A DNA stretch of 64,000 nucleotides from an uncultured archaeon (GTDB taxonomy: Archaea > Iainarchaeota > Iainarchaeia > Iainarchaeales > 1-14-0-10-31-34). The translations under genes were made by a program, and so were the position numbers. How positions within the stretch are numbered: position 1 is the stretch's first letter; the number at the start of each line of letters is the position of its first letter. Of this stretch, positions 1-64,000 are shown piece by piece. Location: NCBI GenBank assembly GCA_964608675.1, contig CAZSOZ010000001.1, positions 256,001 through 320,000 on the forward strand, read 5' to 3'. The notes beneath the pieces are model-generated. The model made no database searches. It had not been told where the DNA came from and saw nothing but the letters and a program-made list of their open reading frames with translations.

Positions 1-326
1 TGTTTTCCTTTCATTTTTGGATATAATGCAGTTTGCATCATCACAAATCCGCTGAAAAGAGCGCCTCCTATTAAGGCTGCAAGCAAATAACTGTCCGGAA
101 GCAATCGTATTCCAATAAGCAAAGCCAAAATGAATCCTATTACAAAATAGATTGCCCCCATTGTTAGAATTATTGCTGAATATTCTTTTTCGTTGTATTC
201 CAGTTCTGCCTGATATAATTCAAGTTTAAGGTAAGGAAAGAATTTTGAAATCTTTAATCCTATTCCATAAAATTTTTTTGAAATAGTTTTAATTAGAGAA
301 AGGGGAAGAAAATTAAATGGAATCAT
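1..326 (-). CDS. Type IV pilus/T2SS F-family (TadC/FlaJ-like) platform membrane protein, 3'-truncated by the window edge
   Basis: Not in the ORF track. ATG at 326 reads MIPFNFLPLSLIKTISKKFYGIGLKISKFFPYLKLELYQAEL... followed by two hydrophobic helices and ...YPKMK. It lies directly downstream of the pilus ATPase. Confidence 0.75.
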   Translation of the reverse strand, partial: MIPFNFLPLSLIKTISKKFYGIGLKISKFFPYLKLELYQAELEYNEKEYSAIILTMGAIYFVIGFILALLIGIRLLPDSYLLAALIGGALFSGFVMMQTALYPKMKGK

Positions 327-359
327 TTTGTTTTTTTTTGTTTTCATTTTTTTTTTACC

Positions 360-1862
360 TCAAAAATCAGGCTTCCTGTTTTTTTCTGCTAATTCAATTA
401 TTTCATCTTTGTCTCTGTAATATTTTGCCATTATTTTTCCTACTTTTTCAATTTTTTTTATTTTGTTTTTTACCAGCCAGTCAAGAATTATTTTTTTTGT
501 TTTTAGTTCTTTTGACATTTCCTGTCTGCTGAATCCTGTATGCAGACCTAATTCATCAAATAACCTTATGCTTTCTGAATGTTTTTCTATGGTGTCTGTT
601 GCTCCTTTCCATCGGTATAAAACATTTGCTTTAACTTCTTCTTGGCTTCCTCTTCTTTCAGTAATGTATTCTGCTATCTGCAGAACTCTTCTTACATTTA
701 GTCTTCTGTTTCTGAACATAACTACATTCAAGTGTACTGAATCCAGCATTGTTTTTGGAACTTCAATTGGAGGATTTGTAAGCCTTCTTACAGTTTCTGC
801 TGCAGTATTTGCATGAAAAGTAGTGTAAGCTGAATGCCCGGTGTGCATTGCTTCAAATAATACTTCTGCTTCTCTCTGCCTTCTTATTTCCCCTACAATC
901 AGTCTGTCCGGACGCATTCTCAAAGAATTTACCAGCAAATTAAGCATGGTTACTTCTCCTTTTCCTTCAACGTTGGGTTCTCTTGTTGTTAAGGGAACCC
1001 AGTGAAGGTAAGGAGGCAAACTTAATTCTCTTGTGTCTTCAATACTTAATATTCTTTGATTGGGTTGAATAAAAGGCAGGCACACATTTAAAGAAGTTGT
1101 TTTTCCTGAACCTGTTCCTCCTGAAAAAATAATGTTTAGTTCGTATTCCATTGCAAGCCAGATTAAAGACATTATTTCTGTGTTGACTGTTTTGTTTTCC
1201 ACAAAATCTGTTACAGTATAAGGTTGTCTTCTGAATCTTCTGATTGTAATAGTGTTTCCTTTGCTTGAAATAGGAAACAAGGTTGCATTTGCTCTGTCTC
1301 CTGTAATTAAGTGTGCGTCCAGCAAAGGATTTAATACAGTAATCTGCTTTCCTATTCTTCTGGCAATAATGCTTGCATAATTTTGGATTTCGCTTTCAGG
1401 ACTCACATAAACGTTTGTTTTCAGCCATCCGAATCCTTTATGGTAAACCCACACAGGGTCAACAGAACTGTTTATAACTATTTCTTCAATGTTTCCGTCA
1501 TTTAGCAGGAATTCAATTTTTCCTAATCCAAGCATTTCTTCTAAAAGAAGCCCTATCAATAAATCCCTTGAACCTTCCCCTATGTCTGGGAGTTCTCTGT
1601 CAAGTATTTTTTCTGCTTTTCCCTGAAATTTTTTTTTCAGCGAATCAACAAAATCAGGGTCCATCATTCTTTCTGCTTGTATGGTTGAATCAGTTATAAT
1701 GCTTCTTTTTAGGTTTTCTAATACTGCTTCTGTTCCTTCTCCGAATTCAGGGAAATTAAGAAAATAAATTCTTACAAATTCATTTTCTTTTTCAAGTATG
1801 TTTACTTCAATTTCTGTTTCAATTGATTTCACTTTATATGTTTTTAGTACTTTTTCTTTCAT
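360..1862 (-). CDS. VirB11/TadA/FlaI-family secretion (type IV pilus assembly) ATPase
   Basis: Walker A GGTGSGKTT, Asp box SIEDTREL, LRMRPDRLIVGEIR (Walker B) and His box AMHTGH..TFHA. Confidence 0.95.
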   Translation of the reverse strand: MKEKVLKTYKVKSIETEIEVNILEKENEFVRIYFLNFPEFGEGTEAVLENLKRSIITDSTIQAERMMDPDFVDSLKKKFQGKAEKILDRELPDIGEGSRDLLIGLLLEEMLGLGKIEFLLNDGNIEEIVINSSVDPVWVYHKGFGWLKTNVYVSPESEIQNYASIIARRIGKQITVLNPLLDAHLITGDRANATLFPISSKGNTITIRRFRRQPYTVTDFVENKTVNTEIMSLIWLAMEYELNIIFSGGTGSGKTTSLNVCLPFIQPNQRILSIEDTRELSLPPYLHWVPLTTREPNVEGKGEVTMLNLLVNSLRMRPDRLIVGEIRRQREAEVLFEAMHTGHSAYTTFHANTAAETVRRLTNPPIEVPKTMLDSVHLNVVMFRNRRLNVRRVLQIAEYITERRGSQEEVKANVLYRWKGATDTIEKHSESIRLFDELGLHTGFSRQEMSKELKTKKIILDWLVKNKIKKIEKVGKIMAKYYRDKDEIIELAEKNRKPDF

Positions 1863-3629
<1,767 letters not shown>

Positions 3630-3673
3630 TTTATATTCCCATTTATATGTTGTTGTTTATCCTTTTTATTTTT

Positions 3674-4774
3674 TCATGTCGCTTTAGTTATTGCACTTGG
3701 ATTAGATTCGTTTCCATACCAGTCCACTGCAGTTAAATAAAAGTAATTTGTCTGCCATAATTCCAGCTCTTTTCCTGTTTCTTCTTTTGAGGAAACTGCG
3801 TTCAGAACATATGCAGTGAATGCCTGGCTGTCTTCTTTGCTTCTGTAAATCCTGTATTCTTTTAAATCTTCTTCTGGGTTTGCATTCCATGCAATAAGTA
3901 TTTTGCCGTCTGTTTTTCTTGCAGTTATTCCTGTTGGAGCAGAGGGAGCAATCGAATCATTTTTTACTTTTATTCCTGTGATTTCAAAAACTTTTCCTGT
4001 GTTTTTTATTTCAATTATATATTCTCCTTCTTTTTCAGGAGCAGTTAATTCTGCTGAAAAAATTTTTGAACAGGAACTGCATAAATTTTTTGTTATTTTT
4101 TGGGTTTTTTGTGTTGAATTATTTTTAATCCATTCAACAATAAAATTGAATTCTTTTGCAGGAATTTTTTCTGCATCTACAATTAAACTAATTTTTTGGT
4201 TTGGTTTAACAAATTTTTTTTCTATTGAAATTCTTTTTATTTCAAATGTTTCTTGATGAATGCATTTTCCGTTAATGCATTCTCCTTCGTTGCATCCGCA
4301 TTTTTCGCAGTTTTTTTCCAGTTTTCCGTTATTGCAGTAATTTGGCTTTTGTTTTGAACATTCTCCAAACAAAGTTCCGTCAATGCATTTTTTTTCTGTT
4401 TCAATTACAGTTATTTTCTTTTTTTTGTTTATTTGGTTTCCGTTATCCAGAATCATTTTCATTTCAATCATGTAAACTCCTGTTTTCTGAAAGATTTCTG
4501 TGAATTCAACTGAGCATTCTGTTTTACTGCATTCTTTTTCTTTTGTTTTTTCTGGAGACAAGTAAACTATTTTTTTTATGAGGAAAGAACTTTCTGCATT
4601 TACTTCAAATAATGCTTTTTCTCCTTTCTCAAAGCTTTCTTTTGATTTAATTTCAATTTTTGATTCAGTGGTTATTCCTTTAACATTAATTATTCCTGCA
4701 GAACTCAAAGTAAAAAAAACCCCTAAAAAAACTGTTATTGAAAGAATTATTGAAAAAATATTTTTTATTTCCAT
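3674..4774 (-). CDS. Membrane-anchored surface protein with a Cys-rich module and a C-terminal fibronectin type III domain
   Basis: N-terminal TM helix, CIDGT..GECS..KP.YC..G...C..CGC module, and FN3 pattern APSAPTGI...IAWN...YRIYR...YFYLTAVD.YGNES. Confidence 0.8.
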   Translation of the reverse strand: MEIKNIFSIILSITVFLGVFFTLSSAGIINVKGITTESKIEIKSKESFEKGEKALFEVNAESSFLIKKIVYLSPEKTKEKECSKTECSVEFTEIFQKTGVYMIEMKMILDNGNQINKKKKITVIETEKKCIDGTLFGECSKQKPNYCNNGKLEKNCEKCGCNEGECINGKCIHQETFEIKRISIEKKFVKPNQKISLIVDAEKIPAKEFNFIVEWIKNNSTQKTQKITKNLCSSCSKIFSAELTAPEKEGEYIIEIKNTGKVFEITGIKVKNDSIAPSAPTGITARKTDGKILIAWNANPEEDLKEYRIYRSKEDSQAFTAYVLNAVSSKEETGKELELWQTNYFYLTAVDWYGNESNPSAITKAT

Positions 4775-4781
4775 TTTTTTT

Positions 4782-5744
4782 TCACTTGTTTGTTTTTTCT
4801 ATATTAAATCTGCTGTCAGTCAAAGTTATGTTTAAGTCATTTAATTTTATTTCTTCTATTTCTGAAGTAAACAAAAACTGGACTTTTGCTTGAATTTGTG
4901 TTCCTGAATGCCTTATTTCAACATTGTTTTCATTGAAAAAAATTTTTATTTCTTCTGAATTGCATCCTGCACCAACACACAAAAAAGTTATTTCGTGGTC
5001 TGATGTTGAATCAAAATGCTTGCTTGTTTTTCTGGTATCTGAATTTAAATCGCATTCTGAACAGTTTTCATCCAGCAAATTTACTTCAATAAAAGGACTT
5101 AACTGCATGGGATTATAGCTTTCCTGATAACAGTTTTGATCTCCTCCGTAATCACATGACAAAAAATTGTAGTCTTCTGAAGACGAAACAGAAATATTTA
5201 TGTCAATCTTTCTGATTAAATCTATATCAAAATTTTCTTCGCATTCATTTGAGCCATGAAAGTGCATTGAATTGTAGTCTGTTAAAGTGTATTTTTGGCA
5301 TTGTGGTTTTATAATTAAATTAATGTTTTCATCTATTCCCCCCCATAAACTGTTTTTTGGGGCTTCTACTTCAACTTCTATTAAATCATAAATTGCTGAA
5401 TCACTGCTTTCAGCAAAAATTTCATATGCATTAATAAAATCAAAAAAGCTTTTGGTTTGAACTTCTTTTAAGGGAAGTTTTTGAGTAAAACTGACAGTTC
5501 TTTCTTCAATTGAATAAGTAAACGGAACAAGCCTTTCAAAATAAGTTTTTGTTGTTCCTGTCCTGTAAAAATCTTTTATAAAACCTATGTTTGAATACTT
5601 GTATTTTACTTGGTCAACGGCGTTTGAAGCAAATGACTTTTTTTCTGCTTCCAGATACTGGCTGTTTATTTTGAATGCAAAACCTAACAGCATTAAAGAC
5701 AAAACCAATCCCATTAAAACAAAAAATAATCCTTTGTTTTTCAT
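4782..5744 (-). CDS. Putative minor pilin-like protein (class III signal peptide-like N-terminus)
   Basis: MKNKG/LFFVLMGLVLSL (basic-G followed by a hydrophobic stretch). It overlaps the upstream gene by 4 nt within the pilus operon. Confidence 0.6.
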   Translation of the reverse strand: MKNKGLFFVLMGLVLSLMLLGFAFKINSQYLEAEKKSFASNAVDQVKYKYSNIGFIKDFYRTGTTKTYFERLVPFTYSIEERTVSFTQKLPLKEVQTKSFFDFINAYEIFAESSDSAIYDLIEVEVEAPKNSLWGGIDENINLIIKPQCQKYTLTDYNSMHFHGSNECEENFDIDLIRKIDINISVSSSEDYNFLSCDYGGDQNCYQESYNPMQLSPFIEVNLLDENCSECDLNSDTRKTSKHFDSTSDHEITFLCVGAGCNSEEIKIFFNENNVEIRHSGTQIQAKVQFLFTSEIEEIKLNDLNITLTDSRFNIEKTNK

Positions 5745-8467
5745 TTAATCCAGCCCCTGTATTCTATTACATAAAATTCTGTTTTTGGAGAAGCATAACA
5801 ATGAATGGAATCAAGATTATTTGTAGGGCATTCACTTAAATTTCCGTTTGGATTGACTTCCACGCAGATTATTCCTTGTGTAGCAATATATTCATCTAAA
5901 TAAAGTATTGTTGAAAAACTGCAGTCTGAGTCATTTCCTCCGCATAATTCAGGCACAAGATAATGATTTCCAAGAAGAATTCTTCCTGCTCCTGTACTGC
6001 AAACTGAATCATTTCCTAAATAAAAATTCAAATCAGTTTCTCCTGTGTTCAAATCTCCAATATTTGATACATTTACATCAATAAAAATGTCTGTTTCGCT
6101 TAATATTTCTCCACTGATTATTTCAACTGCAATATCTCTTTTTTTGAATGGAATTGGAACAGTGAATGCATTCCAGTCAATTATTTGTGTTGTTCCGTTT
6201 TCATCCACATAAGACAAATAACTTCCTTGTCCGGGAAAAACAATTGAATCTGTTTCGCATCCTAAATTTGAATCACATGCAATATTAATTGTATAACTTC
6301 CGTGCCAAGGATTTTCAGGAGAAATGTTTCCTGCATCAAAAACAAGGTTTCCGTCAATAATTGTAGCGTTTCCGTCATCAATTATCGTAATATTTTGAGG
6401 CATTATAATTGTTACGTTGGAGTCTGTTGCTTGAGCCTGAATTTCATCTGCAATCAAATTATAGATGTCCATTAATGCATTTGCGTCTTCTGCAAAGTAA
6501 TAATTGGCATCAGTTGCATTAGCAATATTCTGTAATTCTGTTTCATCCACGTCTCCTCCAAATCCAATAGTATAAATTTTTATTCCTAAATCTGCTGCGT
6601 CTTCTGCTGCCTGCAACGAATCCCCTGAATTTGACTGTCCGTCTGACAGCAAGACTTGGAATTTTAATGCATATTCCGCGGTTCTTTCTGAAATTAATTC
6701 TTCTGTTCCTTCTCTTATTCCTTGTTCGATGTTTGTTCCTCCTCCGGGCAACAGGGAATTTACATCTGTCTGTAATGCAAGTTTGTTTGAATCATCTAAT
6801 TTTTTTAATTGTGAATCCAGAAAAGAAGAAGTATGAAAGCTGGCTACTCCTATTTGGTCTGATGCTTTCCATTCATTGAAATCAATAAATGTAGCAGCAG
6901 AAGCCTGAACTGCATCCATTTTTGTTCCAGAACTTAAATCCAAAGTAATTAAACCCATTGAATCAGCCGCAATAAATGCATACCCGTTTTCGACTCTTAC
7001 ATCATTATATTCGTAAGGAGTCCTGTAAATTCTGTTCAATAAAGGATTATCTACATCGCTTACATCAATGGAATACAAGCCTCCTGATTCATCTGCAATA
7101 TATGCAGTGTTTCCGACTACATCAACTCCTCTTGCGTTGTCTGCAGTATTATAGTTCCCTCTTGCACTAATATTGCTTGGATCACTTACATCAAAAACGT
7201 CCAGTCCTCTTGAACCATTTGCAACAAACACATAGTTTCCTGAAACTTTTACTCTGTAAGCTTGTCCGCCTAAATCCATTGAATCCTCAAAAGTTAAATT
7301 GTTTGGGTCACTGGCATTTAATACAACAAATCCGTCATTGTAATTTCCTATATATAAATAAGTTCCATCTGAATCAATTCCAAACGCAGTTCCAGAAGTA
7401 TCATAATTGTCCTGATGATTTATATTTCCTGGATCGCTTGCATCATATGAATCAACTCCTCTTGAACCGTTTGCAGCATACAATTGATTCCCTATTTTTA
7501 CAACCCCATAAGAATAGTTTCCTGATAAATCAACTCTGTCTGTTTCAAACATGTCTGTAGGATCGCTTATATCTATTGATCTTATTCCTGAAGTGTAATC
7601 TGCCACATATGCATAATTTCCTTCAATAAAAACATCAAAAGCAATATATGTGTCTTGCCTGTCTCCATATAATATGTCTAATGGATTGCTTACATTAAAA
7701 CTGTATATTCCATAATAATAATCTGCAAGGAAAGCATAATTTCCTGAAACATCAACTGCCTGAGAATTATATGCGTCGTATTCTCCTCCCCAGCTCATTG
7801 AACCGCTTTTGTCTATAACAAGCATTATGTCTACAGGCCTTCGGTATCCAGGGGGAAAAGCAGCAGTCAAATTAACTATAATATTTTGATCGCATTCAAG
7901 TTCTGTGTCAGGAACCGTATTTACATCGAAAACAAAATTAAGGTCTTCTCCCATGAAATCAAAAAATATTTTTCCTGTGTCAAAAACAAATTTTTGTTCT
8001 GATTGCATTAAACCCAGAATATTTGTATCACATTCTCCTGGAGGCTGTTTTTTTACAATTAATTTTTTTCCGTAGAAAACAGTTTTATTTTCAGGGACTT
8101 CTGATCCAAAAGAGAATTCATTAAAATCTGTTCCAAAACAATCATTAAAAGTCTGGTTGTTTCTGCATTTAATTGAATTCAAATCAAATTGTTTTACGCT
8201 TACATTTAAGTCAAGGTAATCAGGAAAAAATCCTTCAAGTTTATTGTAAATATTTTCAGCTGAAGCAGATGTATTTGCATCCATTTGACTTATAAGAAAC
8301 CCTGTTTGTTCCATTGCATTGAATGCGTCGTTTAATTCCTGTCCAATGTTTCTTTCAGCTTTTTCTTCAGAAAAAAATAATCCTGCAGACAAAATTATTC
8401 CTGAAACTAAAACTAATGCAAGAATAGCATCAAAACTAAATGTAAACCCTTTATTCCCATAATTCAT
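5741..8467 (-). CDS. Pilin-like adhesin: class III signal peptide, vWA domain interrupted by LVIVD beta-propeller repeats, C-terminal CARDB-like domain
   Basis: Likely start ATG 8467 (MNYGNKG/FTFSFDA). MIDAS motif DKSGSM is followed by about 7 repeats like V.VSGNYAYVAD...G....DVSDP.N, then the vWA resumes (GGGTNI, VLLSDG, IYTIGFG). Confidence 0.85.
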   Translation of the reverse strand: MNYGNKGFTFSFDAILALVLVSGIILSAGLFFSEEKAERNIGQELNDAFNAMEQTGFLISQMDANTSASAENIYNKLEGFFPDYLDLNVSVKQFDLNSIKCRNNQTFNDCFGTDFNEFSFGSEVPENKTVFYGKKLIVKKQPPGECDTNILGLMQSEQKFVFDTGKIFFDFMGEDLNFVFDVNTVPDTELECDQNIIVNLTAAFPPGYRRPVDIMLVIDKSGSMSWGGEYDAYNSQAVDVSGNYAFLADYYYGIYSFNVSNPLDILYGDRQDTYIAFDVFIEGNYAYVADYTSGIRSIDISDPTDMFETDRVDLSGNYSYGVVKIGNQLYAANGSRGVDSYDASDPGNINHQDNYDTSGTAFGIDSDGTYLYIGNYNDGFVVLNASDPNNLTFEDSMDLGGQAYRVKVSGNYVFVANGSRGLDVFDVSDPSNISARGNYNTADNARGVDVVGNTAYIADESGGLYSIDVSDVDNPLLNRIYRTPYEYNDVRVENGYAFIAADSMGLITLDLSSGTKMDAVQASAATFIDFNEWKASDQIGVASFHTSSFLDSQLKKLDDSNKLALQTDVNSLLPGGGTNIEQGIREGTEELISERTAEYALKFQVLLSDGQSNSGDSLQAAEDAADLGIKIYTIGFGGDVDETELQNIANATDANYYFAEDANALMDIYNLIADEIQAQATDSNVTIIMPQNITIIDDGNATIIDGNLVFDAGNISPENPWHGSYTINIACDSNLGCETDSIVFPGQGSYLSYVDENGTTQIIDWNAFTVPIPFKKRDIAVEIISGEILSETDIFIDVNVSNIGDLNTGETDLNFYLGNDSVCSTGAGRILLGNHYLVPELCGGNDSDCSFSTILYLDEYIATQGIICVEVNPNGNLSECPTNNLDSIHCYASPKTEFYVIEYRGWIK

Positions 8468-9005
8468 AAACTTGTAATTCAATTTGAGCTTCACTTCCTC
8501 TATAATTAACAATTCTTTTGGTTGAAATCAAATATTCTGTCTGGCTTGCAGGACTTAATCCTGCACTAATTATTATTACTCCTTGAGTTAAAACAAAATA
8601 ATAATCATATCCTTCCAATCCAAGGAGTTCCCTGCTTTTATTGTAGTCAAGATTTGAAAAAGCTGTCAGTTTGTCTTCGCTTATCTGATTTCTTTCCATT
8701 AATCCAATTCTTTCAATATGGCTTTCACTTAAATCCTCCCAGTTTTCAGGATAGCCTTTTGTTTCAGTTAATTCTTTTAAAACAAAAAAAGAAGAATGAT
8801 TGATTTCATTTAATTCCATGTTTCTAGTAAAATCTTTTGTGTTTTTGTTTACTGCTGAAAGAACAGAAGTAAAAATTAAAACAAAAATAAAAAACCCCAT
8901 AACTAAATCAATCATGCTTGACTGTCCTCGTTTGCTTTTATGCAGGAATAAGAAAGTGCTTTTAGTCAAGCACAAGGATTTCTTAGATTTTTTCAATTTC
9001 AACAA
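8451..9005 (-). CDS. Putative pilin (class III signal peptide)
   Basis: KSKRG/QSSMIDL followed by a hydrophobic helix. The G.PENW...IGL motif is typical of archaeal pilin-like proteins. Confidence 0.75.
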   Translation of the reverse strand: MLKLKKSKKSLCLTKSTFLFLHKSKRGQSSMIDLVMGFFIFVLIFTSVLSAVNKNTKDFTRNMELNEINHSSFFVLKELTETKGYPENWEDLSESHIERIGLMERNQISEDKLTAFSNLDYNKSRELLGLEGYDYYFVLTQGVIIISAGLSPASQTEYLISTKRIVNYRGSEAQIELQVYELWE

Positions 9006-9339
9006 CTCCGTTTAAATCTTTTATTCTTACATTTCCTTTTGTAATAAAAATTTCTTGGGCTATTCCATAATAACTGCAGGAAATTCCTTCAACATCAATC
9101 CACCCTTCACCTACATTAAAGTCTTTTTCTGCATAAAATTCAACGGTTGTTTTTTTTCCTGAAGCATAAACTGAACTGATTATATCTGAGATTTTTCTGC
9201 ATTCAGCTTTTGATTCAAGATAATCTGCCATTATTTCAATTTCATTATTTTTTTCAAAACTATATGCTGCAATTACTGCAAAAGATAAAAGCAGTACAAC
9301 TGCTCCAATAATTATTTCCATTGAAACCTGGCCTTTCAT
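8983..9339 (-). CDS. Archaeal pilin (class III signal peptide)
   Basis: MKG/QVSMEII matches the (K/R)G-Q-x-S-x-E prepilin motif. Confidence 0.85.
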   Translation of the reverse strand: MKGQVSMEIIIGAVVLLLSFAVIAAYSFEKNNEIEIMADYLESKAECRKISDIISSVYASGKKTTVEFYAEKDFNVGEGWIDVEGISCSYYGIAQEIFITKGNVRIKDLNGVVEIEKI

Positions 9340-9349
9340 TTAAATCATT

Positions 9350-9778
9350 TCAGCTAATTTCAGTGAAAGTGACATTTGAATCAGTGGATTCAACTGCAAT
9401 AAAATGAAATCCTTCTTCTGTTGAAAAACTTGTTGGTTCAAGTTCTGCTTTGCTTATATCATAAACTTCATAAGTGCTTACTAAAGAAGTCATTTCAATT
9501 ATTACTTGGCTGCCAATTGTATAAAAATTTGTTACTCCTGAAGGAAGTTCTGCTTCAACTACAATAATGCTTCCGTTTCTTGTGCTTACTTCATCTGCAG
9601 CATTAACTAATTCCCTTAAAGAATAATAAGTTGTATTAAATCTCTCGTTTTCATTCACAGTAATTATTGCAAAAACAAACATTATTCCTACAATAAGCAT
9701 AACAATTGCAGTAAGACTTACGTATTCAACAGAAATCTGCCCTTTATTCAAAAAACCACTTTCCTTATTTAGAAACAA
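9350..9778 (-). CDS. Archaeal pilin (class III signal peptide)
   Basis: NKG/QISVEY followed by a hydrophobic helix. Confidence 0.85.
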   Translation of the reverse strand: MFLNKESGFLNKGQISVEYVSLTAIVMLIVGIMFVFAIITVNENERFNTTYYSLRELVNAADEVSTRNGSIIVVEAELPSGVTNFYTIGSQVIIEMTSLVSTYEVYDISKAELEPTSFSTEEGFHFIAVESTDSNVTFTEIS

Positions 9779-9854
9779 TCTTTATCAATATAAATCTTTT
9801 CAGCTAAAAAAATAAACTATTTTCAAAAAGCAATCGCCCAAAAAAACTGCTTTC

Positions 9855-9870
9855 GTTCGTCAATTAACGT
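9855..9870. promoter_or_regulatory. Candidate regulatory motif GTTCGTCAATTAACGT (copy 1)
   Basis: 15/16 identical to 21211-21226. Both copies lie in divergent intergenic regions and both are preceded by CCAAAAA. Confidence 0.45.
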
Positions 9871-9921
9871 AATTTTTTGTTTTTCGTTATATTTTTAGTT
9901 TGCTCTGCAAAAATATATTTA

Positions 9922-10815
9922 ATGTTTTCAGTTAAAAGCAAGGCATCAGAAGAACAGGAATTATGGAAAAAAATAGAGGACTTAGAAAATTCCCTTAAAA
10001 AAGCTGAATCTGCCAATAAACCTGAAATCGAAATTCAGTTAGCAAAACTTAAATTTCAGTTATCTGAACTTCAGAAGCCTTCAAAAAAAAGAAATCTTGA
10101 TTTTGAAGTTGAACTGCAAAAAAAGCAGTCTCAATACAATGATTTATATGAAAAATACTCTAAATTAAGGCAGGCAGTAGGTTCAGTAAGTTCTGTTTCT
10201 GAAATAGAAGAAAAGCAGAAAGAAAAAGAACTAAAAGACAAACTGCATAAATTTCTTCTCAAAAAATATGCTGACATAATAAATGAAACCGAAAAAAAAA
10301 CTATTGGAGAAATAAAAGGTCTTATTGATCCAGATGATTTAAGCATTCAGTCTCTTTTGGCAGAATTAATTACAGAAAATTATTCTTTCAGCAAAAATTA
10401 TCTTTCAATGGCAAAAGAAGCCTATGATTTTGTTTTAAAAGAAATTTCTTTTGTTGAATCAGATATAAAAATCAATTTTTGGCTTACTCCTACTGAAATA
10501 ATAAAAAACAAATTTGCAGACGATGAAGATTTAGCTGTGTTTTTATGCACTTTGCTTTATGCTTTAGGAGACGAAAACGCGTTTGTGATTGTAGCTGAAA
10601 TGGAAAACCTTTCAAGCCATGCTTTTGTTATTACTGAACACAAAAACAAATTTTATTTGTTTGACTCTTCACAGAAAAAATCTTTTAATGAATTTTCAGG
10701 AAAAAAAGAAGAAATATTAGAAAATTATTCTTTCAGGGACTCAAAAATCAAGAGATTTTTATACAGATTTAATGCATTAGAATACGAGCAGTTTCCTGAA
10801 GAAAGAACAGAATGA
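9922..10815 (+). CDS. Coiled-coil plus transglutaminase-like domain protein, apparently lacking the catalytic Cys
   Basis: FWLTPTEI...ADDEDLAVFL..LL.ALG...HAFV...LFD matches the W..P.ET...GDCED.A / HA.V / D transglutaminase pattern, with Cys replaced by Asp. Likely start ATG 9922. Confidence 0.7.
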   Translation: MFSVKSKASEEQELWKKIEDLENSLKKAESANKPEIEIQLAKLKFQLSELQKPSKKRNLDFEVELQKKQSQYNDLYEKYSKLRQAVGSVSSVSEIEEKQKEKELKDKLHKFLLKKYADIINETEKKTIGEIKGLIDPDDLSIQSLLAELITENYSFSKNYLSMAKEAYDFVLKEISFVESDIKINFWLTPTEIIKNKFADDEDLAVFLCTLLYALGDENAFVIVAEMENLSSHAFVITEHKNKFYLFDSSQKKSFNEFSGKKEEILENYSFRDSKIKRFLYRFNALEYEQFPEERTE

Positions 10816-10873
10816 ATTATGTAGCCTTTTCATTTTATTTTTAAACCTTTTTTTCTTTTTCTATTATGTTTGT

Positions 10874-11021
10874 TTTCATAAAAATTATGAAACGACTCTT
10901 TTCTTTTTTCCGAAAAAGAAAAGTGCAAGCTGCAATTTAATCCCAAAAGGATTAAGTGCACACAAAAACTGAAAAAGTTTTTGTAGTGCCTAAAAGAAAA
11001 AAGGCACTAGTTCATAAAAAT
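10874..11021. repeat. Array of five abutting hairpins bounded by an 11-bp direct repeat (candidate MITE-like element or structured RNA)
   Basis: Inverted repeats at 10874-10892, 10898-10923, 10931-10960, 10962-10984 and 10984-11009. TTCATAAAAAT occurs at 10875-10885 and 11011-11021. Confidence 0.6.
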
Positions 11022-11041
11022 AATAATTTTTTCAGGGGGAT

Positions 11042-12022
11042 TTGATGATTAAAGTTGCAATAAATGGTTTTGGAAGAATTGGAAGGATTATTTTAAGAGA
11101 GGGATTAAACAGAAAAAACATTGATTTTGTTGCAGTAAATGATTTGACTGACAATAAAAATTTGGCGCATTTATTCAAGCATGATTCAGTTCACGGAACC
11201 TTTCAGGGAGAAGTTTCTTTTGATGAAAACAGCATTTCTGTTAACGGAAAAAAAATAAAGGTTTTTTCAGAACCCAACCCTGAAAAACTTCCCTGGAAAG
11301 AGCTTGGAGTTCAAGCAGTATTTGAATGCACAGGAAAATTAAGAAAAAACGAGGATTTTAAAAAGCATTTAATGGCCGGAGCAAAAAAAGTAATTGTTTC
11401 TGCTCCTGCTGAAGGAGTTGATTCAACTGTTGTTTTAGGTGTAAATGATTCAAAGGAATGGACTTCTTTATCTAATGCTTCCTGTACTACCAACTGTCTT
11501 GCTCCAGTTGCAATGGTTTTGGAAAAAGAATTTGGAATTGTTTCAGGAATGATGAACACAATTCATGCTTACACAAGCGATCAAAGACTTTTGGATGCTC
11601 CTCATAAGGATTTAAGGAGAGCAAGAGCTGCTGCTTTATCAATTATTCCTACAACTACTGGAGCAACAAAAGCAGTAGGAAAAGTTCTTCCTTCTGTTGA
11701 AGGAAAACTGGACGGAGTATCTTTAAGGGTGCCTGTTCCTGCAGGGTCGATAACAGATTTTGTTTGTGTGTTAAAAAAAGAAGCAACTGTTGAAGAAGTT
11801 AATTCAGCTTTAAAGAAGGCATCTGAAACTTATTTGAAAGGCATACTTGAATATACTGAAGAACCTTTGGTTTCAAGAGACATTATTGGAAACAAGCATT
11901 CAAGCATTGTTGATTCTTCTTTAACTCAAGTAGTAAACAAAAATATGGTGAGAGTTCTTTCGTGGTATGATAATGAATGGGGGTATTCTGCAAGAATGCT
12001 TGACTTAATTGAAAAAATTTGA
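11042..12022 (+). CDS. gap: Glyceraldehyde-3-phosphate dehydrogenase, class I (bacterial type)
   Basis: VAINGFGRIGR, catalytic NASCTTNCLAP, and WYDNEWGYS. Confidence 0.97.
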   Translation: MMIKVAINGFGRIGRIILREGLNRKNIDFVAVNDLTDNKNLAHLFKHDSVHGTFQGEVSFDENSISVNGKKIKVFSEPNPEKLPWKELGVQAVFECTGKLRKNEDFKKHLMAGAKKVIVSAPAEGVDSTVVLGVNDSKEWTSLSNASCTTNCLAPVAMVLEKEFGIVSGMMNTIHAYTSDQRLLDAPHKDLRRARAAALSIIPTTTGATKAVGKVLPSVEGKLDGVSLRVPVPAGSITDFVCVLKKEATVEEVNSALKKASETYLKGILEYTEEPLVSRDIIGNKHSSIVDSSLTQVVNKNMVRVLSWYDNEWGYSARMLDLIEKI

Positions 12023-12031
12023 GGAAAAAAA

Positions 12032-13240
12032 ATGCTGAAACCGATTTCTGAAATTCAAATAAAAGGAAAAACAATTTTAGTAAGAGCAGACTTAAATTCT
12101 TCTGTTAAAAACAGAAAAATTATTTCAGGCCAAAGACTTAAAGAGCATTCTAAGACACTTTTAATGCTTTCCTCTAAAAAAGCAAAAACAGTTGTTCTTT
12201 CTCATCAGGGAAGAAAAGAACGCGATGACTTTATTTCATTAAAAAATCATCTTTCAATTTTAGAAGAACTAACAGGAAAAAAAATTCAATTCAGTTCATG
12301 GAAAGAAAATTTCAAACAAAAAATTTCTGCTTTAAAGGAAGAAGAAATTCTGTTAATGGAAAACACAAGGTTTTTGGAATTTGAGTCAGAAGAAAAAACT
12401 CCTGAAGAACACTCAAAGCAGAAAATAATTCAGGAACTTGCATCGGTTGCTGATGCGTTTGTTTTGGATGCATTAAGTGTTTCTCACAGAAGCCATGCTT
12501 CTGTTGTAGGTTTTATTCCTTTAATTCCTTCTTTTTCCGGTCCAGTTTTGGATTCAGAATTAATTAATCTTGATAAAGCCCTTAATTTTAAGGAATCTCC
12601 AAGAGTTCTTTTTTTAGGAGGAGCAAAACCCGAGGATTCCATAAAAACTCTTTCTTTTTTTCTGAAAGAAAACAAAACAGACAAAGCCCTTCTTTCAGGG
12701 ATTTTAGGAGAACTTTTTTTGTCTGCTCAAGGAATAAAATTTGGTGCAAAAGACTCTTTTTTTGAATCAAAGAATTATTTTGAGTTAATTCCTGAAATAA
12801 AAGAAATTCATAGTTCATTCAAAGAAAAAATTTTTTTGCCCGAAGATTTTGCTTTAAACAAAAACAAAAAAAGAAAAAATCTTTCTGCTGAAAACCTGCC
12901 TTCAGATTTTGAAACAAAAGACATCGGAAAAAAAACAATTCAAAAATTTTCAGAGGAAATAAAAAAAGCTAAAATGATTGTATTTAACGGCCCGCCGGGA
13001 GTTTTTGAAGAAAAAGAATTTTCTTTGGGAACAAAATCAGTTTTTCAGGCCATGAAAGAAAACTCATGCTTTACTTTTTTAGGAGGAGGAGACACAGGAA
13101 CTGCTTTAATTTCTTTAGGGTTTTCTCCTTGTGATTTTTCTTTTGTTTCTTTGAGTGGAAAAGCTTCTTTAAAGTATTTGTCAGGAAAAAAATTGGTTGC
13201 AGTTGAAGCATTAAAGCAATCAAAACTAAAATTAAAATAA
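12032..13240 (+). CDS. pgk: Phosphoglycerate kinase
   Basis: LVRADLN, SHQGR, LMENTRF, LGGAK, FNGPPGVFE and GGGDT motifs. It follows gap. Confidence 0.95.
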   Translation: MLKPISEIQIKGKTILVRADLNSSVKNRKIISGQRLKEHSKTLLMLSSKKAKTVVLSHQGRKERDDFISLKNHLSILEELTGKKIQFSSWKENFKQKISALKEEEILLMENTRFLEFESEEKTPEEHSKQKIIQELASVADAFVLDALSVSHRSHASVVGFIPLIPSFSGPVLDSELINLDKALNFKESPRVLFLGGAKPEDSIKTLSFFLKENKTDKALLSGILGELFLSAQGIKFGAKDSFFESKNYFELIPEIKEIHSSFKEKIFLPEDFALNKNKKRKNLSAENLPSDFETKDIGKKTIQKFSEEIKKAKMIVFNGPPGVFEEKEFSLGTKSVFQAMKENSCFTFLGGGDTGTALISLGFSPCDFSFVSLSGKASLKYLSGKKLVAVEALKQSKLKLK

Positions 13241-13290
13241 TTTTTTTAAAGCTGAATAATTAATTTTTTTTTCTAAACTTAATTTTTTTT

Positions 13291-13794
13291 TTATGTTCCA
13301 CAGACTTCTTCAATACAATCACAGTTTCCATCGCATGCCTCAAAATCATTTTCTGTATTGCAGGTTTCGTCTGTACAATCACAGCCGTATTCTGCGCAAT
13401 ACTGTGATTCACATGAAGGATTGTTCATTTTGTTGGTTAATTCTCCTATTTCGTTGTAAACACAAGGCTCTATTGCATCAGGTCCTTCGCAGTTGTCATA
13501 AACAACAAAATTATAGATTCCTATTGCAGAGTACACTAAACTTAAAATCATAATTAAAGTAAAAATCCATGAAATTACTTCAAAGTGTTTGAAAACAATT
13601 CCTCCTATTTTAGGATTTCTTTTCATTATTTTTCCAGTTAACTTCATTTTCATTTTCTTGTCAAAAGATGTTTCACATTTTCTTAAAGTAATTCTTCGGA
13701 AAACACAGTCAAATGCTTCTTTTGCATAATCCTTGTATTTAGCTGAAAAAACTCCCAATAATGCAAAAACAATTAAGGCAATAAAACAAATCAT
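13291..13794 (-). CDS. Hypothetical membrane protein with a Cys-rich C-terminal tail
   Basis: Two hydrophobic segments. The acidic C-terminus contains about 11 Cys. Confidence 0.7.
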   Translation of the reverse strand: MICFIALIVFALLGVFSAKYKDYAKEAFDCVFRRITLRKCETSFDKKMKMKLTGKIMKRNPKIGGIVFKHFEVISWIFTLIMILSLVYSAIGIYNFVVYDNCEGPDAIEPCVYNEIGELTNKMNNPSCESQYCAEYGCDCTDETCNTENDFEACDGNCDCIEEVCGT

Positions 13795-13859
13795 TCAATC
13801 ACTTTTTAGAAATAAATATTACTGCAGGAATCCTTTTTAATTGAATTTACCTGCTTAGT

Positions 13860-16544
13860 TCATTCAATTAATACTGCCGGCTTTAATGGAAAAGCATTTC
13901 CTGCTTTTTTCTCTGAACTTTTTTCTGCTTCAATTAATTCAATTTCTGCGTTGAATTTTTCTTTTAATTTTTTTAGGTTTTCTTTTAAGGCTTTTATTTC
14001 ATTTATTTCAATTAATTCCTGTGTTTCATTCAGTTTTTTTACTGCAGTCTGAACAAATCCTTTTGCTTCTTTTGCATGCTGTTTTCCTTCTTTTGTCTGC
14101 ATTGCTTTTTTCATTCCAAACCCAAATTCAATTCTGTTGTTTTCCTGCTTTAATTTTTCTTCAAACAATTTTTTCATTAGAATCCATTTCCATTCAGGTG
14201 CAGTAAAAATTTTTATTCTGCTTATTTTTTGTTTTCCTGCAAGCTCTTTAATTTGTTCAACATCAGATTCCAGATTTTCAATGAATTCCTGTTGTTTTTC
14301 TATTTGAACGTAAATTTTTTTTTCTTCTGCTTTCGGCCATTCCTGTAAGCTGGCAAAACCTTTTCCTTTAAGTTTTTCCCATAATTCTTCACTTAAATGA
14401 GGTGCAAAAGGATTCAGCATTAAAACAAGTTTTTCAATTCCTTCTCTGAAAACAGGGCTTTCTTTTTTTTCAAATTTTCCCAGTTCACTGCTTAACTGGC
14501 TTAATTCTGAAACAGCTTTGTTTAACTGCAGGCTTTCAGTGTATTCAGTGCATTTTTTTATTGTTCTTTGAATTTTTGAAAGCAGTAATTTTTCTTTTGA
14601 ATCAAGTTTTGTTTTTATTTTTTCTTTTTTTGGGTTTTCTTTGATGATTGAATAAATTCTGTTTAAAAACTTGAATGAATTTTCTGTTCCTTTTGAATTC
14701 CATTCCATTTCGCTTTCCGGATTGCTTGCAGACAAAATAAACACTCTTGCAGTATCTGCTCCAAATCTTTGAATTATTTCTCCTGGGTCAACTATATTTC
14801 CCAGGCTTTTGCTCATTGCTTTTCCGTCTTTTAAAACCATTCCTTGTGTAAGGAGTTTTTCAAAAGGTTCATCAATTTTTATTAAACCCAAATCTCTTAT
14901 TGCTTTAGTGAAAAACCTTGCATACATTAAATGAAGTATTGCGTGTTCTATTCCTCCAATGTACTGGTTTACAGGCATCCAGTATTCTGCTTCTTTTTTG
15001 TCAAACATTTTGTCTGTTTTAGGAGAGCAGTACCTTAAAAAATACCAGCTTGAATCAAAAAAAGTGTCCATAGTGTCTGTTTCTCTTCTGGCTTTTCCTT
15101 TGCATTTTGGGCATTCTGTTTCAACAAATTCTTTAACTGAATCCAGAGGATTTCCTTTTCCTGTAAATTCTGCGTTTTCAGGAAGCTTAATCGGAAGATT
15201 TTTTTCTTGAACCAACTGAATCCCGCATTTTTTACAGTAAACAACAGGAATTGGTGTTCCCCAAAACCTCTGCCTTGAAATCAGCCAGTCCCTCAACTTA
15301 TAATTTACGGTTTTTTTTCCTATTTTTTTTTCTTCTAAAAAATCACTTATTTTTTCTTTTGCTTTTTCTGAATTCATTCCATTAAACTCTTTTGAGTTAA
15401 CCATTATTCCTTCTTCAGTGAAAGCTTCTTTCATTTCTTCTGCTTTTAGTTTTTTTTCTTTGGGCTGAATTACAACTTTAATTGGCAGACCATATTTTTT
15501 TGCAAACAAAAAATCTCTTTGGTCGTGCGCTGGAACAGCCATTACTGCTCCTGTACCGTATTCCATTACAGCGTAATCAGCAACAAAAATTTTGCATTCT
15601 TCTCCATTAACAGGATTAATGAAATGTTTTCCGATAAACATTCCTTTTTTTTCCAGTCCTTCTGATGTTCTTTCAATTATTGTCTGTTTTTTTACTTCCT
15701 TTAAGAATTCATTTAATTTTTCTTTGTATTTTGTTCCTTTAACCCATTCTTTTATTTTTTCGTGTTCCGGCGCAAACACTAAATAAGTTATTCCAAAAAT
15801 TGTGTCTGGCCGTGTAGTAAAAGTTGAAATTGTTTCTCCTGTTTCTTTTACTTTAAAATAAATTTCAGTTCCCTTGCTTTTTCCAATCCAGTTTTTTTGC
15901 ATTACTTTAACTCTTTCAGGCCAATCCTTTAATTTTTTTAAGTCTTCTAATAGTTCATCTGCATAATCAGTTATTTTCAGAAACCATTGCTCTAATTCTT
16001 TTTCTCCTGCAATACTTTTGCATCTCCAGCATTTTCCGTTTTCAACCTGCTCGTTTGCTAAAACTGTTCTGCATTCTTTGCACCAGTTTACTTTTGATTT
16101 TTTTTTGTAAGCCAGACCTTTTTTGTAAAATTCTCTGAACAGCCATTGATTCCATTTATAGTATTCTGGATCGGCTGTAGCAAAGCTTCTGTTCCAGTCA
16201 TAACTGAATCCAAGCATTTTTTGTTGTTCTTTCATTTCTTGAATTCTTTGGTAAGTCCATTTTTTTGGGTTTACTTTGCTTTTGATTGCCGCGTTTTCTG
16301 CAGGCAAACCTAAGGCATCATATCCCATTGGATACAATACATTAAATCCTTTCATTCTTTTGAATCTTGCAAGCGCGTCTCCGATTGAATAATTCCTTAC
16401 ATGCCCCATATGCAGTTTTCCTGAAGGATAAGGGAACATTTCCAGTACATAATATTTTTTTTTCTTTGAATCAGTTTTTACTTCAAAAACTTTTTTTTCT
16501 TTCCATTTTTTCTGCCATTTTTCTTCAATTTTTTTATGGTTCAT
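13860..16544 (-). CDS. leuS: Leucyl-tRNA synthetase (bacterial-type core, archaeal-type C-terminal domain)
   Basis: [18 protein letters not shown], editing domain [35 protein letters not shown] and AMSKS. It ends [15 protein letters not shown]. Confidence 0.97.
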
Positions 16545-16662
16545 TTTTTCACTTTTTTTTTAGCCTGTTTATTTATTGGTTTAAGAAAAAGTTTTAATAG
16601 TCATTTAATTTTCTTGTGCATTTAAAAGCTTTTTTCTGTTTCTTTTTTTTTAGGTGATTTTT

Positions 16663-16842
16663 TTGGTTGAACAAAGATTTCCTGAATATAACCCTGAAAT
16701 TTGCGCTTATTGTGGTGCATGTGTTGCAGTTTGTCCTGCATTGGCTTTGGATTTAAAGGAAAAAAGAATTGTTTTTTATGAAGACAAATGCATTAAATGT
16801 CTTGCTTGTGCTAAAATTTGTCCTGTTGGAGCATTAAAGTAA
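16663..16842 (+). CDS. 2[4Fe-4S] ferredoxin
   Basis: Two CxxCxxCxxxCP motifs. A GGTGA RBS precedes TTG at 16663. Confidence 0.92.
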   Translation: MVEQRFPEYNPEICAYCGACVAVCPALALDLKEKRIVFYEDKCIKCLACAKICPVGALK

Positions 16843-16856
16843 TTTGGTGAAAAGAA

Positions 16857-18059
16857 ATGGAAAAGGAGTTTGACGTAATTGTTGTTGGAGGAGGTCCTGC
16901 TGGATTGCGGACAGCAGAAAAAACAGCAGAAAAAGGCCTTAAAGTTTTATTGCTTGAAAAAGATCAGGAAATAGGAAGCCCTGTAAGATGCGGGGAAGGC
17001 CTTGGGTTAGGCTGGTTTAACAGACTGGGAATTGAACCAAAACCTGAATTTGCTGTACAGCCAATGTATGGAGCAGTCTTGTATTCTCCTTCAGGAAAAG
17101 AATTAATTGTAAGGTTTGATAAAATTTCAGGTTATATTATTGAAAGAAGAATTTTTGAAAAATTTCTTGCAAGACAAGCTTCAAGGAAAGGAGCAAAAAT
17201 TCTTGCAAAAGCAACTGCCTTAAATGTTTTAAAAGAAGGAAATCAAGTTATTGGAATTAAAGCTTTAATTGACGGAAAAGAAGAAGAACTAAAAGCTAAA
17301 ATTGTTGTTGCTGCTGACGGAGTTGAATCTGTTATTGCAAGAAAAGCAGGTTTAAACACTACAAACAATCTTTATCATGTGGATTCAGGATACCAGTATG
17401 AAATGGCAGGAATTAAAATAAAGCACTCTGATTTAATTGCATTATATTTTTCAAACCAGCACGCTCCAAGAGGATACGTCTGGATTTTTCCTAAAGGAAA
17501 AGATTATGCTAATGTAGGCGTTGGAATTCTTGGTTCTGATACCAAAACAGCAAAAAAATACTTGGATGAATGGCTTGAAACACAGCCTGAACTAAAAAAT
17601 GCAAGCAAAGTAGTTGTTAATGCTGGCTGTATTCCTGTTGGAGGCTTTTTGGATAAAATGACTTCTCATGGTTTAATTGTTGTAGGAGATGCAGCTCATC
17701 AGGTTAATCCAATTCATGGAGGCGGAATGGGTATTGCGATGGAAGCAGCAGATGTTGCTTCAGAAGTAATAAAAGAAGCTTTTAATTCAAATGATTTTTC
17801 TGACAAAAAACTTTCAGAGTATACTTCCAGATGGTATCAAAAAAGAGGAAATAAACTAAAAAACATTTTAAAGAAAAGAAAAATGCTTGAATCAATTTCT
17901 GATGAAGATTTTGAAGTTTTGGTTAATTCTTTAAGTGGGGAAGACGTATTAAAATTGGCGGAAGGCGAATTAATGGAGTCAGCAAAACTGCTGACAAAAA
18001 AACTTGTGAAAAACCCAAAACTTGCAATGCTTATGGTTAAATACCTTAAAGAAAAATAA
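16857..18059 (+). CDS. Geranylgeranyl reductase family (digeranylgeranylglycerophospholipid reductase)
   Basis: GGGPAG FAD motif, PVRCGEG, GYVWIFPKG and VGDAA.QVNP.HGGG. Confidence 0.93.
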   Translation: MEKEFDVIVVGGGPAGLRTAEKTAEKGLKVLLLEKDQEIGSPVRCGEGLGLGWFNRLGIEPKPEFAVQPMYGAVLYSPSGKELIVRFDKISGYIIERRIFEKFLARQASRKGAKILAKATALNVLKEGNQVIGIKALIDGKEEELKAKIVVAADGVESVIARKAGLNTTNNLYHVDSGYQYEMAGIKIKHSDLIALYFSNQHAPRGYVWIFPKGKDYANVGVGILGSDTKTAKKYLDEWLETQPELKNASKVVVNAGCIPVGGFLDKMTSHGLIVVGDAAHQVNPIHGGGMGIAMEAADVASEVIKEAFNSNDFSDKKLSEYTSRWYQKRGNKLKNILKKRKMLESISDEDFEVLVNSLSGEDVLKLAEGELMESAKLLTKKLVKNPKLAMLMVKYLKEK

Positions 18060-18060
18060 T

Positions 18061-18603
18061 TCAGCTGTATAATTCTGTTATTTCATTTAATTTTATTTGC
18101 TGAGTGTTATAAATTTTTATTGCAGTTAATTCTTCTTTATTATTTTTAATTAATTCAACGTTAAATCTTTCTTTGGTTATTTCTTCATATTGATTAAAAT
18201 TCTTTAATTCAATTGTTTTTTTCTGTTCTATTAATACTTTGTTTTTTTCTGTAAAAGTTATTTCTGCGTTTTTATGAAACCATACTCCGTTAACGCTTTC
18301 TCCTGTTTTCAGGTTTTTTTCTAATTCAACCAGATAACCAAATTCATATCTATCAATCAATCCTCTTTTGTTTATTTTAATAAAAATGCTTTCTCCTTTT
18401 TTAATAAATCCAAGGTCTTTTTCTGTTAAAATTATTTTTTTTTCTTTTTCTAATTCAATTGCTTTGTTTCTTAAAGCAACAGGATAATTGAATTCAGTTT
18501 CATTTACTGCAATTGATTTGCCGGTAGGTTCTGCAGGCTCTGTAATGCATCCTAAAAAAAATAAAACAAGAACAATAACAAAATAATTTGTTTTTTTCAT
18601 CAA
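18061..18603 (-). CDS. Hypothetical lipoprotein
   Basis: Signal peptide ending in the lipobox-like FFLGC. Confidence 0.65.
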   Translation of the reverse strand: MMKKTNYFVIVLVLFFLGCITEPAEPTGKSIAVNETEFNYPVALRNKAIELEKEKKIILTEKDLGFIKKGESIFIKINKRGLIDRYEFGYLVELEKNLKTGESVNGVWFHKNAEITFTEKNKVLIEQKKTIELKNFNQYEEITKERFNVELIKNNKEELTAIKIYNTQQIKLNEITELYS

Positions 18604-18692
18604 TTACTCCTCAAGCAAAATTATGTATTAATCTGTGTTTTTTGTTGTTTTTATATTTATTGTTTTAATTCTTTTTGGGGTTTGAATAATTT

Positions 18693-19799
18693 ATGCAGTT
18701 ATTGGATTTAACTTTGAGTTATTTTTTAATGGAAGCAAAACCTTTTTTTGAGGAATCTTTTGTAAATAAAATTCAGGAACTGGACAAAGACAAATTCAAA
18801 TTAAAGCTTAGAACAAAACAAGGCATAAAAAACCTTTTTTTATTTCCTTCTGCGTTGTTTTTTTCTGACTACAAAATTAATGCAAGAAAGCAGACTTCAG
18901 GTTTTGGGGCCTTTTTAAGAAAAAGAATTGAAGGAAAAAAAATGCTTTCAGTAGAACAGCACAACTCAGACAGAATAATAAAAATTGAATTTTATGATTA
19001 TTTTTTGATTCTTGAATTATTTTTGAACGGAAACATTATTTTAACAGACAAAAACTTTGAAATAATTTCTGCATTAAAAAAAGAAGAAACAAAAAACAGG
19101 AAAATTTCAAAGAAACAAAAGTATGTTTTCCCTGAATCAGGAAAACTTGACCCAAAAAAAATGTTTTTTGAAGAATTTTTCGAAAAATTAAAAGAACAAG
19201 ACAAGGATTCTGTTTCAGCGCTTGTTTCGTGTGTTGAAATTTCTCCTGTTATTGCAAAAGAAGTTTTTTTCAAATTAAATTTAAAGGAAACCAATCCAGA
19301 CAAAATTACTGCAAAAAAAATTTTTGATGAAATAAAAGAAATTTATTCATTAAAACAAAAATCTGAACCAGTAATCATTCAGAAAGAAAAACAAAAATTT
19401 CTTCTTCCTTTTCCTTTGTTTTCAGAAAAAAATTTCATTAAAGTGAATTCTATTAATTCTGCTTTGGATGACTTTTATTCAAAAAAATTTTTTTCTTCAA
19501 AACAACCTGAAAAAAAACCAAAAAAACTTATTGCCTTACAGCACAGTTTTGCTGAACAGCATGCATCAGAAAAAAAACTTTTAAATCAGATTGAATTAAA
19601 CCGAAAAAAAGCAGAATCAATTTATGCAAACAGTCTTTTAATACAGCAGGCAATTGATTCCATAAAAAAAGGCTTTTTAAAAGAATTAAAGGAAAAAGAA
19701 ATAAAACAAAAAATAAATTCCTTTCTAAAGGAAAAAAACAGCAGGTTAACTCTGGTGTCTTTAACTAAAAACAAAGCAATAATTGAATTAAAAGAGTAA
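18693..19799 (+). CDS. NFACT/Rqc2 (FbpA-like) N-terminal domain protein, C-terminally short
   Basis: SGFGAFLRKRIEG...EQHNSDRII, LILELFLNGNIILTD and SINSALDDFY. No NFACT-R domain is evident. Confidence 0.8.
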   Translation: MQLLDLTLSYFLMEAKPFFEESFVNKIQELDKDKFKLKLRTKQGIKNLFLFPSALFFSDYKINARKQTSGFGAFLRKRIEGKKMLSVEQHNSDRIIKIEFYDYFLILELFLNGNIILTDKNFEIISALKKEETKNRKISKKQKYVFPESGKLDPKKMFFEEFFEKLKEQDKDSVSALVSCVEISPVIAKEVFFKLNLKETNPDKITAKKIFDEIKEIYSLKQKSEPVIIQKEKQKFLLPFPLFSEKNFIKVNSINSALDDFYSKKFFSSKQPEKKPKKLIALQHSFAEQHASEKKLLNQIELNRKKAESIYANSLLIQQAIDSIKKGFLKELKEKEIKQKINSFLKEKNSRLTLVSLTKNKAIIELKE

Positions 19800-19806
19800 A
19801 GCTGAA

Positions 19807-20073
19807 TTATTCTTCTACTGCGCTTAATTCTCTTTCGTCAACTATAAAAACATCGCTTACTGCTGTGACAGCAGAATAAGGAATGTTTATTACTCTGTCT
19901 TTTGTTCCTACTCTTTTAATTACTTTGCTGTCCCTGTCAACTTCTACTAAAAGGGTTTCAATTTCGCCTGTTATTTCATTTACTGTTAAGTCTGTTAGTT
20001 TTCCTACTTCGTCTCCTCTGTTTGTAATAACTCTTTTGGTAGCAAGCTGTCTTGCAACAGTATATTTATACAT
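19807..20073 (-). CDS. PRC-barrel domain protein (CdpB-like)
   Basis: RVITNRGDEVGKLTDL.VNEITGEIETLLV...IPYSAVTAVSDVFIV. Confidence 0.88.
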   Translation of the reverse strand: MYKYTVARQLATKRVITNRGDEVGKLTDLTVNEITGEIETLLVEVDRDSKVIKRVGTKDRVINIPYSAVTAVSDVFIVDERELSAVEE

Positions 20074-20319
20074 TCAAAAAACCATCCAATTTTTTTTTCT
20101 ATAATTTATAAAGTATTTACATATTTATAAATCTTCCGCTGAAATCCTCTATACATAAAATTTTCCTTAAAAATCTGCATTTAAAGCCGTTTTCAGGCGT
20201 TTTTGTTTTTCCGGTTTTTTTACCAAAAAAAATCAAAACAACGTTATGTATACTTGTGTTTTTTTCTTTTTTTTCTTTTTTTCAGTTAAGTTTTTTAAGT
20301 TCTTTTGCGTTATTTTTGC

Positions 20320-20571
20320 ATGGCTAAATCTGAATCATCAACTAAATCTAAAGCTTTTCCTGTTAAATTTGTTTTAATTTTTGTTTTTGGGTTTGTTTTA
20401 GGGGTTTTAATTCAGTTCATGTTTATTCAGCCAATGCTTGATAATGCTCCTTCATTTAAATCTTCTCTTGCTGACTGTGAAACAAGCAAAGAAATCTGTG
20501 ATAAAGAAGTCAAATCATATTTTGAGTGCTTTCAAAAACATTCAATTAATCCTAATACTGATTGTTCCTGA
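20320..20571 (+). CDS. Small single-TM hypothetical protein
   Basis: MAKSESS..., one TM helix and four C-terminal Cys. Confidence 0.6.
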   Translation: MAKSESSTKSKAFPVKFVLIFVFGFVLGVLIQFMFIQPMLDNAPSFKSSLADCETSKEICDKEVKSYFECFQKHSINPNTDCS

Positions 20572-21148
20572 CTTCGATTACTTTTCTTTTTTTTTCTTTG
20601 AAAATTTGCGCCTGAAAGCATTTTATTATGCATTCTTTTTGTTTCCAGTCTTTTTTGTTTAATCCTGCTTTAATGCAGGTCTGTTCTAAAAATTCTTCTG
20701 GATTCCATTTCCATTCAACTGCAACTTGAGGCAAAAGAAGACCTGAACGCCCGTTCATTTCAATTATCAAGCCGTCTTTTCCTATTCTGATTTTTTTGCC
20801 GGCCTTTGATTTGCTTTCTTTTATTTCTTTTGGAGAACTTAAAACAGAAATCTCTATTTCAATTTCTTCAAGTTCTTCTGCTTTCAAGGATTCAAACCTT
20901 GGGTCATTGAATCCGGCTGAAACGCCTGCTTCAATTACTGCAGTCCATAAAGGCATGACAGGATAAGGAAATCCAACGCATCCTCTTAATTCTCCTTTTT
21001 TGTGCAGGGAAACAAACACTCCTTGTTTTTCAGAATATTTTTTTGGAGGAATTTCTTTCATTATTGTTCTTGTTGCAAGAAAATATTTAATGCTTTTTCT
21101 TGCCAGTTCAATCAGTTTTTTTCCTTCTTCTAAAGATAATTCTGCCAT
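20552..21148 (-). CDS. AMMECR1-domain protein
   Basis: GVFVSL...LRGCVG, DPRF, IEISVLS, G.DGL and SGLLLPQVA. Confidence 0.93.
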   Translation of the reverse strand: MAELSLEEGKKLIELARKSIKYFLATRTIMKEIPPKKYSEKQGVFVSLHKKGELRGCVGFPYPVMPLWTAVIEAGVSAGFNDPRFESLKAEELEEIEIEISVLSSPKEIKESKSKAGKKIRIGKDGLIIEMNGRSGLLLPQVAVEWKWNPEEFLEQTCIKAGLNKKDWKQKECIIKCFQAQIFKEKKRKVIEVRNNQY

Positions 21149-21210
21149 TTAATTAAAATTACTGCAAACCTGTTTTAATTCTTTTTTTTTGGCTGTCCAA
21201 AAAGCAGTTA

Positions 21211-21226
21211 GTTCGTCAATCAACGT
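21211..21226. promoter_or_regulatory. Candidate regulatory motif GTTCGTCAATCAACGT (copy 2)
   Basis: 15/16 identical to 9855-9870. Confidence 0.45.
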
Positions 21227-21266
21227 TTGAATTCTTTTTTATTTATTTTTAAAGCAAAAATCAAAA

Positions 21267-24200
21267 ATGAAATTAAATTTCCTTTTAATTTTAATTCTTT
21301 TGTTTTTGTTTTCTGGCTGTTCAGAGGAAAAACTTGAATACAAAAACGCGTGCCTTTCTCTGACTTCTTATTCTTTTCAGGAAATTCCTGAATGCAGTTC
21401 TCAGGAAGACTGCTTTAAAGAAGTTGAAAAACACTTGTTTGATTTTAAGCAAACTTTTTCTTTTGAATCTTCTGATAAACTTCATTCTTATAAAAATAAT
21501 CTTGCTTCTTCTTGGCTTTATTTTAATAAATCCCTTAAGCTGGTAAAGGAACTAAACCGTTTGTGTTATTCTGATGATTTTTCTTTTCTGCCGGAAAAAA
21601 CCAATGAACTGGTTTTTTCTTTGGAAAAAGCATTTGAATTTTCAGATAAAGCAAGCCTTGATTCTTTTTCTTTTCTTTTAACAGAAAAAAATTTTCTGAA
21701 CAAACAAAACATTGAATTAATTCCTGAAGAGCTTTTGTTTGATGATTTTATTTTATTTAATCACAATCTGAATGAATTGTCTACTCCTGAAATATACAAG
21801 TCTTCTGGTTCTTATGTTTCAAAATATTTTAATGCTTCAGCAGAATTCAATGATTTTTCCTCTAAATTTGGTTTTTATTCTCTTTATTTGAATGAATTCA
21901 CTTCCTCTGACTTAATTAATTTTTATCAAAAAGACGCTCTTGATTCAGTTAAATCAAATAAATTTTATGTTCCACTGATGAAAAAAACTTTTTCTTCGGT
22001 TTCTTCCTTTATTTTCGGCTTAAATGACTTAAAAAGAACTGTTTCTGTTCTTAATTCAATTCCTTCAAACAAACTGTTTTTTTTGTATGGAAATTTTGTT
22101 TCTCCAAAAAATTCTGTTGCATCAGAATTTTCTCTGCTCGTTAAAAAAGTTTCAGAGCACAAGTTGTCTTTAAATGAATCAAATAATTCTTTGGTTTTGG
22201 AAATTGAATCTGATTTTAATGAAATTTCTTTTAAGCTTGACGAGCTCTCTGTTTCTTCTGTAAGCAGATTTGATTCAAATATAACTTCTTTTCTTTTTGA
22301 GGAACTGAATGCTTCTTTTATTTCAGAAAACAAAAACGAAATTTTTTCTGCTGAAACTTTTGTTTTTGAATCAAGAAAAAAGCTTTCACTGCTTAAATCA
22401 AAGTTCAATGAATTAAAAAGAAAGGATTCTTTTAATGAAATTTCTTTGGGAAAAAAATCTTCCCTGCTTAAGCAAATTAAAGCTGAAACTCTTTCCCTGA
22501 AAGAAGACATTGGTTTTTTTGCAGGAGCCTTTATTGATGAATTAATTGTTTTATGCAGTACAAAAACAGAATTAATTTCTTCAGAATTAAACCAAAAAGA
22601 TTTTTCTTCTTTTTCTTGGGAAATAACTTCTCTTGCCTCCAGAACTGCAGTAAAAATTGATTTATTTGAAGATGCTTCAAAAGAACAAAAAATTATTTAC
22701 TGTAAGGACACCATTCTCCTCAAAAAACAGCTTGATTCTGCTTTAGAAAACCAGGAAAAATTTCTTTTAAGTTCTTCTGAGTCCCTGAACGAATGCATTT
22801 CTTCCCTTGAAAAAATTTTTTATTCAAAAAATCTTTCAGTTTTTGTTGATTCTTTTTATTCCCTTAAATCCATGCAAAAAAACAGGCTTCCTTTTTCTTA
22901 TCTTTTGGATTCCTGTTCAGACCTCAAAAAAAGAATAACTGTTTACCTTTATTCTTATGATGAAGAAATAATTCAGGCAAACGATTTTTACATCAAATCA
23001 GAAAAAATTTTATCAAATCTTTCCTTTTTATCAAAAATTTATCCCGAATTCTTTAATTCAGTCAAAACAACCAATTTTATTTCTGATTTTGATGAAATTT
23101 CACTTGATTTTTCTTTAAAAAAACTTAAACCTGAATTTTTTCCTTTTTCTTCTGAAAAACTTTCTTTAATCAAAAAATTTAATCAAAAAATAAATTCTTT
23201 TTTTTCTTCTTCTTTTGGACAATTCCTTTCATTTAATTATTCAATAAAATCTTTTCCTTTAGAGCAGGCGGTTCTAGGAAAAACTTTTTTGGTTAAACAA
23301 AAAATCTTTTTTCCCAATCCTTTGAATGAACCAATTAACCTTGAATTCTCTTTTCTTTCTCCTTTTCTTTCTTCTGAAAATAAATTAATTCATTCATGCA
23401 TTAAAGAGATAACTAAAAGCAAGTCTAATTCAAGAATTTTAGTTTCTTGTTTTCCTGAGGAAGGGCTTTTGTTTGAATCAGACAAAAATTTACTGCTTTC
23501 TTTTTTTGATTCTTTTCCTGAATTAATTGAAGCAAACCAGAATTCTGTTTTGTTTTCTAAATCCCTGAAAATTGATTCTTTTTCACAAATTTCTTCTTTG
23601 AAGGCAGTTGTTCCTTTGGAATTTAATTCTGATAATGCTTTTGCTGTATTTAATTCACAGAAAATTCCTGTTGAAATAAAAGAAAAAAACGCGGTTTTTT
23701 ATTTGGAGGAACTTAATTCAGAGCCTTTGATTGAATTATTTTTTTCTGTTTCCAAACCTGTTTCTTTTGAATTTTCCGAGAAATCAAGAAAAAAACTTGA
23801 TGAAAACACTTTTTTGGTTTTTTTTGATTTACAGTTAAAAAACAATCTGGCTTTTGATTTTGATTCAATTAAAATTTTTCTTCCTTTAAATGACTCTGAT
23901 TCAATTCTTGAAGCAAAATTAACAGATTTTTCTTCTGAAATAAAAGTTTATTCTTTGGGAAAAAAATTTTTTTTTAAAACCTCTTTAAATAAACTTGAGT
24001 CAAAAAAATTTTTTCTTGAAATAAAAATAAAAGACTTTGATGAATACAAAAAATCATTGAAGAATTCTCTTTTATCTGAAATTTCATTGATTGAAGACCC
24101 TGTTTTCAGAAAAAATTTTCAGACAAAAATTAATTCTGCTGATTCCTTTGAAGAATTAATTGAATTAAATGCCAAACTTTCTTCTTTTCTGGAAGAAAAA

Positions 24201-25259
24201 AATTCTTTTATGAATTCAGAGTTTTTGTCTCTTAAGTCGTTGGTTGAAGAAAAAATTACAGGACTCAAAGAAACTGTTGCTTTTTTTGATTCAACAGGAT
24301 TTTATTCTGAATCAAATGAATTAAAATCAAAAATTCTGAAAGCTGAATCTGATTTAATCAAAGCTGTTTCTGTTTCTAAAGAAAAAGGAACAGAACTGCT
24401 TCTTTCTGTTAATTCTTTTTTGGAGGAAGTTTCTGACAAAAACCTTGAAGCATTTCTTTTAAACAAAAGAAACTTTGTTTTAGAAAAAACAGCGGGTTCA
24501 AATGAATTAATTGCTTTGCTGAACAGCAAAAAAATTTTTGACTTAAAGAACGCCCTGCTTGAACAAGACACTAATTTTTTGTCTTTTTTTTCAAAAAAAG
24601 ATTATTTTAATTCTGCTCTTTCTTTGAATTTAATGCAGTCTGATTCAAAAAAACTTCTTGAATTAATTTCCAAAGAAATCCAGCTTAAAAAACAAAAATT
24701 GAATGAAAAAAAAATTTTTTTCAAAGAAAAAAAGCAGTTAACTGAAATGCTTTTTTCTTCTCTTGAAAACGCTTTATCTGAAAGCAAATTTTATCTTTCT
24801 CCTATTTCAAAGTCAAGACTTAAATTTTTAAGAAATGAATTTGATTCAATTAATTTTTCTTTTAAGGACAGCAGTTCTCCTGAAAGCCTGCTTTCAGCTG
24901 AATTGCTTGCAGAACAATCAGACAAAGAATTAAATGCAATCCATGAAGAACTTTCTTTTTCTTTGAATAAATTAAAAGAAGACGCAAAAGTTTTCTTGTT
25001 GTCTGCAAAAATTTCAGGAAAAAATATTTCTTCTGCACAAACTCTTTTTGAGGAAGGAAAATACATTGATTCAATTAATGCTTCTTTTTTTTCAGCTGAA
25101 TCCTCTCCAACAGCTTTTGCTTTTCTTTCTTCTTTTGAAGTCCCTTTGCAGGTTTATCCTCTTCTTATTATAATTCTTTTTGTTGCAGGAAAAAAATTTT
25201 TTATTAAAAAAAAGAAGAAAAGAAAGCCTAAAAAGAAACATTTAAAGAGTTTGGAATAA
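21267..25259 (+). CDS. Large (1330 aa) hypothetical protein with an N-terminal lipobox and a C-terminal TM anchor
   Basis: LFSGC lipobox, helical/coiled-coil segments, and a C-terminal TM followed by a poly-Lys tail. Confidence 0.75.
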   Translation: MKLNFLLILILLFLFSGCSEEKLEYKNACLSLTSYSFQEIPECSSQEDCFKEVEKHLFDFKQTFSFESSDKLHSYKNNLASSWLYFNKSLKLVKELNRLCYSDDFSFLPEKTNELVFSLEKAFEFSDKASLDSFSFLLTEKNFLNKQNIELIPEELLFDDFILFNHNLNELSTPEIYKSSGSYVSKYFNASAEFNDFSSKFGFYSLYLNEFTSSDLINFYQKDALDSVKSNKFYVPLMKKTFSSVSSFIFGLNDLKRTVSVLNSIPSNKLFFLYGNFVSPKNSVASEFSLLVKKVSEHKLSLNESNNSLVLEIESDFNEISFKLDELSVSSVSRFDSNITSFLFEELNASFISENKNEIFSAETFVFESRKKLSLLKSKFNELKRKDSFNEISLGKKSSLLKQIKAETLSLKEDIGFFAGAFIDELIVLCSTKTELISSELNQKDFSSFSWEITSLASRTAVKIDLFEDASKEQKIIYCKDTILLKKQLDSALENQEKFLLSSSESLNECISSLEKIFYSKNLSVFVDSFYSLKSMQKNRLPFSYLLDSCSDLKKRITVYLYSYDEEIIQANDFYIKSEKILSNLSFLSKIYPEFFNSVKTTNFISDFDEISLDFSLKKLKPEFFPFSSEKLSLIKKFNQKINSFFSSSFGQFLSFNYSIKSFPLEQAVLGKTFLVKQKIFFPNPLNEPINLEFSFLSPFLSSENKLIHSCIKEITKSKSNSRILVSCFPEEGLLFESDKNLLLSFFDSFPELIEANQNSVLFSKSLKIDSFSQISSLKAVVPLEFNSDNAFAVFNSQKIPVEIKEKNAVFYLEELNSEPLIELFFSVSKPVSFEFSEKSRKKLDENTFLVFFDLQLKNNLAFDFDSIKIFLPLNDSDSILEAKLTDFSSEIKVYSLGKKFFFKTSLNKLESKKFFLEIKIKDFDEYKKSLKNSLLSEISLIEDPVFRKNFQTKINSADSFEELIELNAKLSSFLEEKNSFMNSEFLSLKSLVEEKITGLKETVAFFDSTGFYSESNELKSKILKAESDLIKAVSVSKEKGTELLLSVNSFLEEVSDKNLEAFLLNKRNFVLEKTAGSNELIALLNSKKIFDLKNALLEQDTNFLSFFSKKDYFNSALSLNLMQSDSKKLLELISKEIQLKKQKLNEKKIFFKEKKQLTEMLFSSLENALSESKFYLSPISKSRLKFLRNEFDSINFSFKDSSSPESLLSAELLAEQSDKELNAIHEELSFSLNKLKEDAKVFLLSAKISGKNISSAQTLFEEGKYIDSINASFFSAESSPTAFAFLSSFEVPLQVYPLLIIILFVAGKKFFIKKKKKRKPKKKHLKSLE

Positions 25260-25298
25260 AAGAAAGGAATATTTAAATAGTGCTTTGCTTTTATTTTT

Positions 25299-26201
25299 GT
25301 GATGCCAGAAAAAAAGGATTTAAAGTACAGTATTATGGATAAAGCTTTGGGAGTAAAGCAGTCTGTTTCTAAATCAATTCCTTCTGTTCAATCCCTTAAA
25401 AAAAAACCTGTTTCAAAATCAAAGCCTGCTCCAAAGCCTGTAAAGAAATCTGTTCAAGAAAAAAACCATAGTTCTTTGATTGGAATTGCAGTTATTTTTT
25501 TGATTGTGGTTGTTGCATTAATTTTTGTTTTGGATGATTCTCTTGATTTAGATTTAGTTGATGCAGGAAAAGAAAATCAGCCTTCTTCTGCTGATGAAAT
25601 TCCTGAAAACCAAGAAGAAATCAAACTTTCTTTTGATGAAAGATACACTGAATGTGCAAGCAAGCCTTTGGTTCAGCATAAAGATGAATGCCTTCAAAAT
25701 CTTGCAGTTGAATTTAACAAAGAATTCTTGTGTGATGAATTAACTAATCTTGATTTAGAGAAATGCAGAAGGCTTGTCTGGAAAGCTAATGCAGTGGTTT
25801 CTTTGGAAATAGAAAAATGCAGTGAGCTTTTAACTGAATTAGATAAAATTGAATGCATTAAAGAAATTGCTTTATTGTCTTCTGATAAAACAATCTGCAG
25901 TAAAATAACTGAAGTGGTTTCTTCTGCTGATTTAACTCAGGTTAATTCATGTTATATTGCTTTGGCAGTTCAGGAAAAAGATTTGTCTGTTTGTGATTTA
26001 ATTGAGGGAAGCATGAAGGACACCTGTAAATTTAATACTGCTGTTGTTATTTCTAATCCTGATTTATGCATTGGATTTGAAGTTCCTACTATAAGAAATG
26101 ACTGTATTGCAAGAATCGCAAAAAACTTGAATGATGTTTCTTTGTGCAACAGAATAAGCAGTTCAATTCAAAAAAATAAGTGCATTAAAGATTTATCTTA
26201 A
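25299..26201 (+). CDS. Membrane-anchored Cys-repeat protein
   Basis: One TM, then about 6-7 repeats of about 25 aa of the form (K/R)D.C...(L/I)A......(L/I)C..(I/L). Confidence 0.75.
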   Translation: MMPEKKDLKYSIMDKALGVKQSVSKSIPSVQSLKKKPVSKSKPAPKPVKKSVQEKNHSSLIGIAVIFLIVVVALIFVLDDSLDLDLVDAGKENQPSSADEIPENQEEIKLSFDERYTECASKPLVQHKDECLQNLAVEFNKEFLCDELTNLDLEKCRRLVWKANAVVSLEIEKCSELLTELDKIECIKEIALLSSDKTICSKITEVVSSADLTQVNSCYIALAVQEKDLSVCDLIEGSMKDTCKFNTAVVISNPDLCIGFEVPTIRNDCIARIAKNLNDVSLCNRISSSIQKNKCIKDLS

Positions 26202-27353
26202 ATATAAATACAAGTAAATTGCTACTCCAAATAAAACAAAAAGCATTCCTGCAATTAATTCCTGTTTTATTTCTTCTTTTTCAAATATTATTTCAGTTTT
26301 TTCGCAGGAAACTTTTTTTCCTTCAAATTCCAGTGTGCATCCTAATTCAAATTTTCCTGCAGTGTTTGATTTAATTTTTGTTTTAAAGTAAACTATTTGT
26401 TTTGGGTGAATTGACGCAAATTTTTTTTCATTTTTTTTTAATTCAATTCCCTTTCCTAAAACAGTTATTTTTGCATTATGCACTGTTTCAAGTGAATTGT
26501 TTATTATCACTATTTCTATTTCGCTTTCTTCTTTTATTTGATTTATTTGTTTTTTCAGCATAATTATTGGTTCAAGTTTTTTTTTGTATTCTTTTGGAAG
26601 TATTTCAGGATAATTTGATTTAATTGTTTTTTCTTCTTTGAATTCATTCAAATAAACTGCTACTGCATTCGGAAGAAGTCTTGTATTTGGGTTTTTCAGC
26701 CTGTAAGTGAATTCCAGTGAAATTTCTTTTCCTGCCTGAATTTCCCCTGAAAACGAACTTTTTCCTTTTATTAATTCAATGTCTTTTCGTTCTTTGTCTC
26801 CGTCAGTTATTTTCACAAAAGTTGATTCATTTCCGTAATTTTTTAAAGTGGTTTTCACGTGTATTTCCTGTCCTACTACTAATTCTTTTGATACAACTTT
26901 TTTTGTAAAACTGCCTTCAGGAAAAAAAGCAGTCTTATAATTTCCTATTATTGAATCATTGTAAACATTTATTTTTGGAATGGAATCAGATGAATTTCCG
27001 CATATTCTGAGTTCATTTTTTGTTTTTAATTCTTCTTTTTTTAGTGTTATTCTTTGAAATTCGTTTCCTGTTCCTGATTCAATAATTGAAATCAGTTTAT
27101 TATTTAATTCAACTGTAATGTTTGCGTCTCCTTTAATGTTTGGAGTAAAAGTATAATGCACTGAAATAATAGTGAATTCCTCTGAATTAAATTCATCATA
27201 AAAAATTATTTTCATGCATTCCTGTGCGTTAGCTTCATGTATTTTAAGTTCTTCTTCATAGCCTATCGAAAAAAAAGTTTTTTCTTTTATTGTTTCTCCG
27301 CTGACTATTCCTGTTAAAAGCACAGCAAGAATTACAAGCATTTTTTTGTTCAT
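26193..27353 (-). CDS. Secreted Ig-like (DUF11/BatD-like) protein with a C-terminal TM anchor
   Basis: Signal peptide, VGQEIHVKTTLKNYG..STFVKITD and LLPNAVAVY segments, and a C-terminal hydrophobic helix. Confidence 0.65.
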   Translation of the reverse strand: MNKKMLVILAVLLTGIVSGETIKEKTFFSIGYEEELKIHEANAQECMKIIFYDEFNSEEFTIISVHYTFTPNIKGDANITVELNNKLISIIESGTGNEFQRITLKKEELKTKNELRICGNSSDSIPKINVYNDSIIGNYKTAFFPEGSFTKKVVSKELVVGQEIHVKTTLKNYGNESTFVKITDGDKERKDIELIKGKSSFSGEIQAGKEISLEFTYRLKNPNTRLLPNAVAVYLNEFKEEKTIKSNYPEILPKEYKKKLEPIIMLKKQINQIKEESEIEIVIINNSLETVHNAKITVLGKGIELKKNEKKFASIHPKQIVYFKTKIKSNTAGKFELGCTLEFEGKKVSCEKTEIIFEKEEIKQELIAGMLFVLFGVAIYLYLYLR

Positions 27354-27823
27354 TTTTTCCCTTTAATTTTTTTAAGTATTTGTTGTATGGAACTCTTTAA
27401 ATTTTTCTCGTTTTTTATTTCAATTATTTTTTTATAGTTTTTTTCTGCTTTTTTTTTGCAGTAATTTGTTTCCTCACAGTAAAGATTGTCCTGAATTTTT
27501 ATTTCAGTATAGCCTCTTTTTCTAAGCCTTTTTTCAAGAATCTTTCTTTTTGTTCTTAAAACAAAAAATAAATCTGTATTTATTTTCATTTCGCATAAAG
27601 TGTGGCCTTCAATTATTATGTTTTCTTTTTTTTTCAGGAATTCATTCATTTTTTTCTGGAATTTTTTTAAGTCTATTTCAACTTCGCTTCCTTTTCTTTT
27701 GCCTGTTTTTGTTTTTAAAGCAAAATCTTTTTCGTTTACTGTTTTCCAGTTTAATTTTTCCTTTAATTTTTCTGCTAAAACCGTTTTTCCTGTTCCAGGA
27801 ATCCCTGTAATTAAAACCTTCAT
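27350..27823 (-). CDS. Archaeal adenylate kinase AK6/Fap7-like P-loop kinase
   Basis: ITGIPGTGKT, IIIEGH and LEKRL.KRGY...KI.DN..CE. Confidence 0.88.
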   Translation of the reverse strand: MKVLITGIPGTGKTVLAEKLKEKLNWKTVNEKDFALKTKTGKRKGSEVEIDLKKFQKKMNEFLKKKENIIIEGHTLCEMKINTDLFFVLRTKRKILEKRLRKRGYTEIKIQDNLYCEETNYCKKKAEKNYKKIIEIKNEKNLKSSIQQILKKIKGKK

Positions 27824-28235
27824 TTTTTCACTTTTATTCTGTTTAATATTCCTCTAAAAAGAGAGCAAACAACTATTGGCATTTTAGTTAATTCAAATTC
27901 TATTGAATTAATTTTTTTTCCGTTTATTTCAACGGCTTTTCCTATTATTTCATTTTTTTTTACAAGTGAATCAAAATGCTTTGAATTGTCTCCTTTAACC
28001 AAAAATTTTTCTTTTTTTCTTTTCAGCATTCTGTGTAATAAAAATTTTTGGTTTCTGTAAAACATTATTATGTCTCCTGTTTTTAGTTTTTCTGATTCAA
28101 TTAACTTGATTTTTATTCTTGAATTTTCGTTGATTAAAGGAAGCATGCTTGTCCCTTTTGTTTGTACTTCAATTGTTTTTCCTTTATTGTTTTTTTTAAA
28201 CAAATCAACTGCCTGAATAAATGTTTTTTCTTTCA
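27820..28235 (-). CDS. S24/S26-family peptidase lacking an N-terminal TM anchor
   Basis: GTSMLPLI (catalytic Ser), GDIIMF, LHRML and VKGDN. Likely start MKEKTF at 28235. Confidence 0.85.
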
Positions 28236-28237
28236 TT

Positions 28238-29149
28238 TCATTCACAACTGAATTTTCTCTGCCTTTCAGAAACAAAATTGAGATTTCCAAGTTTTTCATT
28301 AAATGAAAGAAGGATATGCGGATTTTCTGCTTGCACGTAATAAATTTCTCTTAATTTTTTTTCTACTAACAGATTTATTTTGTATGCTTCCCTTCCTTCA
28401 AAGAAAATTTTTTTATCGAACTCAAATTTTATTTCTTTGTTTGGAACCATGAATTCTTTTGTTTCAATAAATTCATCGAAATTGAATTGTCCTCCTTCAT
28501 AATATAAGAAAAACAAGGGAAGCACAATATCTCTTTCAGTTAAATCAAAAAAATTTTTTTCTTTTAATCCTTTTTCAAGTGCGTTTTTACAGGATTCTGA
28601 ATAATTTAATTTAATTACTTTTGAGTTCTTGATCAGGATTTTTCCAAAAATTCTTTCTTTTGGAAACGAAACAGCAATAACTCCTTCAATAAAGTTTTCA
28701 TTTTTGTCCAAAACAAAAAAATTATAGTCTACGCTGAAATTAGAGTCAATTTTTTCATACAAAAAGTAATATTCCTGTCCTTTTTTGAATTCAATTTTCT
28801 TTAAAGGATTTATTTTTATTTCAAATTCTTTTGTTTTTCCGTCTGAAGGCATTATTTTCAAGAGAAAATTCATTCCTGTGATTATACACGGAAAAGAAAT
28901 TTCGTTTAATCCTTTTCTTAAATCAAAATAATTAACGCATTTTAATTCTTTTTCATTAAATACTTCTATTCTGGCTTTTTTTAATTCTTTTTGGGAAACA
29001 ATATTCAATTCAACTATTTTTTTTTCAAAGTCAAATGAATAACTATTTAATTCCAGTTCATAGTCATTTAATTTATTTTCTGGTTTTTTCTGAATGCATC
29101 CAAAAGCCAGCAAAAAAACAACCAATAAAAATAATGCTTTTTTTTTCAT
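28238..29149 (-). CDS. Hypothetical lipoprotein within the RiPP-like cluster
   Basis: MKKKALFLLVVFLLAFGC lipobox. Confidence 0.7.
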   Translation of the reverse strand: MKKKALFLLVVFLLAFGCIQKKPENKLNDYELELNSYSFDFEKKIVELNIVSQKELKKARIEVFNEKELKCVNYFDLRKGLNEISFPCIITGMNFLLKIMPSDGKTKEFEIKINPLKKIEFKKGQEYYFLYEKIDSNFSVDYNFFVLDKNENFIEGVIAVSFPKERIFGKILIKNSKVIKLNYSESCKNALEKGLKEKNFFDLTERDIVLPLFFLYYEGGQFNFDEFIETKEFMVPNKEIKFEFDKKIFFEGREAYKINLLVEKKLREIYYVQAENPHILLSFNEKLGNLNFVSERQRKFSCE

Positions 29150-29227
29150 TAAAAGAAATAGTGTTCTTTCTCTTTTTTAATATAACATTTACTAACTAAT
29201 TTGTTTTTTTGAAGTTAATTTAGCCAA

Positions 29228-29335
29228 TTACAAAGTAAAGCCGGTTTGTGGAGAAGCAGATATAAACATACTGTCATCCGGAGTAAAAACAATTTTTGTG
29301 TTTAATTTTTTTATTTCAGGCTTTTCGTATTTCAT
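29228..29335 (-). CDS. Putative RiPP precursor peptide (35 aa) MKYEKPEIKKLNTKIVFTPDDSMFISASPQTGFTL
   Basis: Hand-translated ATG 29335 to TAA 29228, below the ORF-track cutoff. The N-terminal YxxPxI is the RRE/PqqD-binding leader motif type. It lies between the radical SAM gene and the lipoprotein-peptidase genes. Confidence 0.72.
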   Translation of the reverse strand: MKYEKPEIKKLNTKIVFTPDDSMFISASPQTGFTL

Positions 29336-29393
29336 ACAATAAAAAAAACTTCATTACTATATAAATAATTATCTGTAGTTATTTTTTTTTGAT

Positions 29394-30470
29394 TTGATGG
29401 AAAAAATAAATAATTCAATTTATCACACGGATTTAATTTATACAAATAAATGCAATATTAGGTGCAGGCACTGCATTAATGACAGCTGTAAAGAAAAAAT
29501 AGGAAAACTTGGCTGCAACAAAGTTATTTCTATTTTAAATGAAATGCCAAAATTTAATGTTAAATATCTAGGAATAACAGGCGGAGAATCACTTATTTAT
29601 GAAAAAGAAATTCTTGAAATTATTTCTGAAGCAAAAAAACTTGGAATAGAATCTTCTTTAGTTTCAAATGGATTGTGGGCTTATAACAAAAAAAACACAA
29701 AAAAAGTGCTTTCAAAATTAACTAAAGCAGGGCTAAACAGGCTTAATGTAAGCTGTGATGAATTTCATTTAGAGCACGTTCCTATTCAGAATATTTTGAA
29801 TGTTTCCAGCGAAGCCAGAAAAATAAAAGACTTGGATTTTTTTCTTCGTTTTACTCAAACAAAAAACTATTCTGTTATAGATTTCATTTCAGAAAACAAA
29901 AAATTTTTTAAAAACGATTCTTCAAAAGATCCCTTAGGATTTTTTGTTCAACTGCTTTTGCCTTTAGGAAGGTCTTCAGTTAATGTTCCTGAACAGGATT
30001 ATTTTTTCTTTAAAAAATCAATTAAAACAAGATCTTGTAGTTTTAGAAGCAGTCCTTCAATTGATTTTAAAGGAACTTTTTCCATTTGCTGTTTAGGGTC
30101 TGATGCAGAAAACACGGCATTTCAGTTAGGAAACATTTATTCTGATGATATAAATGGTTTATTTGAAGCATACAAAAACAGCATTTTTGTTTTTTATCTT
30201 AAAGCAAAAGGACCTTATTTTATTGCAAAACTTGCAGAAAAAAATAATTTAAAAAAAATCAAGAAAACAAAAAAGTCTTTTGAGAAAAATATTGGAATAT
30301 GTGATTACTGCATACTTACTTTGAGTCAATATAAAAAAGAAGATATTTTAGAAATTTTGGAAGCTCATTTAAAGAAAAACAGAAAGGAAATGTTTAAGTG
30401 TTCAAAAGAAAATGTAAAGAATGCAGCAAAAAACTGGAAAGAATTGCAGACAAAACATTATTGGAAATAA
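29394..30470 (+). CDS. Radical SAM enzyme with a C-terminal auxiliary-cluster (twitch-like) domain, EpeE/YydG-like
   Basis: CNIRCRHC, ITGGE, SNGLW, VSCDEFH, LGR, and C-terminal C...ICC...GICDYC. Confidence 0.88.
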   Translation: MMEKINNSIYHTDLIYTNKCNIRCRHCINDSCKEKIGKLGCNKVISILNEMPKFNVKYLGITGGESLIYEKEILEIISEAKKLGIESSLVSNGLWAYNKKNTKKVLSKLTKAGLNRLNVSCDEFHLEHVPIQNILNVSSEARKIKDLDFFLRFTQTKNYSVIDFISENKKFFKNDSSKDPLGFFVQLLLPLGRSSVNVPEQDYFFFKKSIKTRSCSFRSSPSIDFKGTFSICCLGSDAENTAFQLGNIYSDDINGLFEAYKNSIFVFYLKAKGPYFIAKLAEKNNLKKIKKTKKSFEKNIGICDYCILTLSQYKKEDILEILEAHLKKNRKEMFKCSKENVKNAAKNWKELQTKHYWK

Positions 30471-30474
30471 TTAA

Positions 30475-30729
30475 TTATTTTTTAATCAGTTTAAAGGATT
30501 TTAGTTTTTTTATTAATTCTTTTGTATGACTTAAAGCTTTTTTTTCAGGTATCCCATATTTTTTTGCAAGTTTTAAAGCAATTTTTTTTTCATTATTTTT
30601 TCCGTTAATTTTTTTCCAGACAAAAGTTCCTGTTTTATTTAATACAAAAAAATCATTGTTTTCAGGATTAAAAACTATTGTTTCTCCGTCGACTTCTCTG
30701 GTTTCAACTTTCTTTGTTTTTTTAATCAT
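30475..30729 (-). CDS. PqqD-family RiPP recognition element (standalone RRE)
   Basis: REVDGETIVFNPENNDFFVLNKTGTFVWKKING......IA..LA.KY............I..L....LI. Likely start ATG 30729. Confidence 0.92.
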   Translation of the reverse strand: MIKKTKKVETREVDGETIVFNPENNDFFVLNKTGTFVWKKINGKNNEKKIALKLAKKYGIPEKKALSHTKELIKKLKSFKLIKK

Positions 30730-30771
30730 TTTTTCACTTTTTTGTTTTATATTATTAAAGAGCATTTGTTT

Positions 30772-31659
30772 TTAATTCAATTCTTTTTCAAGTTTTTCTT
30801 CAATTTTTTCCATTACTTTTTGTTGTATTGGAAGACGCAGTAAAAATGCAGGAACTTTTTGCATTAAATCAGAATACAAGCCAAGCCTTTCTTTTGCTTT
30901 AATTTTCGTGAAATTCAAGGGCCCATAATAATCATTCATAATTAATTTTGCGGTTCCCTCGAATTTTGAGAGTTTTTCTAGCTTTAATTTTTTTGCCTGA
31001 ATTATAAAAAAAACTGCTTTTAATTCAACTGGTTCACTGCTTTTTTTTTCCAGAATAAAAGGAACTGAATTAAAAGGACAGCTTTGAATAAAAAATTTTT
31101 TTCTTTTTTTAAACAAAAAATTGAGGTCTTCTCCTAAAATTAATCCTTGTTCGCACATTCTTGCAGTAGTGGTTTTTCCTGCTGTTGGAGCCCCGCAAAA
31201 AAGATATCCTTTATTTTTTTTTCTTACTGCTGATGAATGAATTAAACCGCATTCAAAATCATTAAAGTAAACTGCAATGCATTTTGAAAGATTGTCAATA
31301 AAAAAATTCCAAAAAAAAGGAGTGTTTGCATGTATTTCAATTTTTCCTTTGTTTTTGTTTAAATCAAGCCATCCAAAAAGATGCTCTTTTCCTTTTTCGC
31401 TTTTTTTTCCCTTGAATTTAATTAAGTTTTTTTTTTCATTAAACAATATTTTTTCATAAAAATTTCTTCTGTTTTTCAGTATTTGTTCATTTAAATCCAA
31501 GTTTCCTTTATAAAAAAAATACTCTAATTTTAAATCAGGTTTTTTGTTTGAAGCAAATTCTTTTTGAAATAAATTAAGGTAGTTTGAAATTTTTTTGTTG
31601 TTTGTTTTAATTGAAACAGTTTTTCCTGCAAAATAAAATTTAGATTCAAGCATTTTCAA
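30772..31659 (-). CDS. HPr kinase-like P-loop kinase (peptide-modifying type)
   Basis: LIHSSAV....GYLFCGAPTAGKTT...LGED and PVELKAVFFI.Q. Confidence 0.8.
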   Translation of the reverse strand: MKMLESKFYFAGKTVSIKTNNKKISNYLNLFQKEFASNKKPDLKLEYFFYKGNLDLNEQILKNRRNFYEKILFNEKKNLIKFKGKKSEKGKEHLFGWLDLNKNKGKIEIHANTPFFWNFFIDNLSKCIAVYFNDFECGLIHSSAVRKKNKGYLFCGAPTAGKTTTARMCEQGLILGEDLNFLFKKRKKFFIQSCPFNSVPFILEKKSSEPVELKAVFFIIQAKKLKLEKLSKFEGTAKLIMNDYYGPLNFTKIKAKERLGLYSDLMQKVPAFLLRLPIQQKVMEKIEEKLEKELN

Positions 31660-31693
31660 TCAACTTAAATATAGAAACTTCTTTAATTTTAAA

Positions 31694-32773
31694 TTAGTTT
31701 ACTATTGAATGCCTTATTTTCCAGAAAAGCGGAAGAATAAATGAAAAAAAAACAACTTTTATTTTTTTCTTTAAGCCGTCTGTCCAATGCAATCTGTTTT
31801 TTGTGTTTTGATAATTATAAAAAAAAGCGTTTTTCTTTTTTATCAGTTTTTTAATTGTTTTTTTCCTTAAATAATTCAGTTTGCGTTTATCTGAAATTTT
31901 TTTTAGTTTTTTTATTCCTTTGATTTCTTTTCCGAATAATTCTTTAAGCAGTTCATTAAAATAAACCAGTTCTTCTACTGCATTATATTTCACTGCTTTT
32001 TCTTTGAGTTTTTTTTCGTTTAATCCTTTTGAATTAATTTCATTTACGTCAACCAAAGATTCAAATATTTTGTTAAATGGATCGTGATAAACACTGCTTA
32101 AAACAGAAATAATTACGTTGTCTTCTTTGCAGGGAATCCTTAAATTATTTATTTTAGTGGAATCTCTCCATATTTCATTTAAGTTTATTTGAAATGAATT
32201 AACCGGAAAAAACAAGCTTTTGTGGGGTTCTGCAATATATGTAAAACCGTTTTCTTTTTTTTTCATTAAAGGATAATGCTGTAAGTTTTCATAAAACCAA
32301 TTAAAAAACACTTTTTTGGTTTTTTTTGATTTTTCCCAGAAGTCTGCTGAATCAGAAAAATATTTTTTTTTCTTTAAAATCCTTTTTGTTTTATTGTAGT
32401 TTTTTTCTTTAATTAAAAAATCAAAGTCTGCTGAAACTCTTAACATTGTTTTGCTGTAAATCGAATAATTCAAAGCAGTTCCTTTTATTGCAATAAAATT
32501 TATTCTTTTTTTTTGGAATTCTTCTGCAAGACAGTCAATTTCTTTTTTATACAAGAAATTTTTTAATAAAATTTTTTTGTTTATTAAATTTAATTCTTTT
32601 GCTGTTTTCGGAGCAAGTTTTTTGTTTATTTTTTTTGAAATAAATCCTGTTATTCTGTGATAAACACATAATTCCAAGAATTTTTTTTGATTAATTCCTT
32701 TATAATCTTTTTTTTTGGTTTTTTCCTGTATTAATTTAATTAACAGTTTTTCTTCTGTTTTCATTTGAATCAT
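31694..32773 (-). CDS. Nucleotidyltransferase family protein (NTP_transf_5-like)
   Basis: HRI, IAIKGTAL...Y....LRVSADFDFLI and E.H. Confidence 0.85.
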   Translation of the reverse strand: MIQMKTEEKLLIKLIQEKTKKKDYKGINQKKFLELCVYHRITGFISKKINKKLAPKTAKELNLINKKILLKNFLYKKEIDCLAEEFQKKRINFIAIKGTALNYSIYSKTMLRVSADFDFLIKEKNYNKTKRILKKKKYFSDSADFWEKSKKTKKVFFNWFYENLQHYPLMKKKENGFTYIAEPHKSLFFPVNSFQINLNEIWRDSTKINNLRIPCKEDNVIISVLSSVYHDPFNKIFESLVDVNEINSKGLNEKKLKEKAVKYNAVEELVYFNELLKELFGKEIKGIKKLKKISDKRKLNYLRKKTIKKLIKKKNAFFYNYQNTKNRLHWTDGLKKKIKVVFFSFILPLFWKIRHSIVN

Positions 32774-32833
32774 TTTTATTATATTTTGGTTCTACTTTAA
32801 ATTAAATAACAAAGAAATAAAAAAAGTGATTTA

Positions 32834-33973
32834 ATGAAAATTTTGTTTGTTTCCCCGTATTTTTTTCCGTTTGTAGGAGGTGCAGAAAATCATCTTCTTA
32901 GAATCTGCAGTGAATTAAAGGAATTAAATCATGAAATAATTGTTTTTACTTCAACTAAAAATTCGCAGTCAAACAAAAAAATGAAAATTATTGTTTCTCC
33001 TCCTTTGTTCACTTATTCTAATACTCCTTTTAATTTTTGGGAAAACCAAATAAATAAAGTGATTGAAGAAGAAAAACCCGATGTTGTTGTCGGCTCTCTT
33101 TCCACTCCATTTATGGCTGATTTTTCTGCAGTAATCACAGAAAAAAAAAGGATTCCTTTTTTTTTAATGTACTATAATGATTTTATTCCAAAAAACTTTT
33201 TTGAAAAAGTTTTTCTTGAATTTTACCGGTTTTTTTTTATGAACAAAACCCTTAATTCAGCAGACAAAATTATTGTTCTTTCTGAGTATTATGCAAAAAA
33301 TTCTTCTGTTTTAAATCCTTTTTCAAAGAAAATTTCTGTGGTTTCTCCTTTTTTGCGTTTAAGGGAATTTAATTCTTTAAATGAATACAAAAAAACTTTT
33401 CCTGAAAACAAAGTGGTTTTGTTTGTCGGCGCATTAAACAAAGGCCAGAATTACAAAGGATTAAATTATTTAATTAAAGCAGTTTCTTTGGTTAAAAAAA
33501 TTTTTCCTGAAATAAAACTGGTTGTAGTTGGAAAAGGAAACAACATGAATTATTTCAGAAAACTGGCAGAAAAAAAAGGAGTTCAGTCAAATGTTTTTTT
33601 TGCCGGAGAAATTTCTCAAAAAAAACTTTTGTCTTTTTATTCTGAATGCAAAACTCTTGTTCTGCCTTCTGTTAATGATTCAGAAGGATTCGGCTTGGTT
33701 TTTTTAGAAGCAATGGCTTTCTCCAAACCTGTAATTGGAACCACTGCAGGAGGAATTCCCGCAATAGTTAAACATAATTTTAATGGTTTTTTAGTTGAAC
33801 CAAAAAACGAAGCAAAATTAAGCAAAGCAATTGAATTCATTTTAGAAAATGAAAAAAAAGAAAAAAAAATGGGGGAAAACGGCTTTAATTATCTGAAAAA
33901 ATTTTCTTCTAAAAAAAGCATTAATAAATTAATTAAATTGTTTGAGAGTGCATTAAATGAAAAAAAACAATAA
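32834..33973 (+). CDS. Glycosyltransferase family 4
   Basis: YFFPFVGGAE, LFVGAL...YKG and EGFGLVFLEAMA..KPVI.T..GG. Confidence 0.93.
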   Translation: MKILFVSPYFFPFVGGAENHLLRICSELKELNHEIIVFTSTKNSQSNKKMKIIVSPPLFTYSNTPFNFWENQINKVIEEEKPDVVVGSLSTPFMADFSAVITEKKRIPFFLMYYNDFIPKNFFEKVFLEFYRFFFMNKTLNSADKIIVLSEYYAKNSSVLNPFSKKISVVSPFLRLREFNSLNEYKKTFPENKVVLFVGALNKGQNYKGLNYLIKAVSLVKKIFPEIKLVVVGKGNNMNYFRKLAEKKGVQSNVFFAGEISQKKLLSFYSECKTLVLPSVNDSEGFGLVFLEAMAFSKPVIGTTAGGIPAIVKHNFNGFLVEPKNEAKLSKAIEFILENEKKEKKMGENGFNYLKKFSSKKSINKLIKLFESALNEKKQ

Positions 33974-35552
33974 AATTTTGATTTTATTAATTTTGTTTTG
34001 TTTGTTTGCAGTTCTTGTTATTCAGTTAACTTCCCCAACCTCTCTTTACAGAGATCCGTGGATGTTCAGGCATTTGGGGGCAGCAGAACTTGTTTTGAAA
34101 ACCGGCAATTATGTTCTTTCTGATGAATTTTTAGTTAAATTCAATTTTTTTGGAGAAGATTTTTTTCTTAACAATAACTGGTTTTTTTATTTTATTCCTG
34201 TTTTATCAGGAGTAATTTTTCATTTTTTGTCAGGCTTGAATATTTATTTTGTTTTTAATTCCTTTTATTTTTTGATTTTAATTCTGGCTTTATCTCATTT
34301 TATTTTGTTTAAAAAAATTTTTGGCCGCAACCGGATTGCTTTGGGGCTGTCTTTAATTTTTGTTTTGTTTCCTTTTGAGCCACTTTACTATAAGATTTCA
34401 GTTCATGGCTGGATTTTTGTAAGAATTTTTTCTGCGATAGCAATGTATTTTTTTGCAAGATTTTTGCAGGATTTTTCATTTAAATCAAAAAACTTTTTGT
34501 TTCTTTTATTTTTTTCTTTTCTGGGAATTTATTCTGACAAAAGCGCTTTTGTTTTAGTTCTGCTTCCAGTTATCTTGTTTTTTCTTTTTTATTTTTTCTT
34601 TGAAAGAAAAAAAGCTTCCAGTAAAACATCTTTGAATTATTTTTTTCTGGTTTTTTTGGTTTTGGTTGTTCTGTCTATTTTTTCTGTTTTTTATCAGCTT
34701 TTCTGGAGTTTTTTAGGAACCCTTTATAATTTCTTAAATTTTAATTTTATTCCTTCTTTTATTAAACCAAGCCTTCCTTTTTCTGAATTTTATTTAGCAA
34801 AAAACTTTTCTTATATTTTAATAAGATACCTTATTCCTTTTTTTGCGGTTTTTTCTCTTATTTTATTGAATTTCAAAAAAATAAAAGAACTTGCTTTAAA
34901 AAACAAAATAATTAAGGCATTTATTTTTTCTCAGGCACTATTTTATTTTTTTGCGGGTTTTTTTTCTTTGTTTTCTTTTGCTTTTGTTTCCAGCAGAGGA
35001 GCTTCAATGCTTTTCTTGTTTTTTTCTTTGCTGGCTTTTTTGGGGTTGTCTCAAATGAAAAAAAGTCTGCTAAAATTTTTTTTGATTTCATTTTTTTTCT
35101 TTTTTGTTTTAATTCTTCCTTTTCTTTATTTTACTCAAACTCCGCAGTTTCAGTATGAACAATTCAACGAAAAGCATGTTTCTTCTTTGGATTGGGTGAA
35201 CGAAAATTTATCTGAAACGGCAATTGTTTATTCAGATGTAAAAATGGCTAAAGCGGTTTCACTGAAAACCAGTTTGTTGGGATTTAACCCTAAATTTGAA
35301 TTTGGTTTTGTTATGGAAAACTATATTATGCCAGTTTATTTTACTGATGACTTAAATAAAGTTTTATTTTCATTTAAAGAAAAAGGAATAACTCATTTGC
35401 TTTTAACAAAGGAAATGAATTCTTTGATGGTTCAGCCTGCAAACGAGTTAATGAAGCCTGCAACTCATCTCAAAAAATTTGATTTTTCTGAAAACTTTAA
35501 CAAAGTTTTTGAAAACAAGCAGGCAGGAATTTACGAAATAAAATACAATTAA
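33957..35552 (+). CDS. Polytopic membrane protein, possibly a GT-C-fold glycosyltransferase
   Basis: About 12 TM segments, DPW..H in the first loop, and a soluble C-terminal domain (LDWV.EN...VYSD...KGITHL...F.KVFEN...IYEI). Confidence 0.6.
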   Translation: MKKNNKILILLILFCLFAVLVIQLTSPTSLYRDPWMFRHLGAAELVLKTGNYVLSDEFLVKFNFFGEDFFLNNNWFFYFIPVLSGVIFHFLSGLNIYFVFNSFYFLILILALSHFILFKKIFGRNRIALGLSLIFVLFPFEPLYYKISVHGWIFVRIFSAIAMYFFARFLQDFSFKSKNFLFLLFFSFLGIYSDKSAFVLVLLPVILFFLFYFFFERKKASSKTSLNYFFLVFLVLVVLSIFSVFYQLFWSFLGTLYNFLNFNFIPSFIKPSLPFSEFYLAKNFSYILIRYLIPFFAVFSLILLNFKKIKELALKNKIIKAFIFSQALFYFFAGFFSLFSFAFVSSRGASMLFLFFSLLAFLGLSQMKKSLLKFFLISFFFFFVLILPFLYFTQTPQFQYEQFNEKHVSSLDWVNENLSETAIVYSDVKMAKAVSLKTSLLGFNPKFEFGFVMENYIMPVYFTDDLNKVLFSFKEKGITHLLLTKEMNSLMVQPANELMKPATHLKKFDFSENFNKVFENKQAGIYEIKYN

Positions 35553-35554
35553 AA

Positions 35555-35671
35555 TTAACAAACATTTTTTTTTGTAATCAAATTTTTTTTGCATACTGCA
35601 AATTCTTCGTCTTTTTTCTTGCATCCGTTTTCAAGTTTACTGCATAATTCTTTTGCTTTTTCTTTACTCAT
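35555..35671 (-). CDS. Small Cys-rich peptide (38 aa) MSKEKAKELCSKLENGCKKKDEEFAVCKKNLITKKNVC
   Basis: Hand-translated ATG 35671 to TAA 35555. Its stop codon lies 2 nt from the stop of the convergent gene. Confidence 0.4.
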   Translation of the reverse strand: MSKEKAKELCSKLENGCKKKDEEFAVCKKNLITKKNVC

Positions 35672-35864
35672 GTGAACCCACATTAGTAAAGTTATTTTCT
35701 TTTTTAAGTCTTTCGGTTAAAAAAAAATTGGTTTGGTTTTCAGAAAAAAATCATCAAAAAAATTCATAAAAACAACAAAGAAATTATGTAAAAGAAGCTT
35801 TTTTTTAAAAAGTTGTTTCAAAAAAAATCAAATAAATTTTTTTGTTATGATTAATTCATTTTTT

Positions 35865-38800
35865 TTACTTTAATCTGACTGCATCTAAATCTCTTATTGC
35901 GTTTGAATTAATTCTGAATTTGTTTGAAACATATCTTGCGAATTCTATTGCAGTGTCTTTTTCTCCGTGGTTTACAATTATTTTTTTGGGTTTTGGATTT
36001 AAATTTCTTATATAGTTTACTAATTGGTTTCTGTCTGAGTGCCCTGAAAACCCTTCAACGGTTTCCACTCTCATGTTAATTGGCAGTTCTCTTGTTTTTC
36101 CATTATCGCTTATTGGAGTTTTTTTTAGTCCTTTTTGTATTCTGTTTCCTAATGATCCTTCTCCCTGATATCCGACAAACACCATTGTGTTTTTTGGGTT
36201 TTCTGCCATTTTTTGAAAGTATTGAACTGAAGGTCCTCCTGTAAGCATTCCTGAAGAAGCAATAATTATTGCTTCTTTTTCTTCTAAAATTTTGTCTCTT
36301 TCTTTTGCGTTTGCTGTCTGAAATAATTCTGAAGTAAAAGGAGAATCATTTTGGAGTACTCTTCTTTGAACTCCTTTTCTTAAGTATTCTGGATAAGCTG
36401 TATGAATTGCGCTTGCTTCTTTTGTCATTCCGTCAACAAACACTTTTCCGTCAAGCATTCCTTTTCTATAATATTCTTCTATTACCAGCATTATTTCTTG
36501 GGCTCTTCCAACAGAAAAAACCGGAATCAAAGTGTTTCCTCCTTTATGCATTGTTTCTTTTAAGATTCTGATTAATTGTTCTTCTGCTTTGTTTCTGTCC
36601 TGCTGTATGTCGTCTTTTCCTCCGTAAGTTGATTCAATAATCAAAGTTTCTAGTCTTGGATAATTAATGTCTACATTATTAAAGAGTCTTGTAAAACCAA
36701 ATTTAATGTCTCCGCTGTATACTAGATTGTGTGCTCCTTCTCCTATATGAAAATGAACTGAAGCACTTCCTAAAATATGTGATGCATTATGTAAAGTTAT
36801 TCTCATGTCAGGAGCAATATCTGTTACTTCTCTGTATTCACGTGTAATGCAGTATTTTAGCATTTCTTTTACGTCTCTTTCTGTGTATGGAGGTTCTTTT
36901 CCTTCTTTAATTAATACATCAATATAATCAAACTGCAGTAATGCCATTAAATCTCTTGTAGGTTTAGTATTATGCAAACAAATTGGAGCATTCCCTCCAA
37001 CAAAATTTTCATCTTCATCTACTGAAAAGTCATAAACATGGCCATTGCTTGCTTCAACTTTCTTTATTTTTGTAATAGGCAAGAAACTTAGATCAGATTC
37101 AGCCAATTTTGACAGGTTTTCTTGAATTGAATATGTGCTTCCCTTGGTGTTTACTATCCACCCTTTATCAATCAACGCTTTTAGTCTTTCTTTTGTAACA
37201 CTTTTCCTTTCTTTGAGTCTGTGATAATACCATTCTTTGTTGAAGTTTGTTTCTTTAAGGGGAATTATTTCAGTCGACTTTTTATCTAGTCTTTTTGTTC
37301 CTCCAAAATCACTTAAGTTCAAGGTTATTCTATGTGCAATATTTTTTGTTTTTGCTGAGACAACATGTCTTGAAAATAAGGTATAATTGATTCCAAGTTG
37401 GGTTAGAACATATGAAATATCAGAAACTAATCTTTCACTTACACTTATAGCGTGTGCAGTTTTGTTTAACAAATTTACTGTTCCGTCTCCCTTAAAATAT
37501 GCATCAACAAATTGCATTTTAAGTTCATTTGATACATTGAAAACTATTTCTGGGACATGTTTACTTGTTGCTTTTTTATATTCTTTGAAAAAGTAGTTTT
37601 TAAACAAATCCCTTACTACTATTGAATTAACTGAAACTGAAATAGTATTTCTATTTTTAACTGCTTCCTTTGCTTCTAGACCGAAAACTGTTTTAATGCA
37701 GTTCTTTAGTTCTTTAACTATTTCTTCTTCTTTTAATCCAAAAGTAAACCTAACAGCCCTTTTTTCAATGTGCCCTTCTGAAGCAAAGTAACCCAAAATT
37801 CTTAAGAGTTCTTTGTTGACCTCTAATACTTGGGGGATGCCTTTGCTTTGTTTTGTTTTAATTTTTCCATTTTTGAATAAATATTTGTTTTCATTCATTT
37901 TTCCCTTTAAGTTAATTAACTTAGTTTCTTGTGTTGGGATTTTTTGAGGCACTACTAATTGGTCACCTTCAGAAAGCTCGTTGACTTTAATTTCTTTTAT
38001 TTTTCCGTTTTTCAATACAAAAACACTGTGGCTTCCTGTCACTTTAACTTTTCTCCCTGTTTTTGCAGTGATTTCAAATAAGTCATCATCAACTGAATGT
38101 CTTATAACTTCTTTTACTTTTTTAAATCTGACTTTATAGTCTTTTTTAGAAAAACAAGGCACTTCAATATTTCTTTCAGGTTTCGCTGCAATAAATTCAT
38201 TGTAAGGTAATTCTTCTTTTTCTTTTGATTCATCAATTATTGAATCAATTACTTTTCCAATTTTTTCAGTTTTAATTACGCCATCTTCTTTAATCATTAC
38301 TTGTTCTTCATAATCTACGCTGCAATAAACAGGCCCTCGATAACCCATTTTAAATAATAATGGAATTAAACCTGAATGATCTAAATGCGCGTGGCTTATT
38401 ACTACTCCATCTAGCTGGTCTAATGGAAACCTTATTGCTTCAAGGTAAGGGTATGGTTGTTCAATATTTGCTACGTCTACTCCCACATCTAATAACACTT
38501 TTGTTTCAGGTGTTTCAATCATTAAACAGCTTTTTCCTACTTCCCTGAATCCACCTAATGCAGTTAATCTAACCCAGCCATTGTTTTTGTTTTTTTCTCT
38601 GTAAATTTTTTTTGCTGTTTCATTTAAAATTTTTTTTCTTTCTGAACTGTATTTATGAAGATGGTGCCTTATTCCTTTGAGTATTTCTGATTCGCTTGTA
38701 GGGCTTCTTAAAATATTAGGCGTCCAGCCTGTCTTTAAAATGATTTCTTTTGATGTTTCTCCGCCTTTTCCTATTACTAATCCGGGTTTTATTGCATCAA

Positions 38801-39104
38801 TTACTACTTCGCTGAAAGCAGGATTAAAGTAAATTTCTTTTATTTCTGCGCTTTCAGGAACCAATTCCTGAATTACTTTTTTTGCATGCATTTCGTCTGA
38901 CAAAAGGCTTTTGTCTGTTCTGATATTTACTCTTTTTTTTAATTCAAATGCAATTTTTGCAACAAAGTTTTCGTTTTCAAAAAAAGCTTTTGGATTTCTT
39001 GTATAAATTGCTACTTCAGGGCCTTCCATTTCAATATTTGTTATTTGAGTTTCTTTTGGAAGGTTTGACTGAATTATTTCTTTTACTTCTTTTAATGCAT
39101 CCAT
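35865..39104 (-). CDS. fttA: Beta-CASP ribonuclease aCPSF1/FttA (KH + MBL + beta-CASP) containing an intein
   Basis: KPGLVIGKGG KH motif, LGGFREVG, SHAHLDH, HILGS, YSGD and FSGHSD. It is next to the proteasome beta gene and is 628 aa after intein removal. Confidence 0.95.
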   Translation of the reverse strand: MDALKEVKEIIQSNLPKETQITNIEMEGPEVAIYTRNPKAFFENENFVAKIAFELKKRVNIRTDKSLLSDEMHAKKVIQELVPESAEIKEIYFNPAFSEVVIDAIKPGLVIGKGGETSKEIILKTGWTPNILRSPTSESEILKGIRHHLHKYSSERKKILNETAKKIYREKNKNNGWVRLTALGGFREVGKSCLMIETPETKVLLDVGVDVANIEQPYPYLEAIRFPLDQLDGVVISHAHLDHSGLIPLLFKMGYRGPVYCSVDYEEQVMIKEDGVIKTEKIGKVIDSIIDESKEKEELPYNEFIAAKPERNIEVPCFSKKDYKVRFKKVKEVIRHSVDDDLFEITAKTGRKVKVTGSHSVFVLKNGKIKEIKVNELSEGDQLVVPQKIPTQETKLINLKGKMNENKYLFKNGKIKTKQSKGIPQVLEVNKELLRILGYFASEGHIEKRAVRFTFGLKEEEIVKELKNCIKTVFGLEAKEAVKNRNTISVSVNSIVVRDLFKNYFFKEYKKATSKHVPEIVFNVSNELKMQFVDAYFKGDGTVNLLNKTAHAISVSERLVSDISYVLTQLGINYTLFSRHVVSAKTKNIAHRITLNLSDFGGTKRLDKKSTEIIPLKETNFNKEWYYHRLKERKSVTKERLKALIDKGWIVNTKGSTYSIQENLSKLAESDLSFLPITKIKKVEASNGHVYDFSVDEDENFVGGNAPICLHNTKPTRDLMALLQFDYIDVLIKEGKEPPYTERDVKEMLKYCITREYREVTDIAPDMRITLHNASHILGSASVHFHIGEGAHNLVYSGDIKFGFTRLFNNVDINYPRLETLIIESTYGGKDDIQQDRNKAEEQLIRILKETMHKGGNTLIPVFSVGRAQEIMLVIEEYYRKGMLDGKVFVDGMTKEASAIHTAYPEYLRKGVQRRVLQNDSPFTSELFQTANAKERDKILEEKEAIIIASSGMLTGGPSVQYFQKMAENPKNTMVFVGYQGEGSLGNRIQKGLKKTPISDNGKTRELPINMRVETVEGFSGHSDRNQLVNYIRNLNPKPKKIIVNHGEKDTAIEFARYVSNKFRINSNAIRDLDAVRLK
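36969..38321 (-). mobile_element. Intein (451 aa) with a LAGLIDADG homing endonuclease
   Basis: Splits the conserved GPVYC/TKPTRDL. It starts SVDYEE and has block B VTGSHSVF, endonuclease motifs LGYFASEG and FVDAYFKGDG, block F VYDFSV, and ends LHN before Thr(+1). Confidence 0.95.
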
Positions 39105-39180
39105 TAGTTCACTCTCTCTTTTTTTAAGTTAATCTTTTTATATTTAAGAAAAAAAAATTCAAAACCAAGTTTTTTTTTAT

Positions 39181-39783
39181 TTAATCCTGTTGTATTTCTC
39201 TTGTTCCGTTTTTGTCTATAATCATTATTTTTACTGAAATTCCACCGGAATAAAGGTCTCTTTTTTTTGAGGCTTTAACTGCTTTTAATGCTAATTCAAT
39301 TCCTTGTTCTGTTGAAATGTTTTCAGCATAATTTTGGTCTAAAACACTCATTGCAAGTTCTGTTCCAGAACCAGTGACTGCAAACCTTTTTTTTTCAAGA
39401 AGGCCTCCGGAAGGATCAATATCAAATAATTCAGGTTTATTGTTTATTCCTCCTACTACAAACTGCACAAGGAAAGGATAAAACCTGTTTGAATTCAAAA
39501 TGTTTGAAGCAAATGTTGCAATTGCTTTCGGAGTAATTTTTGTTTCTCTTTCTATTTCAAATAATTTTGCATGGCTTCTCAGAAACCTAACTAAAGTTAA
39601 TGCGTCTCCGACTGAACCCGCAATAGTTACTGCAACATTATCGCTTATTTTGTATATTTTCTGGACTTCTTCATCGTAAGCTAAATGCCCCATTGAAGCT
39701 CTCATGTCTGCTGCCAGTACAACAGAATCTTTTGTAACCAAGCCTACAGTTGTAGTACCAGTTTTAAGTTTTTTGTCTTCCAA
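39181..39783 (-). CDS. psmB: Proteasome subunit beta
   Basis: KTG/TTTVG propeptide cleavage site, AAD.RAS, GSG and RD.YSG. A GGTGA RBS precedes TTG at 39783. Confidence 0.96.
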   Translation of the reverse strand: MEDKKLKTGTTTVGLVTKDSVVLAADMRASMGHLAYDEEVQKIYKISDNVAVTIAGSVGDALTLVRFLRSHAKLFEIERETKITPKAIATFASNILNSNRFYPFLVQFVVGGINNKPELFDIDPSGGLLEKKRFAVTGSGTELAMSVLDQNYAENISTEQGIELALKAVKASKKRDLYSGGISVKIMIIDKNGTREIQQD

Positions 39784-39897
39784 AAAAAAATCACCACAAT
39801 TAGTCAAGTGCGCCTATATTTAATGTTTTACTAACTATTTAAAAACTTAATTAACTAAACCGCAAACATTAAAAATAAAAAAAGACTAAATGCTGTT

Positions 39898-40536
39898 ATG
39901 CCTGCAAGAAAAACTGCGATGCACAAATATCTTCCTGAAATAAAAAAAGAATTAAAATCCAAAAAAACAGGCTTTTCAGAAAAAACTCTTTTTTTAGAAC
40001 AAGCATTCAAAAAACTAAAGAAAAAAATTCCAAAAGAACGCCTTGGATTATATCTTCAAAGAACAATGCGTAATTCAAAAAATAAAGCTGAAAGAATTTT
40101 TGCAGTTAGAAACTTAATAAAGTATTCAGGTTCTGAATCAGCAGCCAGGCATTTAAGAAAATCAGTATTTTTTGACAGAGATCCTTTGGTAAGGCTTTCT
40201 GCTTTTCAGGAACTGCTTAAAACAAATGTTTCTGATTCAATTAAAAGAAAAATATTTTTGGAAAGATTTTTCAGGCAGGAAGTTATTCTGGATCCACAAT
40301 ATTCAAAGCAGACAACAACTGCAAGAGCTTTTTTTAAAAAAGAATATATTGATGCTGTTGCATTTAATAAAAAAATGAAAGATAAAACAAAACTTGTTTT
40401 TTTTGAGACGGCATTTAAGAGAATTGAAAAATCAAATGTTTTTGAAAAAAAACTTCATTTGAACGAATCAGTTAAAGAACATTTGCAGTCAAAAATTGAT
40501 TTTTTAAAGCAAAAATTGAACAGAAAAGCAGCTTAA
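39898..40536 (+). CDS. Basic hypothetical protein with a HEAT-like helical segment
   Basis: ERIFAVRNL...DRDPLVRLSAFQEL. Starts MPARK. Confidence 0.6.
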   Translation: MPARKTAMHKYLPEIKKELKSKKTGFSEKTLFLEQAFKKLKKKIPKERLGLYLQRTMRNSKNKAERIFAVRNLIKYSGSESAARHLRKSVFFDRDPLVRLSAFQELLKTNVSDSIKRKIFLERFFRQEVILDPQYSKQTTTARAFFKKEYIDAVAFNKKMKDKTKLVFFETAFKRIEKSNVFEKKLHLNESVKEHLQSKIDFLKQKLNRKAA

Positions 40537-40625
40537 AGCAAAAACTTTAAATTAAACTAAAAACAAAGTTAAATAAACAAATTTTCTATTGAAAAAAAAG
40601 AAAAAATAATTCGTGAGGTCATTTT

Positions 40626-41396
40626 TTGAAGAATTTGTTTATTGGTGTTTTAGTTTTGTCTGTTCTTTTGTCTGGATGCACTGAAGACAGCACAGGACAG
40701 GCATTTAAAAGCTTGAACGAAAAAAAAGTTCTGCCTCCTGTTGATTCAACAATTCAGGTTCCTTCAACTCCGCAAAACTTGACTGCAGTTTCAGGACCAA
40801 ACACAGGCCAAATAACTTTGGATTGGAATCATTCAGATGAAAACGTTTCTGATGGAAACATTTCTTATGAAACTTACTGGTGGACTAATGACATGAATGG
40901 AACAGACTATAATGGAACCATCTATTCAAATTTAACTTATTTAACACATACTACTCCTACTCCATCTGAAACAGGTTTACTGCATTACTATAAAGTTAAA
41001 GCCTGTAATTCTTTTGGATGCAGTTCTTGGTCTAACACTGATTCAGCTTACCCTAAATTAGGCGCTGAAGCAAACGGACCTTATACTGCTTTAGAAGAAC
41101 AAGGTTTTATGGTAAGCGGAAATGCATGGTATCGATCAACAAATCCAAGTTATTATTGGTATTTGTCTGATACAAATTCAGATGTAAACTGTTATGTTTC
41201 AAGTCCATTCAATCAAAACACTACTGTTTATTGTGCTAACACTGGAACAATAACAATTAATTTAAGGGTTTCAGCTGCAAACGGAACAGAGTATGATACA
41301 GCGTTAATTACTGTTGACTCTAATTCAAGCAGTTCAGGATGCATTCCGTATTATGATAAGACTACTGGAATGTGGATTCCTTGTTCATCTGAATAA
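40626..41396 (+). CDS. Lipoprotein with FN3 and PKD-like domains
   Basis: LLSGC lipobox, PSTPQNLTA...ITLDW...YYKVKACNSFGCSSWS, and AEANGPY...Y.W. Confidence 0.8.
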   Translation: MKNLFIGVLVLSVLLSGCTEDSTGQAFKSLNEKKVLPPVDSTIQVPSTPQNLTAVSGPNTGQITLDWNHSDENVSDGNISYETYWWTNDMNGTDYNGTIYSNLTYLTHTTPTPSETGLLHYYKVKACNSFGCSSWSNTDSAYPKLGAEANGPYTALEEQGFMVSGNAWYRSTNPSYYWYLSDTNSDVNCYVSSPFNQNTTVYCANTGTITINLRVSAANGTEYDTALITVDSNSSSSGCIPYYDKTTGMWIPCSSE

Positions 41397-41443
41397 AAGT
41401 TTTCTGTTTTAAAAAACAGAAACTTTTCTTTTTCTTTTTTTTT
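41395..41443. terminator. Hairpin plus T-tract between convergent genes
   Basis: AAAAGTTTTCTGTTTT / AAAACAGAAACTTTT near-perfect inverted repeat followed by a long T-run. Confidence 0.55.
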
Positions 41444-42442
41444 TTAGTATTTTGGAATGATTTTGTCTATTTCGGTTATTACATAAGTTTCAAGATAAGC
41501 TGCAATTAAAAGCAATGTAAATGAAATCATCATTAAAATAAATGCATGAGTTAAAATTCTTTCAAATCTTTCTGATTCAAAGTTTTCTTTTGCTAATCCT
41601 TGTGAAGCAATTCCTCCTGAGATTGCTGCAGTAAAATACGTTAATGCTTCCATGGCTGTATGCGGAAGAACAGTAAGCAAAAGCAAACCAAAAAAAACAA
41701 TCGGGTTTTTGTCTGCAATTGGCGCTAACTCCAGAGATTTGTGGGCAAAAACTATTCCCCAGACAGATGCATTCCATGTAATAATAAACATTGCTCCAAA
41801 ACCGTAAATTAATGCTACAAGAAAAGTGACAATTAAAACCCATAAATTGTTTTGAATTATTCCAATAAAGAACTCAAATTGCCGGCAGTCTCCTAACAGG
41901 CATTCTTTTGCAGCGCTTCCTGTTGCTTCTCCTGTTGAATTCCCTAAAATTCTTTCATATGCTTGAAATTGTTCTCCGAACATGTATTTGTCTGAAACAA
42001 GTTTTTCTTGTCCTCCTTTGATTACAGTAAACTGGATTAATCCATTATAGTTTCCGTCTTCCTGCGGAAGAATAAAAATCATTAATCCAAATAACAAGAA
42101 TGCACCGAAAAAAAAATACAAGTACACTTGAATTAAATGTTTGTGGTCTGACCATAAACTTTTAACTGAAAACTTTTTTGATCTAAACTGTAATTCAGTT
42201 ATTTTTAAGCCGTTTGCTTCTACTTGTGTTTCTCTTCCTTCTCTTAATGCAAGTTCTTCAATTAGTTTGCTGATTAAAGGCATTAATGCCATTGAAGTAA
42301 AAAACACTGATACAATTCCAATATAGCTTGGAAACAAAAAAAACGCTACAATTATTCCTATTAAAGCATAAACAAACCCCATCATAAAAGCTCTGTCAGG
42401 AGAAGCATGTAGTTTTGCTGGATTAATAAATTTGCTTATCAT
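41444..42442 (-). CDS. SpoIIM/DUF95-family membrane protein
   Basis: IIQNN, WNASVWG, LPHTAME and AAYLET, with multiple TM segments. Confidence 0.85.
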   Translation of the reverse strand: MISKFINPAKLHASPDRAFMMGFVYALIGIIVAFFLFPSYIGIVSVFFTSMALMPLISKLIEELALREGRETQVEANGLKITELQFRSKKFSVKSLWSDHKHLIQVYLYFFFGAFLLFGLMIFILPQEDGNYNGLIQFTVIKGGQEKLVSDKYMFGEQFQAYERILGNSTGEATGSAAKECLLGDCRQFEFFIGIIQNNLWVLIVTFLVALIYGFGAMFIITWNASVWGIVFAHKSLELAPIADKNPIVFFGLLLLTVLPHTAMEALTYFTAAISGGIASQGLAKENFESERFERILTHAFILMMISFTLLLIAAYLETYVITEIDKIIPKY

Positions 42443-42477
42443 GCATAAAAATAGGTTTACCTGCTTTAAAACTTTTC

Positions 42478-42840
42478 CTAAATCATTCTTTTTCTTGGAA
42501 GAAATTGTTTTGGTTTAGGCATTCTTTTTGTTTTAAGCGGTTTTTTTTGTATTAATTTTTTTTTGCTTTCATTTTGGTTAATCCATTTTCTTGCTTGAAC
42601 CAAAAATTTTTCGCTTTTTTTAGGAGCGCCTTTTTTTTCTTCAATAACTGCTTTTTGAATCAGTTCATTTAATCCGGGTTTTTTTGCGATTTCTTTTTCT
42701 ATTATTTTCCAGCTTTCTTCAATTAATTTTTCTGCGTCTTTCCATGTGCATTTTCTTAATGAAAACGGAAGAAGAGTAAGCAAAGCAGTTAATCCAATTA
42801 TTTTAATTATTTTTGTTTTGGTTTTTTTGTTTAAACTCAT
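42478..42840 (-). CDS. Basic hypothetical protein with one hydrophobic helix
   Basis: 120-aa ORF overlapping the PPIase stop by 4 nt. Confidence 0.55.
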   Translation of the reverse strand: MSLNKKTKTKIIKIIGLTALLTLLPFSLRKCTWKDAEKLIEESWKIIEKEIAKKPGLNELIQKAVIEEKKGAPKKSEKFLVQARKWINQNESKKKLIQKKPLKTKRMPKPKQFLPRKRMI

Positions 42841-43586
42841 TTTTTTTCTTCTTTTGTTTTTTCTGAATCAGTTTTTTTTTCTTTGTTTATTTTTTCTATT
42901 TCTTTTTTTATTTCTTCTGTGTTTTTTTCTTTTGGTTTTTCTACTTTTTCTATAAAATTAATTTTTTTTGTTTCTTCAAAGTTTTTGAATATTGTCTGGC
43001 TGAATACTGCTTTTGCTTTTGGTTCAGGGACTATTCCTTCAAAAACCACTTCAATTTTTTCTTTTTCTTCTTTGATTTTTGGGGTTTCTCCAAAAAACTT
43101 GTTTTTTAATGCCTGTAGTTTTTCTTTTTTTTCTGTTAAAACTTTTTTCAGTTTAACGCTGTATTCTATTTCTTTTCCTGCTAATTCGTGATTAAAGTCA
43201 ACTCTTATTCTTCCTCCGGAAACACTCTGAATTTTTCCTCTCATGTTATTTAATTCAACTATTAATCCAGGCACAGGCCTTATTTCTCTTGCAATGAATT
43301 CTTTCATTGGCAGAACTTTAATTAATTCTGCTTTTCTTTCTCCAAAAGCTTGTTCTGGTTTTAATTCAATTTTTTTTTCTTCTCCTTCTTTCATTTTTAT
43401 TATTTCTTTTTCAAGGGATTCGAGGAGTTCTTTGTTTCCGATTATTATATTAATGGGTTCATAATTTATTTTTTCGTTATATATTCCTGCTTCTTCTGCT
43501 TTTTCTTTTATTGTTGAATCAAATATTTGTCCGTTTGTTTTGTCTCTTGCAGTGTAGTTGATTATTGCTATATCTCCTTTGTCCAT
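42837..43586 (-). CDS. slyD: FKBP-type peptidyl-prolyl isomerase (long archaeal SlyD type)
   Basis: INYT...IFDST, PEQAFGER and SGGRIRVDFNHELAGK. A GGTGG RBS precedes ATG 43586. Confidence 0.93.
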   Translation of the reverse strand: MDKGDIAIINYTARDKTNGQIFDSTIKEKAEEAGIYNEKINYEPINIIIGNKELLESLEKEIIKMKEGEEKKIELKPEQAFGERKAELIKVLPMKEFIAREIRPVPGLIVELNNMRGKIQSVSGGRIRVDFNHELAGKEIEYSVKLKKVLTEKKEKLQALKNKFFGETPKIKEEKEKIEVVFEGIVPEPKAKAVFSQTIFKNFEETKKINFIEKVEKPKEKNTEEIKKEIEKINKEKKTDSEKTKEEKK

Positions 43587-43761
43587 TAAACCACCTTGCT
43601 TTTTTTTTAAATGCTGTACCAAAAACTTTTTAAAAAATTTTTATCAAAAAAACAGTTTTTTTTTGTGTTGCCTTTTCTTTTTTTTTTAAGAAAATAACAG
43701 CAATAATATTTACTAAAACTCAATTCTTTTAATACCTTTTATTCACATTTATTTTTTTGGT

Positions 43762-45111
43762 GTGTTCATGAATTTAAATCAATGGTTTGGAATTTTTGTT
43801 GCAGTTTTAATGGTTGGCTCAATTTTTGGTTTTGCAGTATATTTTAATGACGGCCAGCCTGAAGAAACTCTTGAAAATTCTTCAGAACCCAGTGTGCCTT
43901 CAACTGTTATTCAAATGAAATCAGAAAACGTGGAAGCAAAAGTTGTTGAAGTTTTGCCCAAAATTTTATTTAGTGCGTACACAAACGAAGCAGACATTAC
44001 AATAATTAATGAAAAGCTTGCTTTGGTTGAAGGAATATACAAGTTAACCCCTAAATATAAACAGGTTGAGAACACGTCTTTTGGCACTTCTTTGGTTTAT
44101 ATTGCTGAAATTTCTTTTGATGAAGAAAAAACTTCAAAAGAAATTGTTTCTCAGATTGATTCTTTGACTGAAGGGCTTTTGTTTGACCCTGTTTATTTTG
44201 AAATAGTTTTGGTCAGCGTTCAGAAAAACGTTCAGTTTTCAAACGAACAGGGATTTGAAAAAGAATATGAATTTGAAGACCCTTTGACTGTTGCTTATAC
44301 TGCGCCGGGAACAAAAAAAGGAGACCAAATTTTTGTCAGGCTTGATGCTTCTTTTACTGGAAACAATTTAGTTAATTTGTTTGCTTCGGGAACAAGAAAT
44401 TTAAGCGCAGAACCAAAAACACATACTTTTGATGTAAATAAAATTGTTGAAGAAAAACTTCCAAGAATTGTTTTTGGAGCATATGTAAAATACAGTAATT
44501 TTGTTGAAGAAAGTGAATTAAAAGAAAAAATTCTTTCTTTAAGTAATGCTGTTGACGTAAATGTTTCTGCTTTTAAACCGGAAAATTATTTTACTGTTTT
44601 TTTTGATGCCAACATTGATTTAAAATCTGATTTAAATGATTTTTTTTCAGACAACAATTCTTTTGAATCAATTGCAGTTTATGAAGCAGGAAATGGTTTT
44701 TCTGCTGAAGTTTATTTTAATGAATCTTCAGATAAAAATGTTGCTGAACTATTTGAATTAATTTCAGGTTTTTTGGAATCAAAAACTGCTTCAAATATTT
44801 CTTTGAAGGAATCCAATTCTCAGGTCTTTGCATCTATTGCTTTGACTTCATCTGATTCCATGCAGACTGTTAATGAATTGAATGCTTTGTTTGGTGAATT
44901 AAATTTTGCAGGAAGCCAGATTCAGCAGGAAGCAGTTGTTTCTTTTGATTCTTTTTTTTCTGATGAAGGGCAGGAGTTCATTCCTGATAAAGAAACAGTT
45001 CAAGAAGTTTTTGTTTCTCCTGAAACACAAACCGGAGAAACAGTTGAATTAGTTGTTGAAATCGAAGTTGTAAGAGGTTCAATTGTTTCAATCAGGGCGG
45101 CTGCCTCTTGA
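43762..45111 (+). CDS. Membrane-anchored acidic hypothetical protein
   Basis: N-terminal TM (FVAVLMVGSIFGFAV), 449 aa. Confidence 0.7.
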   Translation: MFMNLNQWFGIFVAVLMVGSIFGFAVYFNDGQPEETLENSSEPSVPSTVIQMKSENVEAKVVEVLPKILFSAYTNEADITIINEKLALVEGIYKLTPKYKQVENTSFGTSLVYIAEISFDEEKTSKEIVSQIDSLTEGLLFDPVYFEIVLVSVQKNVQFSNEQGFEKEYEFEDPLTVAYTAPGTKKGDQIFVRLDASFTGNNLVNLFASGTRNLSAEPKTHTFDVNKIVEEKLPRIVFGAYVKYSNFVEESELKEKILSLSNAVDVNVSAFKPENYFTVFFDANIDLKSDLNDFFSDNNSFESIAVYEAGNGFSAEVYFNESSDKNVAELFELISGFLESKTASNISLKESNSQVFASIALTSSDSMQTVNELNALFGELNFAGSQIQQEAVVSFDSFFSDEGQEFIPDKETVQEVFVSPETQTGETVELVVEIEVVRGSIVSIRAAAS

Positions 45112-45112
45112 T

Positions 45113-45460
45113 TTATTCTTTTTTTAGTTTCATTATTGCTTCTGCAAGATCTCCGTTTGTTTCTTTTAATGCTTTTTCTGCGTCTTCTTTTTTTGAATTG
45201 GTTTGTTCCATTACTATTTTTATGTCTTCTTCGTTCAAGCTTTTTTCTTCTTTTGCTTCTCCTACTACTGAATAAATTTTTTGCCCTTGTGCATTCATTG
45301 CTGTAACGTTTGGGTTTTCTATTGTGAGTTTGCTTCCGTCTTCTAATTCAAAAACAACTTTTACTGCGTTTATTTCTTCTGATTTTATTCCGAATTGTTT
45401 CATTAAACCCTGCATTTGTTTTGGATTCATTTTTCCCATTCCTGGAATCATTTTTATCAC
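45113..45460 (-). CDS. nac: Nascent polypeptide-associated complex protein
   Basis: MNPKQMQGLMKQFGI, P.VT.M..QGQKIYSV and the UBA-like EEDIKIVMEQ...GDLAEAIMKL. Confidence 0.95.
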   Translation of the reverse strand: MIKMIPGMGKMNPKQMQGLMKQFGIKSEEINAVKVVFELEDGSKLTIENPNVTAMNAQGQKIYSVVGEAKEEKSLNEEDIKIVMEQTNSKKEDAEKALKETNGDLAEAIMKLKKE

Positions 45461-45564
45461 CTAAAATTTTTTTTTGAGTTCTTATTTAGTTTTTTTTGGT
45501 TTTTTTCCATTCAATTATGTTTTGTTCCATTAAGTTTATTAATTTTCATTCTGTGTTTTTTTGT

Positions 45565-46218
45565 ATGTCTAAAGGAATTATTTCTTCTTTTGAAAAATTT
45601 GTTGAAGCCAACCCTGAAATTGATTTGGATTCAAATCCTCAGAGAACAAAAGCATTAAAGGATTATTTTTCTTTTGGAGGTTTTGTTTCTTTGATTTCTT
45701 TTGATAAAAGCTGGCCAAAATTAATTTATCCTTCAAAGCAGAGATTATTATTTCAATTAAATGAATTAGAGGAAAGTAGGAAATTGTTTGAATCAAAATT
45801 AAATGACTGGAAAAAAAAGAATTCTGAAGCAAAAAATTATAAGACAATGGTTTCAATTAAAAAATTTTCTGAGCTGGTTTACTGGAAACATTTAGCAAAA
45901 AAATTAACTGACAAGGAATACAGCAATTCAGTTAATAGAGTGAATCTTCCTGTTGAACTGGTTTCAGACAAAAAATATAAGCCGATGATTAAAACTTTTC
46001 TTGAAGACGAAGAATACAGAAAGCATTTAATTGAAGCTTTTGAGAATTCTGTTGTATACAAAAAAGACAGGGAGTTAGCAAAGCATGCAAGCAATCTTCA
46101 GGAATTCAGAAAGAGTGTTTCAGAAACAAAAATAAATGAATTGTCAAAAAAAATCGAATTAATAAACAAAAATATTTCTTGTTTAAGAGAAATGATGAAG
46201 TGGGCTGAAAATAAATAA
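45565..46218 (+). CDS. Hypothetical coiled-coil protein
   Basis: Likely start ATG 45565 (MSKGII). No recognised motif. Confidence 0.65.
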   Translation: MSKGIISSFEKFVEANPEIDLDSNPQRTKALKDYFSFGGFVSLISFDKSWPKLIYPSKQRLLFQLNELEESRKLFESKLNDWKKKNSEAKNYKTMVSIKKFSELVYWKHLAKKLTDKEYSNSVNRVNLPVELVSDKKYKPMIKTFLEDEEYRKHLIEAFENSVVYKKDRELAKHASNLQEFRKSVSETKINELSKKIELINKNISCLREMMKWAENK

Positions 46219-46228
46219 TTCAGCTGAT

Positions 46229-46354
46229 TCAGCCTGCAAGTGTTTTTATTACTGCTTTTCCTATTGCTCCATTTTGGTAAGCAAAAAACAGGGAAACAAT
46301 AATTACAGCAGTAAATAAAATTATAATAACTCTTGTTTTTGTTTTTCTATCCAT
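46229..46354 (-). CDS. Small membrane protein (41 aa) MDRKTKTRVIIILFTAVIIVSLFFAYQNGAIGKAVIKTLAG
   Basis: Hand-translated. Basic N-terminus plus one TM, filling the gap between two + strand genes. Confidence 0.55.
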   Translation of the reverse strand: MDRKTKTRVIIILFTAVIIVSLFFAYQNGAIGKAVIKTLAG

Positions 46355-46447
46355 AAATATATTATGTATAAACTCTTTTTATTTTTTTTGTTTCACCTGC
46401 ATTCTGGTTTCAATTTCTTTTTATTCTTTTTTTTCCTTTTTTTTTTA

Positions 46448-48601
46448 ATGGATGTTGTTATAAAAGCAAAAGAATTAAATAAAATTGAATTCAATCCAAT
46501 GCAGAAAAAAGCCTTAAATGAAGGGTTGTTTGATTCAAATGTAATTGTTTCTTCTCCTACTGCTTCAGGAAAAACTTTGATTGCAGAAATAACTGCTTTG
46601 AATTCTGTTGTAAACAAAAAAAAGAAAGTAATTTATGCTTGTCCTTTAAAGGCTCTGGCTTCAGAGCATTTTCAGGAATTCAAAAAAAAGTATTCAAATG
46701 AATTGAAGATAAGGACAACTATTTCTACTGGCGATTTTGATTCTAATTCAAAATACTTGCAGAATTATGACGTTATTTTTACTACTTATGAAAAAACTGA
46801 ATCTCTTTTAAGGCATAAAGCTGAATGGCTTTCTTCTGTTGGATTATTAATTGTGGATGAAATTCACGAAATTGATTCAAACAGAGGGCCTACAATTGAA
46901 ATAATGATTACAAAACTTCTTTTATTGAATCCAAAACTTCAGGTTTTGGGGTTAAGTGCTACAATTCCTAATTCAATTGAGTTAGCTGAATGGCTTAAAG
47001 CAAAATTAATTCAAAGTTCTTTTCGTCCGGTCAAATTAAGTGAAGGAGTTTTTTTTGAAAACACAATTCATTTTTTGAGAATCAAGGAAAGAATTGAATC
47101 CAAAGATGAGTCGATTGTTTCTCTTTCTCTTGATGCAGTAAAAAAAGGAAAACAGGCATTAATTTTTTGTAATACTCGCCCAAGTTCAATTGCGACAGCA
47201 AAAAAACTGGCAAAAACTATTGAAAAAAATCTTTTGGAAAAGGAAAAAATGTTTTTGTCAGACAAATCAAATGAAATTCTTAATGCTTTAGAAACTCCCA
47301 CTGAACAATGCAGGATTCTTTCTAATTTAGTTAAATCCGGTGTTGCATTCCATAATGCAGGAATGCTTTCAAAGCAAAGAAGTATTGTTGAAGATTTGTT
47401 TAGAAAAAGACTTTTAAAAGTGGTTTCTGCCACTCCTACTCTTTCTGCAGGAATCAACATGCCTGCTTTCAGAGTGATTATTCCTTCGGTTTTCAGGTAT
47501 ACTGCCGGAGGCATGGCTAAAATTCCTGTCCGTGAATACAAGCAGATGGCTGGAAGAGCCGGCAGACCTAAATTTGATTCAGTCGGGCAAAGCATTTTGA
47601 TTGCAGGAAACGAATTTGAAGCAGAAGAATTAAAGGAAGAATTTATTTTAGGGGACACTGAAGATGTTTCATCTAAACTTGGAATCGAACCTGTTTTGAG
47701 AACTCATGTTCTGGCTGCAATTGCAACAGGCTTTGCTTTTGACCTTGATTCCCTTGAAAAATTTTTTTCAAAAACATTTTATGCTTACCAGTTTAACGGC
47801 TTAGAGGAAATTTTCCTGAAAATTAATTCTGTTTTGCAGGAGCTTCAGGAAATGAATTTTATTTTTGGAAACAATAAAAGCTTTCAGCCTACTCCTCTTG
47901 GAAAAAGGGTTGCTGAACTTTATTTGGATCCATTGACTGCTAAAATGATTTTAGATTCTTTTGAAAGACCTTTAAATAATTTTTCTTTTTTGTTTTTGTT
48001 GTGTTCTGCTTACGAATTTTTTCCTTTGTTTTCTGTTTCTAAATCAAAAGAATCAGAATTATGGAGTCAGATGACTGCAGAACAAGATGAACTGCCTGTT
48101 AATTTAGAGGAATTAATGTTTTCTGATGTTTCTTTGTTAAAGAAATATAATTCTGCTTTGCTTTTGCAGAAATGGATTAATGAAGCCTCTGAGGAAAGCA
48201 TGAGAAAAGAATTTAATGTTCAGCCGGGAATTCTTCGTTCAAAATTGATGATTGCTGACTGGCTGTTGTATTGTTTTTCTGAATTATCTTTGATTTCAGG
48301 AAAAAAATCTTTTATTCCTTTAATCAGCAAACTTAGAAAAAGAATGAAGCACGGAGTAAAAGAAGAACTTTTACAGTTAACTGAATTAAAAGGTGTTGGA
48401 AGAGTCAGGGCAAGAAAATTATTTAATTCAAATCTGACTTCAATTGCGTTGCTTAAAAAAACTGAATTAAAAAATCTTGCAGGAATTCTTGGAAAAGAAA
48501 CTGCAGTAAAAATAAAAAAACAAGTAGGGCAGGTTTCAAAAAAAGACTTGGATTCAGTTAAAAACAGTTTTTCTAAGCAAACTGACTTAAGTTCTTTTTG
48601 A
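46448..48601 (+). CDS. hel308: Ski2-like DNA helicase Hel308/Hjm
   Basis: SPTASGKT, PLKALA, DEIH, LSAT, AFHNAG, TPTLSAG.N.PA, QMAGRAGRP and the C-terminal HhH GVGRVRARKL. Likely start ATG 46448. Confidence 0.95.
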   Translation: MDVVIKAKELNKIEFNPMQKKALNEGLFDSNVIVSSPTASGKTLIAEITALNSVVNKKKKVIYACPLKALASEHFQEFKKKYSNELKIRTTISTGDFDSNSKYLQNYDVIFTTYEKTESLLRHKAEWLSSVGLLIVDEIHEIDSNRGPTIEIMITKLLLLNPKLQVLGLSATIPNSIELAEWLKAKLIQSSFRPVKLSEGVFFENTIHFLRIKERIESKDESIVSLSLDAVKKGKQALIFCNTRPSSIATAKKLAKTIEKNLLEKEKMFLSDKSNEILNALETPTEQCRILSNLVKSGVAFHNAGMLSKQRSIVEDLFRKRLLKVVSATPTLSAGINMPAFRVIIPSVFRYTAGGMAKIPVREYKQMAGRAGRPKFDSVGQSILIAGNEFEAEELKEEFILGDTEDVSSKLGIEPVLRTHVLAAIATGFAFDLDSLEKFFSKTFYAYQFNGLEEIFLKINSVLQELQEMNFIFGNNKSFQPTPLGKRVAELYLDPLTAKMILDSFERPLNNFSFLFLLCSAYEFFPLFSVSKSKESELWSQMTAEQDELPVNLEELMFSDVSLLKKYNSALLLQKWINEASEESMRKEFNVQPGILRSKLMIADWLLYCFSELSLISGKKSFIPLISKLRKRMKHGVKEELLQLTELKGVGRVRARKLFNSNLTSIALLKKTELKNLAGILGKETAVKIKKQVGQVSKKDLDSVKNSFSKQTDLSSF

Positions 48602-48679
48602 TTTTTTTTTCCGTCAGTTTTTTATATTCTAAAGCACTATTTTTATTGATTATTGCTTTATAGCTTTAAAGGAATTCTT

Positions 48680-50296
48680 ATGATGAAAAAAACTTTATTG
48701 TTTTTGTATTTTTTACTGCTTTTGTCTATTGTTTGTTCTGCTGAATTAAAGGGTTTTTTGAGTATGGGAAGCCCAATTGAAGAAGAATTTTTTCCTGAAG
48801 AAAACAAAATGGTTTACAGTTTTACTTCTCCAAAAAAAATTATTGTTTCAAATATTTTTGTTTCAAGTCCTTCGGCTGAAATCAAGTATTATTTGAAAAT
48901 TCCAGAAAACGTTCAAATGGAAATCTGTGATGAAAGAATGCCTGAATGCAGTTTTTCTTCAGATAACACTCAGCTTTCTGTTAATTCAACTATTTCAGGA
49001 TTAATTCTTGAAAACAATTCACGGATTGCGCTTTATCATCATATTTTCCCAAGTTCTTTTGATTTTATTGTTGAAGGAGACATTAATGTTAATGGTTCAG
49101 CTTCAATTGATGCTTCAGGATTAGATGGAGGGAATTCTGATGTATGTAATGGACTTCCTGCAGGAAACGGAAAAAATGCAGGAAACATTCAAGTAAACGG
49201 AAGCATTTTTCTTTTAGAAAATTCTAGTTTAACTGTTTTTTCTGACGGAGGTTCAGGAGGCAATGGTTCAGATGGAAGCTATGAATGCAGTGTTTTAGAT
49301 GGAACAAATGGAGGCAGTCCTGGAAAAGCAGGAAATATTACTGTAAACAATCTTGTTTTTTCTGAGAATTCTTCTGGTGTTTTTTCTGTTAATGCAGGAA
49401 ACGGAGGAAATGCCGGACAAGGAGAATATTTTGTTGAAACAATTGGAAACGAAGATGAAGTAGAGGAATGCGAAAACGAGTATGATTCATGCAAGGATAA
49501 CTGCAAAACAGCCTGCGGCTGGACATGGGACAACCCGTATGTTTTGCCTTCCTGCGTTGAACCTTGTGAAGAGTCATGCAAACAGCAAAGAGATACATGT
49601 CTTGAAAATGTTTCAGAGAACATAACTAATATTTATGAAGGAGAAGACGGACAACAAGGGCTTTCTGAAAGCGCAGGAAGAATTGAAGTAAATAATTTTT
49701 CTGCTCAGCTTAATTCAAAAATAAGTTTTTTTGCTTTAAAGGGCACAGGCAAAAACTTTGAATTGTTTTCAGATGGAAACATTTCAATGAAATCCTGCAG
49801 TAATTCTGGATTGGAGTTTGACTCTGTTAAAGCAGGAAGAATTTTTGTTTATTCAAATAATTTGTTGGATTTAATGAATTCATTTAATTCTGTCTGCATT
49901 AAACCTGACTGCAGTACTTTTTTTCAGCCTAAAATAAATTTTGATTGTCCTGCTGAAATCCAAGAAAACAATAACGCAATTTTTTCTTTGACTGGAACAA
50001 TCAAAAAAAACGAAGAAAATCTTTCAGGAAAATTCAGTGAATTTGTTTTGTTTAAGGATTCAGGAAATTTAATTGAAGTGGACAGAACGCTTCCTTCACA
50101 GGACTTTGCTTTTTCTGACGGATTCTTTAATTTTTCTTTTGGTTTCAATCAAAGCATTTTTTCTTTAACTGAATTTGATTTCAGTTCTGAATCAAACCCT
50201 TTCAGTTATGTTTTGAATTTTGTTGTTAATGCTTTTGATCCTGTTTTATCTGATGTAATTAAAGCAGGTTTTGTTTTGGAGGAATTTGAAGAGTGA
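48680..50296 (+). CDS. Secreted Gly-rich repeat protein with a Cys-rich insert
   Basis: Signal peptide, repeated G..G.NAG.I.(V/I) units, and the Cys cluster CENEYDSCKDNCKTAC...CVEPCEESCKQQRDTC. Confidence 0.75.
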   Translation: MMKKTLLFLYFLLLLSIVCSAELKGFLSMGSPIEEEFFPEENKMVYSFTSPKKIIVSNIFVSSPSAEIKYYLKIPENVQMEICDERMPECSFSSDNTQLSVNSTISGLILENNSRIALYHHIFPSSFDFIVEGDINVNGSASIDASGLDGGNSDVCNGLPAGNGKNAGNIQVNGSIFLLENSSLTVFSDGGSGGNGSDGSYECSVLDGTNGGSPGKAGNITVNNLVFSENSSGVFSVNAGNGGNAGQGEYFVETIGNEDEVEECENEYDSCKDNCKTACGWTWDNPYVLPSCVEPCEESCKQQRDTCLENVSENITNIYEGEDGQQGLSESAGRIEVNNFSAQLNSKISFFALKGTGKNFELFSDGNISMKSCSNSGLEFDSVKAGRIFVYSNNLLDLMNSFNSVCIKPDCSTFFQPKINFDCPAEIQENNNAIFSLTGTIKKNEENLSGKFSEFVLFKDSGNLIEVDRTLPSQDFAFSDGFFNFSFGFNQSIFSLTEFDFSSESNPFSYVLNFVVNAFDPVLSDVIKAGFVLEEFEE

Positions 50297-50300
50297 TTCA

Positions 50301-51941
50301 ATGAAAAAATTAATTTTTGTGTTTTTGATTTTGTTTTCTTCTTGTGTGTTTTCTTTGGAGTTAACAGGACTGGATTATGTGGATTCTGACAGTTTTTCTC
50401 GGACAATTACTGAAACGCAGGCTGTAATTACTTTAAAGCAGGGAATGCAGGCAACCGCGACCGCTGAATCAATTCAGAAAGCTGAAGGATTTGAAAAAGA
50501 AGTTGTTTTAATCCTTGAAGAAAACTCAAAACTTTTTAATAAAGAAAACTCTGATTTAATTATTTCAGAAATAACTCTTGTTTTGAAAGGCGCAGACATT
50601 TATTCAAGAGGAAAAAATTTTTATGCTTCTGTTTTGGTTGTAGAAGAACCTTCTGTGTCTTCGCCTTATTATTCCAGTATTAATTCGTCTGGAGCAGATG
50701 GAGAAACCGGAACCTGGAACGGTCCGTTAAAGGAATTAAATAACGGGGAATGCGGAAACTGCACTAATTACAATAAAGTTTGTGCAATTGATTCAGATTC
50801 CAGAAAAGCAAAAAAAGGAAAAAACGCAGGAAACATTTTAATTGATTTTGCTGAAATAAAAGCTGATGTTTCTTTTTTGAGTAAAGGAGGAAAAGGAGGA
50901 AACGGAGCAAATGGAAAGGATGAAGCTGTTATTGGTACTGGTGTTTTTCAGTATTCTATTCGCGGAGGAAACGGCGCTGACGGCGGAAACGCAGGAAAAA
51001 TTACAATTAATGAATTAAATCTTTTGGATGGCTTGCTTGGCTTTAATGTTTCAGGAGGCGAAGGCGGTTCAGGGGGCTCAGGCGGTGAAGGCGGTGAAGG
51101 CGGAGATAATACTGGTGCAGGAGATGCTCATGACGGAGGCGACGGCGGAAACGGAGGCAATGCAGGAAAAATTGAAATAAACAAGTTAATTAATGTTTCT
51201 TCTTCTGAAATACAAATTTTTTCTTTAGGAGGACAGCCTGGTTCAGGAGGTTCAGGAGGAAAAACTTTGGATTGGATGGGCTGTGATGCCCAGAATGGTT
51301 TGAACGGCCAAAAAGGTTTTTCCGGAGAAGTAATTTTAACTGACTTAAAGGGAACTGCTCCAAAGCAGATTAAATCAGGAAGCATTCTGCTTGATGGTTT
51401 TCTTTCTGAAAAAATTAGTTTTTTAACAGGAACAAATTATTCTGCTTTAACTGAAAATAATTCAGGAAATCTTTTAATTAATGCCTGTGGTTTTTCCGGT
51501 GAAGGAATGCAATTAACTGAACAGGGTTTTCCGCAGATTTCTTTTTCTGCTGACATCCTTGAAGTTAAATCTTGGAATCCCTTGCTTTTGTTTGATAAAA
51601 CTTTGCTGAATGCAGGAAATTTGCTTGCAGTAAAAGATGATTCCTGTAATTTAACTCCAAGAAAGCTTATGAGGATTCCTTTTAACGGCAGAATTAAAGA
51701 CAAACAGAATAATTTAGTTGAATCAGGTTCAGTTAAAGACATTCAAATAATTAATTCTCTTACAAACGAAATTGAATTTGAAGATTCTTTTGAAAGAAGT
51801 TTTTCTAATGGCGTGTTTTCAACTTTAATTACCGCAGAACTTTATTCTAATTCTTTTTATGAGATTTCTTTTAGTGTATGCAGTGATAATGAATGTGATG
51901 ATTTTGCATTTCAGTTTTTTACGTGGAAGAGGTTGTGGTAA
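50301..51941 (+). CDS. Secreted Gly-rich repeat protein, paralogue of the upstream gene
   Basis: Signal peptide MKKLIFVF..., GG.GG.G / GGNAGKI.I repeats, and a C-terminal G.IK.....FS.G.F segment shared with the upstream gene. Confidence 0.75.
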   Translation: MKKLIFVFLILFSSCVFSLELTGLDYVDSDSFSRTITETQAVITLKQGMQATATAESIQKAEGFEKEVVLILEENSKLFNKENSDLIISEITLVLKGADIYSRGKNFYASVLVVEEPSVSSPYYSSINSSGADGETGTWNGPLKELNNGECGNCTNYNKVCAIDSDSRKAKKGKNAGNILIDFAEIKADVSFLSKGGKGGNGANGKDEAVIGTGVFQYSIRGGNGADGGNAGKITINELNLLDGLLGFNVSGGEGGSGGSGGEGGEGGDNTGAGDAHDGGDGGNGGNAGKIEINKLINVSSSEIQIFSLGGQPGSGGSGGKTLDWMGCDAQNGLNGQKGFSGEVILTDLKGTAPKQIKSGSILLDGFLSEKISFLTGTNYSALTENNSGNLLINACGFSGEGMQLTEQGFPQISFSADILEVKSWNPLLLFDKTLLNAGNLLAVKDDSCNLTPRKLMRIPFNGRIKDKQNNLVESGSVKDIQIINSLTNEIEFEDSFERSFSNGVFSTLITAELYSNSFYEISFSVCSDNECDDFAFQFFTWKRLW

Positions 51942-54900
51942 TGGATTCATTGAAGGAAGAACTTAATGCTTTGAAGGGTTTAGTTAAAAAAAAGGAAAAA
52001 AAACCTGAACAAAAAGAAGAGAAAAAACCAGAAAAAAAAACTTCTGCAGAAAAAATTGAAGAACAAAAATCATTTGATTCAAAATCAATTGAATTGCAGG
52101 AAAGCAAGAGTCCTGAATTACAGCCTTTAAAGGAAAACCCTGAAAAAATCCAAAAACAAAATAATTTTCTTGATTCAAAGAAATTTAAGCAGTCTTCTAA
52201 GTTTTCTGAAGCTGAATCAAATTCAAATCCTGTTCTTGATTTCTATTATTTTTTTGAAGACAAATATTATGCTTTTCTGGACAAAGTAAATAATTTTTTT
52301 CCTGTTTATAAGGTAGTTGACCCTATTGATAGAATTCTTCCTTCTTTTCTTTTGTTTTTGGGTTTAATTCTTTTAATTCTTGTTTTATTGTTTTCTGTTT
52401 TTGTTGTTCCTTTTCAGGCTAAAGCAAAACTTACTGTTCAAGTAATTAAAAAGGATTCAGGGAATCCTTTGTCTGATTTTAATGTTGTTGTTTTTGTTGA
52501 CGGAGAAAAAAGTGTTTTTATTACAGATGAAAACGGAAGAATTGTTTTAACTGAACTGGACTTAAATTCAGGCATTAAAATTCAGGTTAAGGGCGTTGAA
52601 AATTATAAGGATTTCGAGCAAATTGTTTTAGTTGAAGAAGAAGAGTCTTTTTTTACTGTTGAGCTTGAAAGAAAAACAGAAATTGATTCAGGCTGGAACA
52701 GTAAAACAGTTTATTTTAAGGATGAATACGGAGACCTTGTCAAGAGTATGCTGAGAATTTCTTTTGAATGCTCTGGCAGTAATTCAGGTTTAAAAATAAA
52801 GAATGAATCAGGTTTGACTGCAAGAACCAGCAAAGGAAGTTTGTTAATTGAATTCAATGATTCCTGCGGTGACATTTTTGTTTCTGTTGAATCAAGCAAT
52901 TACGAAAAAATTGAAGGAGAGCTTTTGTCTGGAAGCAGTGTTTATTTGTCGGCTAAAGCAAGTCCTGAAGGAACAATTCACATTAAAGTTAAATACAACG
53001 GAAGCTTGATTGACAGGAAAATGAAGTTTGCTTTGTTTAATCAGAATGAAACTGAACCAATTGACGGTTTTTCTGAGTCAAGCATTTATTCTGGTTCAAA
53101 GTCTTTTGAGTTTAGTCCTGGAACTTATTTCATTAAAGTGTTTGATGCAAACACTTCTAATCCTGAATATGAATGCCCTGATTCTTCTTCAAAGGAATTA
53201 ACTGAAGGAAACGAAATTGAATTTGTTGTTGAATGCTTTTTGGCGGTTCCTGATGATTCTATTTCTGTGAATGTCTTTGACAAGAATTCAGGAAATGCAG
53301 TTGATTCTGTTATTGAATTAAGAAAGAAAACTGATTCAGGTTTTGAATTCGTTAGAGTTTCAAGAAATGTTTCTTCTGTGAATTTTTCTGTTTCAGATGA
53401 AAACAAGTATATTGTTTTGGTTTCAAGCAGGAATTATTTGCCTTATGAAGGAACTGATTTGCTTTCAAAAGGAGATTCTCTTGAAGTTGAATTAATTAAA
53501 GCATCAAACCAGAATTCCGGCAAAGCTTTAATTAGTGTTTTGGATGCAGATAATAATCCTTCTTCAGGTGCAAAAATTTATTTGAGGTATTCTGACGGAA
53601 AACTAATGGATTTAAGAACGCCTTATTCTGTGTCTTCAGGTTTTAACGGCGAAGCTTTAATTGAGGGAATTAAGCCGGGAAATTATTATGCTGAAGCGTT
53701 TACTAATACGCAAAAAGGTTTTTCTGCTCCAGCCGAAATTGACGCGAACTCTGTTTCCAATTTTACTGTCAGCATGGAAAAATCCCGCGGGTTTGTTGAA
53801 TTAAAGGCTTTTGATTTGGATTCAGGAGATGAATTAGAAAATTTTACTGTTGAATTTTTTGATTCTTTTAGTTTAAGGAAACTTAATGAAAGCGTTTTTG
53901 TTTTTAATCCTTCAACAGGAATTTATGCTTTTGATGCAGGAGAATATTTTGCGGTTGTTTTAAAGAACGGTTTTTATTCAACTCAGACTGCAGTTTTTTC
54001 TGTTTCAAAGAATGCAAAAACTTATGTTAATGTGATGTTAAGAGAAAAAGAACAGGACGATAATCCAGTTTTAATTGATTTTATTGGATTAAAGAAGAAC
54101 GGTCAACCAGTTAATTCTCTTGATTTAGGCGAAGAATATTCAGCTGAATTCAATCTTACTTTAAAGAATGATTCTGATATGTTTTTCTTTAATTTTTTGA
54201 TTGGAACAGGAAAAGAAAATTTAATGCAGGATGATTCTTTGTTTATTTCTTCTGTTTTAACTCCTTTTGATGATGCAGTTGAAGTATTAAAGTCAACTTC
54301 TTTTACTGGAAATTTTTCTGTTGACTTTAATGAAAATTCCACTTCAGGAAATGCTAAAGCTGTTTTGGTTTCATTTAATGAATTTGATAAAGCAGAACTT
54401 GATGCTGAATCTTTTATTGTTTCAGCTAAAATAAAATTAAAAGACAAAATCCTTGATGCAGACAACTTGTCTTTGTTTTACAAGGCTTTGGCTGTGTCTG
54501 ATCCTGAAGAACCTTTTTATTTCCTTGACCCTGAAGATGAAAGGGATTTCAGTTCTTTGCAGGCAAGAACTTATTCTAATGCAAAAACTCAAGGCATTAA
54601 TTTGTGTGAAGAAAATTTTTGTTATTCTTTTTTGGTTGAATCAGTTTCTTCTGATGATTCATGCAAAGTAATCAGGCATGGTTCTGTTTCAAGCCTTAAA
54701 ATTAATTGTCCTTATAATTTGATTTCTTTTCTTTTAAACAACAAAAAAGATTATGATTCAGTTAATTTTTTTGTTCAGAATTCTTCTTTGGAGATTCCTT
54801 CTGTTCTTTTGAATGCAGTTGAATTCAATGATTATTTGATTGAAACAAAACAAAATAATTTTTCAGACACAGCTAACAGCAGTGTTATTGAAGTTTCTCT

Positions 54901-57900
54901 GCCTTTTAATTTAAATCATTTAATTTATTCTGATGCAAATTTTATTCCAGTTAATTTAATTAAAAGTGACTCAAAAATTCCTGCAATTGAATCAGGGATT
55001 TCAAAAACAGGAAAAATTGATTCTAATTTCCTTGAACTTCAAATAAGAAGCGATTTAAATCTGAATGTGTTTGTTTCTCCTGCTGAAGTTCCTGCTTTCA
55101 CTCAAACTGATTTAACTGTTGAAGTTTTGGATGAACAGGGAAACTCAATTGAATTTGCTTCAGTTAAATTGAAGATTCAGGATTCTGTTTCAGGGCAAAC
55201 TTTAAATTTAGGTCCTTTGGATACGGATTCTTTTGGCAAAGCAGTTTTTATTGGAAGCAATGCAGTTCCTGAATTGAATCCTAATTCCAGAATTGAAATC
55301 ATAGTTGAAGCAGAAGACCTTGAACCAAAATCAAAAATAATTTTTGTAGGCAAACCCATTACTTTTGATTTTTCTCCAAAAACTTTTTTGATGGTGTTTT
55401 CTCCTTTGGATAATTCAATTCATTCAGTTGACTTGAATTTTTTTAGTTTATTGGATGAAGATTCTGATGTAAGGCAGGAAATAACGGGTTATTCTATTGA
55501 ATTTGAATCTAATTCAGATTTTTTTGTTGAAAAATCTTTGTATGGGTATCAAAGAGAGTTTGTTCCTGAAGGAATTTTAACTGAATTCAAGCTTTCTTTG
55601 GATACATCCAAAACAGAAAATTTGACTTCTACTCTGGCTGTTGATGCAAATCTTAATCTTACAATAAGAACAGGAAATTATTTTTTTATTGAATCAATTC
55701 CTTTTAAAGTTTTAATTAATCCGCTGTCTGATTACGTTAAAGCGCAATTCAAAGGAAAAGACGTTAATTCAGATAATCCTGTTGTTGTTTCGTTGTTTTC
55801 TGATTCAATTTCTTCTGTCGGAGAATTTGATTTAGTCAGAAAAAATTCTTTGGCTGAACAAATTAAAATTAATGAAATTCAATTGGTGTTGTCTTCTGCT
55901 TTTGTTGATTTTCCGCAAACTGAATTCAGCTTGAATTCTCATCAAGAAAGGTTTATTTCTTCGGTTCCTTTGACGGTTGATTTTACTGTTTTTTTGAATG
56001 ATTTAGCTGAATTTGTTGATGAAAAAACAATTGAAAACGCAGGAATTTTCTTTGAGTTTAATGCAGACAACAAAAAAGATTTTTTGATGGTGCCTTTAAC
56101 AATTGAAATAATTCCTGAAAATGATGCGTTGAAAACTTTTCCTAAAAACCTGAATTACAGTTTTTATTTAAGAGAGGATTCTCCTGAAACAATTTTTAGG
56201 ACAGTCAATTTTAAAAGCGAGTCAAGCGATTTTCCAATTACTATTACTTCTGTTGGATTTGAATTGGATTCTGAGTTAGTTTCTCAAGGAGAAATTCAGG
56301 GAATGGATACTCCTTCTTTAATCAGGAATGAAGGAAGGGATGCAAATTTTTTCTTGTCTTTGACTGAAGCAGGAAAAGCTCTTCAAACCAGCAGAGTAAT
56401 TGACGCAAACCTTTCAGTTTATTATGAAGTTAAAGGAAAAGAGTTAAATGAAAAAATTCCTGTTAATATTTCAATTTTAACTGTTCCTGAAGACATTGAA
56501 TCCCAGACTTTTGATTTAAAAGCGTGTATTGGAGAAGGCTCTCTGCAGGACTCTAAAGAAAACTTTGAAGTGGATTTTTGGATTGGATGCAATTTAAGTG
56601 AATTGTCTAATTCAGATTTAAGGGAATGTTATTCTGGTGCAGAAGAAAAACCAAAAATTCTTCTTGACTGGAAATTTAATTCTTTTTCTGTTAATTCTTT
56701 TGATTCTGAAGGCTCTTGTACAAAGAGTTCTGCTGAAGACAATTCTTATGTTTACTGCGATGGAGCACAGTTTTCAATGGAATTAATTAACAGAATAATT
56801 GAATTCAAAAAAGAAAATTCTGAAGGAAATTTTTCTTTTAAAGCAGTGCTTATTTCAGATAATTTTTCTTTTGATTTTTTTGATGATTTTGATGAATGGG
56901 CAGTAAACAATGTTTTAACTGCAGGAACTCCTGCTTCTTACAATCAAACAGAAGAAGAAGCTGATTATGGAATTGTAAGAAAGTATTTTCATCAAAACAG
57001 AATTGATGTTTTTGTTAACGGAGTACCGCAGACTGAAATTAATTCTCCGGGCTGGTATGATGTTTCAGTTAATGCTGGCGAAAAACTTGAATTGCATTTT
57101 AATTTAATTCAGTCGTCTTCTCAGCTTGAAAGAGAAAAAGATTATGTGTTTTATTATATTCCTTTTGATGGAGAAATCGGATTAAATAATTCTGTTTTTA
57201 ACAGGCCTGATTATGGTTCAAGTTTTGATGTTGTTTCTTCTTCCGGAAACTTTAAAGTAAATGAATCAGGTTTCAGTATTTTTTCTTCTCAGGAAATTTC
57301 CGGTTTTAGTTCTTTGTGGTTCAGGCAGATTAATGATTTTAGTTTAATTAATTCAATTGAACCAAAAGGCACTTTATTGAAGTTAACTAAAAACGCAGAA
57401 GACAAAACAATTGATTTTTATCAGGGGTTTGCTACTCCTTTGGCTTTGAAGGCAGTTTTGTCTCAGACAGCAGACCCTGCTTTAATTTATTATTCTGTTT
57501 TAAATCAAAACCAGCAGGCCTTGAATCTTCAGTCTGATAACTTAATTGAATGGCAAGGATTAGGAAACCAGTGCATTGATTTTTCTGGAAATGAAATGCA
57601 AAACAAACTTTATTCTGATTTAAAAGCTGATTCTTCTGACCAGCCAAACGTTGACTCAGACACTTCTTTTAAGTTAATGTGGCCAAGCGCTCTTCATACA
57701 GGCTCCAATTTTTATTTTGGTTTGGCGTTCACTCCTGTTAATTCAGATTCTTATTATTTAAATATTGTGAATTATTCCGGAAACCCTTTTGAATTAATTA
57801 AATTGTATTCAAGGAATTCAGATGATGAAAGCAATCCTTCTGCTGAAAAAAACTTTATTGAATTGAATGGTTTGGAGGGAGTAAATTTTAATCATGCTCC

Positions 57901-58075
57901 GAATTCTTATTCTGATTCAATGCAGGATTTATTCAATTTAATTGAACAGGATTATGCCTGCATTACAAATCAAGCCAATACAACTTATGTTTTGTGGAAT
58001 AAAGAAAAATTTTTGAATGAAATGAATTCAAGAATTAACAGTTTGAATCCAGAGAATTTGTGTATTATTGAATAA
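51941..58075 (+). CDS. Giant (about 2040 aa) membrane-anchored surface protein with carboxypeptidase-regulatory-like/Ig-like repeats
   Basis: Charged N-terminus, one TM near aa 140-165, and repeats like V.D....P..GA.I......TD..G.A....PG.Y. TAATG-coupled to the upstream gene. Confidence 0.82.
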   Translation: MDSLKEELNALKGLVKKKEKKPEQKEEKKPEKKTSAEKIEEQKSFDSKSIELQESKSPELQPLKENPEKIQKQNNFLDSKKFKQSSKFSEAESNSNPVLDFYYFFEDKYYAFLDKVNNFFPVYKVVDPIDRILPSFLLFLGLILLILVLLFSVFVVPFQAKAKLTVQVIKKDSGNPLSDFNVVVFVDGEKSVFITDENGRIVLTELDLNSGIKIQVKGVENYKDFEQIVLVEEEESFFTVELERKTEIDSGWNSKTVYFKDEYGDLVKSMLRISFECSGSNSGLKIKNESGLTARTSKGSLLIEFNDSCGDIFVSVESSNYEKIEGELLSGSSVYLSAKASPEGTIHIKVKYNGSLIDRKMKFALFNQNETEPIDGFSESSIYSGSKSFEFSPGTYFIKVFDANTSNPEYECPDSSSKELTEGNEIEFVVECFLAVPDDSISVNVFDKNSGNAVDSVIELRKKTDSGFEFVRVSRNVSSVNFSVSDENKYIVLVSSRNYLPYEGTDLLSKGDSLEVELIKASNQNSGKALISVLDADNNPSSGAKIYLRYSDGKLMDLRTPYSVSSGFNGEALIEGIKPGNYYAEAFTNTQKGFSAPAEIDANSVSNFTVSMEKSRGFVELKAFDLDSGDELENFTVEFFDSFSLRKLNESVFVFNPSTGIYAFDAGEYFAVVLKNGFYSTQTAVFSVSKNAKTYVNVMLREKEQDDNPVLIDFIGLKKNGQPVNSLDLGEEYSAEFNLTLKNDSDMFFFNFLIGTGKENLMQDDSLFISSVLTPFDDAVEVLKSTSFTGNFSVDFNENSTSGNAKAVLVSFNEFDKAELDAESFIVSAKIKLKDKILDADNLSLFYKALAVSDPEEPFYFLDPEDERDFSSLQARTYSNAKTQGINLCEENFCYSFLVESVSSDDSCKVIRHGSVSSLKINCPYNLISFLLNNKKDYDSVNFFVQNSSLEIPSVLLNAVEFNDYLIETKQNNFSDTANSSVIEVSLPFNLNHLIYSDANFIPVNLIKSDSKIPAIESGISKTGKIDSNFLELQIRSDLNLNVFVSPAEVPAFTQTDLTVEVLDEQGNSIEFASVKLKIQDSVSGQTLNLGPLDTDSFGKAVFIGSNAVPELNPNSRIEIIVEAEDLEPKSKIIFVGKPITFDFSPKTFLMVFSPLDNSIHSVDLNFFSLLDEDSDVRQEITGYSIEFESNSDFFVEKSLYGYQREFVPEGILTEFKLSLDTSKTENLTSTLAVDANLNLTIRTGNYFFIESIPFKVLINPLSDYVKAQFKGKDVNSDNPVVVSLFSDSISSVGEFDLVRKNSLAEQIKINEIQLVLSSAFVDFPQTEFSLNSHQERFISSVPLTVDFTVFLNDLAEFVDEKTIENAGIFFEFNADNKKDFLMVPLTIEIIPENDALKTFPKNLNYSFYLREDSPETIFRTVNFKSESSDFPITITSVGFELDSELVSQGEIQGMDTPSLIRNEGRDANFFLSLTEAGKALQTSRVIDANLSVYYEVKGKELNEKIPVNISILTVPEDIESQTFDLKACIGEGSLQDSKENFEVDFWIGCNLSELSNSDLRECYSGAEEKPKILLDWKFNSFSVNSFDSEGSCTKSSAEDNSYVYCDGAQFSMELINRIIEFKKENSEGNFSFKAVLISDNFSFDFFDDFDEWAVNNVLTAGTPASYNQTEEEADYGIVRKYFHQNRIDVFVNGVPQTEINSPGWYDVSVNAGEKLELHFNLIQSSSQLEREKDYVFYYIPFDGEIGLNNSVFNRPDYGSSFDVVSSSGNFKVNESGFSIFSSQEISGFSSLWFRQINDFSLINSIEPKGTLLKLTKNAEDKTIDFYQGFATPLALKAVLSQTADPALIYYSVLNQNQQALNLQSDNLIEWQGLGNQCIDFSGNEMQNKLYSDLKADSSDQPNVDSDTSFKLMWPSALHTGSNFYFGLAFTPVNSDSYYLNIVNYSGNPFELIKLYSRNSDDESNPSAEKNFIELNGLEGVNFNHAPNSYSDSMQDLFNLIEQDYACITNQANTTYVLWNKEKFLNEMNSRINSLNPENLCIIE

Positions 58076-59275
58076 TTAATTTAATTGAGAGTCAATTATT
58101 GAATTAATTTTTTCTGGGTCAAAACCTAATTTAATTAATTTTGTCTGGCCTTTTATGCCTGGACCTGAAGCTGAAGTTAAAATTAATCCGTATGTTTCAA
58201 GTTCGTTTATGTACTGCCTGTACCATCTTGAACTCACTATGGTTTCCTTTAAATTTAATGCTAATTGCTTGTATTTTTCGTATACTTCTCCTGAATAAAG
58301 AACTCCTTGTTCTTCTTTTCCTGTTATTTTTTTGATTCCTTTTGTACTCATAGACAAAACTGCTATTGCTTTTAAAACCAACTGTTGTTGTTCAGGCAAA
58401 GTGGAAACCATATTAAAAATTATGTCTTCTTCTACTTTCTTTTTTGCTTTTTGTACTTCCAAATCAGTTACTTTTTTTTTGCTGTCTTTTTCTGCTATTT
58501 CTCCTGCTCTCATTAACAGCATTACTGCTGTTCTTGCGTCCCCTGATTCCTGTGCAGCAATTGCTGATGCAAGGTTTACTGCAGATTCTGCTACTGCTTC
58601 AGGAAAGAAAGCTAATTCAACTCTTGCATTAAGTATTGCTCTTAATTCTTCTGCGTTGTATGGCGGAAAAACCATTTCTTTTTCGCATAAAGAGCTTTTT
58701 GTTCTTGCATCAAGTTTTTCTTTGAATATTAAATTATTTGATATTCCTATAATTGAGATTCCTCCTTTTTCTATTTCGTCGTTGCTTCTGCTTAAAGAAT
58801 ACACTAATTCATCTACGTCTTTTACTTTGTCTATTTCATCTAAAATCAGTATTATTTGGCTTCCTTTACTGCAGTATTCAATTAATTTTTCTTGAATGAA
58901 TCCTGCTGAATAACCAATAAAATTGTCTTTTGGATAAAATTTTTTTACTGCTTTAATTAAAACCTTGTATTTTGAGTTATGGTTTCTGCAGTTAATGTAA
59001 TTGCATGAAACTTTTGCCTGATTTTTTTCTGCAAATTCTTCTAATTGTTTTATTACGTGCAAGGTTACAGTTGTTTTTCCTGTTCCTACTTTTCCATATA
59101 AAAATAAGTTGTCGGGTTTTTTTGATTTCAATGACGGAGCAAGAATTTTTGTTATTTCTTCTATTTGTTTTTCTCTGAAAGGAAGTTCTTTTGGAAAATA
59201 ATGCTGGCTGATTGCATCCCTGTCTTTGAAAATGGTTTCCCTGTTTAATTCTTTTTCAAATAAATTTGGCATCAA
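58076..59275 (-). CDS. cdc6: Orc1/Cdc6 replication initiator
   Basis: LPFRE, GKVGTGKT, YINC, ILDEID, FPPYNAEEL, GDAR and a C-terminal wHTH. Confidence 0.96.
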   Translation of the reverse strand: MMPNLFEKELNRETIFKDRDAISQHYFPKELPFREKQIEEITKILAPSLKSKKPDNLFLYGKVGTGKTTVTLHVIKQLEEFAEKNQAKVSCNYINCRNHNSKYKVLIKAVKKFYPKDNFIGYSAGFIQEKLIEYCSKGSQIILILDEIDKVKDVDELVYSLSRSNDEIEKGGISIIGISNNLIFKEKLDARTKSSLCEKEMVFPPYNAEELRAILNARVELAFFPEAVAESAVNLASAIAAQESGDARTAVMLLMRAGEIAEKDSKKKVTDLEVQKAKKKVEEDIIFNMVSTLPEQQQLVLKAIAVLSMSTKGIKKITGKEEQGVLYSGEVYEKYKQLALNLKETIVSSRWYRQYINELETYGLILTSASGPGIKGQTKLIKLGFDPEKINSIIDSQLN

Positions 59276-59391
59276 TAACTTTTTAATTTAAAAATGAATT
59301 TAAACTCAACTCCTTTTTTTTCACATTCTTTTTAAAATATGTTCTTTTCAGGTAATATTGTAGAATTTCGTTTTTTTTAGGGGTGATATTT

Positions 59392-59748
59392 TTGGGTTTC
59401 ATGGATAAAATGTTCAAGAAACAAGAAGATTCTGTTGATATTGAAGAATTTTTAAATAATTTGGATGTAGAAGAAGAAACAATGGTGGAAGAAGCAGATG
59501 CTTATGTTAAACCTGTTTCTCTTACAGGAGACGAAGACACTGTTATGGTAACAGATGAATTAAAGAAAGGAAACATTGTTCTTCTTAACATAGGCGATTT
59601 ATCAAAAAGAAATGCAATTAAATTAAGGGAATTAGTTGGAAGAATCAAAGGAGTCGCAGACGAAATTAACGGAGACATTGCAAGAATTTCTACTGAAAGA
59701 ATTCTGGTTACTCCTTCAAAAGTTAAAATTATTAAGAGAAAAGAGTAA
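59392..59748 (+). CDS. sepF: Cell division protein SepF
   Basis: ELKKGNIVLLNI...GDIARI...ILVTP..VKI. A GGGGTGA RBS precedes TTG at 59392. Confidence 0.92.
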   Translation: MGFMDKMFKKQEDSVDIEEFLNNLDVEEETMVEEADAYVKPVSLTGDEDTVMVTDELKKGNIVLLNIGDLSKRNAIKLRELVGRIKGVADEINGDIARISTERILVTPSKVKIIKRKE

Positions 59749-59757
59749 TCTTTTATT

Positions 59758-60525
59758 ATGAAGTTAAAAGAAAATTCTTTTCCTTTGTCTTTTTCTTTAG
59801 ATAATGCAACTTCTTTTATTAAATCTGTTTTAGAAGAAAAAGACTGGCATGAATTTGAAGTAATTGAAGTCAAAATAGTTTTTTTTCCTTATTATTTTTT
59901 TTCTTATGAAGCCTTTTTTGAATCCGAAAAACACGGAAAAAAAATTGTTTCTGAAACAGCAAATGGAAAGCTTGCTTTGAATGGAATTACAGGGCAATTA
60001 GATGACTCTGTTTCTTTTCCTTCTTCAGATGAATTAGTTCAGGAAATAGATGAACTTCCTGAAAACATTCCTTTTCAGGAGGAATCTTTTGAATTAAATG
60101 AAAAAATCGAGGAAATCCTTAAAATTAAAACTGCAGGGCATTTAAAGACAGCAAAAGAAACTGTTGTAATTCATTCAATTAAAAAAGTTTTGTATCCTGT
60201 CTGGGTAATTGATTTTTCTGTTGAAGAACAAATTTATCAGTTTATGGTTTCAGGAACAGATGGAAGCATTATTTCAGAAGAAGAAATTCCTGAAAGACAA
60301 CAAGGTTTTTGGGAAATTACTTCAGAAACGCTTGCTGAATTAAAGTCTCCTTCTTCTTGGATTAATTATACTACTTCAATTGTTTCTGATTCAGCAAATT
60401 TTATTTCTAAAACCACTTTTTCTGGCAGTTTAATTTACGGTTTTCTGCATAACTGGAAATATCAGACGTTTATTTTATTGATAATTTTAATTTTGGTGGT
60501 TCTCTGGACTTATGGAATCATTTAG
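59758..60525 (+). CDS. Hypothetical protein with a C-terminal TM, downstream of sepF
   Basis: Two internal P.(Y/W)...F...(V/L).G..G units and a C-terminal hydrophobic helix. Confidence 0.7.
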   Translation: MKLKENSFPLSFSLDNATSFIKSVLEEKDWHEFEVIEVKIVFFPYYFFSYEAFFESEKHGKKIVSETANGKLALNGITGQLDDSVSFPSSDELVQEIDELPENIPFQEESFELNEKIEEILKIKTAGHLKTAKETVVIHSIKKVLYPVWVIDFSVEEQIYQFMVSGTDGSIISEEEIPERQQGFWEITSETLAELKSPSSWINYTTSIVSDSANFISKTTFSGSLIYGFLHNWKYQTFILLIILILVVLWTYGII

Positions 60526-60935
60526 TTTTTTTTGGGTTTTTCCAGAAAATCAAAATGATAATTTAATGCTTTTTCTGTTTTATATAAAACGCTTTTTCCA
60601 GGACTGCCTTTAAATATATTGAAAGTAATTCTTTTTCCTGTAAACTTATTTTTTAATGTTAAAGCATTCCCTGATTTTTTTGGTGTTTTAACAGCATAAA
60701 ATCCAAGTTTTTGAAATAACCCTGTTATTTGTTTGCAGTCCATTTTTTTTATTTCTTCAAAAACCATTTTTCTGTGAGTCCTTGGAATTGTTTTGTGTTT
60801 TCTTAAAAGCATTTCAAATTTTGTTTGAAAACCAGTATTTTTTTTGAATCTTCTTATTTTTCCTCTGCAGACATATTCCTGTAAAGGATTGATTTTTCTT
60901 TTTGGTTTTTTTAATTTTTTAATTGGTTTAGGCAT
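60522..60935 (-). CDS. Basic hypothetical protein, C-terminus weakly HicA-like
   Basis: Likely start MPKPIKK at 60935. LFQKLGF.......SGN..TL......RITF pattern, without the HicA GSH His. Confidence 0.55.
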   Translation of the reverse strand: MPKPIKKLKKPKRKINPLQEYVCRGKIRRFKKNTGFQTKFEMLLRKHKTIPRTHRKMVFEEIKKMDCKQITGLFQKLGFYAVKTPKKSGNALTLKNKFTGKRITFNIFKGSPGKSVLYKTEKALNYHFDFLEKPKKN

Positions 60936-60964
60936 AATTAATTCAGTATTTGTTTTTTGTTTTA

Positions 60965-61133
60965 TTATAAACAATTATAAACATTTTTTAAGAACCCTGG
61001 AATGTCTTTAGAATTGAAGGAAAAGTCTATTGCAATTCCTTTAAGGTTAATTAATTTGTTTCCATTAAATTTGTAGCCTAAAGCAAGTAATTCTGTTTTC
61101 CTTTTTTTTTAAAGGCTTGTTTCTTTTCGGCAT
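60965..61133 (-). pseudogene. Possible frameshifted small basic ORF (break in an A9 run)
   Basis: MPKRNKPLKK... terminates after 22 codons. Removing one A at 61102-61110 gives a 55-aa ORF ending at TAA 60965. Confidence 0.3.
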
Positions 61134-61159
61134 CACAAAACTAATCCAAAACAGTTTTT

Positions 61160-64000
61160 TTAAAGGTATTCGTGTAATGACTTTTGTTCTATTTTGTCGT
61201 TTTTGAATACAGAGGAAATTTCTTTTTCTGCTAAATCAATTCTTTGTTTTAAGTAATCGCTTAATTCATATTCATTAATTATTTCTTTTGCAATTTTAAG
61301 GTATTTTTTAACTGAACCTTCTGCTATAGTTAAAATCAAGTTTCCTGAACATTTAGTGCATTTTCCTATTAAGGGAACCCTTCTGTATTTTGTATTACAT
61401 GAAGTGCACCGAAAATTTTGTCTTGAAAAAGCTCGTGTATTTCCAATTATGTCAGGAAAAAAATGAGACAGCATAACTCTTTCTAAGGCATCTTTTTCTT
61501 CAACTGCCTTGATTTTGTGCTGTAATTTTGCCTGCCTTTTTATTTTTTCTTCCATTGTTTTTAGTTTAACGTACATTGATTGTTTGGGTCCTTGGTCAAA
61601 TAAATCAGTGTTGTGAGTAAACATTAAATCCGAGTACTGGTTTGTTTTTCCAAGCCTTCTTTTTACTACTTCTACTTCCTTTAAGTTTGGTTCACTGTAT
61701 TCTAAAGTTTTGTAATAAAATTCTAAAGGGTATTTTGGGATTATTTCCATTTCATATACTTCGTTGTCTATTTCTGCTGGATTAAGCATTGTAGTAAAAA
61801 CTAAAGGAGCATCCATTCGTCCTCCTCTTGAACTTGGAAGATAGTGCTCTGAAAAGTTAAGCAGTGCATCCATTAACAATATAATTGAATCCTGGTCTCC
61901 GTCTGCATTTCTTCTTTTGCAGGTAATAAAATACGGGTGCCCCCAGCCTACTCTTGCTTTGCTGTAGCCTATAATTCTGCCGATTATTCCTGCAGATGTA
62001 TGGGGAGCCAAGCCAATAACCAGTTCTCCAATTAATTCTTCTTTTTGTGTTTTATTATAATATGGTTTTATTTCGTAAAATCTTTCAAGTAATTCATCAA
62101 TAAAATTTGTTGTTTTTATCAGCCAGTCTCCTGCGCCTTCATTTACTATTATGTCTTGAGGAAAAATTTCAATAATTTGTTCTTCTGATGTTATTTCTTT
62201 TCCATAAATGTCTTTTATGTACCCTAATTCTTTTGTTTTTTTTGTATTTAACCCTATTTCTTTGGGTTTAAAATGTGTTATTGGCGCATTAAGCAGTTCA
62301 AATCTTGTTGTTCCGTCTCTGAAAACATGTATTCCGTGTTTTGCTCTTAAAATTGCTTTTTCTATTGGTTCTGGTTCTTTTAAGTCTGAAATCAGTCCTT
62401 TTACTCCTTTAATTAATTCAGGCATTCTTACATTAATTTTTTGGAGTCCGTTGTAAACAGTTTCTTCCAAGTCAATTTCTCTTTCTTCTGCTTTAATCAT
62501 TTTTCCTCTGCATTGTTTGCATTCCACTGCATCTTTTTTTCCTATCCATCCGCATTTAATGCATTTGCTTATTCTTATTGTTTCAATTAAACATTTGCTG
62601 CATTTAGAAAAAGGAATTATTTTTGTGCATTTAGGGCATCTGAATAAAGCTAATTCTGTTTTAAGTTTTTTGTTTTTTGAATTAAGCAGTTCAATTGCTT
62701 TATTTATGCTTCTCGTGTTTCCCCCAAAGTTTCCTATTGGAAATAATCCATGCGGGTTTCCTTTCATTTCTCTTGGTTTTGCTTGTTCAGGTCTTCCCAT
62801 TCTTGCTCCAACAAAGCTTGCTCCTTTGTCTTTTATTTCTATTCCTGAATAATATTTCAATAAATCAAAAACGTTTTTTTCTTCTGTTTCTTCTATTTCT
62901 TTTGTGCTTAATGCTCCTAAAGTTTTAAGAAAAGAATATGCAAACTCTTCTTCAATCAGAATTTTTTCTTCTTTTATTTTGTGGGGCAAGCCAATTTTTT
63001 CCATTAATTCTTTTATGTTTTCTTTTAATTCAAATTTTGCTCCTGTTATTTTGTCTTCTTTGAATATTTTTTCTGCTTTTCTTGCTTCTTTCATTAATTT
63101 AATTATTTCTTCTGAATTTAATGCACTGTAATAATGAGTATATTTTGGATGCAGGGGAACTTCCAACTGCATGCTTAATTCAACTGCAGTGAATCCGTTC
63201 ATTTCTTTTATTTCAGGTATTGTTTCTTCGGTTTTTTTTTCTTTTAAGGCTTTTTTTAATTCCAGTTCATACCATTCTTCCACAAAAGAACTTGGAATTA
63301 AAGGATGAGAGCTTTTTCTGAAGTCCCCTAAGCTTACTAAAATGTCTCCTAAAAAAAGTATTTTTTCTATTTGAGGCTTTATTTTTTTTGCTTCTTCTTC
63401 TGAATCCAATCTCATTACATTTCTGTTTTTGAGTTTTACTATGGGGCCGTCAATTGTTGTGCAGGGAAACAATTGTGCAGCTTTTCCTGGTCTTTCAATT
63501 CTTATATGAGTGCCTACTGCAATAAAATCATCTAATACAATCATTGTTGCAGGATTAATTCCTTTTCCCATTATTCCTGTGTTTCTTCCTCTTCCATACC
63601 TTAATCTGAATCCTCCGTATTTTGTTGGATAAGCAAGCAAAGGTCTTCCTGCTGCTATGCTGTCTAAATACTTGTAATTTGGTTTTATTTCTGTTTTTGA
63701 TTCACTTATTTTTTTTACTTTGATTATTTTTTCCAGCCAGCTCCAGTCTAACTCCATTTTTTTTGCCCAGTCCATTATTTTCATTGCTTTTAATGCAACT
63801 CCTTCTGTTATAACCAATCCCATTCCGCCTCTTATTCTATTGGAGGGAACTCTTTCTAAGTCTCTGTGCACTGAAACTTCTTTTTTTTCTGTGGGAACAC
63901 CGTTAATGCATACAGGGCATCCTCTTACTATTGTTCTTATTTCGTTTTCTGAAATCTTGTACTGCCTTGAAAAAATTTCTGTTTGATAAATTGTGATTTC
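61160..64000 (-). CDS. polC: DNA polymerase D large subunit DP2, 5'-truncated by the window edge
   Basis: The frame is open to 64000 (…CPVCINGVPTE…). Motifs RIRGG, GGFRLRYGR, GARMGRPE, FRDGT.R, LAPHTSAG, KRRNADGDQD, GGRMDAPL and a C-terminal Zn finger. Confidence 0.97.
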   Translation of the reverse strand, partial: EITIYQTEIFSRQYKISENEIRTIVRGCPVCINGVPTEKKEVSVHRDLERVPSNRIRGGMGLVITEGVALKAMKIMDWAKKMELDWSWLEKIIKVKKISESKTEIKPNYKYLDSIAAGRPLLAYPTKYGGFRLRYGRGRNTGIMGKGINPATMIVLDDFIAVGTHIRIERPGKAAQLFPCTTIDGPIVKLKNRNVMRLDSEEEAKKIKPQIEKILFLGDILVSLGDFRKSSHPLIPSSFVEEWYELELKKALKEKKTEETIPEIKEMNGFTAVELSMQLEVPLHPKYTHYYSALNSEEIIKLMKEARKAEKIFKEDKITGAKFELKENIKELMEKIGLPHKIKEEKILIEEEFAYSFLKTLGALSTKEIEETEEKNVFDLLKYYSGIEIKDKGASFVGARMGRPEQAKPREMKGNPHGLFPIGNFGGNTRSINKAIELLNSKNKKLKTELALFRCPKCTKIIPFSKCSKCLIETIRISKCIKCGWIGKKDAVECKQCRGKMIKAEEREIDLEETVYNGLQKINVRMPELIKGVKGLISDLKEPEPIEKAILRAKHGIHVFRDGTTRFELLNAPITHFKPKEIGLNTKKTKELGYIKDIYGKEITSEEQIIEIFPQDIIVNEGAGDWLIKTTNFIDELLERFYEIKPYYNKTQKEELIGELVIGLAPHTSAGIIGRIIGYSKARVGWGHPYFITCKRRNADGDQDSIILLMDALLNFSEHYLPSSRGGRMDAPLVFTTMLNPAEIDNEVYEMEIIPKYPLEFYYKTLEYSEPNLKEVEVVKRRLGKTNQYSDLMFTHNTDLFDQGPKQSMYVKLKTMEEKIKRQAKLQHKIKAVEEKDALERVMLSHFFPDIIGNTRAFSRQNFRCTSCNTKYRRVPLIGKCTKCSGNLILTIAEGSVKKYLKIAKEIINEYELSDYLKQRIDLAEKEISSVFKNDKIEQKSLHEYL

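Follow-up and report, generated by a model that had tools for sequence, protein, structure and literature searches.

Introduction

Linear Polyphosphorylated Peptides (LPPs) have been shown experimentally in Paenibacillus and, in the account of Popov et al. (Nat Commun 2026, PMC13381572), are said to be restricted to Bacillota. As described there for the lppA-K-B-S-D-N cluster of Paenibacillus alginolyticus, the kinase LppK polyphosphorylates Ser3, and LppS, a SpI/SipW-like peptidase, cleaves only with the RRE LppB. LppA carries a Tyr at position -16, and LPP clusters lie in glycosyltransferase-rich loci (PMC13381572).

Phosphorylated lasso peptides of the paeninodin/pseudomycoidin type likewise involve an RRE, an HprK-like kinase and a nucleotidyltransferase homologue, together with a macrolactam cyclase C and a cysteine protease B2; the target is a C-terminal Ser, with PsmK phosphorylating Ser and PsmN adding hexose to the phosphate, according to a review (PMC9266682). 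Epipeptides, produced by the EpeXEPAB / YydFGHIJ system of Bacillus subtilis, are described in PMC13012085 as restricted to Bacillota. SynChlorMet-type cassettes (NCBIfam ScmC/ScmD/ScmE/ScmF), for which our literature search found no paper, combine an HprK-like protein, PqqD and a radical SAM (rSAM) enzyme acting on a small peptide.

Here we describe seven genes at positions 27820-32773 of a 64,000-nucleotide stretch of DNA (the window) from an Iainarchaeota (DPANN) archaeon. On gene content, conservation, homology and motifs, they probably form a RiPP cluster of the LPP type in which an RRE and a kinase are combined with an S26 leader peptidase; by analogy, its product would be a linear peptide that is made by the ribosome and modified afterwards. 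Like the LPP clusters described in PMC13381572, the locus encodes a YxxP precursor together with a kinase, an RRE, an S26 peptidase and an NTP-transferase, is without a cyclase and adjoins glycosyltransferase genes; its precursor, too, has a small residue 15 positions past the Tyr. It differs in its archaeal host, in the addition of a YydG-like rSAM enzyme and a lipoprotein, and in lacking the MsbA-like exporter of LPP clusters: PF00664 had no match in the genome, and the window contains no ABC ATPase.

Results

An ORF check and profile searches placed all seven genes where a sequence-only reading of the window had located them, and in the same families. The genes are conserved as a set across three genera within a single Iainarchaeota family (f1). 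This set is whole in the four loci able to show it whole (L014, L015, L016 and L018) and split over two contigs in G002. The S26, lipoprotein, rSAM, RRE, kinase and NTP_transf_5 (NTP5) genes are syntenic throughout genus g1 (G001, G002, G003 and G005); genus g2 (G006) retains this six-gene block between different outer neighbours, and in genus g3 (G007) part of it lies at a contig edge. Because the whole neighbourhood is syntenic within g1, only G006 and G007 inform on the limits of the cluster. Contig ends cut the G004 and G007 loci, the S26, RRE and kinase genes of G001 look broken and the NTP5 gene of G005 is split, possibly through assembly error or decay. In a set of 61 genomes from the order, 11 gave kinase matches and 11 gave NTP5 matches; the two occur together with an rSAM orthologue only in family f1 (G000-G007). 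Co-occurrence across genera, which the earlier reading had proposed to survey, was thus found. Its remark that such a pathway is unexpected in a reduced genome needs softening, because all eight f1 genomes having the cluster, of nine searched, retain it.

The precursor gene (29228..29335, minus strand) encodes 35 residues, with the leader MKYEKPEIKKLNTKIVFT and the predicted core PDDSMFISASPQTGFTL. Its homologues comprise nine distinct sequences of 29-42 residues, far shorter than the LPP precursors of PMC13381572, and all have the leader M-x-Y-[EK]-K-P-x-[IL], whose Y, K and P never vary. Pairwise identity averages 0.62 from Y to Y+11 against 0.13 in the cores, which are mutually unrelated in sequence and rich in Ser, Thr, Ala and Gly. 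The small ORF is present in 6/6 loci holding the lipoprotein-rSAM spacer and in four of the five closest metagenome contigs (it was not found in contig L111); in G006 it is inverted but keeps its position. Homologous loci thus share the YxxP micro-ORF that the sequence-only reading had anticipated, its leader conserved and its core varying, and by these sequence features we take the 35-residue ORF to be a true precursor. None of six archaeal leaders matched any NCBIfam leader model, even at E<=10, and beyond YxxPx[IL] they lack the HQxIxFET part of the LPP motif YxxPxVLxHQxIxFETxxS (PMC13381572).

The position of Tyr in LppA suggests where the archaeal precursors would be cut. Column Y+15 is T, A, S or G in 9/9 precursors and is the sole all-small column among 12 (chance 0.009 for a pre-named column, with rows that are related to one another). 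Counting against this site, cleavage there would leave the window's own peptide with Pro at +1. Six of the nine predicted cores have no Asp or Glu, none contains Cys, and aromatic residues are few. Ser is not fixed at core position 3, a difference from the LPPs described in PMC13381572. The nine precursors end in L, T, T, A, S, V, T, R and L, as against the C-terminal Ser targeted in the paeninodin/pseudomycoidin type (PMC9266682).

The stand-alone PqqD-type RRE (30475..30765, minus strand; PF05402 4.6e-13, lasso_PqqD_Bac 3.5e-9) is the sole PqqD in the genome. Its presence and family were correctly called in the earlier reading; its start is probably Met13 (30729). PDB matches of a seven-row RRE profile were led by LppB (9x8z_B, 2.6e-7), followed by PbaB1 (1.5e-6) and TbiB1 (3.3e-6). 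Asn33 of LppB aligns with an invariant Asn of the RRE set, and Asp70 with an Asp in 6/7 rows and a His in the window copy. Complex prediction for the RRE and precursor scored 0.60 (best control, 0.02), with at least 77% of contacts in common between runs and a partner pLDDT of at least 53. The mark for a pass was reached by 58/80 solved complexes and 2/110 mismatched pairs, and passes at 0.60 or below comprise only seven of the 80 solved complexes plus both mismatches that passed. Similar complexes have already been solved, so the pass may stem from likeness; the prediction lends weak support to binding of the precursor by the RRE.

The rSAM enzyme (29394..30470, plus strand) has the YydG epimerase model TIGR04078 as its best family (6.7e-31, 108 bits, below the cut-off of 300 bits). 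Its best PDB chains are those of YydG (8ai1/8ai6, 1e-13, residues 17-304), and the next match, MoaA (1e-4), covers the rSAM core only, so by sequence YydG is by far its closest characterized relative. As compared with EpeE/YydG in PMC13012085, homology extends over nearly the whole length and includes the rSAM motif, the auxiliary-cluster cysteines and the CC pair. Cys20, 24, 27, 215, 232, 233, 303 and 306 are invariant in six orthologues; Cys232-Cys233 aligns with the CC pair of YydG, which in EpeE holds the H-donor Cys223. The C-terminal part is twitch-like with one auxiliary cluster, and there is no N-terminal RRE domain. By analogy, the enzyme probably flips some amino acids to their mirror-image form. 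The archaeal cluster is otherwise unlike the epipeptide system of PMC13012085: it has an RRE, a kinase and an NTP transferase, and is without an EpeX-like precursor, the membrane protease EpeP and the ABC transporter EpeAB.

Within the same LPP-like cluster, the rSAM enzyme might instead make another core modification, such as C-H functionalization, a C-C or C-O link or dehydrogenation. Its score under the YydG equivalog cut-off, and its place in a separate deep clade within an unresolved polytomy with Methanosarcinales, Bacillota and bacterial kinase/NTP5-linked clades, mean that its chemistry may differ from that of YydG. Similar cassettes use other rSAM types (locus L219 of Bacilli and archaeon G020 both have a ScmE-like enzyme), and in G006 and G007 there is an additional B12-binding rSAM that best matches the RiPP enzyme ApyD (1.6e-45); radical chemistry in such clusters is therefore varied. 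Against this, full-length likeness is to YydG only, the CC pair is invariant, and thioether or cyclophane cross-links would lack their usual partners in cores free of Cys and poor in aromatics. We consider a non-epimerase role rather unlikely.

The TM-less, archaeal-type signal-peptidase-I-like (S26) protein is encoded on the minus strand at 27820..28236. The sequence-only reading named the family correctly and began the gene at the longest ORF (27820-28299); orthologues put the start at Met22 (28236), giving 138 residues. Matches are to PF00717 (4.4e-8), archaeal signal peptidase I TIGR02228 (6.6e-11) and SipW (6.8e-5). As that reading had it, the protein is TM-less, with no hydrophobic N-terminal anchor ahead of the catalytic Ser at residue 30. 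Ser30 (Cys in 1/6 rows; the L108 homologue has Cys at the nucleophile position), His68, Asp83 and Asp89 are conserved, and the spacing Ser30/His68/Asp89 compares with S29/H68/D93 of LppS (PMC13381572). In the S26 tree, the archaeal and LPP-linked peptidases are grouped only at SH-aLRT 85, unstarred. The archaeal S26 profile matched in 64/399 Bacilli-class genomes; of its best 30 loci there, 14 have a kinase, RRE or NTP5 gene within 1.5 kb. All 12 enlarged Bacilli loci are of K-RRE-S26-N type, five of them holding six YxxP peptides and one an MsbA-like ABC gene. LppS of the Bacillota LPPs (PMC13381572) provides an experimental precedent by which the archaeal S26 protein would be a leader peptidase.

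Directly upstream of the S26 gene in all loci, including that of the second genus (G006), lies the gene for a lipobox protein (28238..29149, minus strand) with an Ig-like and an open beta-barrel-like domain. It has no Pfam or NCBIfam family. Gly17-Cys18 is invariant in seven rows; the AF2 model (pLDDT 86.1) gave no Foldseek match at E<=1e-3 and only middling VIA-align matches. This adjacency and the signal peptidase I family of the S26 protein would fit a signal peptidase that specifically serves the lipoprotein, or some other secreted protein, with a different protease removing the leader; SipW for TasA/TapA is such a case, mentioned in PMC13381572. The missing hydrophobic anchor speaks against this; a separate 272-residue signal peptidase, encoded elsewhere in the genome, does have a TM segment. 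Proteins with a lipobox are not known to be processed by signal peptidase I. Same-size homologues lie in K-RRE-S26-N operons of Bacilli, in which the peptidase was shown to cut the precursor (PMC13381572). A dedicated signal peptidase is therefore improbable, and leader removal is the preferred role.

The HPr-kinase-like peptide kinase (LppK/PadeK-like; 30772..31659, minus strand) matches by sequence only ScmC (1.8e-4), and its G006 orthologue matches HprK_rel_A (8.9e-8). His141, Gly161, Lys162 and Thr164 are invariant in a 14-row alignment, with a P-loop GxxGxGK[ST]. The AF2 model (pLDDT 83.7) has the PEPCK/HPrK fold (PEP carboxykinase 1oen, 2.9e-9; HPr kinase 1knx_A, 1e-5). The NTP_transf_5 nucleotidyltransferase-fold protein (LppN/PsmN-like; 31694..32773, minus strand; PF14907 4.6e-23) shows a G..x..D-F-D motif in translation and has orthologues in five further genomes (28-54% identity). 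Our own NTP_transf_5 profile matches the gene at the LppN position of Bacilli operons (1e-13 to 1e-30). Beside it, with uncertain membership in the cluster, are a GT4 glycosyltransferase gene (32834-33973, plus strand; Glycos_transf_1 1.1e-45) and a gene for a 531-residue polytopic membrane protein (33957-35552, plus strand), for which no family was found. Both likewise adjoin the NTP_transf_5 gene in G007, another genus; in G006, methyltransferase, GT2, rSAM and DegT aminotransferase genes stand in their place.

In three genera, glycosylation genes directly adjoin the NTP5 gene. The kinase, rSAM enzyme and NTP transferase could accordingly serve these adjacent glycan or cell-surface genes, and the small ORF could be a chance frame, short ORFs being common in DNA of 74-75% A+T. 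Yet all nine different versions of the ORF have the same Y, K and P, its place stays fixed even on inversion, and we know of no role for a stand-alone RRE outside peptide pathways. The same four enzyme families also act on a YxxP peptide in the tested LPP system (PMC13381572). We regard a locus without any peptide pathway as very improbable.

Uncharacterized bacterial lasso-type clusters with a YydG-like rSAM, kinase, RRE and NTP_transf_5 were found in Acidobacteriaceae, Methylocystis, Methylococcus, Verrucomicrobiota and others. These have the same four enzyme families beside a YxxP precursor whose C-terminal part is rich in Ser, Thr, Val and Ile. Unlike the archaeal cluster, they encode B2 in 16/20 loci and a cyclase in 8/20, and their leaders match the lasso leader model NF033521; the S26 peptidase and lipoprotein had no match in 76 loci. 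In the related archaeon G020, which has a variant of the SynChlorMet-type cassette, a KYEKPAI leader is accompanied by the kinase, NTP_transf_5 and two PqqD genes; unlike the window cluster, this variant is without the S26 peptidase and retains a B2 protease of the lasso type as well as an ABC transporter. SynChlorMet-type cassettes differ in their rSAM/SPASM enzymes and Cys-containing cores. The sequence-only reading had observed no lasso cyclase or B2 protease within the cluster, and this holds genome-wide: in the genome (94% complete, 53 contigs), PF13471 has no match at E<=0.1, and the single homologue of Asn synthase, 135 kb away, is AsnB-like (215 bits versus 59 bits for lasso cyclase). 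Even though these clusters contain the closest bacterial relatives of the rSAM/kinase/RRE/NTP5 set, and the genome is 94% complete, a true lasso system with cyclase and B2 encoded elsewhere or on an unassembled part of the genome is scarcely credible given these searches, the six of nine cores with no acidic residue for ring closure and the S26 peptidase conserved instead.

Discussion

Collectively, the precursor, gene co-occurrence, missing cyclase and B2 protease, and cores mostly free of Asp and Glu support the view first put forward from the sequence, that of a non-lasso, RRE-dependent peptide that would be radical-modified and phosphorylated, might be decorated further by the nucleotidyltransferase, and would have its leader cut off by the S26 peptidase, with its chemistry drawn by analogy. 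Our confidence in an LPP-type cluster covers that core claim and does not extend to all of the following steps jointly. The stand-alone RRE would very probably bind the precursor through its Y-x-K-P-x-[IL] leader. It would then probably hand the precursor to the HprK-like kinase, by which Ser/Thr residues of the core would be phosphorylated, possibly repeatedly. The RRE may equally hand it to the YydG/EpeE-like rSAM enzyme, which would abstract a C-alpha H and return H from Cys233, converting some L-residues (Val/Ile/Ala/Thr-type) to D-residues; this step we judge evenly balanced. The TM-less S26 peptidase is then the likely enzyme for cutting off the leader, and the exact site, 15 residues past Tyr and behind a small residue, is an even call. 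More tentatively, the NTP_transf_5 protein might decorate the phosphate with another group, conceivably a sugar from the neighbouring glycosyltransferase genes. A role of the lipoprotein in binding, carrying or protecting against the product outside the cell is speculative and somewhat doubtful.

With the LPP family of Bacillota shown experimentally, as reported in PMC13381572, the archaeal system is no longer without precedent. New relative to that family are the absence of an exporter, the conserved lipoprotein, the epimerase-like rSAM enzyme and the archaeal host.

Gene content and genomic setting

Seven genes make up the cluster. Three lie side by side on the minus strand: an NTP_transf_5 gene (31694-32773; PF14907, 4.6e-23), an HPr-kinase-like gene (30772-31659; ScmC, 1.8e-4) and a PqqD gene encoding a stand-alone RRE (30475-30765; PqqD, 4.6e-13, followed by lasso-type PqqD and ScmD), which is present in single copy in the genome. 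The radical SAM (rSAM) gene (29394-30470, plus strand), for which YydG, the epipeptide epimerase, is by far the best family (6.7e-31, 108 bits, under the 300-bit cut-off), converges on these three and diverges across a 58-bp spacer from a 35-codon ORF (29228-29335, minus strand). Also on the minus strand are genes for a lipobox protein (28238-29149) and an S24/S26 peptidase (27820-28299; Peptidase_S24, 4.4e-8; archaeal signal peptidase I TIGR02228, 6.6e-11; SipW, 6.8e-5). The kinase is hardly recognisable by sequence; a 14-row alignment retains an invariant His together with a GxxGxGK[ST] loop, and PEP carboxykinase (2.9e-9) and HPr kinase (1e-5) are structural matches to its model (pLDDT 83.7). 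The seven-gene set named in the sequence-only reading is confirmed by Pfam and NCBIfam families and, for the kinase, by alignment and model.

The genome assembly, 94% complete, spans 1.21 Mb over 53 contigs; the G+C minimum of the window coincides with the cluster region (0.249-0.259 across 28000-34000 versus 0.26-0.35 elsewhere). A scan for sigma-70 promoters and terminators, uninformative for an archaeon, gave 14 sites versus 26.6 expected. A TATA-like element (TTTAAA/TTTATA) stands 26-43 nt upstream of all nine precursor ORFs collected here, a weak signal in DNA of roughly 74% A+T. Sequencing runs listed were four DNA runs from a single microbial-mat study, one run being a possible source, and no RNA.

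An adenylate-kinase-like gene (27350-27823, minus strand; best family PRK03839, putative kinase) overlaps the stop of the S26 gene, and in G002, a genome of the same genus, the two are joined in one 296-codon ORF. We set it aside as a cluster member because it is missing from the gene block of G006, a genome of a second genus. The left flank of the cluster encodes three conserved surface-type proteins that belong to no family: a 1330-aa lipobox protein (21267-25259, plus strand), a 300-aa Cys-rich protein with one transmembrane segment (25299-26201, plus strand) and a 386-aa protein with weak Ig-like matches (26193-27353, minus strand). On the other side lies a KH/beta-CASP (CPSF-like) gene of 1079 codons (35865-39104, minus strand). 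Residues 1-303 and 642-1079 of its product are contiguous in the orthologues of three congeneric genomes (G001, G003 and G005), and the window copy therefore carries an insertion of about 340-440 aa. The insertion opens with Cys after GPVY and closes with HN before a Thr, which makes an intein carrying a homing endonuclease its probable identity.

Conservation of the cluster and its predicted precursor

Orthologues of the rSAM protein are found in four of the five other genomes of the genus (40-43% identity) and in a second genus (33%). Genes for the S26 peptidase, lipoprotein, RRE, kinase and NTP transferase surround these orthologues in unchanged order. Conservation within the genus says little, because the whole neighbourhood is syntenic there. 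Co-occurrence of the genes elsewhere is borne out by G006, which retains the block from S26 to NTP_transf_5 despite different outer neighbours, and in part by G007, a genome of a third genus, in which the cluster portion visible on the contig is also kept (contig ends truncate the G004 and G007 loci). A survey of 61 genomes of the order detected NTP_transf_5 in 11 and the kinase in 11; the two occur together with an rSAM orthologue in a single family only (G000-G007). No rSAM orthologue, kinase or NTP_transf_5 gene was found in G008, a further member of that family.

Several loci show local variation. G006 (locus L018, 11347-12726) and G007 (locus L019, 1644-2987) carry a B12-binding rSAM gene between the kinase and NTP_transf_5 genes, encoding proteins of 459 and 447 aa whose best family is the RiPP enzyme ApyD (1.6e-45). 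S26, PqqD and kinase genes of G001 (locus L015) look truncated or frameshifted, and the NTP_transf_5 gene of G005 is split by stops, either through assembly error or through decay; a metagenome contig, L108, has a precursor identical to that of G001 with intact S26 and PqqD genes. G002 (loci L017, 8600-10947, and L020) holds two tandem copies of the rSAM gene, along with a stop-interrupted remnant of a second precursor copy that has no YxxP part.

An ORF of 29-35 codons is present in all six loci that hold the lipoprotein-rSAM spacer, inverted in G006 with its position unchanged. It also occurs in four of the five closest metagenome contigs, one copy being identical to that of G001; none was found in the fifth, L111. 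The proposed YxxP micro-ORF is thus conserved at homologous loci as nine distinct sequences with invariant Tyr, Lys and Pro (consensus M-x-Y-[EK]-K-P-x-[IL]-[KRT]-[KV]-[LIV]). Pairwise identity averages 0.62 across the 12 positions that begin at the Tyr and 0.13 in the C-terminal parts, where Ser, Thr, Ala, Gly, Val and Ile abound. RiPP precursors typically pair a conserved leader with a freely varying core, and by this pattern the small ORF is one. NCBIfam leader models matched none of six archaeal precursors, even at E<=10.

Relationship to the linear polyphosphorylated peptides of Bacillota

The Linear Polyphosphorylated Peptide (LPP) family (lppA-K-B-S-D-N, Paenibacillus; Popov et al. 2026, PMC13381572) is described with a core of an SpI/SipW-like, "archaeal-type" signal peptidase (LppS), a discrete RRE (LppB), an HprK-like kinase (LppK), the NTP transferase LppN and an MsbA-like pump, and its clusters often lie within glycosyltransferase-rich capsule loci. 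The archaeal cluster likewise pairs an HprK-like kinase with an NTP transferase, and its S26 gene stands 2.2 kb from the PqqD gene, so that an SpI/SipW-like peptidase beside a discrete RRE is present as well. The archaeal peptidase keeps Ser30, His68 and Asp83/Asp89, close to the catalytic S29, H68 and D93 of LppS, and has no anchor before Ser30. Another signal peptidase, of 272 aa and membrane-anchored, is encoded elsewhere in the genome; the copy in the cluster, which has no transmembrane segment, is therefore an extra paralogue.

A word-based homologue search with the S26 protein returned itself and one relative, a Micrarchaeota S26 family signal peptidase (45% identity), and a library-wide profile search gave 1,754 proteins at E<=1e-10, mostly of 130-200 aa. 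The profile built from six archaeal S26 proteins found matches in 64 of 399 Bacilli-class genomes (E<=1e-10). Among the best 30 of these loci (3.3 kb each), 14 had kinase, RRE or NTP_transf_5 genes beside the S26 match, as judged by profiles made from archaeal and proteobacterial genes. All 12 loci that were enlarged displayed K-RRE-S26-N, one with an MsbA-like ABC gene between S26 and N, and five of them yielded six short YxxP peptides. The kinase and NTP_transf_5 profiles match the kinase and NTP-transferase genes of these Bacilli operons. All six archaeal peptidases fell into one group with all 14 operon-linked Bacilli peptidases in a tree of S26 proteins, at an SH-aLRT of only 85; this tree used 23 of the 30 Bacilli loci, three having been dropped as being without an S26 ORF match and four for ORFs longer than 260 aa.

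Individual S26 loci had further features. L108 (4409-4828) encodes an S26 homologue with Cys for the nucleophile Ser (GKCM versus G[TKN]SM). A Bacilli-class K-RRE-S26-N operon, L219 (G160:C1:430500-444500), has an ScmE-like rSAM/SPASM gene directly upstream and two YxxP precursors, each beside a signal-peptide protein of about 820 aa. L221 places a 508-aa lipobox protein between S26 and precursor.

The RRE profile finds LppB as the best solved relative (9x8z_B, 2.6e-7), only slightly ahead of the lasso RREs PbaB1 (1.5e-6) and TbiB1 (3.3e-6). At the LppB residue responsible for the kink at the Pro, Asn33, the aligned RREs have an invariant Asn; LppB Asp70, which binds the Tyr hydroxyl, aligns with Asp in six of seven rows and with His in the window's protein. 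A predicted complex of RRE and precursor scored 0.60 versus 0.02 for the best control, with contact agreement of at least 77% and partner pLDDT of at least 53. The pass mark is reached by 58 of 80 solved pairs and 2 of 110 mismatched pairs; at scores of 0.60 or lower it is reached by only 7 of those 80, together with both mismatched passes. The model lends weak support to binding, and the pass may reflect likeness, because similar complexes have already been solved.

LPP precursors carry YxxPxVLxHQxIxFETxxS, with the leader Tyr at residue -16, and LppS cleaves after Thr-1 in a reaction that requires LppB (PMC13381572). In all nine archaeal precursors YxxPx[IL] is present and the residue 15 positions after the Tyr, the counterpart of LppA Thr-1, is small (Thr, Ala, Ser or Gly); the HQxIxFET part is absent. 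Of 12 complete columns, this one alone is all small; with small residues at a frequency of 0.59 in the region, the chance for a column named beforehand is about 0.009, although the rows are related. The Bacilli-class precursors found here (YxxPx[IV]E[IV][IV]EF..DSIA) are also unlike the published LPP logo. In a heterologous host, LppK added up to four phosphates to core Ser3, and deletion of lppN caused no change (PMC13381572). The archaeal precursors, in contrast, are much shorter and have no fixed Ser at core position 3. Two further differences are the addition of an rSAM enzyme and a lipoprotein to the archaeal cluster and the absence of an MsbA-like pump: PF00664 has no match in the 94% complete genome, nor does the ABC ATPase family PF00005 within the window.

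The radical SAM enzyme and the lipoprotein

The rSAM protein aligns with YydG (EpeE) over residues 17-304 (1e-13); the next solved relative, MoaA (1e-4), covers the rSAM core only. Six orthologues share eight invariant Cys, which comprise the CX3CX2C motif, four residues that would ligate one auxiliary cluster, and a CC pair. This pair aligns with the CC of YydG, the second Cys corresponding to Cys223 if the solved chain has a 25-residue tag; in EpeE, Cys223 donates the hydrogen back to the C-alpha radical (PMC13012085). With its cluster motif beginning at residue 20, the archaeal enzyme has no N-terminal RRE domain and so would rely on the stand-alone RRE for the precursor.

We give roughly even chances to epimerisation of core residues by this enzyme, a reaction favoured because the predicted cores have no Cys, few aromatic residues and many Val, Ile, Ala and Thr. 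Some other rSAM chemistry is kept as a rival, because the score falls under the YydG family cut-off and the archaeal clade sits in an unresolved polytomy. The tree in question (75 rows; ORFs of 250-480 aa, E<=1e-18, identical rows dropped) gives no sign that the archaeal clade descends from the bacterial lasso-linked one. Sactipeptide, ranthipeptide and cyclophane readings were set aside, given cores without Cys and with few aromatics. The archaeal cluster genes differ from an epipeptide system, having among them no EpeX-type precursor, EpeP membrane protease or EpeAB transporter. PMC13012085 describes epipeptides as restricted to Bacillota.

The lipoprotein has a lipobox with an invariant Gly-Cys and two further invariant Cys. 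In its confident model (pLDDT 86.1) an Ig-like sandwich precedes an open beta-barrel-like domain; Foldseek gave no match at E<=1e-3. VIA-align paired residues 28-114 with Ig-like sandwiches (e.g., 6byc_A, Z 9.7, rmsd 2.5, 82 aligned) and residues 119-303 with vitellogenin (9enr_A, Z 9.1, rmsd 4.1, 159 aligned), a putative lipoprotein (4fvs_A, Z 8.9, rmsd 3.9, 138 aligned) and MucB (6jau_A, Z 8.2, rmsd 5.1, 142 aligned). These scores are in the range the tool calls middling, and the partners carry lipid or ligand. An Atlas look-alike, a CARDB cluster (0.86), is a lead only. Our guess is that the protein serves as binder, carrier or immunity protein.

Lasso machinery and wider relatives

A lasso peptide can be rejected as the product. 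The lack of a lasso cyclase and B2 protease, proposed for the cluster, extends to the whole genome (94% complete): Transglut_core3 (PF13471, lasso B2) has no match at E<=0.1, and the sole PF00733 Asn-synthase homologue, 135 kb distant, scores 215 bits as AsnB/asparagine synthase versus 59 as lasso cyclase. Moreover, six of the nine predicted cores contain no Asp or Glu at all, the residues used for lasso ring closure at position 7-9.

Outside Iainarchaeota, 76 rSAM loci were collected from genomes. PqqD lies beside the rSAM gene in 20, the kinase in 17 and NTP_transf_5 in 16, the hosts being Acidobacteriaceae, Bryobacteraceae, Methylocystis, Methylococcus, Verrucomicrobiota, Sphingomonas and a Gloeobacteraceae MAG; no S26 or lipoprotein gene was found in any of the 76. 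Lasso B2 is present in 16 of the 20 PqqD-bearing loci and a lasso cyclase in 8. Precursors at the bacterial loci have lasso-type leaders, two of four tested scoring above the cut-off of NF033521. Seven Acidobacteriaceae loci (L036, L039, L041, L043, L053, L054 and L056) have B2 and no cyclase within the locus, and further lasso-type loci with a YydG-like rSAM, kinase, RRE, NTP_transf_5 and B2 are L027, L030, L032, L038, L050, L052, L057 and L069. The YydG-like enzyme also points to these bacterial lasso-type clusters that carry it, for which literature searches found no describing paper.

A different cassette occurs in G020, a related archaeon from a separate family (locus L187, G020:C9:142000-161900, approximately 5878-15385), and comprises an HprK-like kinase, two PqqD genes, an rSAM/SPASM gene, a B2 protease, NTP_transf_5 and an ABC transporter. 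Its precursor has a KYEKPAI leader and three Cys; the B2 is lasso-type (45 bits versus a cut-off of 33), and no cyclase was seen in the cassette. Across these varied cassettes, YxxP leader, RRE, kinase and NTP transferase thus form a module whose partners vary: the protease (B2 or S26), the radical enzyme, and the presence of a cyclase.

Discussion

Collectively, gene content and conservation identify a real, conserved gene cluster for a predicted RiPP. It is best classed as an archaeal LPP variant equipped with an epimerase-like rSAM enzyme, and not as a new category. The initial interpretation, a non-lasso RiPP system in an archaeon, is supported by the precursor, by the non-lasso content of the genome and by the LPP match.

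LPPs are regarded by their describers as restricted to Bacillota, with final product and role unknown. PMC13381572 contains no occurrence of "radical SAM", and "Archaea" only within "archaeal-type" and two references; its Supplementary Fig. 1 and Data 1-2, covering taxa and domains around SpI homologues, may list non-Bacillota or archaeal members. No paper describing a YydG-like rSAM within lasso or LPP clusters, or the archaeal cluster itself, emerged from our literature search, which was mostly at listing level. The archaeal version stretches across domains a family described in 2026 as Bacillota-only, and the YydG-like enzyme connects epipeptides with phosphorylated lasso/LPP peptides, which were thought separate. 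The very short precursors and six tightly conserved genes of the archaeal cluster therefore make it a simpler system for finding the end product. Retention of the cluster in three genera by DPANN with 1.2-Mb genomes suggests importance for their lifestyle.

In a fuller scenario that we consider possible, if rather doubtful, DPANN archaea would make a short linear peptide combining rSAM-derived D-residues, (poly)phosphorylation and a phosphate-linked sugar or nucleotide, features unseen together before. A cytoplasmic signal-peptidase-like enzyme would remove its leader, and the product would be paired with a surface lipoprotein, not an exporter. If this is true, the core of RRE, SpI-like peptidase, kinase and NTP transferase would be an inter-domain module and no Bacillota invention, and archaea may be where the "archaeal-type" leader peptidase was recruited. 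The product, should the scenario hold, would be a candidate mediator of episymbiont contact with the host or mat community.

What the first reader, a model, noticed from the sequence alone, without database searches (positions are those of the whole stretch)
29228..29335. Unannotated 35-aa candidate precursor peptide
Seen: MKYEKPEIKKLNTKIVFTPDDSMFISASPQTGFTL has a basic leader with YxxPxI and a Cys-free C-terminal half rich in Ser/Thr and hydrophobic residues. It is divergent from the rSAM gene across about 60 nt. Inference: Ser/Thr are kinase or glycosylation sites, and hydrophobic residues (Ile/Phe/Ala/Leu) are possible epimerisation sites. It lacks the lasso pattern (Thr at -2, then G/A/S/C with D/E at position 7-9).
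Basis: partly seen in the sequence, partly recalled or inferred. Interest (0 to 1): 0.8.

Follow-up and report, generated by a model that had tools for sequence, protein, structure and literature searches.

The report
Archaeal precursor peptide of LPP-like cluster
The 35-residue open reading frame is very probably a real gene for a small peptide that a tiny uncultured archaeon modifies and trims with neighbouring enzymes, using a gene set described so far only in Bacillota bacteria plus an extra radical enzyme.

Summary
The ORF at 29228-29335 (-) reads exactly as reported. ORFs this short are common by chance (146 of >=25 aa in 16 kb). What makes it a gene is conservation. All 5 full-length rSAM orthologue loci in related genomes carry an adjacent small ORF. 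Four more peptides came from 1.84 billion representative proteins. Identity is 74% in the leader and 14% in the Cys-free, Ser/Thr-rich core.

The host is a DPANN archaeon (Iainarchaeota). The conserved cassette is: peptide, YydG-like radical SAM enzyme, PqqD-type RRE, HprK-like kinase, NTP_transf_5, a soluble signal-peptidase-I-like protease and a lipoprotein. Apart from the rSAM and the lipoprotein, this matches four of the five core genes of the "linear polyphosphorylated peptides" (LPP), described in 2026 as restricted to Bacillota (PMC13381572). No exporter was found.

Best reading: an RRE-recognised precursor that is phosphorylated, probably epimerised, and cut after Thr18. No modification is shown. 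Verdict: a real feature and a new variant of a known kind. Other windows of this genome were noted earlier in this scan, but not this cassette.

The parts
29228..29335 (-). Precursor peptide gene (35 aa plus stop). Predicted leader: residues 1-18 (29282-29335). Predicted core: residues 19-35, PDDSMFISASPQTGFTL (29231-29281).
   Evidence: Invariant residues are Y3, K5, P6, I8 and K14. Identity is 74% in the leader and 14% in the core. Invariant residues use synonymous codons. The leader/core boundary is inferred from small residues at -3/-1 in 10 of 10 peptides and from the same Tyr-to-cut spacing as LppA (PMC13381572).
29358..29365 (-). TTTATATA, a TATA-box-like element ending 23 nt upstream of the ATG. 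It may act as a bidirectional promoter shared with the rSAM gene.
   Evidence: TATA-like A/T boxes lie 20-40 nt upstream in all 6 loci, but in AT-rich DNA this is only consistent with a promoter, not decisive.
29394..30470 (+). YydG-like radical SAM enzyme (putative peptide epimerase).
   Evidence: Radical_SAM. TIGR04078 YydG at 108 bits (cutoff 300); the next family scores 53 bits; aligns to YydG structures 8ai1-8ai6 over residues 17-304; invariant C20/C24/C27, C215, C232-C233 and C303/C306.
30475..30765 (-). Discrete PqqD-type RiPP recognition element (RRE).
   Evidence: PqqD, 4.6e-13; lasso PqqD families; the profile hits TbiB1 (1e-18), TfuB1, LppB 9x8z (1.3e-10) and PbaB1; complex with the peptide scores 0.60 against a best control of 0.02 (weak support).
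30772..31659 (-). HprK/PEPCK-fold P-loop kinase-like protein (LppK-like). Walker A motif GAPTAGKTT.
   Evidence: weak ScmC hit. Walker A; the L055 orthologue hits Hpr_kinase_C at 6.8e-6, below cutoff; model pLDDT 83.4; Foldseek finds ATP-PEPCK (E 9e-10) and HPrK/P 1knx, 1kkl and 1kkm (E 3e-6 to 3e-5).
31694..32773 (-). NTP_transf_5 nucleotidyltransferase-like protein (LppN/PsmN-like role).
   Evidence: PF14907, 4.6e-23. Conserved in the cassette in G001, G003, G005, G006, L055, L051 and L039.
28238..29149 (-). 303-aa lipoprotein with beta-sandwich domains, 78 nt downstream of the peptide gene on the same strand. Function unknown.
   Evidence: signal ending LLAFGC; conserved next to the peptide in both genera; beta-sandwich model (pLDDT 75.7) with no specific structural match; no sequence relatives.
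27820..28299 (-). Soluble archaeal-type signal-peptidase-I-like serine peptidase (LppS-like putative leader peptidase). The probable true start is Met22, at 28236.
   Evidence: Peptidase_S24 and sigpep_I_arch at 42 bits (below cutoff), also sod_Ni_protease and SipW; a second, better signal peptidase I lies elsewhere in the genome. GxSMxP, HR and KGD motifs are kept, and there is no TM segment, unlike the housekeeping copy.
32834..35552 (+). GT4 glycosyltransferase (32834-33973) and a 531-aa multi-TM protein (33957-35552; possibly GT-C). They are adjacent to the cassette; membership is uncertain.
   Evidence: Glycos_transf_1, 1e-45. Atlas lead to PMT_2 in 12% of one cluster; syntenic only within the genus. 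G006 instead has GT2 and DegT next to its cassette.
26193..27823 (-). AAA_18 Fap7-like kinase (27350-27823) and a 386-aa membrane protein (26193-27353). Both overlap the upstream gene by 4 nt but are probably housekeeping passengers.
   Evidence: 60-73% identity within the genus, and absent from the G006 cassette; the AAA_18 gene is the genome's best PRK03839 match.

Best explanation
The ORF encodes the precursor (A peptide) of a ribosomally made, post-translationally modified peptide in an Iainarchaeota (DPANN) archaeon. Every step below is inferred; none is shown experimentally. (1) The leader motif Y3-x-x-P6-x-I8 binds the discrete PqqD-type RRE (30475-30765) as an added beta-strand, as in lasso B1 and LppB. 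(2) The RRE presents the peptide to the tailoring enzymes. The HprK-like kinase (30772-31659) phosphorylates a core Ser/Thr near the cleavage site, and the NTP_transf_5 protein (31694-32773), possibly together with the neighbouring glycosyltransferases, decorates the phosphate. (3) The YydG-like radical SAM enzyme (29394-30470) abstracts a C-alpha hydrogen from core residues and returns a hydrogen from the conserved Cys of its CC pair. This would convert L- to D-residues at Ile/Val/Ala/Phe-type positions; it is the least certain step, at about 50%. (4) The soluble signal-peptidase-I-like Ser/His/Asp protease (27820-28299) removes the leader after Thr18 (small residues at -3 and -1), releasing a linear core of about 17 residues. 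(5) Export and the role of the co-transcribed lipoprotein (28238-29149) are unknown. In short, it works like an LPP system (PMC13381572) with an epipeptide-type rSAM added.
For: Real gene: an adjacent homologue occurs at 5 of 5 full-length rSAM orthologue loci. The peptide profile hits 6 of 196 genomes of the order, all in the window's own family, plus one marginal hit. It finds 7 small peptides among 1.84e9 representatives. Identity is 74% in the leader and 14% in the core, and invariant residues use synonymous codons.
Cassette: S24-like peptidase, lipoprotein, peptide, rSAM, RRE, kinase-like protein and NTP5 stay together in two genera. G004 holds a cut copy. An Omnitrophota locus has the same five enzyme types and two peptides with SYLRPELKK leaders.
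RRE: closest solved relatives are TbiB1, TfuB1, LppB and PbaB1, all [Y/W]xxP binders (PMC13381572). The equivalent of LppB Asn33 is kept (window N43). Complex prediction: 0.60 against a best control of 0.02; the tool's calibration gives 58 of 80 solved complexes and 2 of 110 mismatched pairs reaching the mark; verdict 'weak support'; partner pLDDT 53-54; runs agree in at least 81% of contacts. Solved RRE-leader complexes exist, so this pass may reflect likeness only.
Kinase: HPrK/PEPCK fold.
Peptidase: Ser/His/Asp motifs kept and no TM segment, while a separate housekeeping signal peptidase exists. Residues at -3 and -1 are small in 10 of 10 peptides. With a cut after T18, Y is at -16 and P at -13, as in LppA (PMC13381572, sections 7, 8 and 11 read).
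rSAM: near full-length match to YydG, with its cysteines conserved.
Against: No transcript, peptide or modification has been observed. No MsbA-like exporter lies within 26193-35552, although it is one of the LPP core genes. Only the YxxPx[I/V] part and the Thr(-1) spacing of the LPP leader consensus are shared; HQ and FE are absent. A Ser at core position 3 is not conserved: position 3 reads D, N, S, T, K, T, T, D, T, G, and LppK did not accept Thr (PMC13381572, section 7). In the window RRE, the residue equivalent to LppB Asp70 is His80; it is Asp in the other 6 of 7 sequences. The RRE profile scores higher against the lasso protein TbiB1 than against LppB, so descent from the LPP clade is not shown. 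The rSAM scores 108 bits against a YydG cutoff of 300, so a different radical chemistry is possible. Pro at +1 in the window core would block a classical signal peptidase (recalled).
Confidence: 0.7

Rival explanations
1. Same precursor and cassette, but the radical SAM enzyme is not an epimerase. It installs another modification on the Ser/Thr/Gly/Ala-rich core, for example a C-alpha/C-beta cross-link to Ser/Thr oxygen, a dehydrogenation or a backbone change.
For: The YydG family score is only 108 bits against a cutoff of 300, and identity to YydG is low. Cores are 36% Ser+Thr. Related clusters add further rSAM enzymes: a B12-rSAM in G006 and two SPASM rSAMs in L055. This shows that radical chemistry in these cassettes is diverse.
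Against: The match to YydG runs nearly the full length. All five C-terminal cysteines that align with YydG are invariant, including the CC pair that holds YydG's H-donor Cys223 (PMC5682303). No core residue is conserved that could act as a cross-link partner, and cores have no Cys, His or Tyr.
Confidence: 0.2
2. It is an epipeptide-type system only. The peptide is modified solely by the rSAM, while the kinase-like protein, NTP_transf_5 and glycosyltransferases act on another substrate, for example cell-surface glycans.
For: The cassette sits next to glycosylation genes in both genera. LppN showed no activity on the peptide in the published heterologous system (PMC13381572, section 7).
Against: The kinase-like protein, RRE and NTP5 travel together with the peptide and rSAM across two archaeal genera, one Omnitrophota locus and one Acidobacteriota locus, while the flanking genes change. 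In LPP and paeninodin-type systems the homologous kinases act on the peptide (PMC13381572, PMC9266682).
Confidence: 0.07
3. It is a lasso peptide precursor whose cyclase and B2 protease are encoded elsewhere.
For: The leader has the YxxPxI motif and, in the window copy, a Thr at the lasso -2 spacing (motif recalled). The RRE is closest to lasso B1 proteins. A related Acidobacteriota locus keeps a B2-type protease.
Against: The only Asn-synthase-like gene lies about 165 kb away. None of the 10 cluster proteins scanned hits Transglut_core3. Thr18 is not conserved. 5 of the 10 predicted cores contain no Asp or Glu at all, so they cannot form the isopeptide ring.
Confidence: 0.02
4. It is a chance ORF in an AT-rich promoter region between divergent genes, and is not translated.
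For: Short ORFs are abundant here (146 of >=25 aa in 16 kb). The ORF was not among the proteins returned as called genes for this contig.
Against: The frame, length and leader are conserved at 5 of 5 orthologous loci, with synonymous changes at invariant residues and a rapidly diverging 3' half that stays open. In G006 the gene has switched strand relative to the rSAM yet remains adjacent to it.
Confidence: 0.02

Closest known systems
Linear polyphosphorylated peptides (LPP; lppA-K-B-S-D-N of Paenibacillus alginolyticus; Popov et al., Nat Commun 2026, PMC13381572)
   Same: [quoted passage not shown] A short precursor with a conserved YxxPx[V/I] leader and a variable core. No macrolactam synthetase. 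The cassette lies next to glycosyltransferase genes. If cleavage follows Thr18, Tyr is at -16 and Pro at -13, as in LppA.
   Different: The host is a DPANN archaeon, whereas the paper calls LPPs restricted to Bacillota. A YydG-like radical SAM enzyme is part of the conserved cassette, and the paper's main text has 0 occurrences of 'radical SAM'. There is no MsbA-like exporter; instead there is a conserved lipoprotein. The leader lacks the HQ and FE positions, and a core Ser3 is not conserved. Cores are much shorter (8-19 residues against 45). The RRE is no closer to LppB than to lasso B1 proteins. The paper's supplementary tables, which list phyla and co-occurring domains, could not be seen.
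[quoted passage not shown]
   Same: The rSAM's best family and best solved relative is YydG, over nearly its full length. The CxxxCxxC motif, the C-terminal cluster cysteines and the CC pair aligned with the H-donor Cys223 are all conserved. The substrate is Cys-free with hydrophobic residues.
   Different: The score is far below the YydG equivalog cutoff (108 against 300 bits). The precursor is recognised, by inference, through a separate RRE and a YxxP leader. No family hit for the peptide. The cluster contains no YydH-type protease or YydIJ ABC transporter (the gene names are recalled).
Phosphorylated lasso peptides of the paeninodin / pseudomycoidin type (kinase PsmK, nucleotidyltransferase-like PsmN; PMC9266682 passages read)
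   Same: A B1-type RRE recognising a [Y/W]xxP leader, plus an HprK-like kinase and a nucleotidyltransferase-like enzyme acting on a Ser hydroxyl of the precursor before leader removal.
   Different: There is no cyclase or B2 cysteine protease. The product must remain linear, because 5 of 10 predicted cores have no acidic residue. The leader is removed by a serine peptidase. In those lasso systems the phosphorylated residue is the C-terminal Ser, whereas here the peptide ends in Leu.
SynChlorMet cassette (NCBIfam ScmC TIGR04249 and ScmD TIGR04248; uncharacterised)
   Same: Weak matches of the kinase-like protein to ScmC (E 1.8e-4) and of the RRE to ScmD (E 1.9e-8). As recalled, that cassette also pairs these proteins with radical SAM/SPASM enzymes.
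   Different: Both scores are far below the family cutoffs (21 against 125 bits, and 34 against 100 bits). No paper on the cassette was found in the library.

Membership tests
LPP (linear polyphosphorylated peptide) biosynthetic clusters | Archaeal-type signal-peptidase-I-like leader peptidase with a Ser/His/Asp triad encoded in the cluster | tested here: met
   (S24, sigpep_I_arch, SipW). GxSMxP, HR and KGD motifs are conserved and there is no TM segment; a separate housekeeping signal peptidase exists.
LPP (linear polyphosphorylated peptide) biosynthetic clusters | Discrete RRE that binds a YxxP leader | tested here: inconclusive
   The RRE fold family is met (LppB 9x8z at E 1.3e-10). Binding is only predicted (0.60 against a best control of 0.02, weak support). 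The equivalent of LppB Asn33 is kept. The equivalent of Asp70 is His in the window and Asp in the other 6 of 7 sequences.
LPP (linear polyphosphorylated peptide) biosynthetic clusters | HprK-like kinase | tested here: met
   Met at fold level. PEPCK and HPrK/P folds. Walker A motif; the L055 orthologue hits Hpr_kinase_C at 6.8e-6, below cutoff.
LPP (linear polyphosphorylated peptide) biosynthetic clusters | Uncharacterised NTP transferase | tested here: met
   PF14907 NTP_transf_5, 4.6e-23. Whether LppN belongs to the same Pfam family could not be checked, because the paper's supplements are closed.
LPP (linear polyphosphorylated peptide) biosynthetic clusters | MsbA-like exporter | tested here: not met
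   None of the 10 proteins encoded in 26193-35552 has an ABC-transporter domain. The same is true of the G006 cassette.
LPP (linear polyphosphorylated peptide) biosynthetic clusters | Leader consensus YxxPxVLxHQxIxFET followed by xxS (the phospho-Ser3) | tested here: not met
   Only YxxPx[I] and a small residue at -1 with the same spacing are shared. HQ and FE are absent, and core position 3 is Ser in 1 of 10 peptides.
LPP (linear polyphosphorylated peptide) biosynthetic clusters | Polyphosphorylation of the core as the primary modification | not testable with these tools
   This needs mass spectrometry of the expressed products.
Epipeptide / YydG-type radical SAM epimerase systems | Radical SAM CxxxCxxC motif, C-terminal auxiliary-cluster cysteines and an H-donor Cys (YydG Cys223) | tested here: met
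   C20/C24/C27, C215, C232-C233 and C303/C306 are invariant in 6 of 6 sequences. The CC pair aligns with YydG chain positions 247/248. Equating these with native 222/223 assumes a 25-residue N-terminal tag (my inference). The role of Cys223 comes from PMC5682303.
Epipeptide / YydG-type radical SAM epimerase systems | Score above the TIGR04078 equivalog cutoff | tested here: not met
   107.9 bits against a cutoff of 300.
Epipeptide / YydG-type radical SAM epimerase systems | D-amino acids in the mature peptide | not testable with these tools
   This needs labelling in D2O and chiral analysis.
Lasso peptides | Asn-synthetase-like macrolactam cyclase (C) and transglutaminase-like protease (B2) in the cluster | tested here: not met
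   the only PF00733 match lies about 165 kb away; no Transglut_core3 hit among the cluster proteins.
Lasso peptides | Core with an N-terminal G/A/S/C and an Asp/Glu at position 7-9 | tested here: not met
   5 of 10 predicted cores have no Asp or Glu at all. The window core has D only at positions 2-3.
SynChlorMet cassette | ScmC and ScmD scores above the family cutoffs | tested here: not met
   20.9 against 125 bits, and 34.4 against 100 bits.

The most novel reading that the evidence does not exclude
Iainarchaeota, which are host-dependent DPANN archaea, make a family of short linear peptides that carry both D-amino acids (from a YydG-like rSAM) and a phosphate-linked glycan (from the HprK-like kinase, NTP_transf_5 and adjacent glycosyltransferases). 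These peptides are handed to the conserved surface lipoprotein and used at the cell surface in contact or conflict with other cells. In this reading the rSAM-containing cassette seen in Archaea, Omnitrophota and Acidobacteriota is a distinct, older RiPP class, and the Bacillota LPPs are an rSAM-less offshoot of it that kept an archaeal-type peptidase.
Probability: 0.15. Interest if true: 0.8.

Novelty: new variant of a known kind. Interest (0 to 1): 0.62.

Why it matters
No modified peptide natural product has been characterised from a DPANN archaeon, as far as my searches show. The LPP pathway, published in 2026, was described as confined to Bacillota, and its final product and role are still unknown. 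This finding gives that pathway relatives in Archaea, Omnitrophota and Acidobacteriota, and adds a radical SAM enzyme of the peptide-epimerase type to it. It also provides ten short natural substrates (cores of 8-19 residues) that would be easy to synthesise and assay. It supports the idea that a soluble signal-peptidase-like enzyme guided by an RRE is a general way to remove leaders. Finally, it adds one real gene to an annotation in which the ORF was not called.

Tried and rejected
- The search for homologous proteins cannot take a 35-aa query (minimum 40). I did not pad the sequence, and used the genome search and the search of protein representatives instead.
- PF27840, the precomputed label on the kinase-like family, is not in the local Pfam copy, so its name is unknown.
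- no Rfam family in the window; no tRNA.
- the word-indexed search for the rSAM gave only itself and one distant hit at 27% identity.
- the same search for the lipoprotein gave only itself; its fold and Atlas matches are generic beta-sandwich or CARDB-like leads.
- BLASTP of cluster proteins against 76 distant rSAM loci found partners only in L055. HMMs added L039 and L051. The other YydG-like rSAM loci (Methanosarcinaceae, Bathyarchaeia, Mesorhizobium and others) showed no YxxP peptide among the 33 loci screened and probably use other precursors.
- a metagenome scan with the peptide alignment gave 595 pattern matches, none confirmed by tblastn.
One search, with closer sequences, gave 2 loci, both cut at contig ends before the peptide region.
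- no RNA holder is listed for this DNA (4 DNA runs from one microbial-mat study, one of which may be the source). This says nothing about expression, and read laying was not used.
- the complex verdict was 'weak support'.
- G004's apparent lack of the peptide and rSAM is an assembly break, not a deletion.
- The lasso reading and the chance-ORF reading are rejected (see rival explanations).
- The AAA_18 kinase as the peptide kinase is rejected as unlikely.
- no paper found on 'SynChlorMet', or on HprK + radical SAM + RRE + leader peptide together.
Full report
OBSERVATION. Window 29228-29335 on the minus strand translates to MKYEKPEIKKLNTKIVFTPDDSMFISASPQTGFTL followed by a stop. It is listed as a 35-aa ATG ORF. 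It lies 58 nt from the divergent radical SAM gene if that gene starts at TTG 29394, or 61 nt if it starts at ATG 29397. The ORF alone means little, because one search lists 146 ORFs of at least 25 aa in 16 kb of this AT-rich DNA.

ORGANISM. The window encodes FttA/aCPSF1, the PolD large subunit, geranylgeranyl reductase and an archaeal Hel308-type helicase. The genome is 1.2 Mb at 94% completeness. The closest rSAM-bearing contigs are titled Candidatus Iainarchaeum or Diapherotrites. Earlier notes of this scan said the same. It is a DPANN archaeon.

THE ORF IS A CONSERVED GENE.
- The rSAM has orthologues at 41-43% identity in 4 of 5 same-genus genomes and at 34% in a second genus.
- At all 5 full-length orthologue loci an adjacent ORF of 29-34 aa starts with x-Y-[E/K]-K-P-x-I-[K/R]-K-[L/I]-[N/S]-x-K and then diverges.
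- A profile of the six peptides hits 6 of 196 genomes of the order, all in the window's own family, plus one marginal hit at E 5e-4.
- Among 1.84 billion representative proteins the profile finds 7 peptides of 30-38 aa, four of them new, plus one 830-aa protein matched in 5 stretches that I regard as spurious.
- Over 10 non-redundant peptides (one near-duplicate, P0010, dropped), pairwise identity is 74% from Tyr3 to Lys14, 20% at positions 15-18 and 14% after that.
- Invariant residues use different synonymous codons: Tyr TAC/TAT, Pro CCT/CCA/CCC, Ile ATA/ATT, Lys AAA/AAG. Pairwise codon differences over 12 leader codons are 55 synonymous and 52 non-synonymous.
- In G006 the gene lies on the same strand as the rSAM, directly upstream of it. 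In the window's genus it is divergent from the rSAM and followed by the lipoprotein gene. The gene moves but stays attached.
- A TTTATATA box ends 23 nt upstream of the ATG. This fits an archaeal promoter with a leaderless or nearly leaderless mRNA, but in AT-rich DNA it is only consistent with one.

THE CASSETTE. Pfam and NCBIfam give the following:
- 29394-30470 (+): radical SAM enzyme. Its best family is the YydG peptide epimerase, at 108 bits against a cutoff of 300; the next family (MoaA) scores 53 bits.
- 30475-30765 (-): PqqD-type protein, closest to the lasso PqqD families.
- 30772-31659 (-): weak ScmC hit only.
- 31694-32773 (-): NTP_transf_5.
- 28238-29149 (-): no family.
- 27820-28299 (-): Peptidase_S24 / archaeal signal peptidase I, at 42 bits against a cutoff of 51.85, with weaker hits to the NiSOD maturation protease and SipW.
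- 27350-27823 (-): AAA_18, a Fap7-like kinase.
- 32834-33973 (+): GT4 glycosyltransferase.

The whole region is syntenic within the genus. In the second genus (G006) only the peptidase, the 303-aa protein, the peptide, the rSAM, the RRE, the kinase-like protein and NTP5 remain together. The AAA_18 gene is the genome's best Fap7-like match, is 64-73% identical within the genus, and is absent from the G006 cassette, so I treat it as housekeeping. G004 seemed to lack the peptide and rSAM, but it has NTP5 and the first 60 residues of the kinase-like gene at a contig edge, so its copy is cut by an assembly break.

THE ENZYMES.

rSAM. It aligns with YydG structures 8ai1-8ai6 over residues 17-304. 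Cys20/24/27, Cys215, the Cys232-Cys233 pair and Cys303/306 are invariant in 6 of 6 aligned sequences. The CC pair aligns with YydG chain positions 247/248. If the chain's 25 extra residues are an N-terminal tag (my inference), these are native Cys222/223. Cys223 is YydG's hydrogen donor and a C-terminal [4Fe-4S] cluster recycles it (PMC5682303, passages read).

RRE. The profile's best solved relatives are TbiB1 (1e-18), TfuB1 (1.8e-11), LppB 9x8z (1.3e-10) and PbaB1 9x90 (1.9e-10) (chain identities from PMC13381572 section 35). With chain numbering minus 18, LppB Asn33, which holds the leader Pro, aligns with window Asn43 (Asn in 5 of 7 sequences). LppB Asp70, which holds the leader Tyr, aligns with window His80 (Asp in the other 6 of 7).

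RRE-peptide complex. The prediction gave 0.60 against a best control of 0.02. In the tool's calibration the mark was reached by 58 of 80 solved complexes and 2 of 110 mismatched pairs, but scores of 0.60 or under came from only 7 of those 80 and from both mismatches that passed. The verdict was 'weak support'. Partner pLDDT was 53-54, and the runs agree in at least 81% of contacts. Similar complexes have been solved, so the pass may reflect likeness only.

Kinase-like protein. It has the Walker A motif GAPTAGKTT. Its model (pLDDT 83.4) matches ATP-PEPCKs (E 9e-10, TMq about 0.5) and HPr kinase/phosphatases 1knx, 1kkl and 1kkm (E 3e-6 to 3e-5). I recall that these two families share one P-loop fold. 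The Omnitrophota orthologue hits Hpr_kinase_C at 6.8e-6, below cutoff.

Peptidase. It keeps the GxSMxP, HR and KGD motifs and lacks a TM segment: the maximum 19-residue hydropathy is 0.9-1.5 in the cluster paralogues against 2.5 in the genome's other signal peptidase I, which does pass the family cutoff. Its probable start is Met22, directly after the stop codon of the upstream gene.

303-aa protein. It has a lipoprotein-type signal ending LLAFGC and beta-sandwich domains, with no specific structural match.

COMPARISON WITH WHAT IS KNOWN. Popov et al. (PMC13381572; sections 6, 7, 11, 12 and 35 read, plus passages by term search) define LPPs as follows:
- Core genes: an archaeal-type SpI-like peptidase LppS (Ser29/His68/Asp93), the RRE LppB, the HprK-like kinase LppK, the NTP transferase LppN and the MsbA-like exporter LppD.
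- Leader consensus: YxxPxVLxHQxIxFET, followed by xxS.
- RRE-dependent cleavage after Thr(-1), and polyphosphorylation of core Ser3.
- Clusters lie in glycosyltransferase-rich loci.
- The final product and its role are unknown.
- LPPs are called 'restricted to the Bacillota', and 'radical SAM' does not occur in the main text.

The window cassette has four of the five core gene types. If the peptide is cut after Thr18, then Tyr3 is -16, Pro6 is -13 and Ile8 is -11, as in LppA (Y-16, P-13, V-11). Before I found the paper, I had noted that positions -3 and -1 are small in 10 of 10 peptides: -3 is V/A/G and -1 is T/A/S/G.

The differences are these: an archaeal host, an added YydG-like rSAM, no exporter, a lipoprotein, no HQ or FE in the leader, no conserved Ser3, and much shorter cores.

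Lasso membership fails. There is no cyclase or B2 protease in the cluster, and 5 of 10 predicted cores have no acidic residue.

RELATIVES OUTSIDE ARCHAEA. Among 80 loci with YydG-like rSAMs, HMMs found the partner genes in three.
- L055 (Omnitrophota) has NTP5, an RRE, an rSAM/SPASM enzyme, two tandem peptides with SYLRPELKK leaders, the YydG-like rSAM, an HprK-like protein, and an rSAM-SPASM protein fused to the SpI-like peptidase.
- L051 (Acidobacteriaceae) has a peptide containing TYSKPDI, an HprK-like protein, the rSAM, an RRE, NTP5 and a lasso B2-type Transglut_core3 protease. No cyclase lies in the 9.7 kb fetched, and RND efflux genes follow.
- L039 (Bryobacteraceae) has the rSAM, an RRE and NTP5, but its contig starts inside the rSAM.

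A motif screen of 33 full-length loci found convincing YxxP peptides only in L051 and L055.

MECHANISM. See Best explanation. All steps are inferred from homology and context. The RRE-leader step and the leader cleavage have the best support. Epimerisation is the weakest step, at about 50%.

LITERATURE. Searches for DPANN/archaeal RiPPs, the LPP name, SynChlorMet and HprK + radical SAM + RRE + leader peptide found no description of this variant. A 2025 survey of archaeal RiPPs (PMC12144867, passages only) mentions DPANN once and mentions neither RREs nor kinases. The library lacks most subscription journals, and supplements were closed, so an earlier mention cannot be excluded.

VERDICT. This is a real, unannotated precursor gene in a conserved cassette that works like an LPP system with an epipeptide-type rSAM added. 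It is a new variant of a known kind, and no product has been shown.

Noticed in passing
window 35865-39104 (-): The FttA/aCPSF1 transcription termination factor is 1079 aa here because it carries an intein with a LAGLIDADG homing-endonuclease domain (Intein_splicing 317-712, LAGLIDADG_3 528-596). Orthologues in G001, G003 and G005 are 628 aa, and their matches split in two around the insertion.
   Followed up: partly
L055 8070-9656 (+) (Omnitrophota single-cell genome): A 528-aa protein fuses a radical SAM/SPASM domain to a C-terminal signal-peptidase-I-like domain, in a cassette with two YxxP-leader peptides. This implies physical coupling of a radical modification to leader removal.
   Followed up: partly
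L051 1707-5792 (+) (Acidobacteriaceae MAG): A lasso-like cluster without a cyclase in the 9.7 kb fetched: a YxxP peptide, an HprK-like protein, a YydG-like rSAM, a B1 RRE, NTP_transf_5 and a B2 Transglut_core3 protease, followed by OEP/HlyD/AcrB efflux genes.
   Followed up: partly
L020 10038-11096 and 11111-11950 (+) (G002): There are two tandem copies of the YydG-like rSAM next to a single peptide gene. The contig ends inside the second copy.
   Followed up: no
L021 12347-18590 (G006): The second-genus cassette adds a B12-binding radical SAM enzyme between the kinase-like gene and NTP5, followed by a methyltransferase, a GT2, another rSAM and a DegT sugar aminotransferase. The tailoring set therefore differs between genera.
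   Followed up: partly
window 30475-30765 (-), residue 80: The window's RRE has His where six related RREs and LppB (Asp70, the Tyr-binding residue) have Asp. This is a possible change in how the leader Tyr is held.
   Followed up: partly
window 33957-35552 (+): A 531-aa protein with many TM segments and no Pfam or NCBIfam hit. The Atlas shows look-alike clusters in DPANN and other archaea scoring 0.98-0.99, one of which carries PMT_2 (GT-C) on 12% of its members. G001 has two tandem copies.
   Followed up: partly
window 30772-31659 (-): Database relatives of the kinase-like protein carry a precomputed label, PF27840, that is absent from the local Pfam copy, so a recently named family may already cover it.
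   Followed up: partly

Follow-up and report, generated by a model that had tools for sequence, protein, structure and literature searches.

An EpeE-related radical SAM enzyme in an archaeal gene cluster

The locus described here raises the question of whether an archaeon could install D-amino acids in a peptide, and which neighbouring genes would take part. It lies in a 64,000-nucleotide stretch of DNA (hereafter, the window). The nearest relatives of the host are Iainarchaeota/Diapherotrites MAGs, and two further products of the window, a proteasome subunit and an FttA KH domain, also agree with the archaeal host assumed in a previous sequence-only reading. That reading had likened a radical SAM enzyme in the window to EpeE (YydG; PDB 8AI1-8AI6), the radical SAM peptide epimerase encoded by the epipeptide locus epeXEPAB in Bacillus subtilis. 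The gene occupies 29394..30470 on the + strand and encodes 358 aa. Its ORF opens with TTG at 29394, directly followed by the probable start ATG at 29397, and a database copy of the protein (P0001) starts at this ATG and has 357 aa.

All four motifs named in the sequence-only reading were located in the ORF: SNGLW at residues 91-95 (29664..29678), SCDEFH at residues 120-125 (29751..29768), ICC at residues 231-233 (30084..30092), and ICDYC at residues 302-306 (30297..30311). They are preceded by the SAM-cluster motif CNIRCRHC at residues 20-27 (29451..29474), in which C20, C24, and C27 form the CX3CX2C signature, and by GGE at residues 63-65. A match to Pfam PF04055 (47.5 bits, cut-off 29.5) places the protein in the radical SAM superfamily. 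PF13186 (SPASM) gave no match in Pfam even at E up to 10, and the C-terminal half ahead of the tail has just five cysteines, compared with the seven of a canonical SPASM domain. Among these, C215, C232, C303, and C306 are candidate auxiliary-cluster ligands and C233 is a candidate hydrogen donor. The protein has no fused RRE, as had been stated, with the SAM motif beginning at residue 20, the first predicted strand spanning residues 11-17, and a C-terminal tail that is all helical.

To define the closest known family, we compared the enzyme with curated profiles and solved proteins. The top NCBIfam match was TIGR04078 (YydG family radical SAM peptide epimerase), at 107.9 bits and E 6.7e-31, aligning residues 17-307 with positions 8-292 of the 309 in the profile. 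The second-best family, MoaA, reached 53 bits and covered the N-terminal core only. PDB YydG chains (8ai1, 8ai3, and 8ai6) matched residues 17-304 at E 1.2e-13 to 3.1e-13. Given the TIGR04078 E-value and that of the best YydG chain, we conclude that the resemblance to EpeE is no chance match. However, identity to EpeE is 18-19%, and the TIGR04078 score lies far below the 300 bits set as the whole-protein equivalog cut-off; the profile therefore identifies a distant EpeE/YydG relative rather than a curated YydG equivalog, and the chemistry of EpeE cannot be transferred to it with confidence.

The EpeE counterparts that the sequence-only reading had listed (sngfw, sydeyh, pcc, and icgvc) are present in the PDB YydG chain in identical order, and the first three align with SNGLW, SCDEFH, and the vicinal CC of the window enzyme. 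Both proteins thus share the succession CX3CX2C, GGE, SNG[LF]W, S-x-DE[FY]H, Cys, CC, and I-C-x-x-C, with the single Cys ~16-17 residues ahead of the vicinal CC. In the alignment that the earlier reading had proposed as a check, C232-C233 falls on EpeE C222/C223. EpeE C223 is the proposed H-atom donor, and the single auxiliary cluster of EpeE is housed in its T-SPASM domain (PMC13012085). Peptide breakage into fragments has been reported for C223 variants of EpeE. The cysteine count of the window enzyme is compatible with this one-cluster type. The two proteins differ at position D210 of EpeE, which carries a mutation in the 8ai6 structure; the aligned column holds S219 in the window enzyme and lies next to an alignment gap. 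They have a similar core length, but the helical tail of the window enzyme is ~40 aa longer.

The AlphaFold model of the enzyme (pLDDT 90.9, pTM 0.90) shows a radical SAM core followed by a T-SPASM extension, the fold of EpeE. Its nine top fold matches in the PDB were all EpeE chains (E 1.7e-19 to 2.4e-18), with TM-scores of 0.71-0.74 by query and 0.78-0.84 by target, compared with 0.49-0.50 for the next folds (CteB, SkfB, and MoaA). Together, these results bear out the proposed resemblance, as EpeE/YydG is the nearest curated family, the nearest solved sequence, and the nearest solved fold.

Conservation of putative catalytic residues across the family

Relatives were drawn from an exhaustive search of representatives, as a word-index protein search returned only one useful relative (P0002). 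The resulting set is large, as 890 representatives reach E 1e-10 or better, and conservation was counted in the window protein and 149 representatives, the best 150 of the 890. To our knowledge, EpeE is the only characterised member of the relative set. TIGR04078 was matched by all 36 members of one alignment (A1), at best with 3e-63. W95 and H125 were each conserved in 149/150 family members, C215 in 146/150, C232 in 142/150, C303 in 143/150, and C306 in 140/150, and these four cysteines outside the SAM motif fit, as judged from sequence, a single auxiliary [4Fe-4S] cluster. C233, aligned with the EpeE hydrogen donor, was kept in 137/150, a conservation that could be due in part to the neighbouring cluster ligand. 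The vicinal CC was present in 5/5 archaeal sequences and in 16 of the 18 locus-derived sequences. In the remaining two (L009 and L012), CG replaces CC, and therefore one common chemistry may not hold across the family. The D210 column contains L, G, gaps, N, and other residues, with D in only 11/150 members.

We then built a tree of 63 rows, comprising the 18 locus-derived sequences and, from P0010-P0059, the 45 representatives with a length of 290-400 aa; P0014 and P0017, which are truncated proteins, and all others outside this length range were left out. The archaeal enzymes formed one clade of nine rows with an SH-aLRT of 99.

The neighbouring genes encode a candidate precursor peptide and a standalone RRE

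Divergently transcribed from the radical SAM gene and 58 nt upstream of it lies an ORF at 29228..29335 (- strand) for a candidate precursor peptide of 35 aa, MKYEKPEIKKLNTKIVFTPDDSMFISASPQTGFTL. A homologous small ORF occupies the matching position in all four related Iainarchaeota/Diapherotrites loci (5/5 archaeal loci with the window), and it is the sole small ORF of this kind found in each. The leader follows a conserved Y-x-K-P-x-I-K-x-L-N-x-K pattern, of which Y-E-K-P-E-I is kept in all five. The cores are hypervariable, none of the five contains Cys, and the core in L004 has no aromatic residues. Thioether or aromatic cross-links are therefore disfavoured. By its position and conservation, this peptide is the likely substrate of the radical SAM enzyme.

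Convergent with the 3' end of the radical SAM gene is a gene for a standalone PqqD-family protein, or RRE, of 96 aa (30475..30765, - strand; Pfam PqqD 4.6e-13), which is kept in L002-L004. Its best NCBIfam matches are lasso PqqD chaperone models, at 3.5e-9 and 4.5e-9, below their cut-offs. The sequence-only reading had suggested that this protein could serve the radical SAM enzyme. In agreement with that suggestion, the two genes adjoin, and a predicted complex of the two proteins scored 0.50, against 0.02 for the best of three controls, with at least 83% contact agreement between runs and a partner pLDDT of at least 79. The mark used here is passed by 116/157 solved complexes and 2/215 mismatched pairs, but passes at 0.60 or below include just 18 of the 157 solved complexes and both passing mismatches. 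The prediction thus lends weak support to contact between the proteins, and the pass may reflect resemblance to solved radical SAM-RRE arrangements.

Beyond the PqqD gene is a P-loop protein of 295 aa (30772..31659, - strand) with the motifs HSSA...GAPTAGKTT...GEDLN and a match to NCBIfam ScmC at 1.8e-4. It is a candidate peptide kinase, weakly HPr-kinase-like in sequence. Its profile against the PDB gave matches at the P-loop level only, with ABC ATPases best (0.015) and Hpr(Ser) kinase at E 0.18, its best Pfam match was AAA_29 at 0.012, and its AlphaFold model, built on a 5-row alignment, was unusable (pLDDT 41.5, pTM 0.34). Because model, PDB profile, and Pfam were uninformative, the kinase-like label derives from the weak NCBIfam matches. 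The adjoining gene encodes a 359-aa nucleotidyltransferase-family protein (31694..32773, - strand; NTP_transf_5, PF14907, Pfam 4.6e-23). This gene is kept in L002-L004, and its counterpart adjoins the radical SAM homologue in two further loci, L005 and L014. Past it come the genes for a glycosyltransferase of family GT4 and for a multi-pass membrane protein of 531 aa, both syntenic in relatives.

On the other side, directly downstream of the precursor ORF, the gene at 28238..29149 (- strand) encodes a protein of 303 aa, the N-terminus of which is signal-peptide/lipobox-like (LLAFGC). The protein matched no Pfam or NCBIfam family but is kept in all four related loci at 35-37% identity; whether it belongs to the pathway is uncertain. 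Its best atlas match, CARDB at a score of 0.86, is under the level that counts as more than a lead and was not usable. An S24/S26-type peptidase is encoded at 27820..28299 (- strand; ~138 aa from a probable ATG at 28236; Pfam Peptidase_S24 4.4e-8), with NCBIfam matches to archaeal signal peptidase I (6.6e-11, below cut-off) and a NiSOD maturation protease (2e-5). Its translation has no hydrophobic N-terminal stretch; it was not found in L004, and in L001 it and the kinase read as a single ORF. It may be the leader peptidase or the housekeeping signal peptidase, and its membership of the pathway is uncertain. A 1330-aa protein left of the cluster matched no family, and scanning the window for Rfam families and tRNAs returned nothing.

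The radical SAM gene is a long-standing member of the module

The radical SAM gene is, as had been pointed out, the sole long + strand ORF between the S24-like peptidase and NTP_transf_5 genes. The sequence-only reading had taken this inverted orientation as a sign of a recently swapped-in tailoring cassette, and identity to relatives might seem to agree, with 40-43% for the radical SAM enzyme and more for some flanking genes, such as 58-69% for the GT4 gene. However, its + orientation amid - genes is kept in L002-L004, the three related archaeal loci in which both flanks are covered, L001 has the same left flank, the P-loop and NTP_transf_5 genes diverge at a similar rate (44-47%), the archaeal enzymes form the single clade described above, and GC content across the region is flat (0.25-0.27). 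We therefore regard a recent swap as highly improbable.

The same gene set was also found outside the archaea. In a locus from an Acidobacteriaceae genome (L014), genes for a precursor, a P-loop protein, a YydG-like radical SAM enzyme, a lasso-type PqqD, an NTP_transf_5 protein, and a lasso B2 peptidase (2.4e-20) all run in one direction. The precursor carries YSKPDI at positions -17 to -12 and T at -2, and the P-loop protein matches NCBIfam ScmC at 2.7e-6, HprK_rel_A at 6.6e-5, and HprK_rel_B at 8.1e-5. From this co-directional gene set and the kept orientation in L002-L004, we conclude that the radical SAM enzyme has long belonged to the core of the module. The archaeal and acidobacterial enzymes that share the gene set were not sisters in the tree, and its deep branches were weak. 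The tree supports no claim of either one origin of the module or its independent recruitment.

The module combines features of lasso peptide and epipeptide clusters

The cluster resembles lasso peptide clusters with split B1 and B2 proteins in its PqqD-type RRE (B1) and in its leader, which fits the lasso-type motif YxxPxL in the form Y-x-x-P-x-[LI] (PMC10368454). Its P-loop and NTP_transf_5 pair resembles the PsmK/PsmN pair of the pseudomycoidin (psm) lasso cluster (PMC9266682) and, more generally, the HPr-kinase-like K and nucleotidyltransferase-like N tailoring genes found in lasso clusters such as psm and bsf. Unlike a lasso cluster, it contains no B2 peptidase and no Asn-synthetase-like cyclase among the 11 window proteins scanned with Pfam and NCBIfam (25299-35552). 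Locus L014 adds two lasso features, the B2 peptidase and the T at -2, but has no cyclase among the six ORFs scanned with NCBIfam or the eight scanned with Pfam, and its core shows no apparent acidic residue at position 7-9 for a macrolactam. Known lasso pathways, moreover, lack a radical SAM enzyme, whereas the window cluster has one.

Weaker likeness was found to the SynChlorMet cassette (ScmC/ScmD/ScmE/ScmF) and the HPr-rel-A system (TIGR04248-04249, TIGR04352-04355), with the P-loop protein matching ScmC and the PqqD protein matching ScmD/PqqD_rel_X at scores far under the curated cut-offs (e.g. 20.9 vs 125 bits). These systems likewise combine radical SAM enzymes and a PqqD homologue with a protein that is kinase-like or uncharacterised. 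The Scm cassette differs in encoding a pair of PqqE-like SPASM enzymes rather than a YydG-like one.

The epipeptide locus differs in other respects. Its membrane protease and ABC transporter are missing from the neighbourhood of the window enzyme, which has instead PqqD, P-loop, NTP_transf_5, S24-like peptidase, and lipoprotein-like proteins, and the lasso-type leader sets the window precursor apart from that of the epe locus. A title cited in PMC8326336 describes the epe locus as distributed in Firmicutes, while the window derives from a DPANN-type archaeon. No description of this combination of genes was found in the literature searched, and the locus described here is probably an undescribed modified-peptide pathway.

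An RRE-assisted peptide epimerase as the proposed function

We hold with moderate confidence that the enzyme is an RRE-assisted, EpeE-like maturase with two clusters, one in its radical SAM core and one auxiliary [4Fe-4S] cluster in its T-SPASM extension, which acts within a conserved RiPP-like module on the 35-aa peptide and epimerises its core. Family, fold, conserved residues, the conserved precursor ORF, and the conserved gene set come directly from the data. Epimerisation is the most likely chemistry, and installation of a D-amino acid is a best guess by homology at ~19% identity. In the scheme that we infer, with its substrate identity, RRE dependence, and epimerisation, the standalone PqqD protein would bind the Y-x-K-P-x-I leader and present the peptide, SAM would be cleaved reductively at the C20/C24/C27 cluster, and the resulting 5'-deoxyadenosyl radical would take the C-alpha hydrogen from a core residue. 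C233, beside the ligand C232, would then return hydrogen on the opposite face and so leave a D-residue, the role proposed for C223 in EpeE. By analogy with lasso K and N proteins, the P-loop and NTP_transf_5 proteins may carry out further tailoring.

With the same family, fold, and peptide substrate, the window enzyme could instead catalyse another radical reaction, such as a C-C, C-O, or C-N cross-link, a dehydrogenation, or another C-alpha or C-beta modification. The low identity to EpeE, the score far under the equivalog cut-off, and the variable D210 column are compatible with this, and so are the varied RiPP contexts of the wider family, which include Nif11 precursors with Cys-containing cores, multi-radical SAM clusters, and CG variants. 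With a lasso-type leader and B1 (and B2 in L014) but no cyclase, another enzyme may define the product, and a cross-link would take over from the missing cyclase in constraining the peptide. However, the hypervariable cores share no donor/acceptor pair and lack Cys, and the L004 core is also free of aromatic residues, so a backbone C-alpha reaction fits better than a side-chain cross-link. The cysteine aligned with the EpeE hydrogen donor is also widely kept and present in all five archaeal copies. We consider another reaction possible but rather doubtful. The use of the RRE is a separate matter. According to PMC8326336, EpeE works without its leader and has no RRE partner, so it is a weaker analogue where the PqqD step is concerned; proteusin epimerases are described as leader-independent too. 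The window enzyme might likewise epimerise without the leader, with PqqD serving the P-loop and NTP_transf_5 enzymes only. In locus L005, NTP_transf_5 comes right after the radical SAM gene and no PqqD gene separates the two, but the L005 contig begins at the radical SAM gene, so that a PqqD gene could lie upstream, and the complex prediction points, weakly, to contact with PqqD. Leader-free action appears somewhat unlikely to us.

A substrate other than a peptide (a cofactor, lipid, or glycan) would make the small ORF and PqqD incidental neighbours of the glycosyltransferase and membrane-protein genes just past NTP_transf_5. Several radical SAM enzymes with twitch domains do act on small molecules, and MoaA, BtrN, BlsE, and viperin are among the weaker fold matches. 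Their TM-scores by query length (0.44-0.52), however, are well below those of EpeE; RiPP-typical neighbours (further radical SAM enzymes, precursors, peptidases, transporters, or an NTP_transf_5/B2 pair) were found in 12/12 bacterial loci scanned; and in L014 the radical SAM gene sits within a precursor/B1/B2 operon from which GT4 is absent. A non-peptide substrate is very improbable.

Implications and variation within the family

EpeE-type epimerases have so far been described from Firmicutes epipeptide loci, in which they use neither leader nor RRE. What differs here is a distant yet clear structural relative of EpeE in a tiny-genome archaeon, coupled to a conserved precursor whose leader is of lasso type, to a standalone RRE, and to kinase-like and nucleotidyltransferase-like tailoring genes, in a module that occurs in Acidobacteria as well. 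Should the chemistry of the window enzyme be epimerisation, irreversible installation of D-residues would also take place in archaea and in a setting that depends on an RRE, and a lasso-derived pathway minus its cyclase would be defined. We also put forward, tentatively, that the module is a cyclase-less offshoot of the lasso machinery in DPANN archaea (Iainarchaeota/Diapherotrites) and Acidobacteria, with the EpeE-like enzyme, recruited to the YxxPx[IL] leader by the B1-type RRE, as its class-defining maturase. The product of such an offshoot would be a linear D-amino-acid peptide, possibly phosphorylated or glycosylated by the K-like and N-like enzymes; it would represent a new class of RiPP, as well as the first archaeal peptide epimerised by a radical SAM enzyme.

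Members of the wider family vary in architecture. PF13186 matches exist in some relatives of the window enzyme. N-terminal extensions of ~95-330 aa occur in 7/149 representatives and a long C-terminal extension in one, and the only Pfam domains in these extensions are further radical SAM/SPASM units.

The radical SAM enzyme is a distant relative of EpeE

The radical SAM gene (rSAM) is a 358-aa ORF at 29394..30470 on the + strand that opens with TTG, followed directly by ATG at 29397, where its database copy (P0001) begins. Its translation contains the motifs CNIRCRHC (residues 20-27), GGE (63-65), SNGLW (91-95), SCDEFH (120-125), ICC (231-233), and ICDYC (302-306), as well as an extra conserved Cys at residue 215. 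Among these are all four motifs (SNGLW, SCDEFH, ICC, and ICDYC) on which the sequence-only reading had based a resemblance to the Bacillus epipeptide epimerase EpeE (YydG). Against Pfam, rSAM matched the radical SAM core alone (PF04055, 47.5 bits; Fer4_12), with no SPASM domain at E values up to 10. The top NCBIfam match was TIGR04078, 'YydG family radical SAM peptide epimerase' (107.9 bits, E 6.7e-31), spanning residues 17-307 and profile positions 8-292 of 309; the second family, MoaA (53 bits), covered only the N-terminal core. TIGR04078 was also matched by all 36 members of an rSAM alignment (best 3e-63).

When compared with PDB sequences, rSAM gave full-length matches only to YydG/EpeE chains (8ai1, 8ai3, and 8ai6; E 1.2e-13 to 3.1e-13). 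The sngfw, sydeyh, and pcc of these chains lie opposite SNGLW, SCDEFH, and the CC pair of rSAM, as had been expected for the vicinal cysteines, and both proteins contain I-C-x-x-C, in a register left uncertain by a HMMER alignment that ends at residue 304. The nine best PDB matches of an AlphaFold model of rSAM (36 sequences; pLDDT 90.9, pTM 0.90) were all EpeE chains (E ~1e-19), with TM scores of 0.71-0.74 when scaled to the query and 0.78-0.84 when scaled to the target, and the next folds (CteB, SkfB, MoaA, viperins, BtrN, anSME, and PqqE) reached 0.44-0.52. The resemblance to EpeE holds for closest NCBIfam family, PDB sequence, and fold, but not at the curated TIGR04078 equivalog cut-off of 300 bits. 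Because its score falls below this cut-off, rSAM counts as a distant relative rather than a bona fide YydG. The operon context of epe is also missing around it.

When 1.84 billion representatives were searched exhaustively, 4151 relatives of rSAM had E values of 1e-3 or lower; 890 of them were within 1e-10 and 10 within 1e-30. The closest shares 42% identity with rSAM. In a set of 150 sequences (window rSAM plus the best 149 of the 4151), the SAM-cluster cysteines were kept in 144-145, GGE in 149-150, W95 in 149, S120 in 150, and H125 in 149. EpeE has one auxiliary cluster within an extended twitch ('T-SPASM') domain, and its Cys223, opposite SAM, is the proposed H-atom donor, as described in PMC13012085. 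The conservation of C215 (146/150), C232 (142/150), C233 (137/150), C303 (143/150), and C306 (140/150) suggests four cysteines for one auxiliary cluster and one aligned with the EpeE H donor. The column opposite EpeE D210, the residue mutated in 8ai6, is not conserved among the 150 sequences. Of 18 locus-derived rSAM sequences, 16 have the CC pair, and those of the bacterial loci L009 and L012 have CG. A rapid maximum-likelihood tree (63 rows), in which deep nodes were weak, grouped the archaeal rSAMs into a single clade (9 rows, SH-aLRT 99) and placed those of two bacterial loci, L005 and L014, outside it.

Archaeal loci share the inverted enzyme gene and a small ORF

As originally read, rSAM is the sole long + strand ORF from the S24-like peptidase gene (27820..28299) to the NTP_transf_5 gene (31694..32773). 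Encoded on the - strand past the 3' end of rSAM are a 96-aa PqqD (Pfam 4.6e-13) whose best NCBIfam matches, under their cut-offs, are two lasso PqqD chaperone models, a P-loop protein of 295 aa that matches ScmC weakly (1.8e-4), and the NTP_transf_5 protein (4.6e-23). Upstream of rSAM, also on the - strand, lie a candidate precursor of 35 aa (MKYEKPEIKKLNTKIVFTPDDSMFISASPQTGFTL; 29228..29335), a 303-aa lipoprotein-like protein (p303) with no family in Pfam or NCBIfam, and the S24/S26-type peptidase. A 58-nt spacer (29336..29393) separates the precursor ORF from the rSAM start on the opposite strand. It holds a TATA-like A/T-rich stretch (about 29357..29369) some 25-35 nt away from either start codon, a spacing that suggests one bidirectional archaeal promoter region with short or absent 5' leaders.

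A genome scan found four related archaeal loci (L001-L004), Candidatus Iainarchaeum and Candidatus Diapherotrites among them, whose rSAM orthologues share 40-43% identity with the window enzyme. By tblastn, L002, L003, and L004 have the gene order and orientation of the window: large lipoprotein, p300, p386(-), kinase(-), S24 peptidase(-), p303(-), rSAM(+), PqqD(-), P-loop(-), NTP_transf_5(-), GT4(+), and membrane protein(+). The S24 peptidase is absent from L004 by the same search. L001 has the left flank of the window, then two tandem rSAM copies, then the contig end. Judged from the arrangement shared by L002-L004, the inverted orientation of rSAM is ancestral to the archaeal clade; this, together with a flat GC content across the region, argues against the recent swap-in of a tailoring module that had been proposed.

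A small - strand ORF lies between p303 and rSAM in all four loci. Its products share the leader consensus Y-[EK]-K-P-x-I-[KR]-x-[LI]-N-x-K, and their cores are hypervariable, Cys-free, and rich in Ser/Thr/Ala/Gly/Val/Ile. RiPP precursors usually pair a conserved leader with a variable core, a signature that the archaeal small ORF appears to carry. A motif scan found no second precursor copy in any archaeal locus.

Several local features were also noted. In L001, the DNA upstream of the precursor ORF holds what looks by eye like the degenerate remnant of a second leader (called by no tool), the S24-like peptidase and a Fap7-like kinase form a single 296-aa ORF (5751..6641, -), and the tandem YydG-like rSAMs lie at 7992..9050 and 9065..9901, the second cut by the contig end. 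In L004, a 140-nt gap (5959..6099) marks the place of the missing peptidase gene, and a 531-aa multi-pass membrane protein is tandemly duplicated downstream of GT4 (11672..13276 and 13302..14951).

Bacterial homologues and lasso peptide clusters

Near-full-length rSAM matches occurred in 13 bacterial loci. We called 115 ORFs around them and scanned 81, from 12 loci, against Pfam, omitting L011, which mirrors L009, and distal or short antisense ORFs. In L014 (Acidobacteriaceae), co-directional genes encode a precursor ending ...TYSKPDIMEYGSVSQVTQGGRPFAAFGFPEPEALLSVTATVL, a 297-aa P-loop protein (ScmC 2.7e-6, HprK_rel_A 6.6e-5, HprK_rel_B 8.1e-5), a YydG-like rSAM (TIGR04078, 96 bits), a lasso-type PqqD (1.7e-11), NTP_transf_5 (1.4e-52), and a lasso B2 peptidase (2.4e-20, over its cut-off), followed by an outer-membrane efflux gene. 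If its core begins at GG, the L014 precursor has Y-x-x-P-x-I at -17 to -12 and Thr at -2, exactly the lasso leader layout given in PMC10368454. L005 (Bryobacteraceae) combines rSAM, NTP_transf_5, and B2; in L008, L013, and L016 a second rSAM accompanies Nif11-leader precursors and C39-ABC exporters; L009 and L012 each hold multiple rSAM genes; in L015 a B12-rSAM is found with three tandem rSAM copies; and L006, L007, and L010 have peptidases and transporters near rSAM. From these RiPP-type contexts, the family looks RiPP-dedicated. The dense L015 cluster (6146..9130, Tissierella creatinini) runs from the B12-binding rSAM and another rSAM into the three YydG-like copies.

The cluster shares with lasso clusters the leader motif, the PqqD-type RRE (B1), kinase-like (K) and nucleotidyltransferase-like (N) genes and, in bacteria, B2. 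However, lasso clusters have an Asn-synthetase-type cyclase, and none was found in the window cluster or L014. According to PMC9266682, the C-terminal Ser in lasso clusters is the target of a kinase, PsmK, and hexose is added by PsmN, a nucleotidyltransferase homologue.

Proposed reaction and partners

With a modelled fold like that of EpeE and most likely a similar working mode, rSAM is most likely an EpeE-like maturase of the adjacent peptide, acting by epimerisation. It would abstract a C-alpha H from the peptide, and C233 would give an H back. A side-chain cross-link is less fitting, since the cores are variable and Cys-free and one also lacks aromatic residues, all of which point more towards chemistry on the backbone. 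A candidate for the leader peptidase is the S24/S26 peptidase, soluble-looking and encoded two genes downstream of the precursor, but it could equally be the housekeeping signal peptidase and is missing from L004.

EpeE is reported in PMC8326336 to be leader-independent, whereas the window rSAM sits with a standalone RRE, PqqD. A two-chain prediction of rSAM with PqqD scored 0.50 (best of three controls, 0.02), with contacts agreeing at least 83% between runs and partner pLDDT of at least 79. Of 157 solved complexes, 116 reached the mark for a complex, as did 2 of 215 mismatched pairs; those that did so with a score no higher than 0.60 were just 18 of the 157 and both of these mismatches. The prediction lends weak support to an rSAM-PqqD contact, and the pass may also stem from a likeness to rSAM-RRE arrangements already solved.

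The open-access full texts searched contained neither the combination of nucleotidyltransferase, HPr kinase, PqqD, radical SAM, and precursor peptide nor anything related under 'YydG-like' and similar terms. Among the same open-access papers, judged by titles and abstract openings, none bore on radical SAM RiPPs from archaea or DPANN, and none reported genome mining for new EpeE-type epimerases.

Other features of the window

The FttA/aCPSF1 beta-CASP ribonuclease gene (35865..39104, -) encodes 1079 aa, versus 628 aa in the L002 and L003 orthologues; its metallo-beta-lactamase domain is interrupted by an intein that includes a LAGLIDADG homing endonuclease (Pfam Intein_splicing 6.7e-21, LAGLIDADG_3 2.1e-13). 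At 21267..25259 (+), a 1330-aa Ser/Phe/Leu/Lys-rich protein with no Pfam family has an N-terminus resembling a lipobox and, at the C-terminal end, a hydrophobic segment before a poly-Lys tail; it shares 49-61% identity with its counterparts in related archaea.
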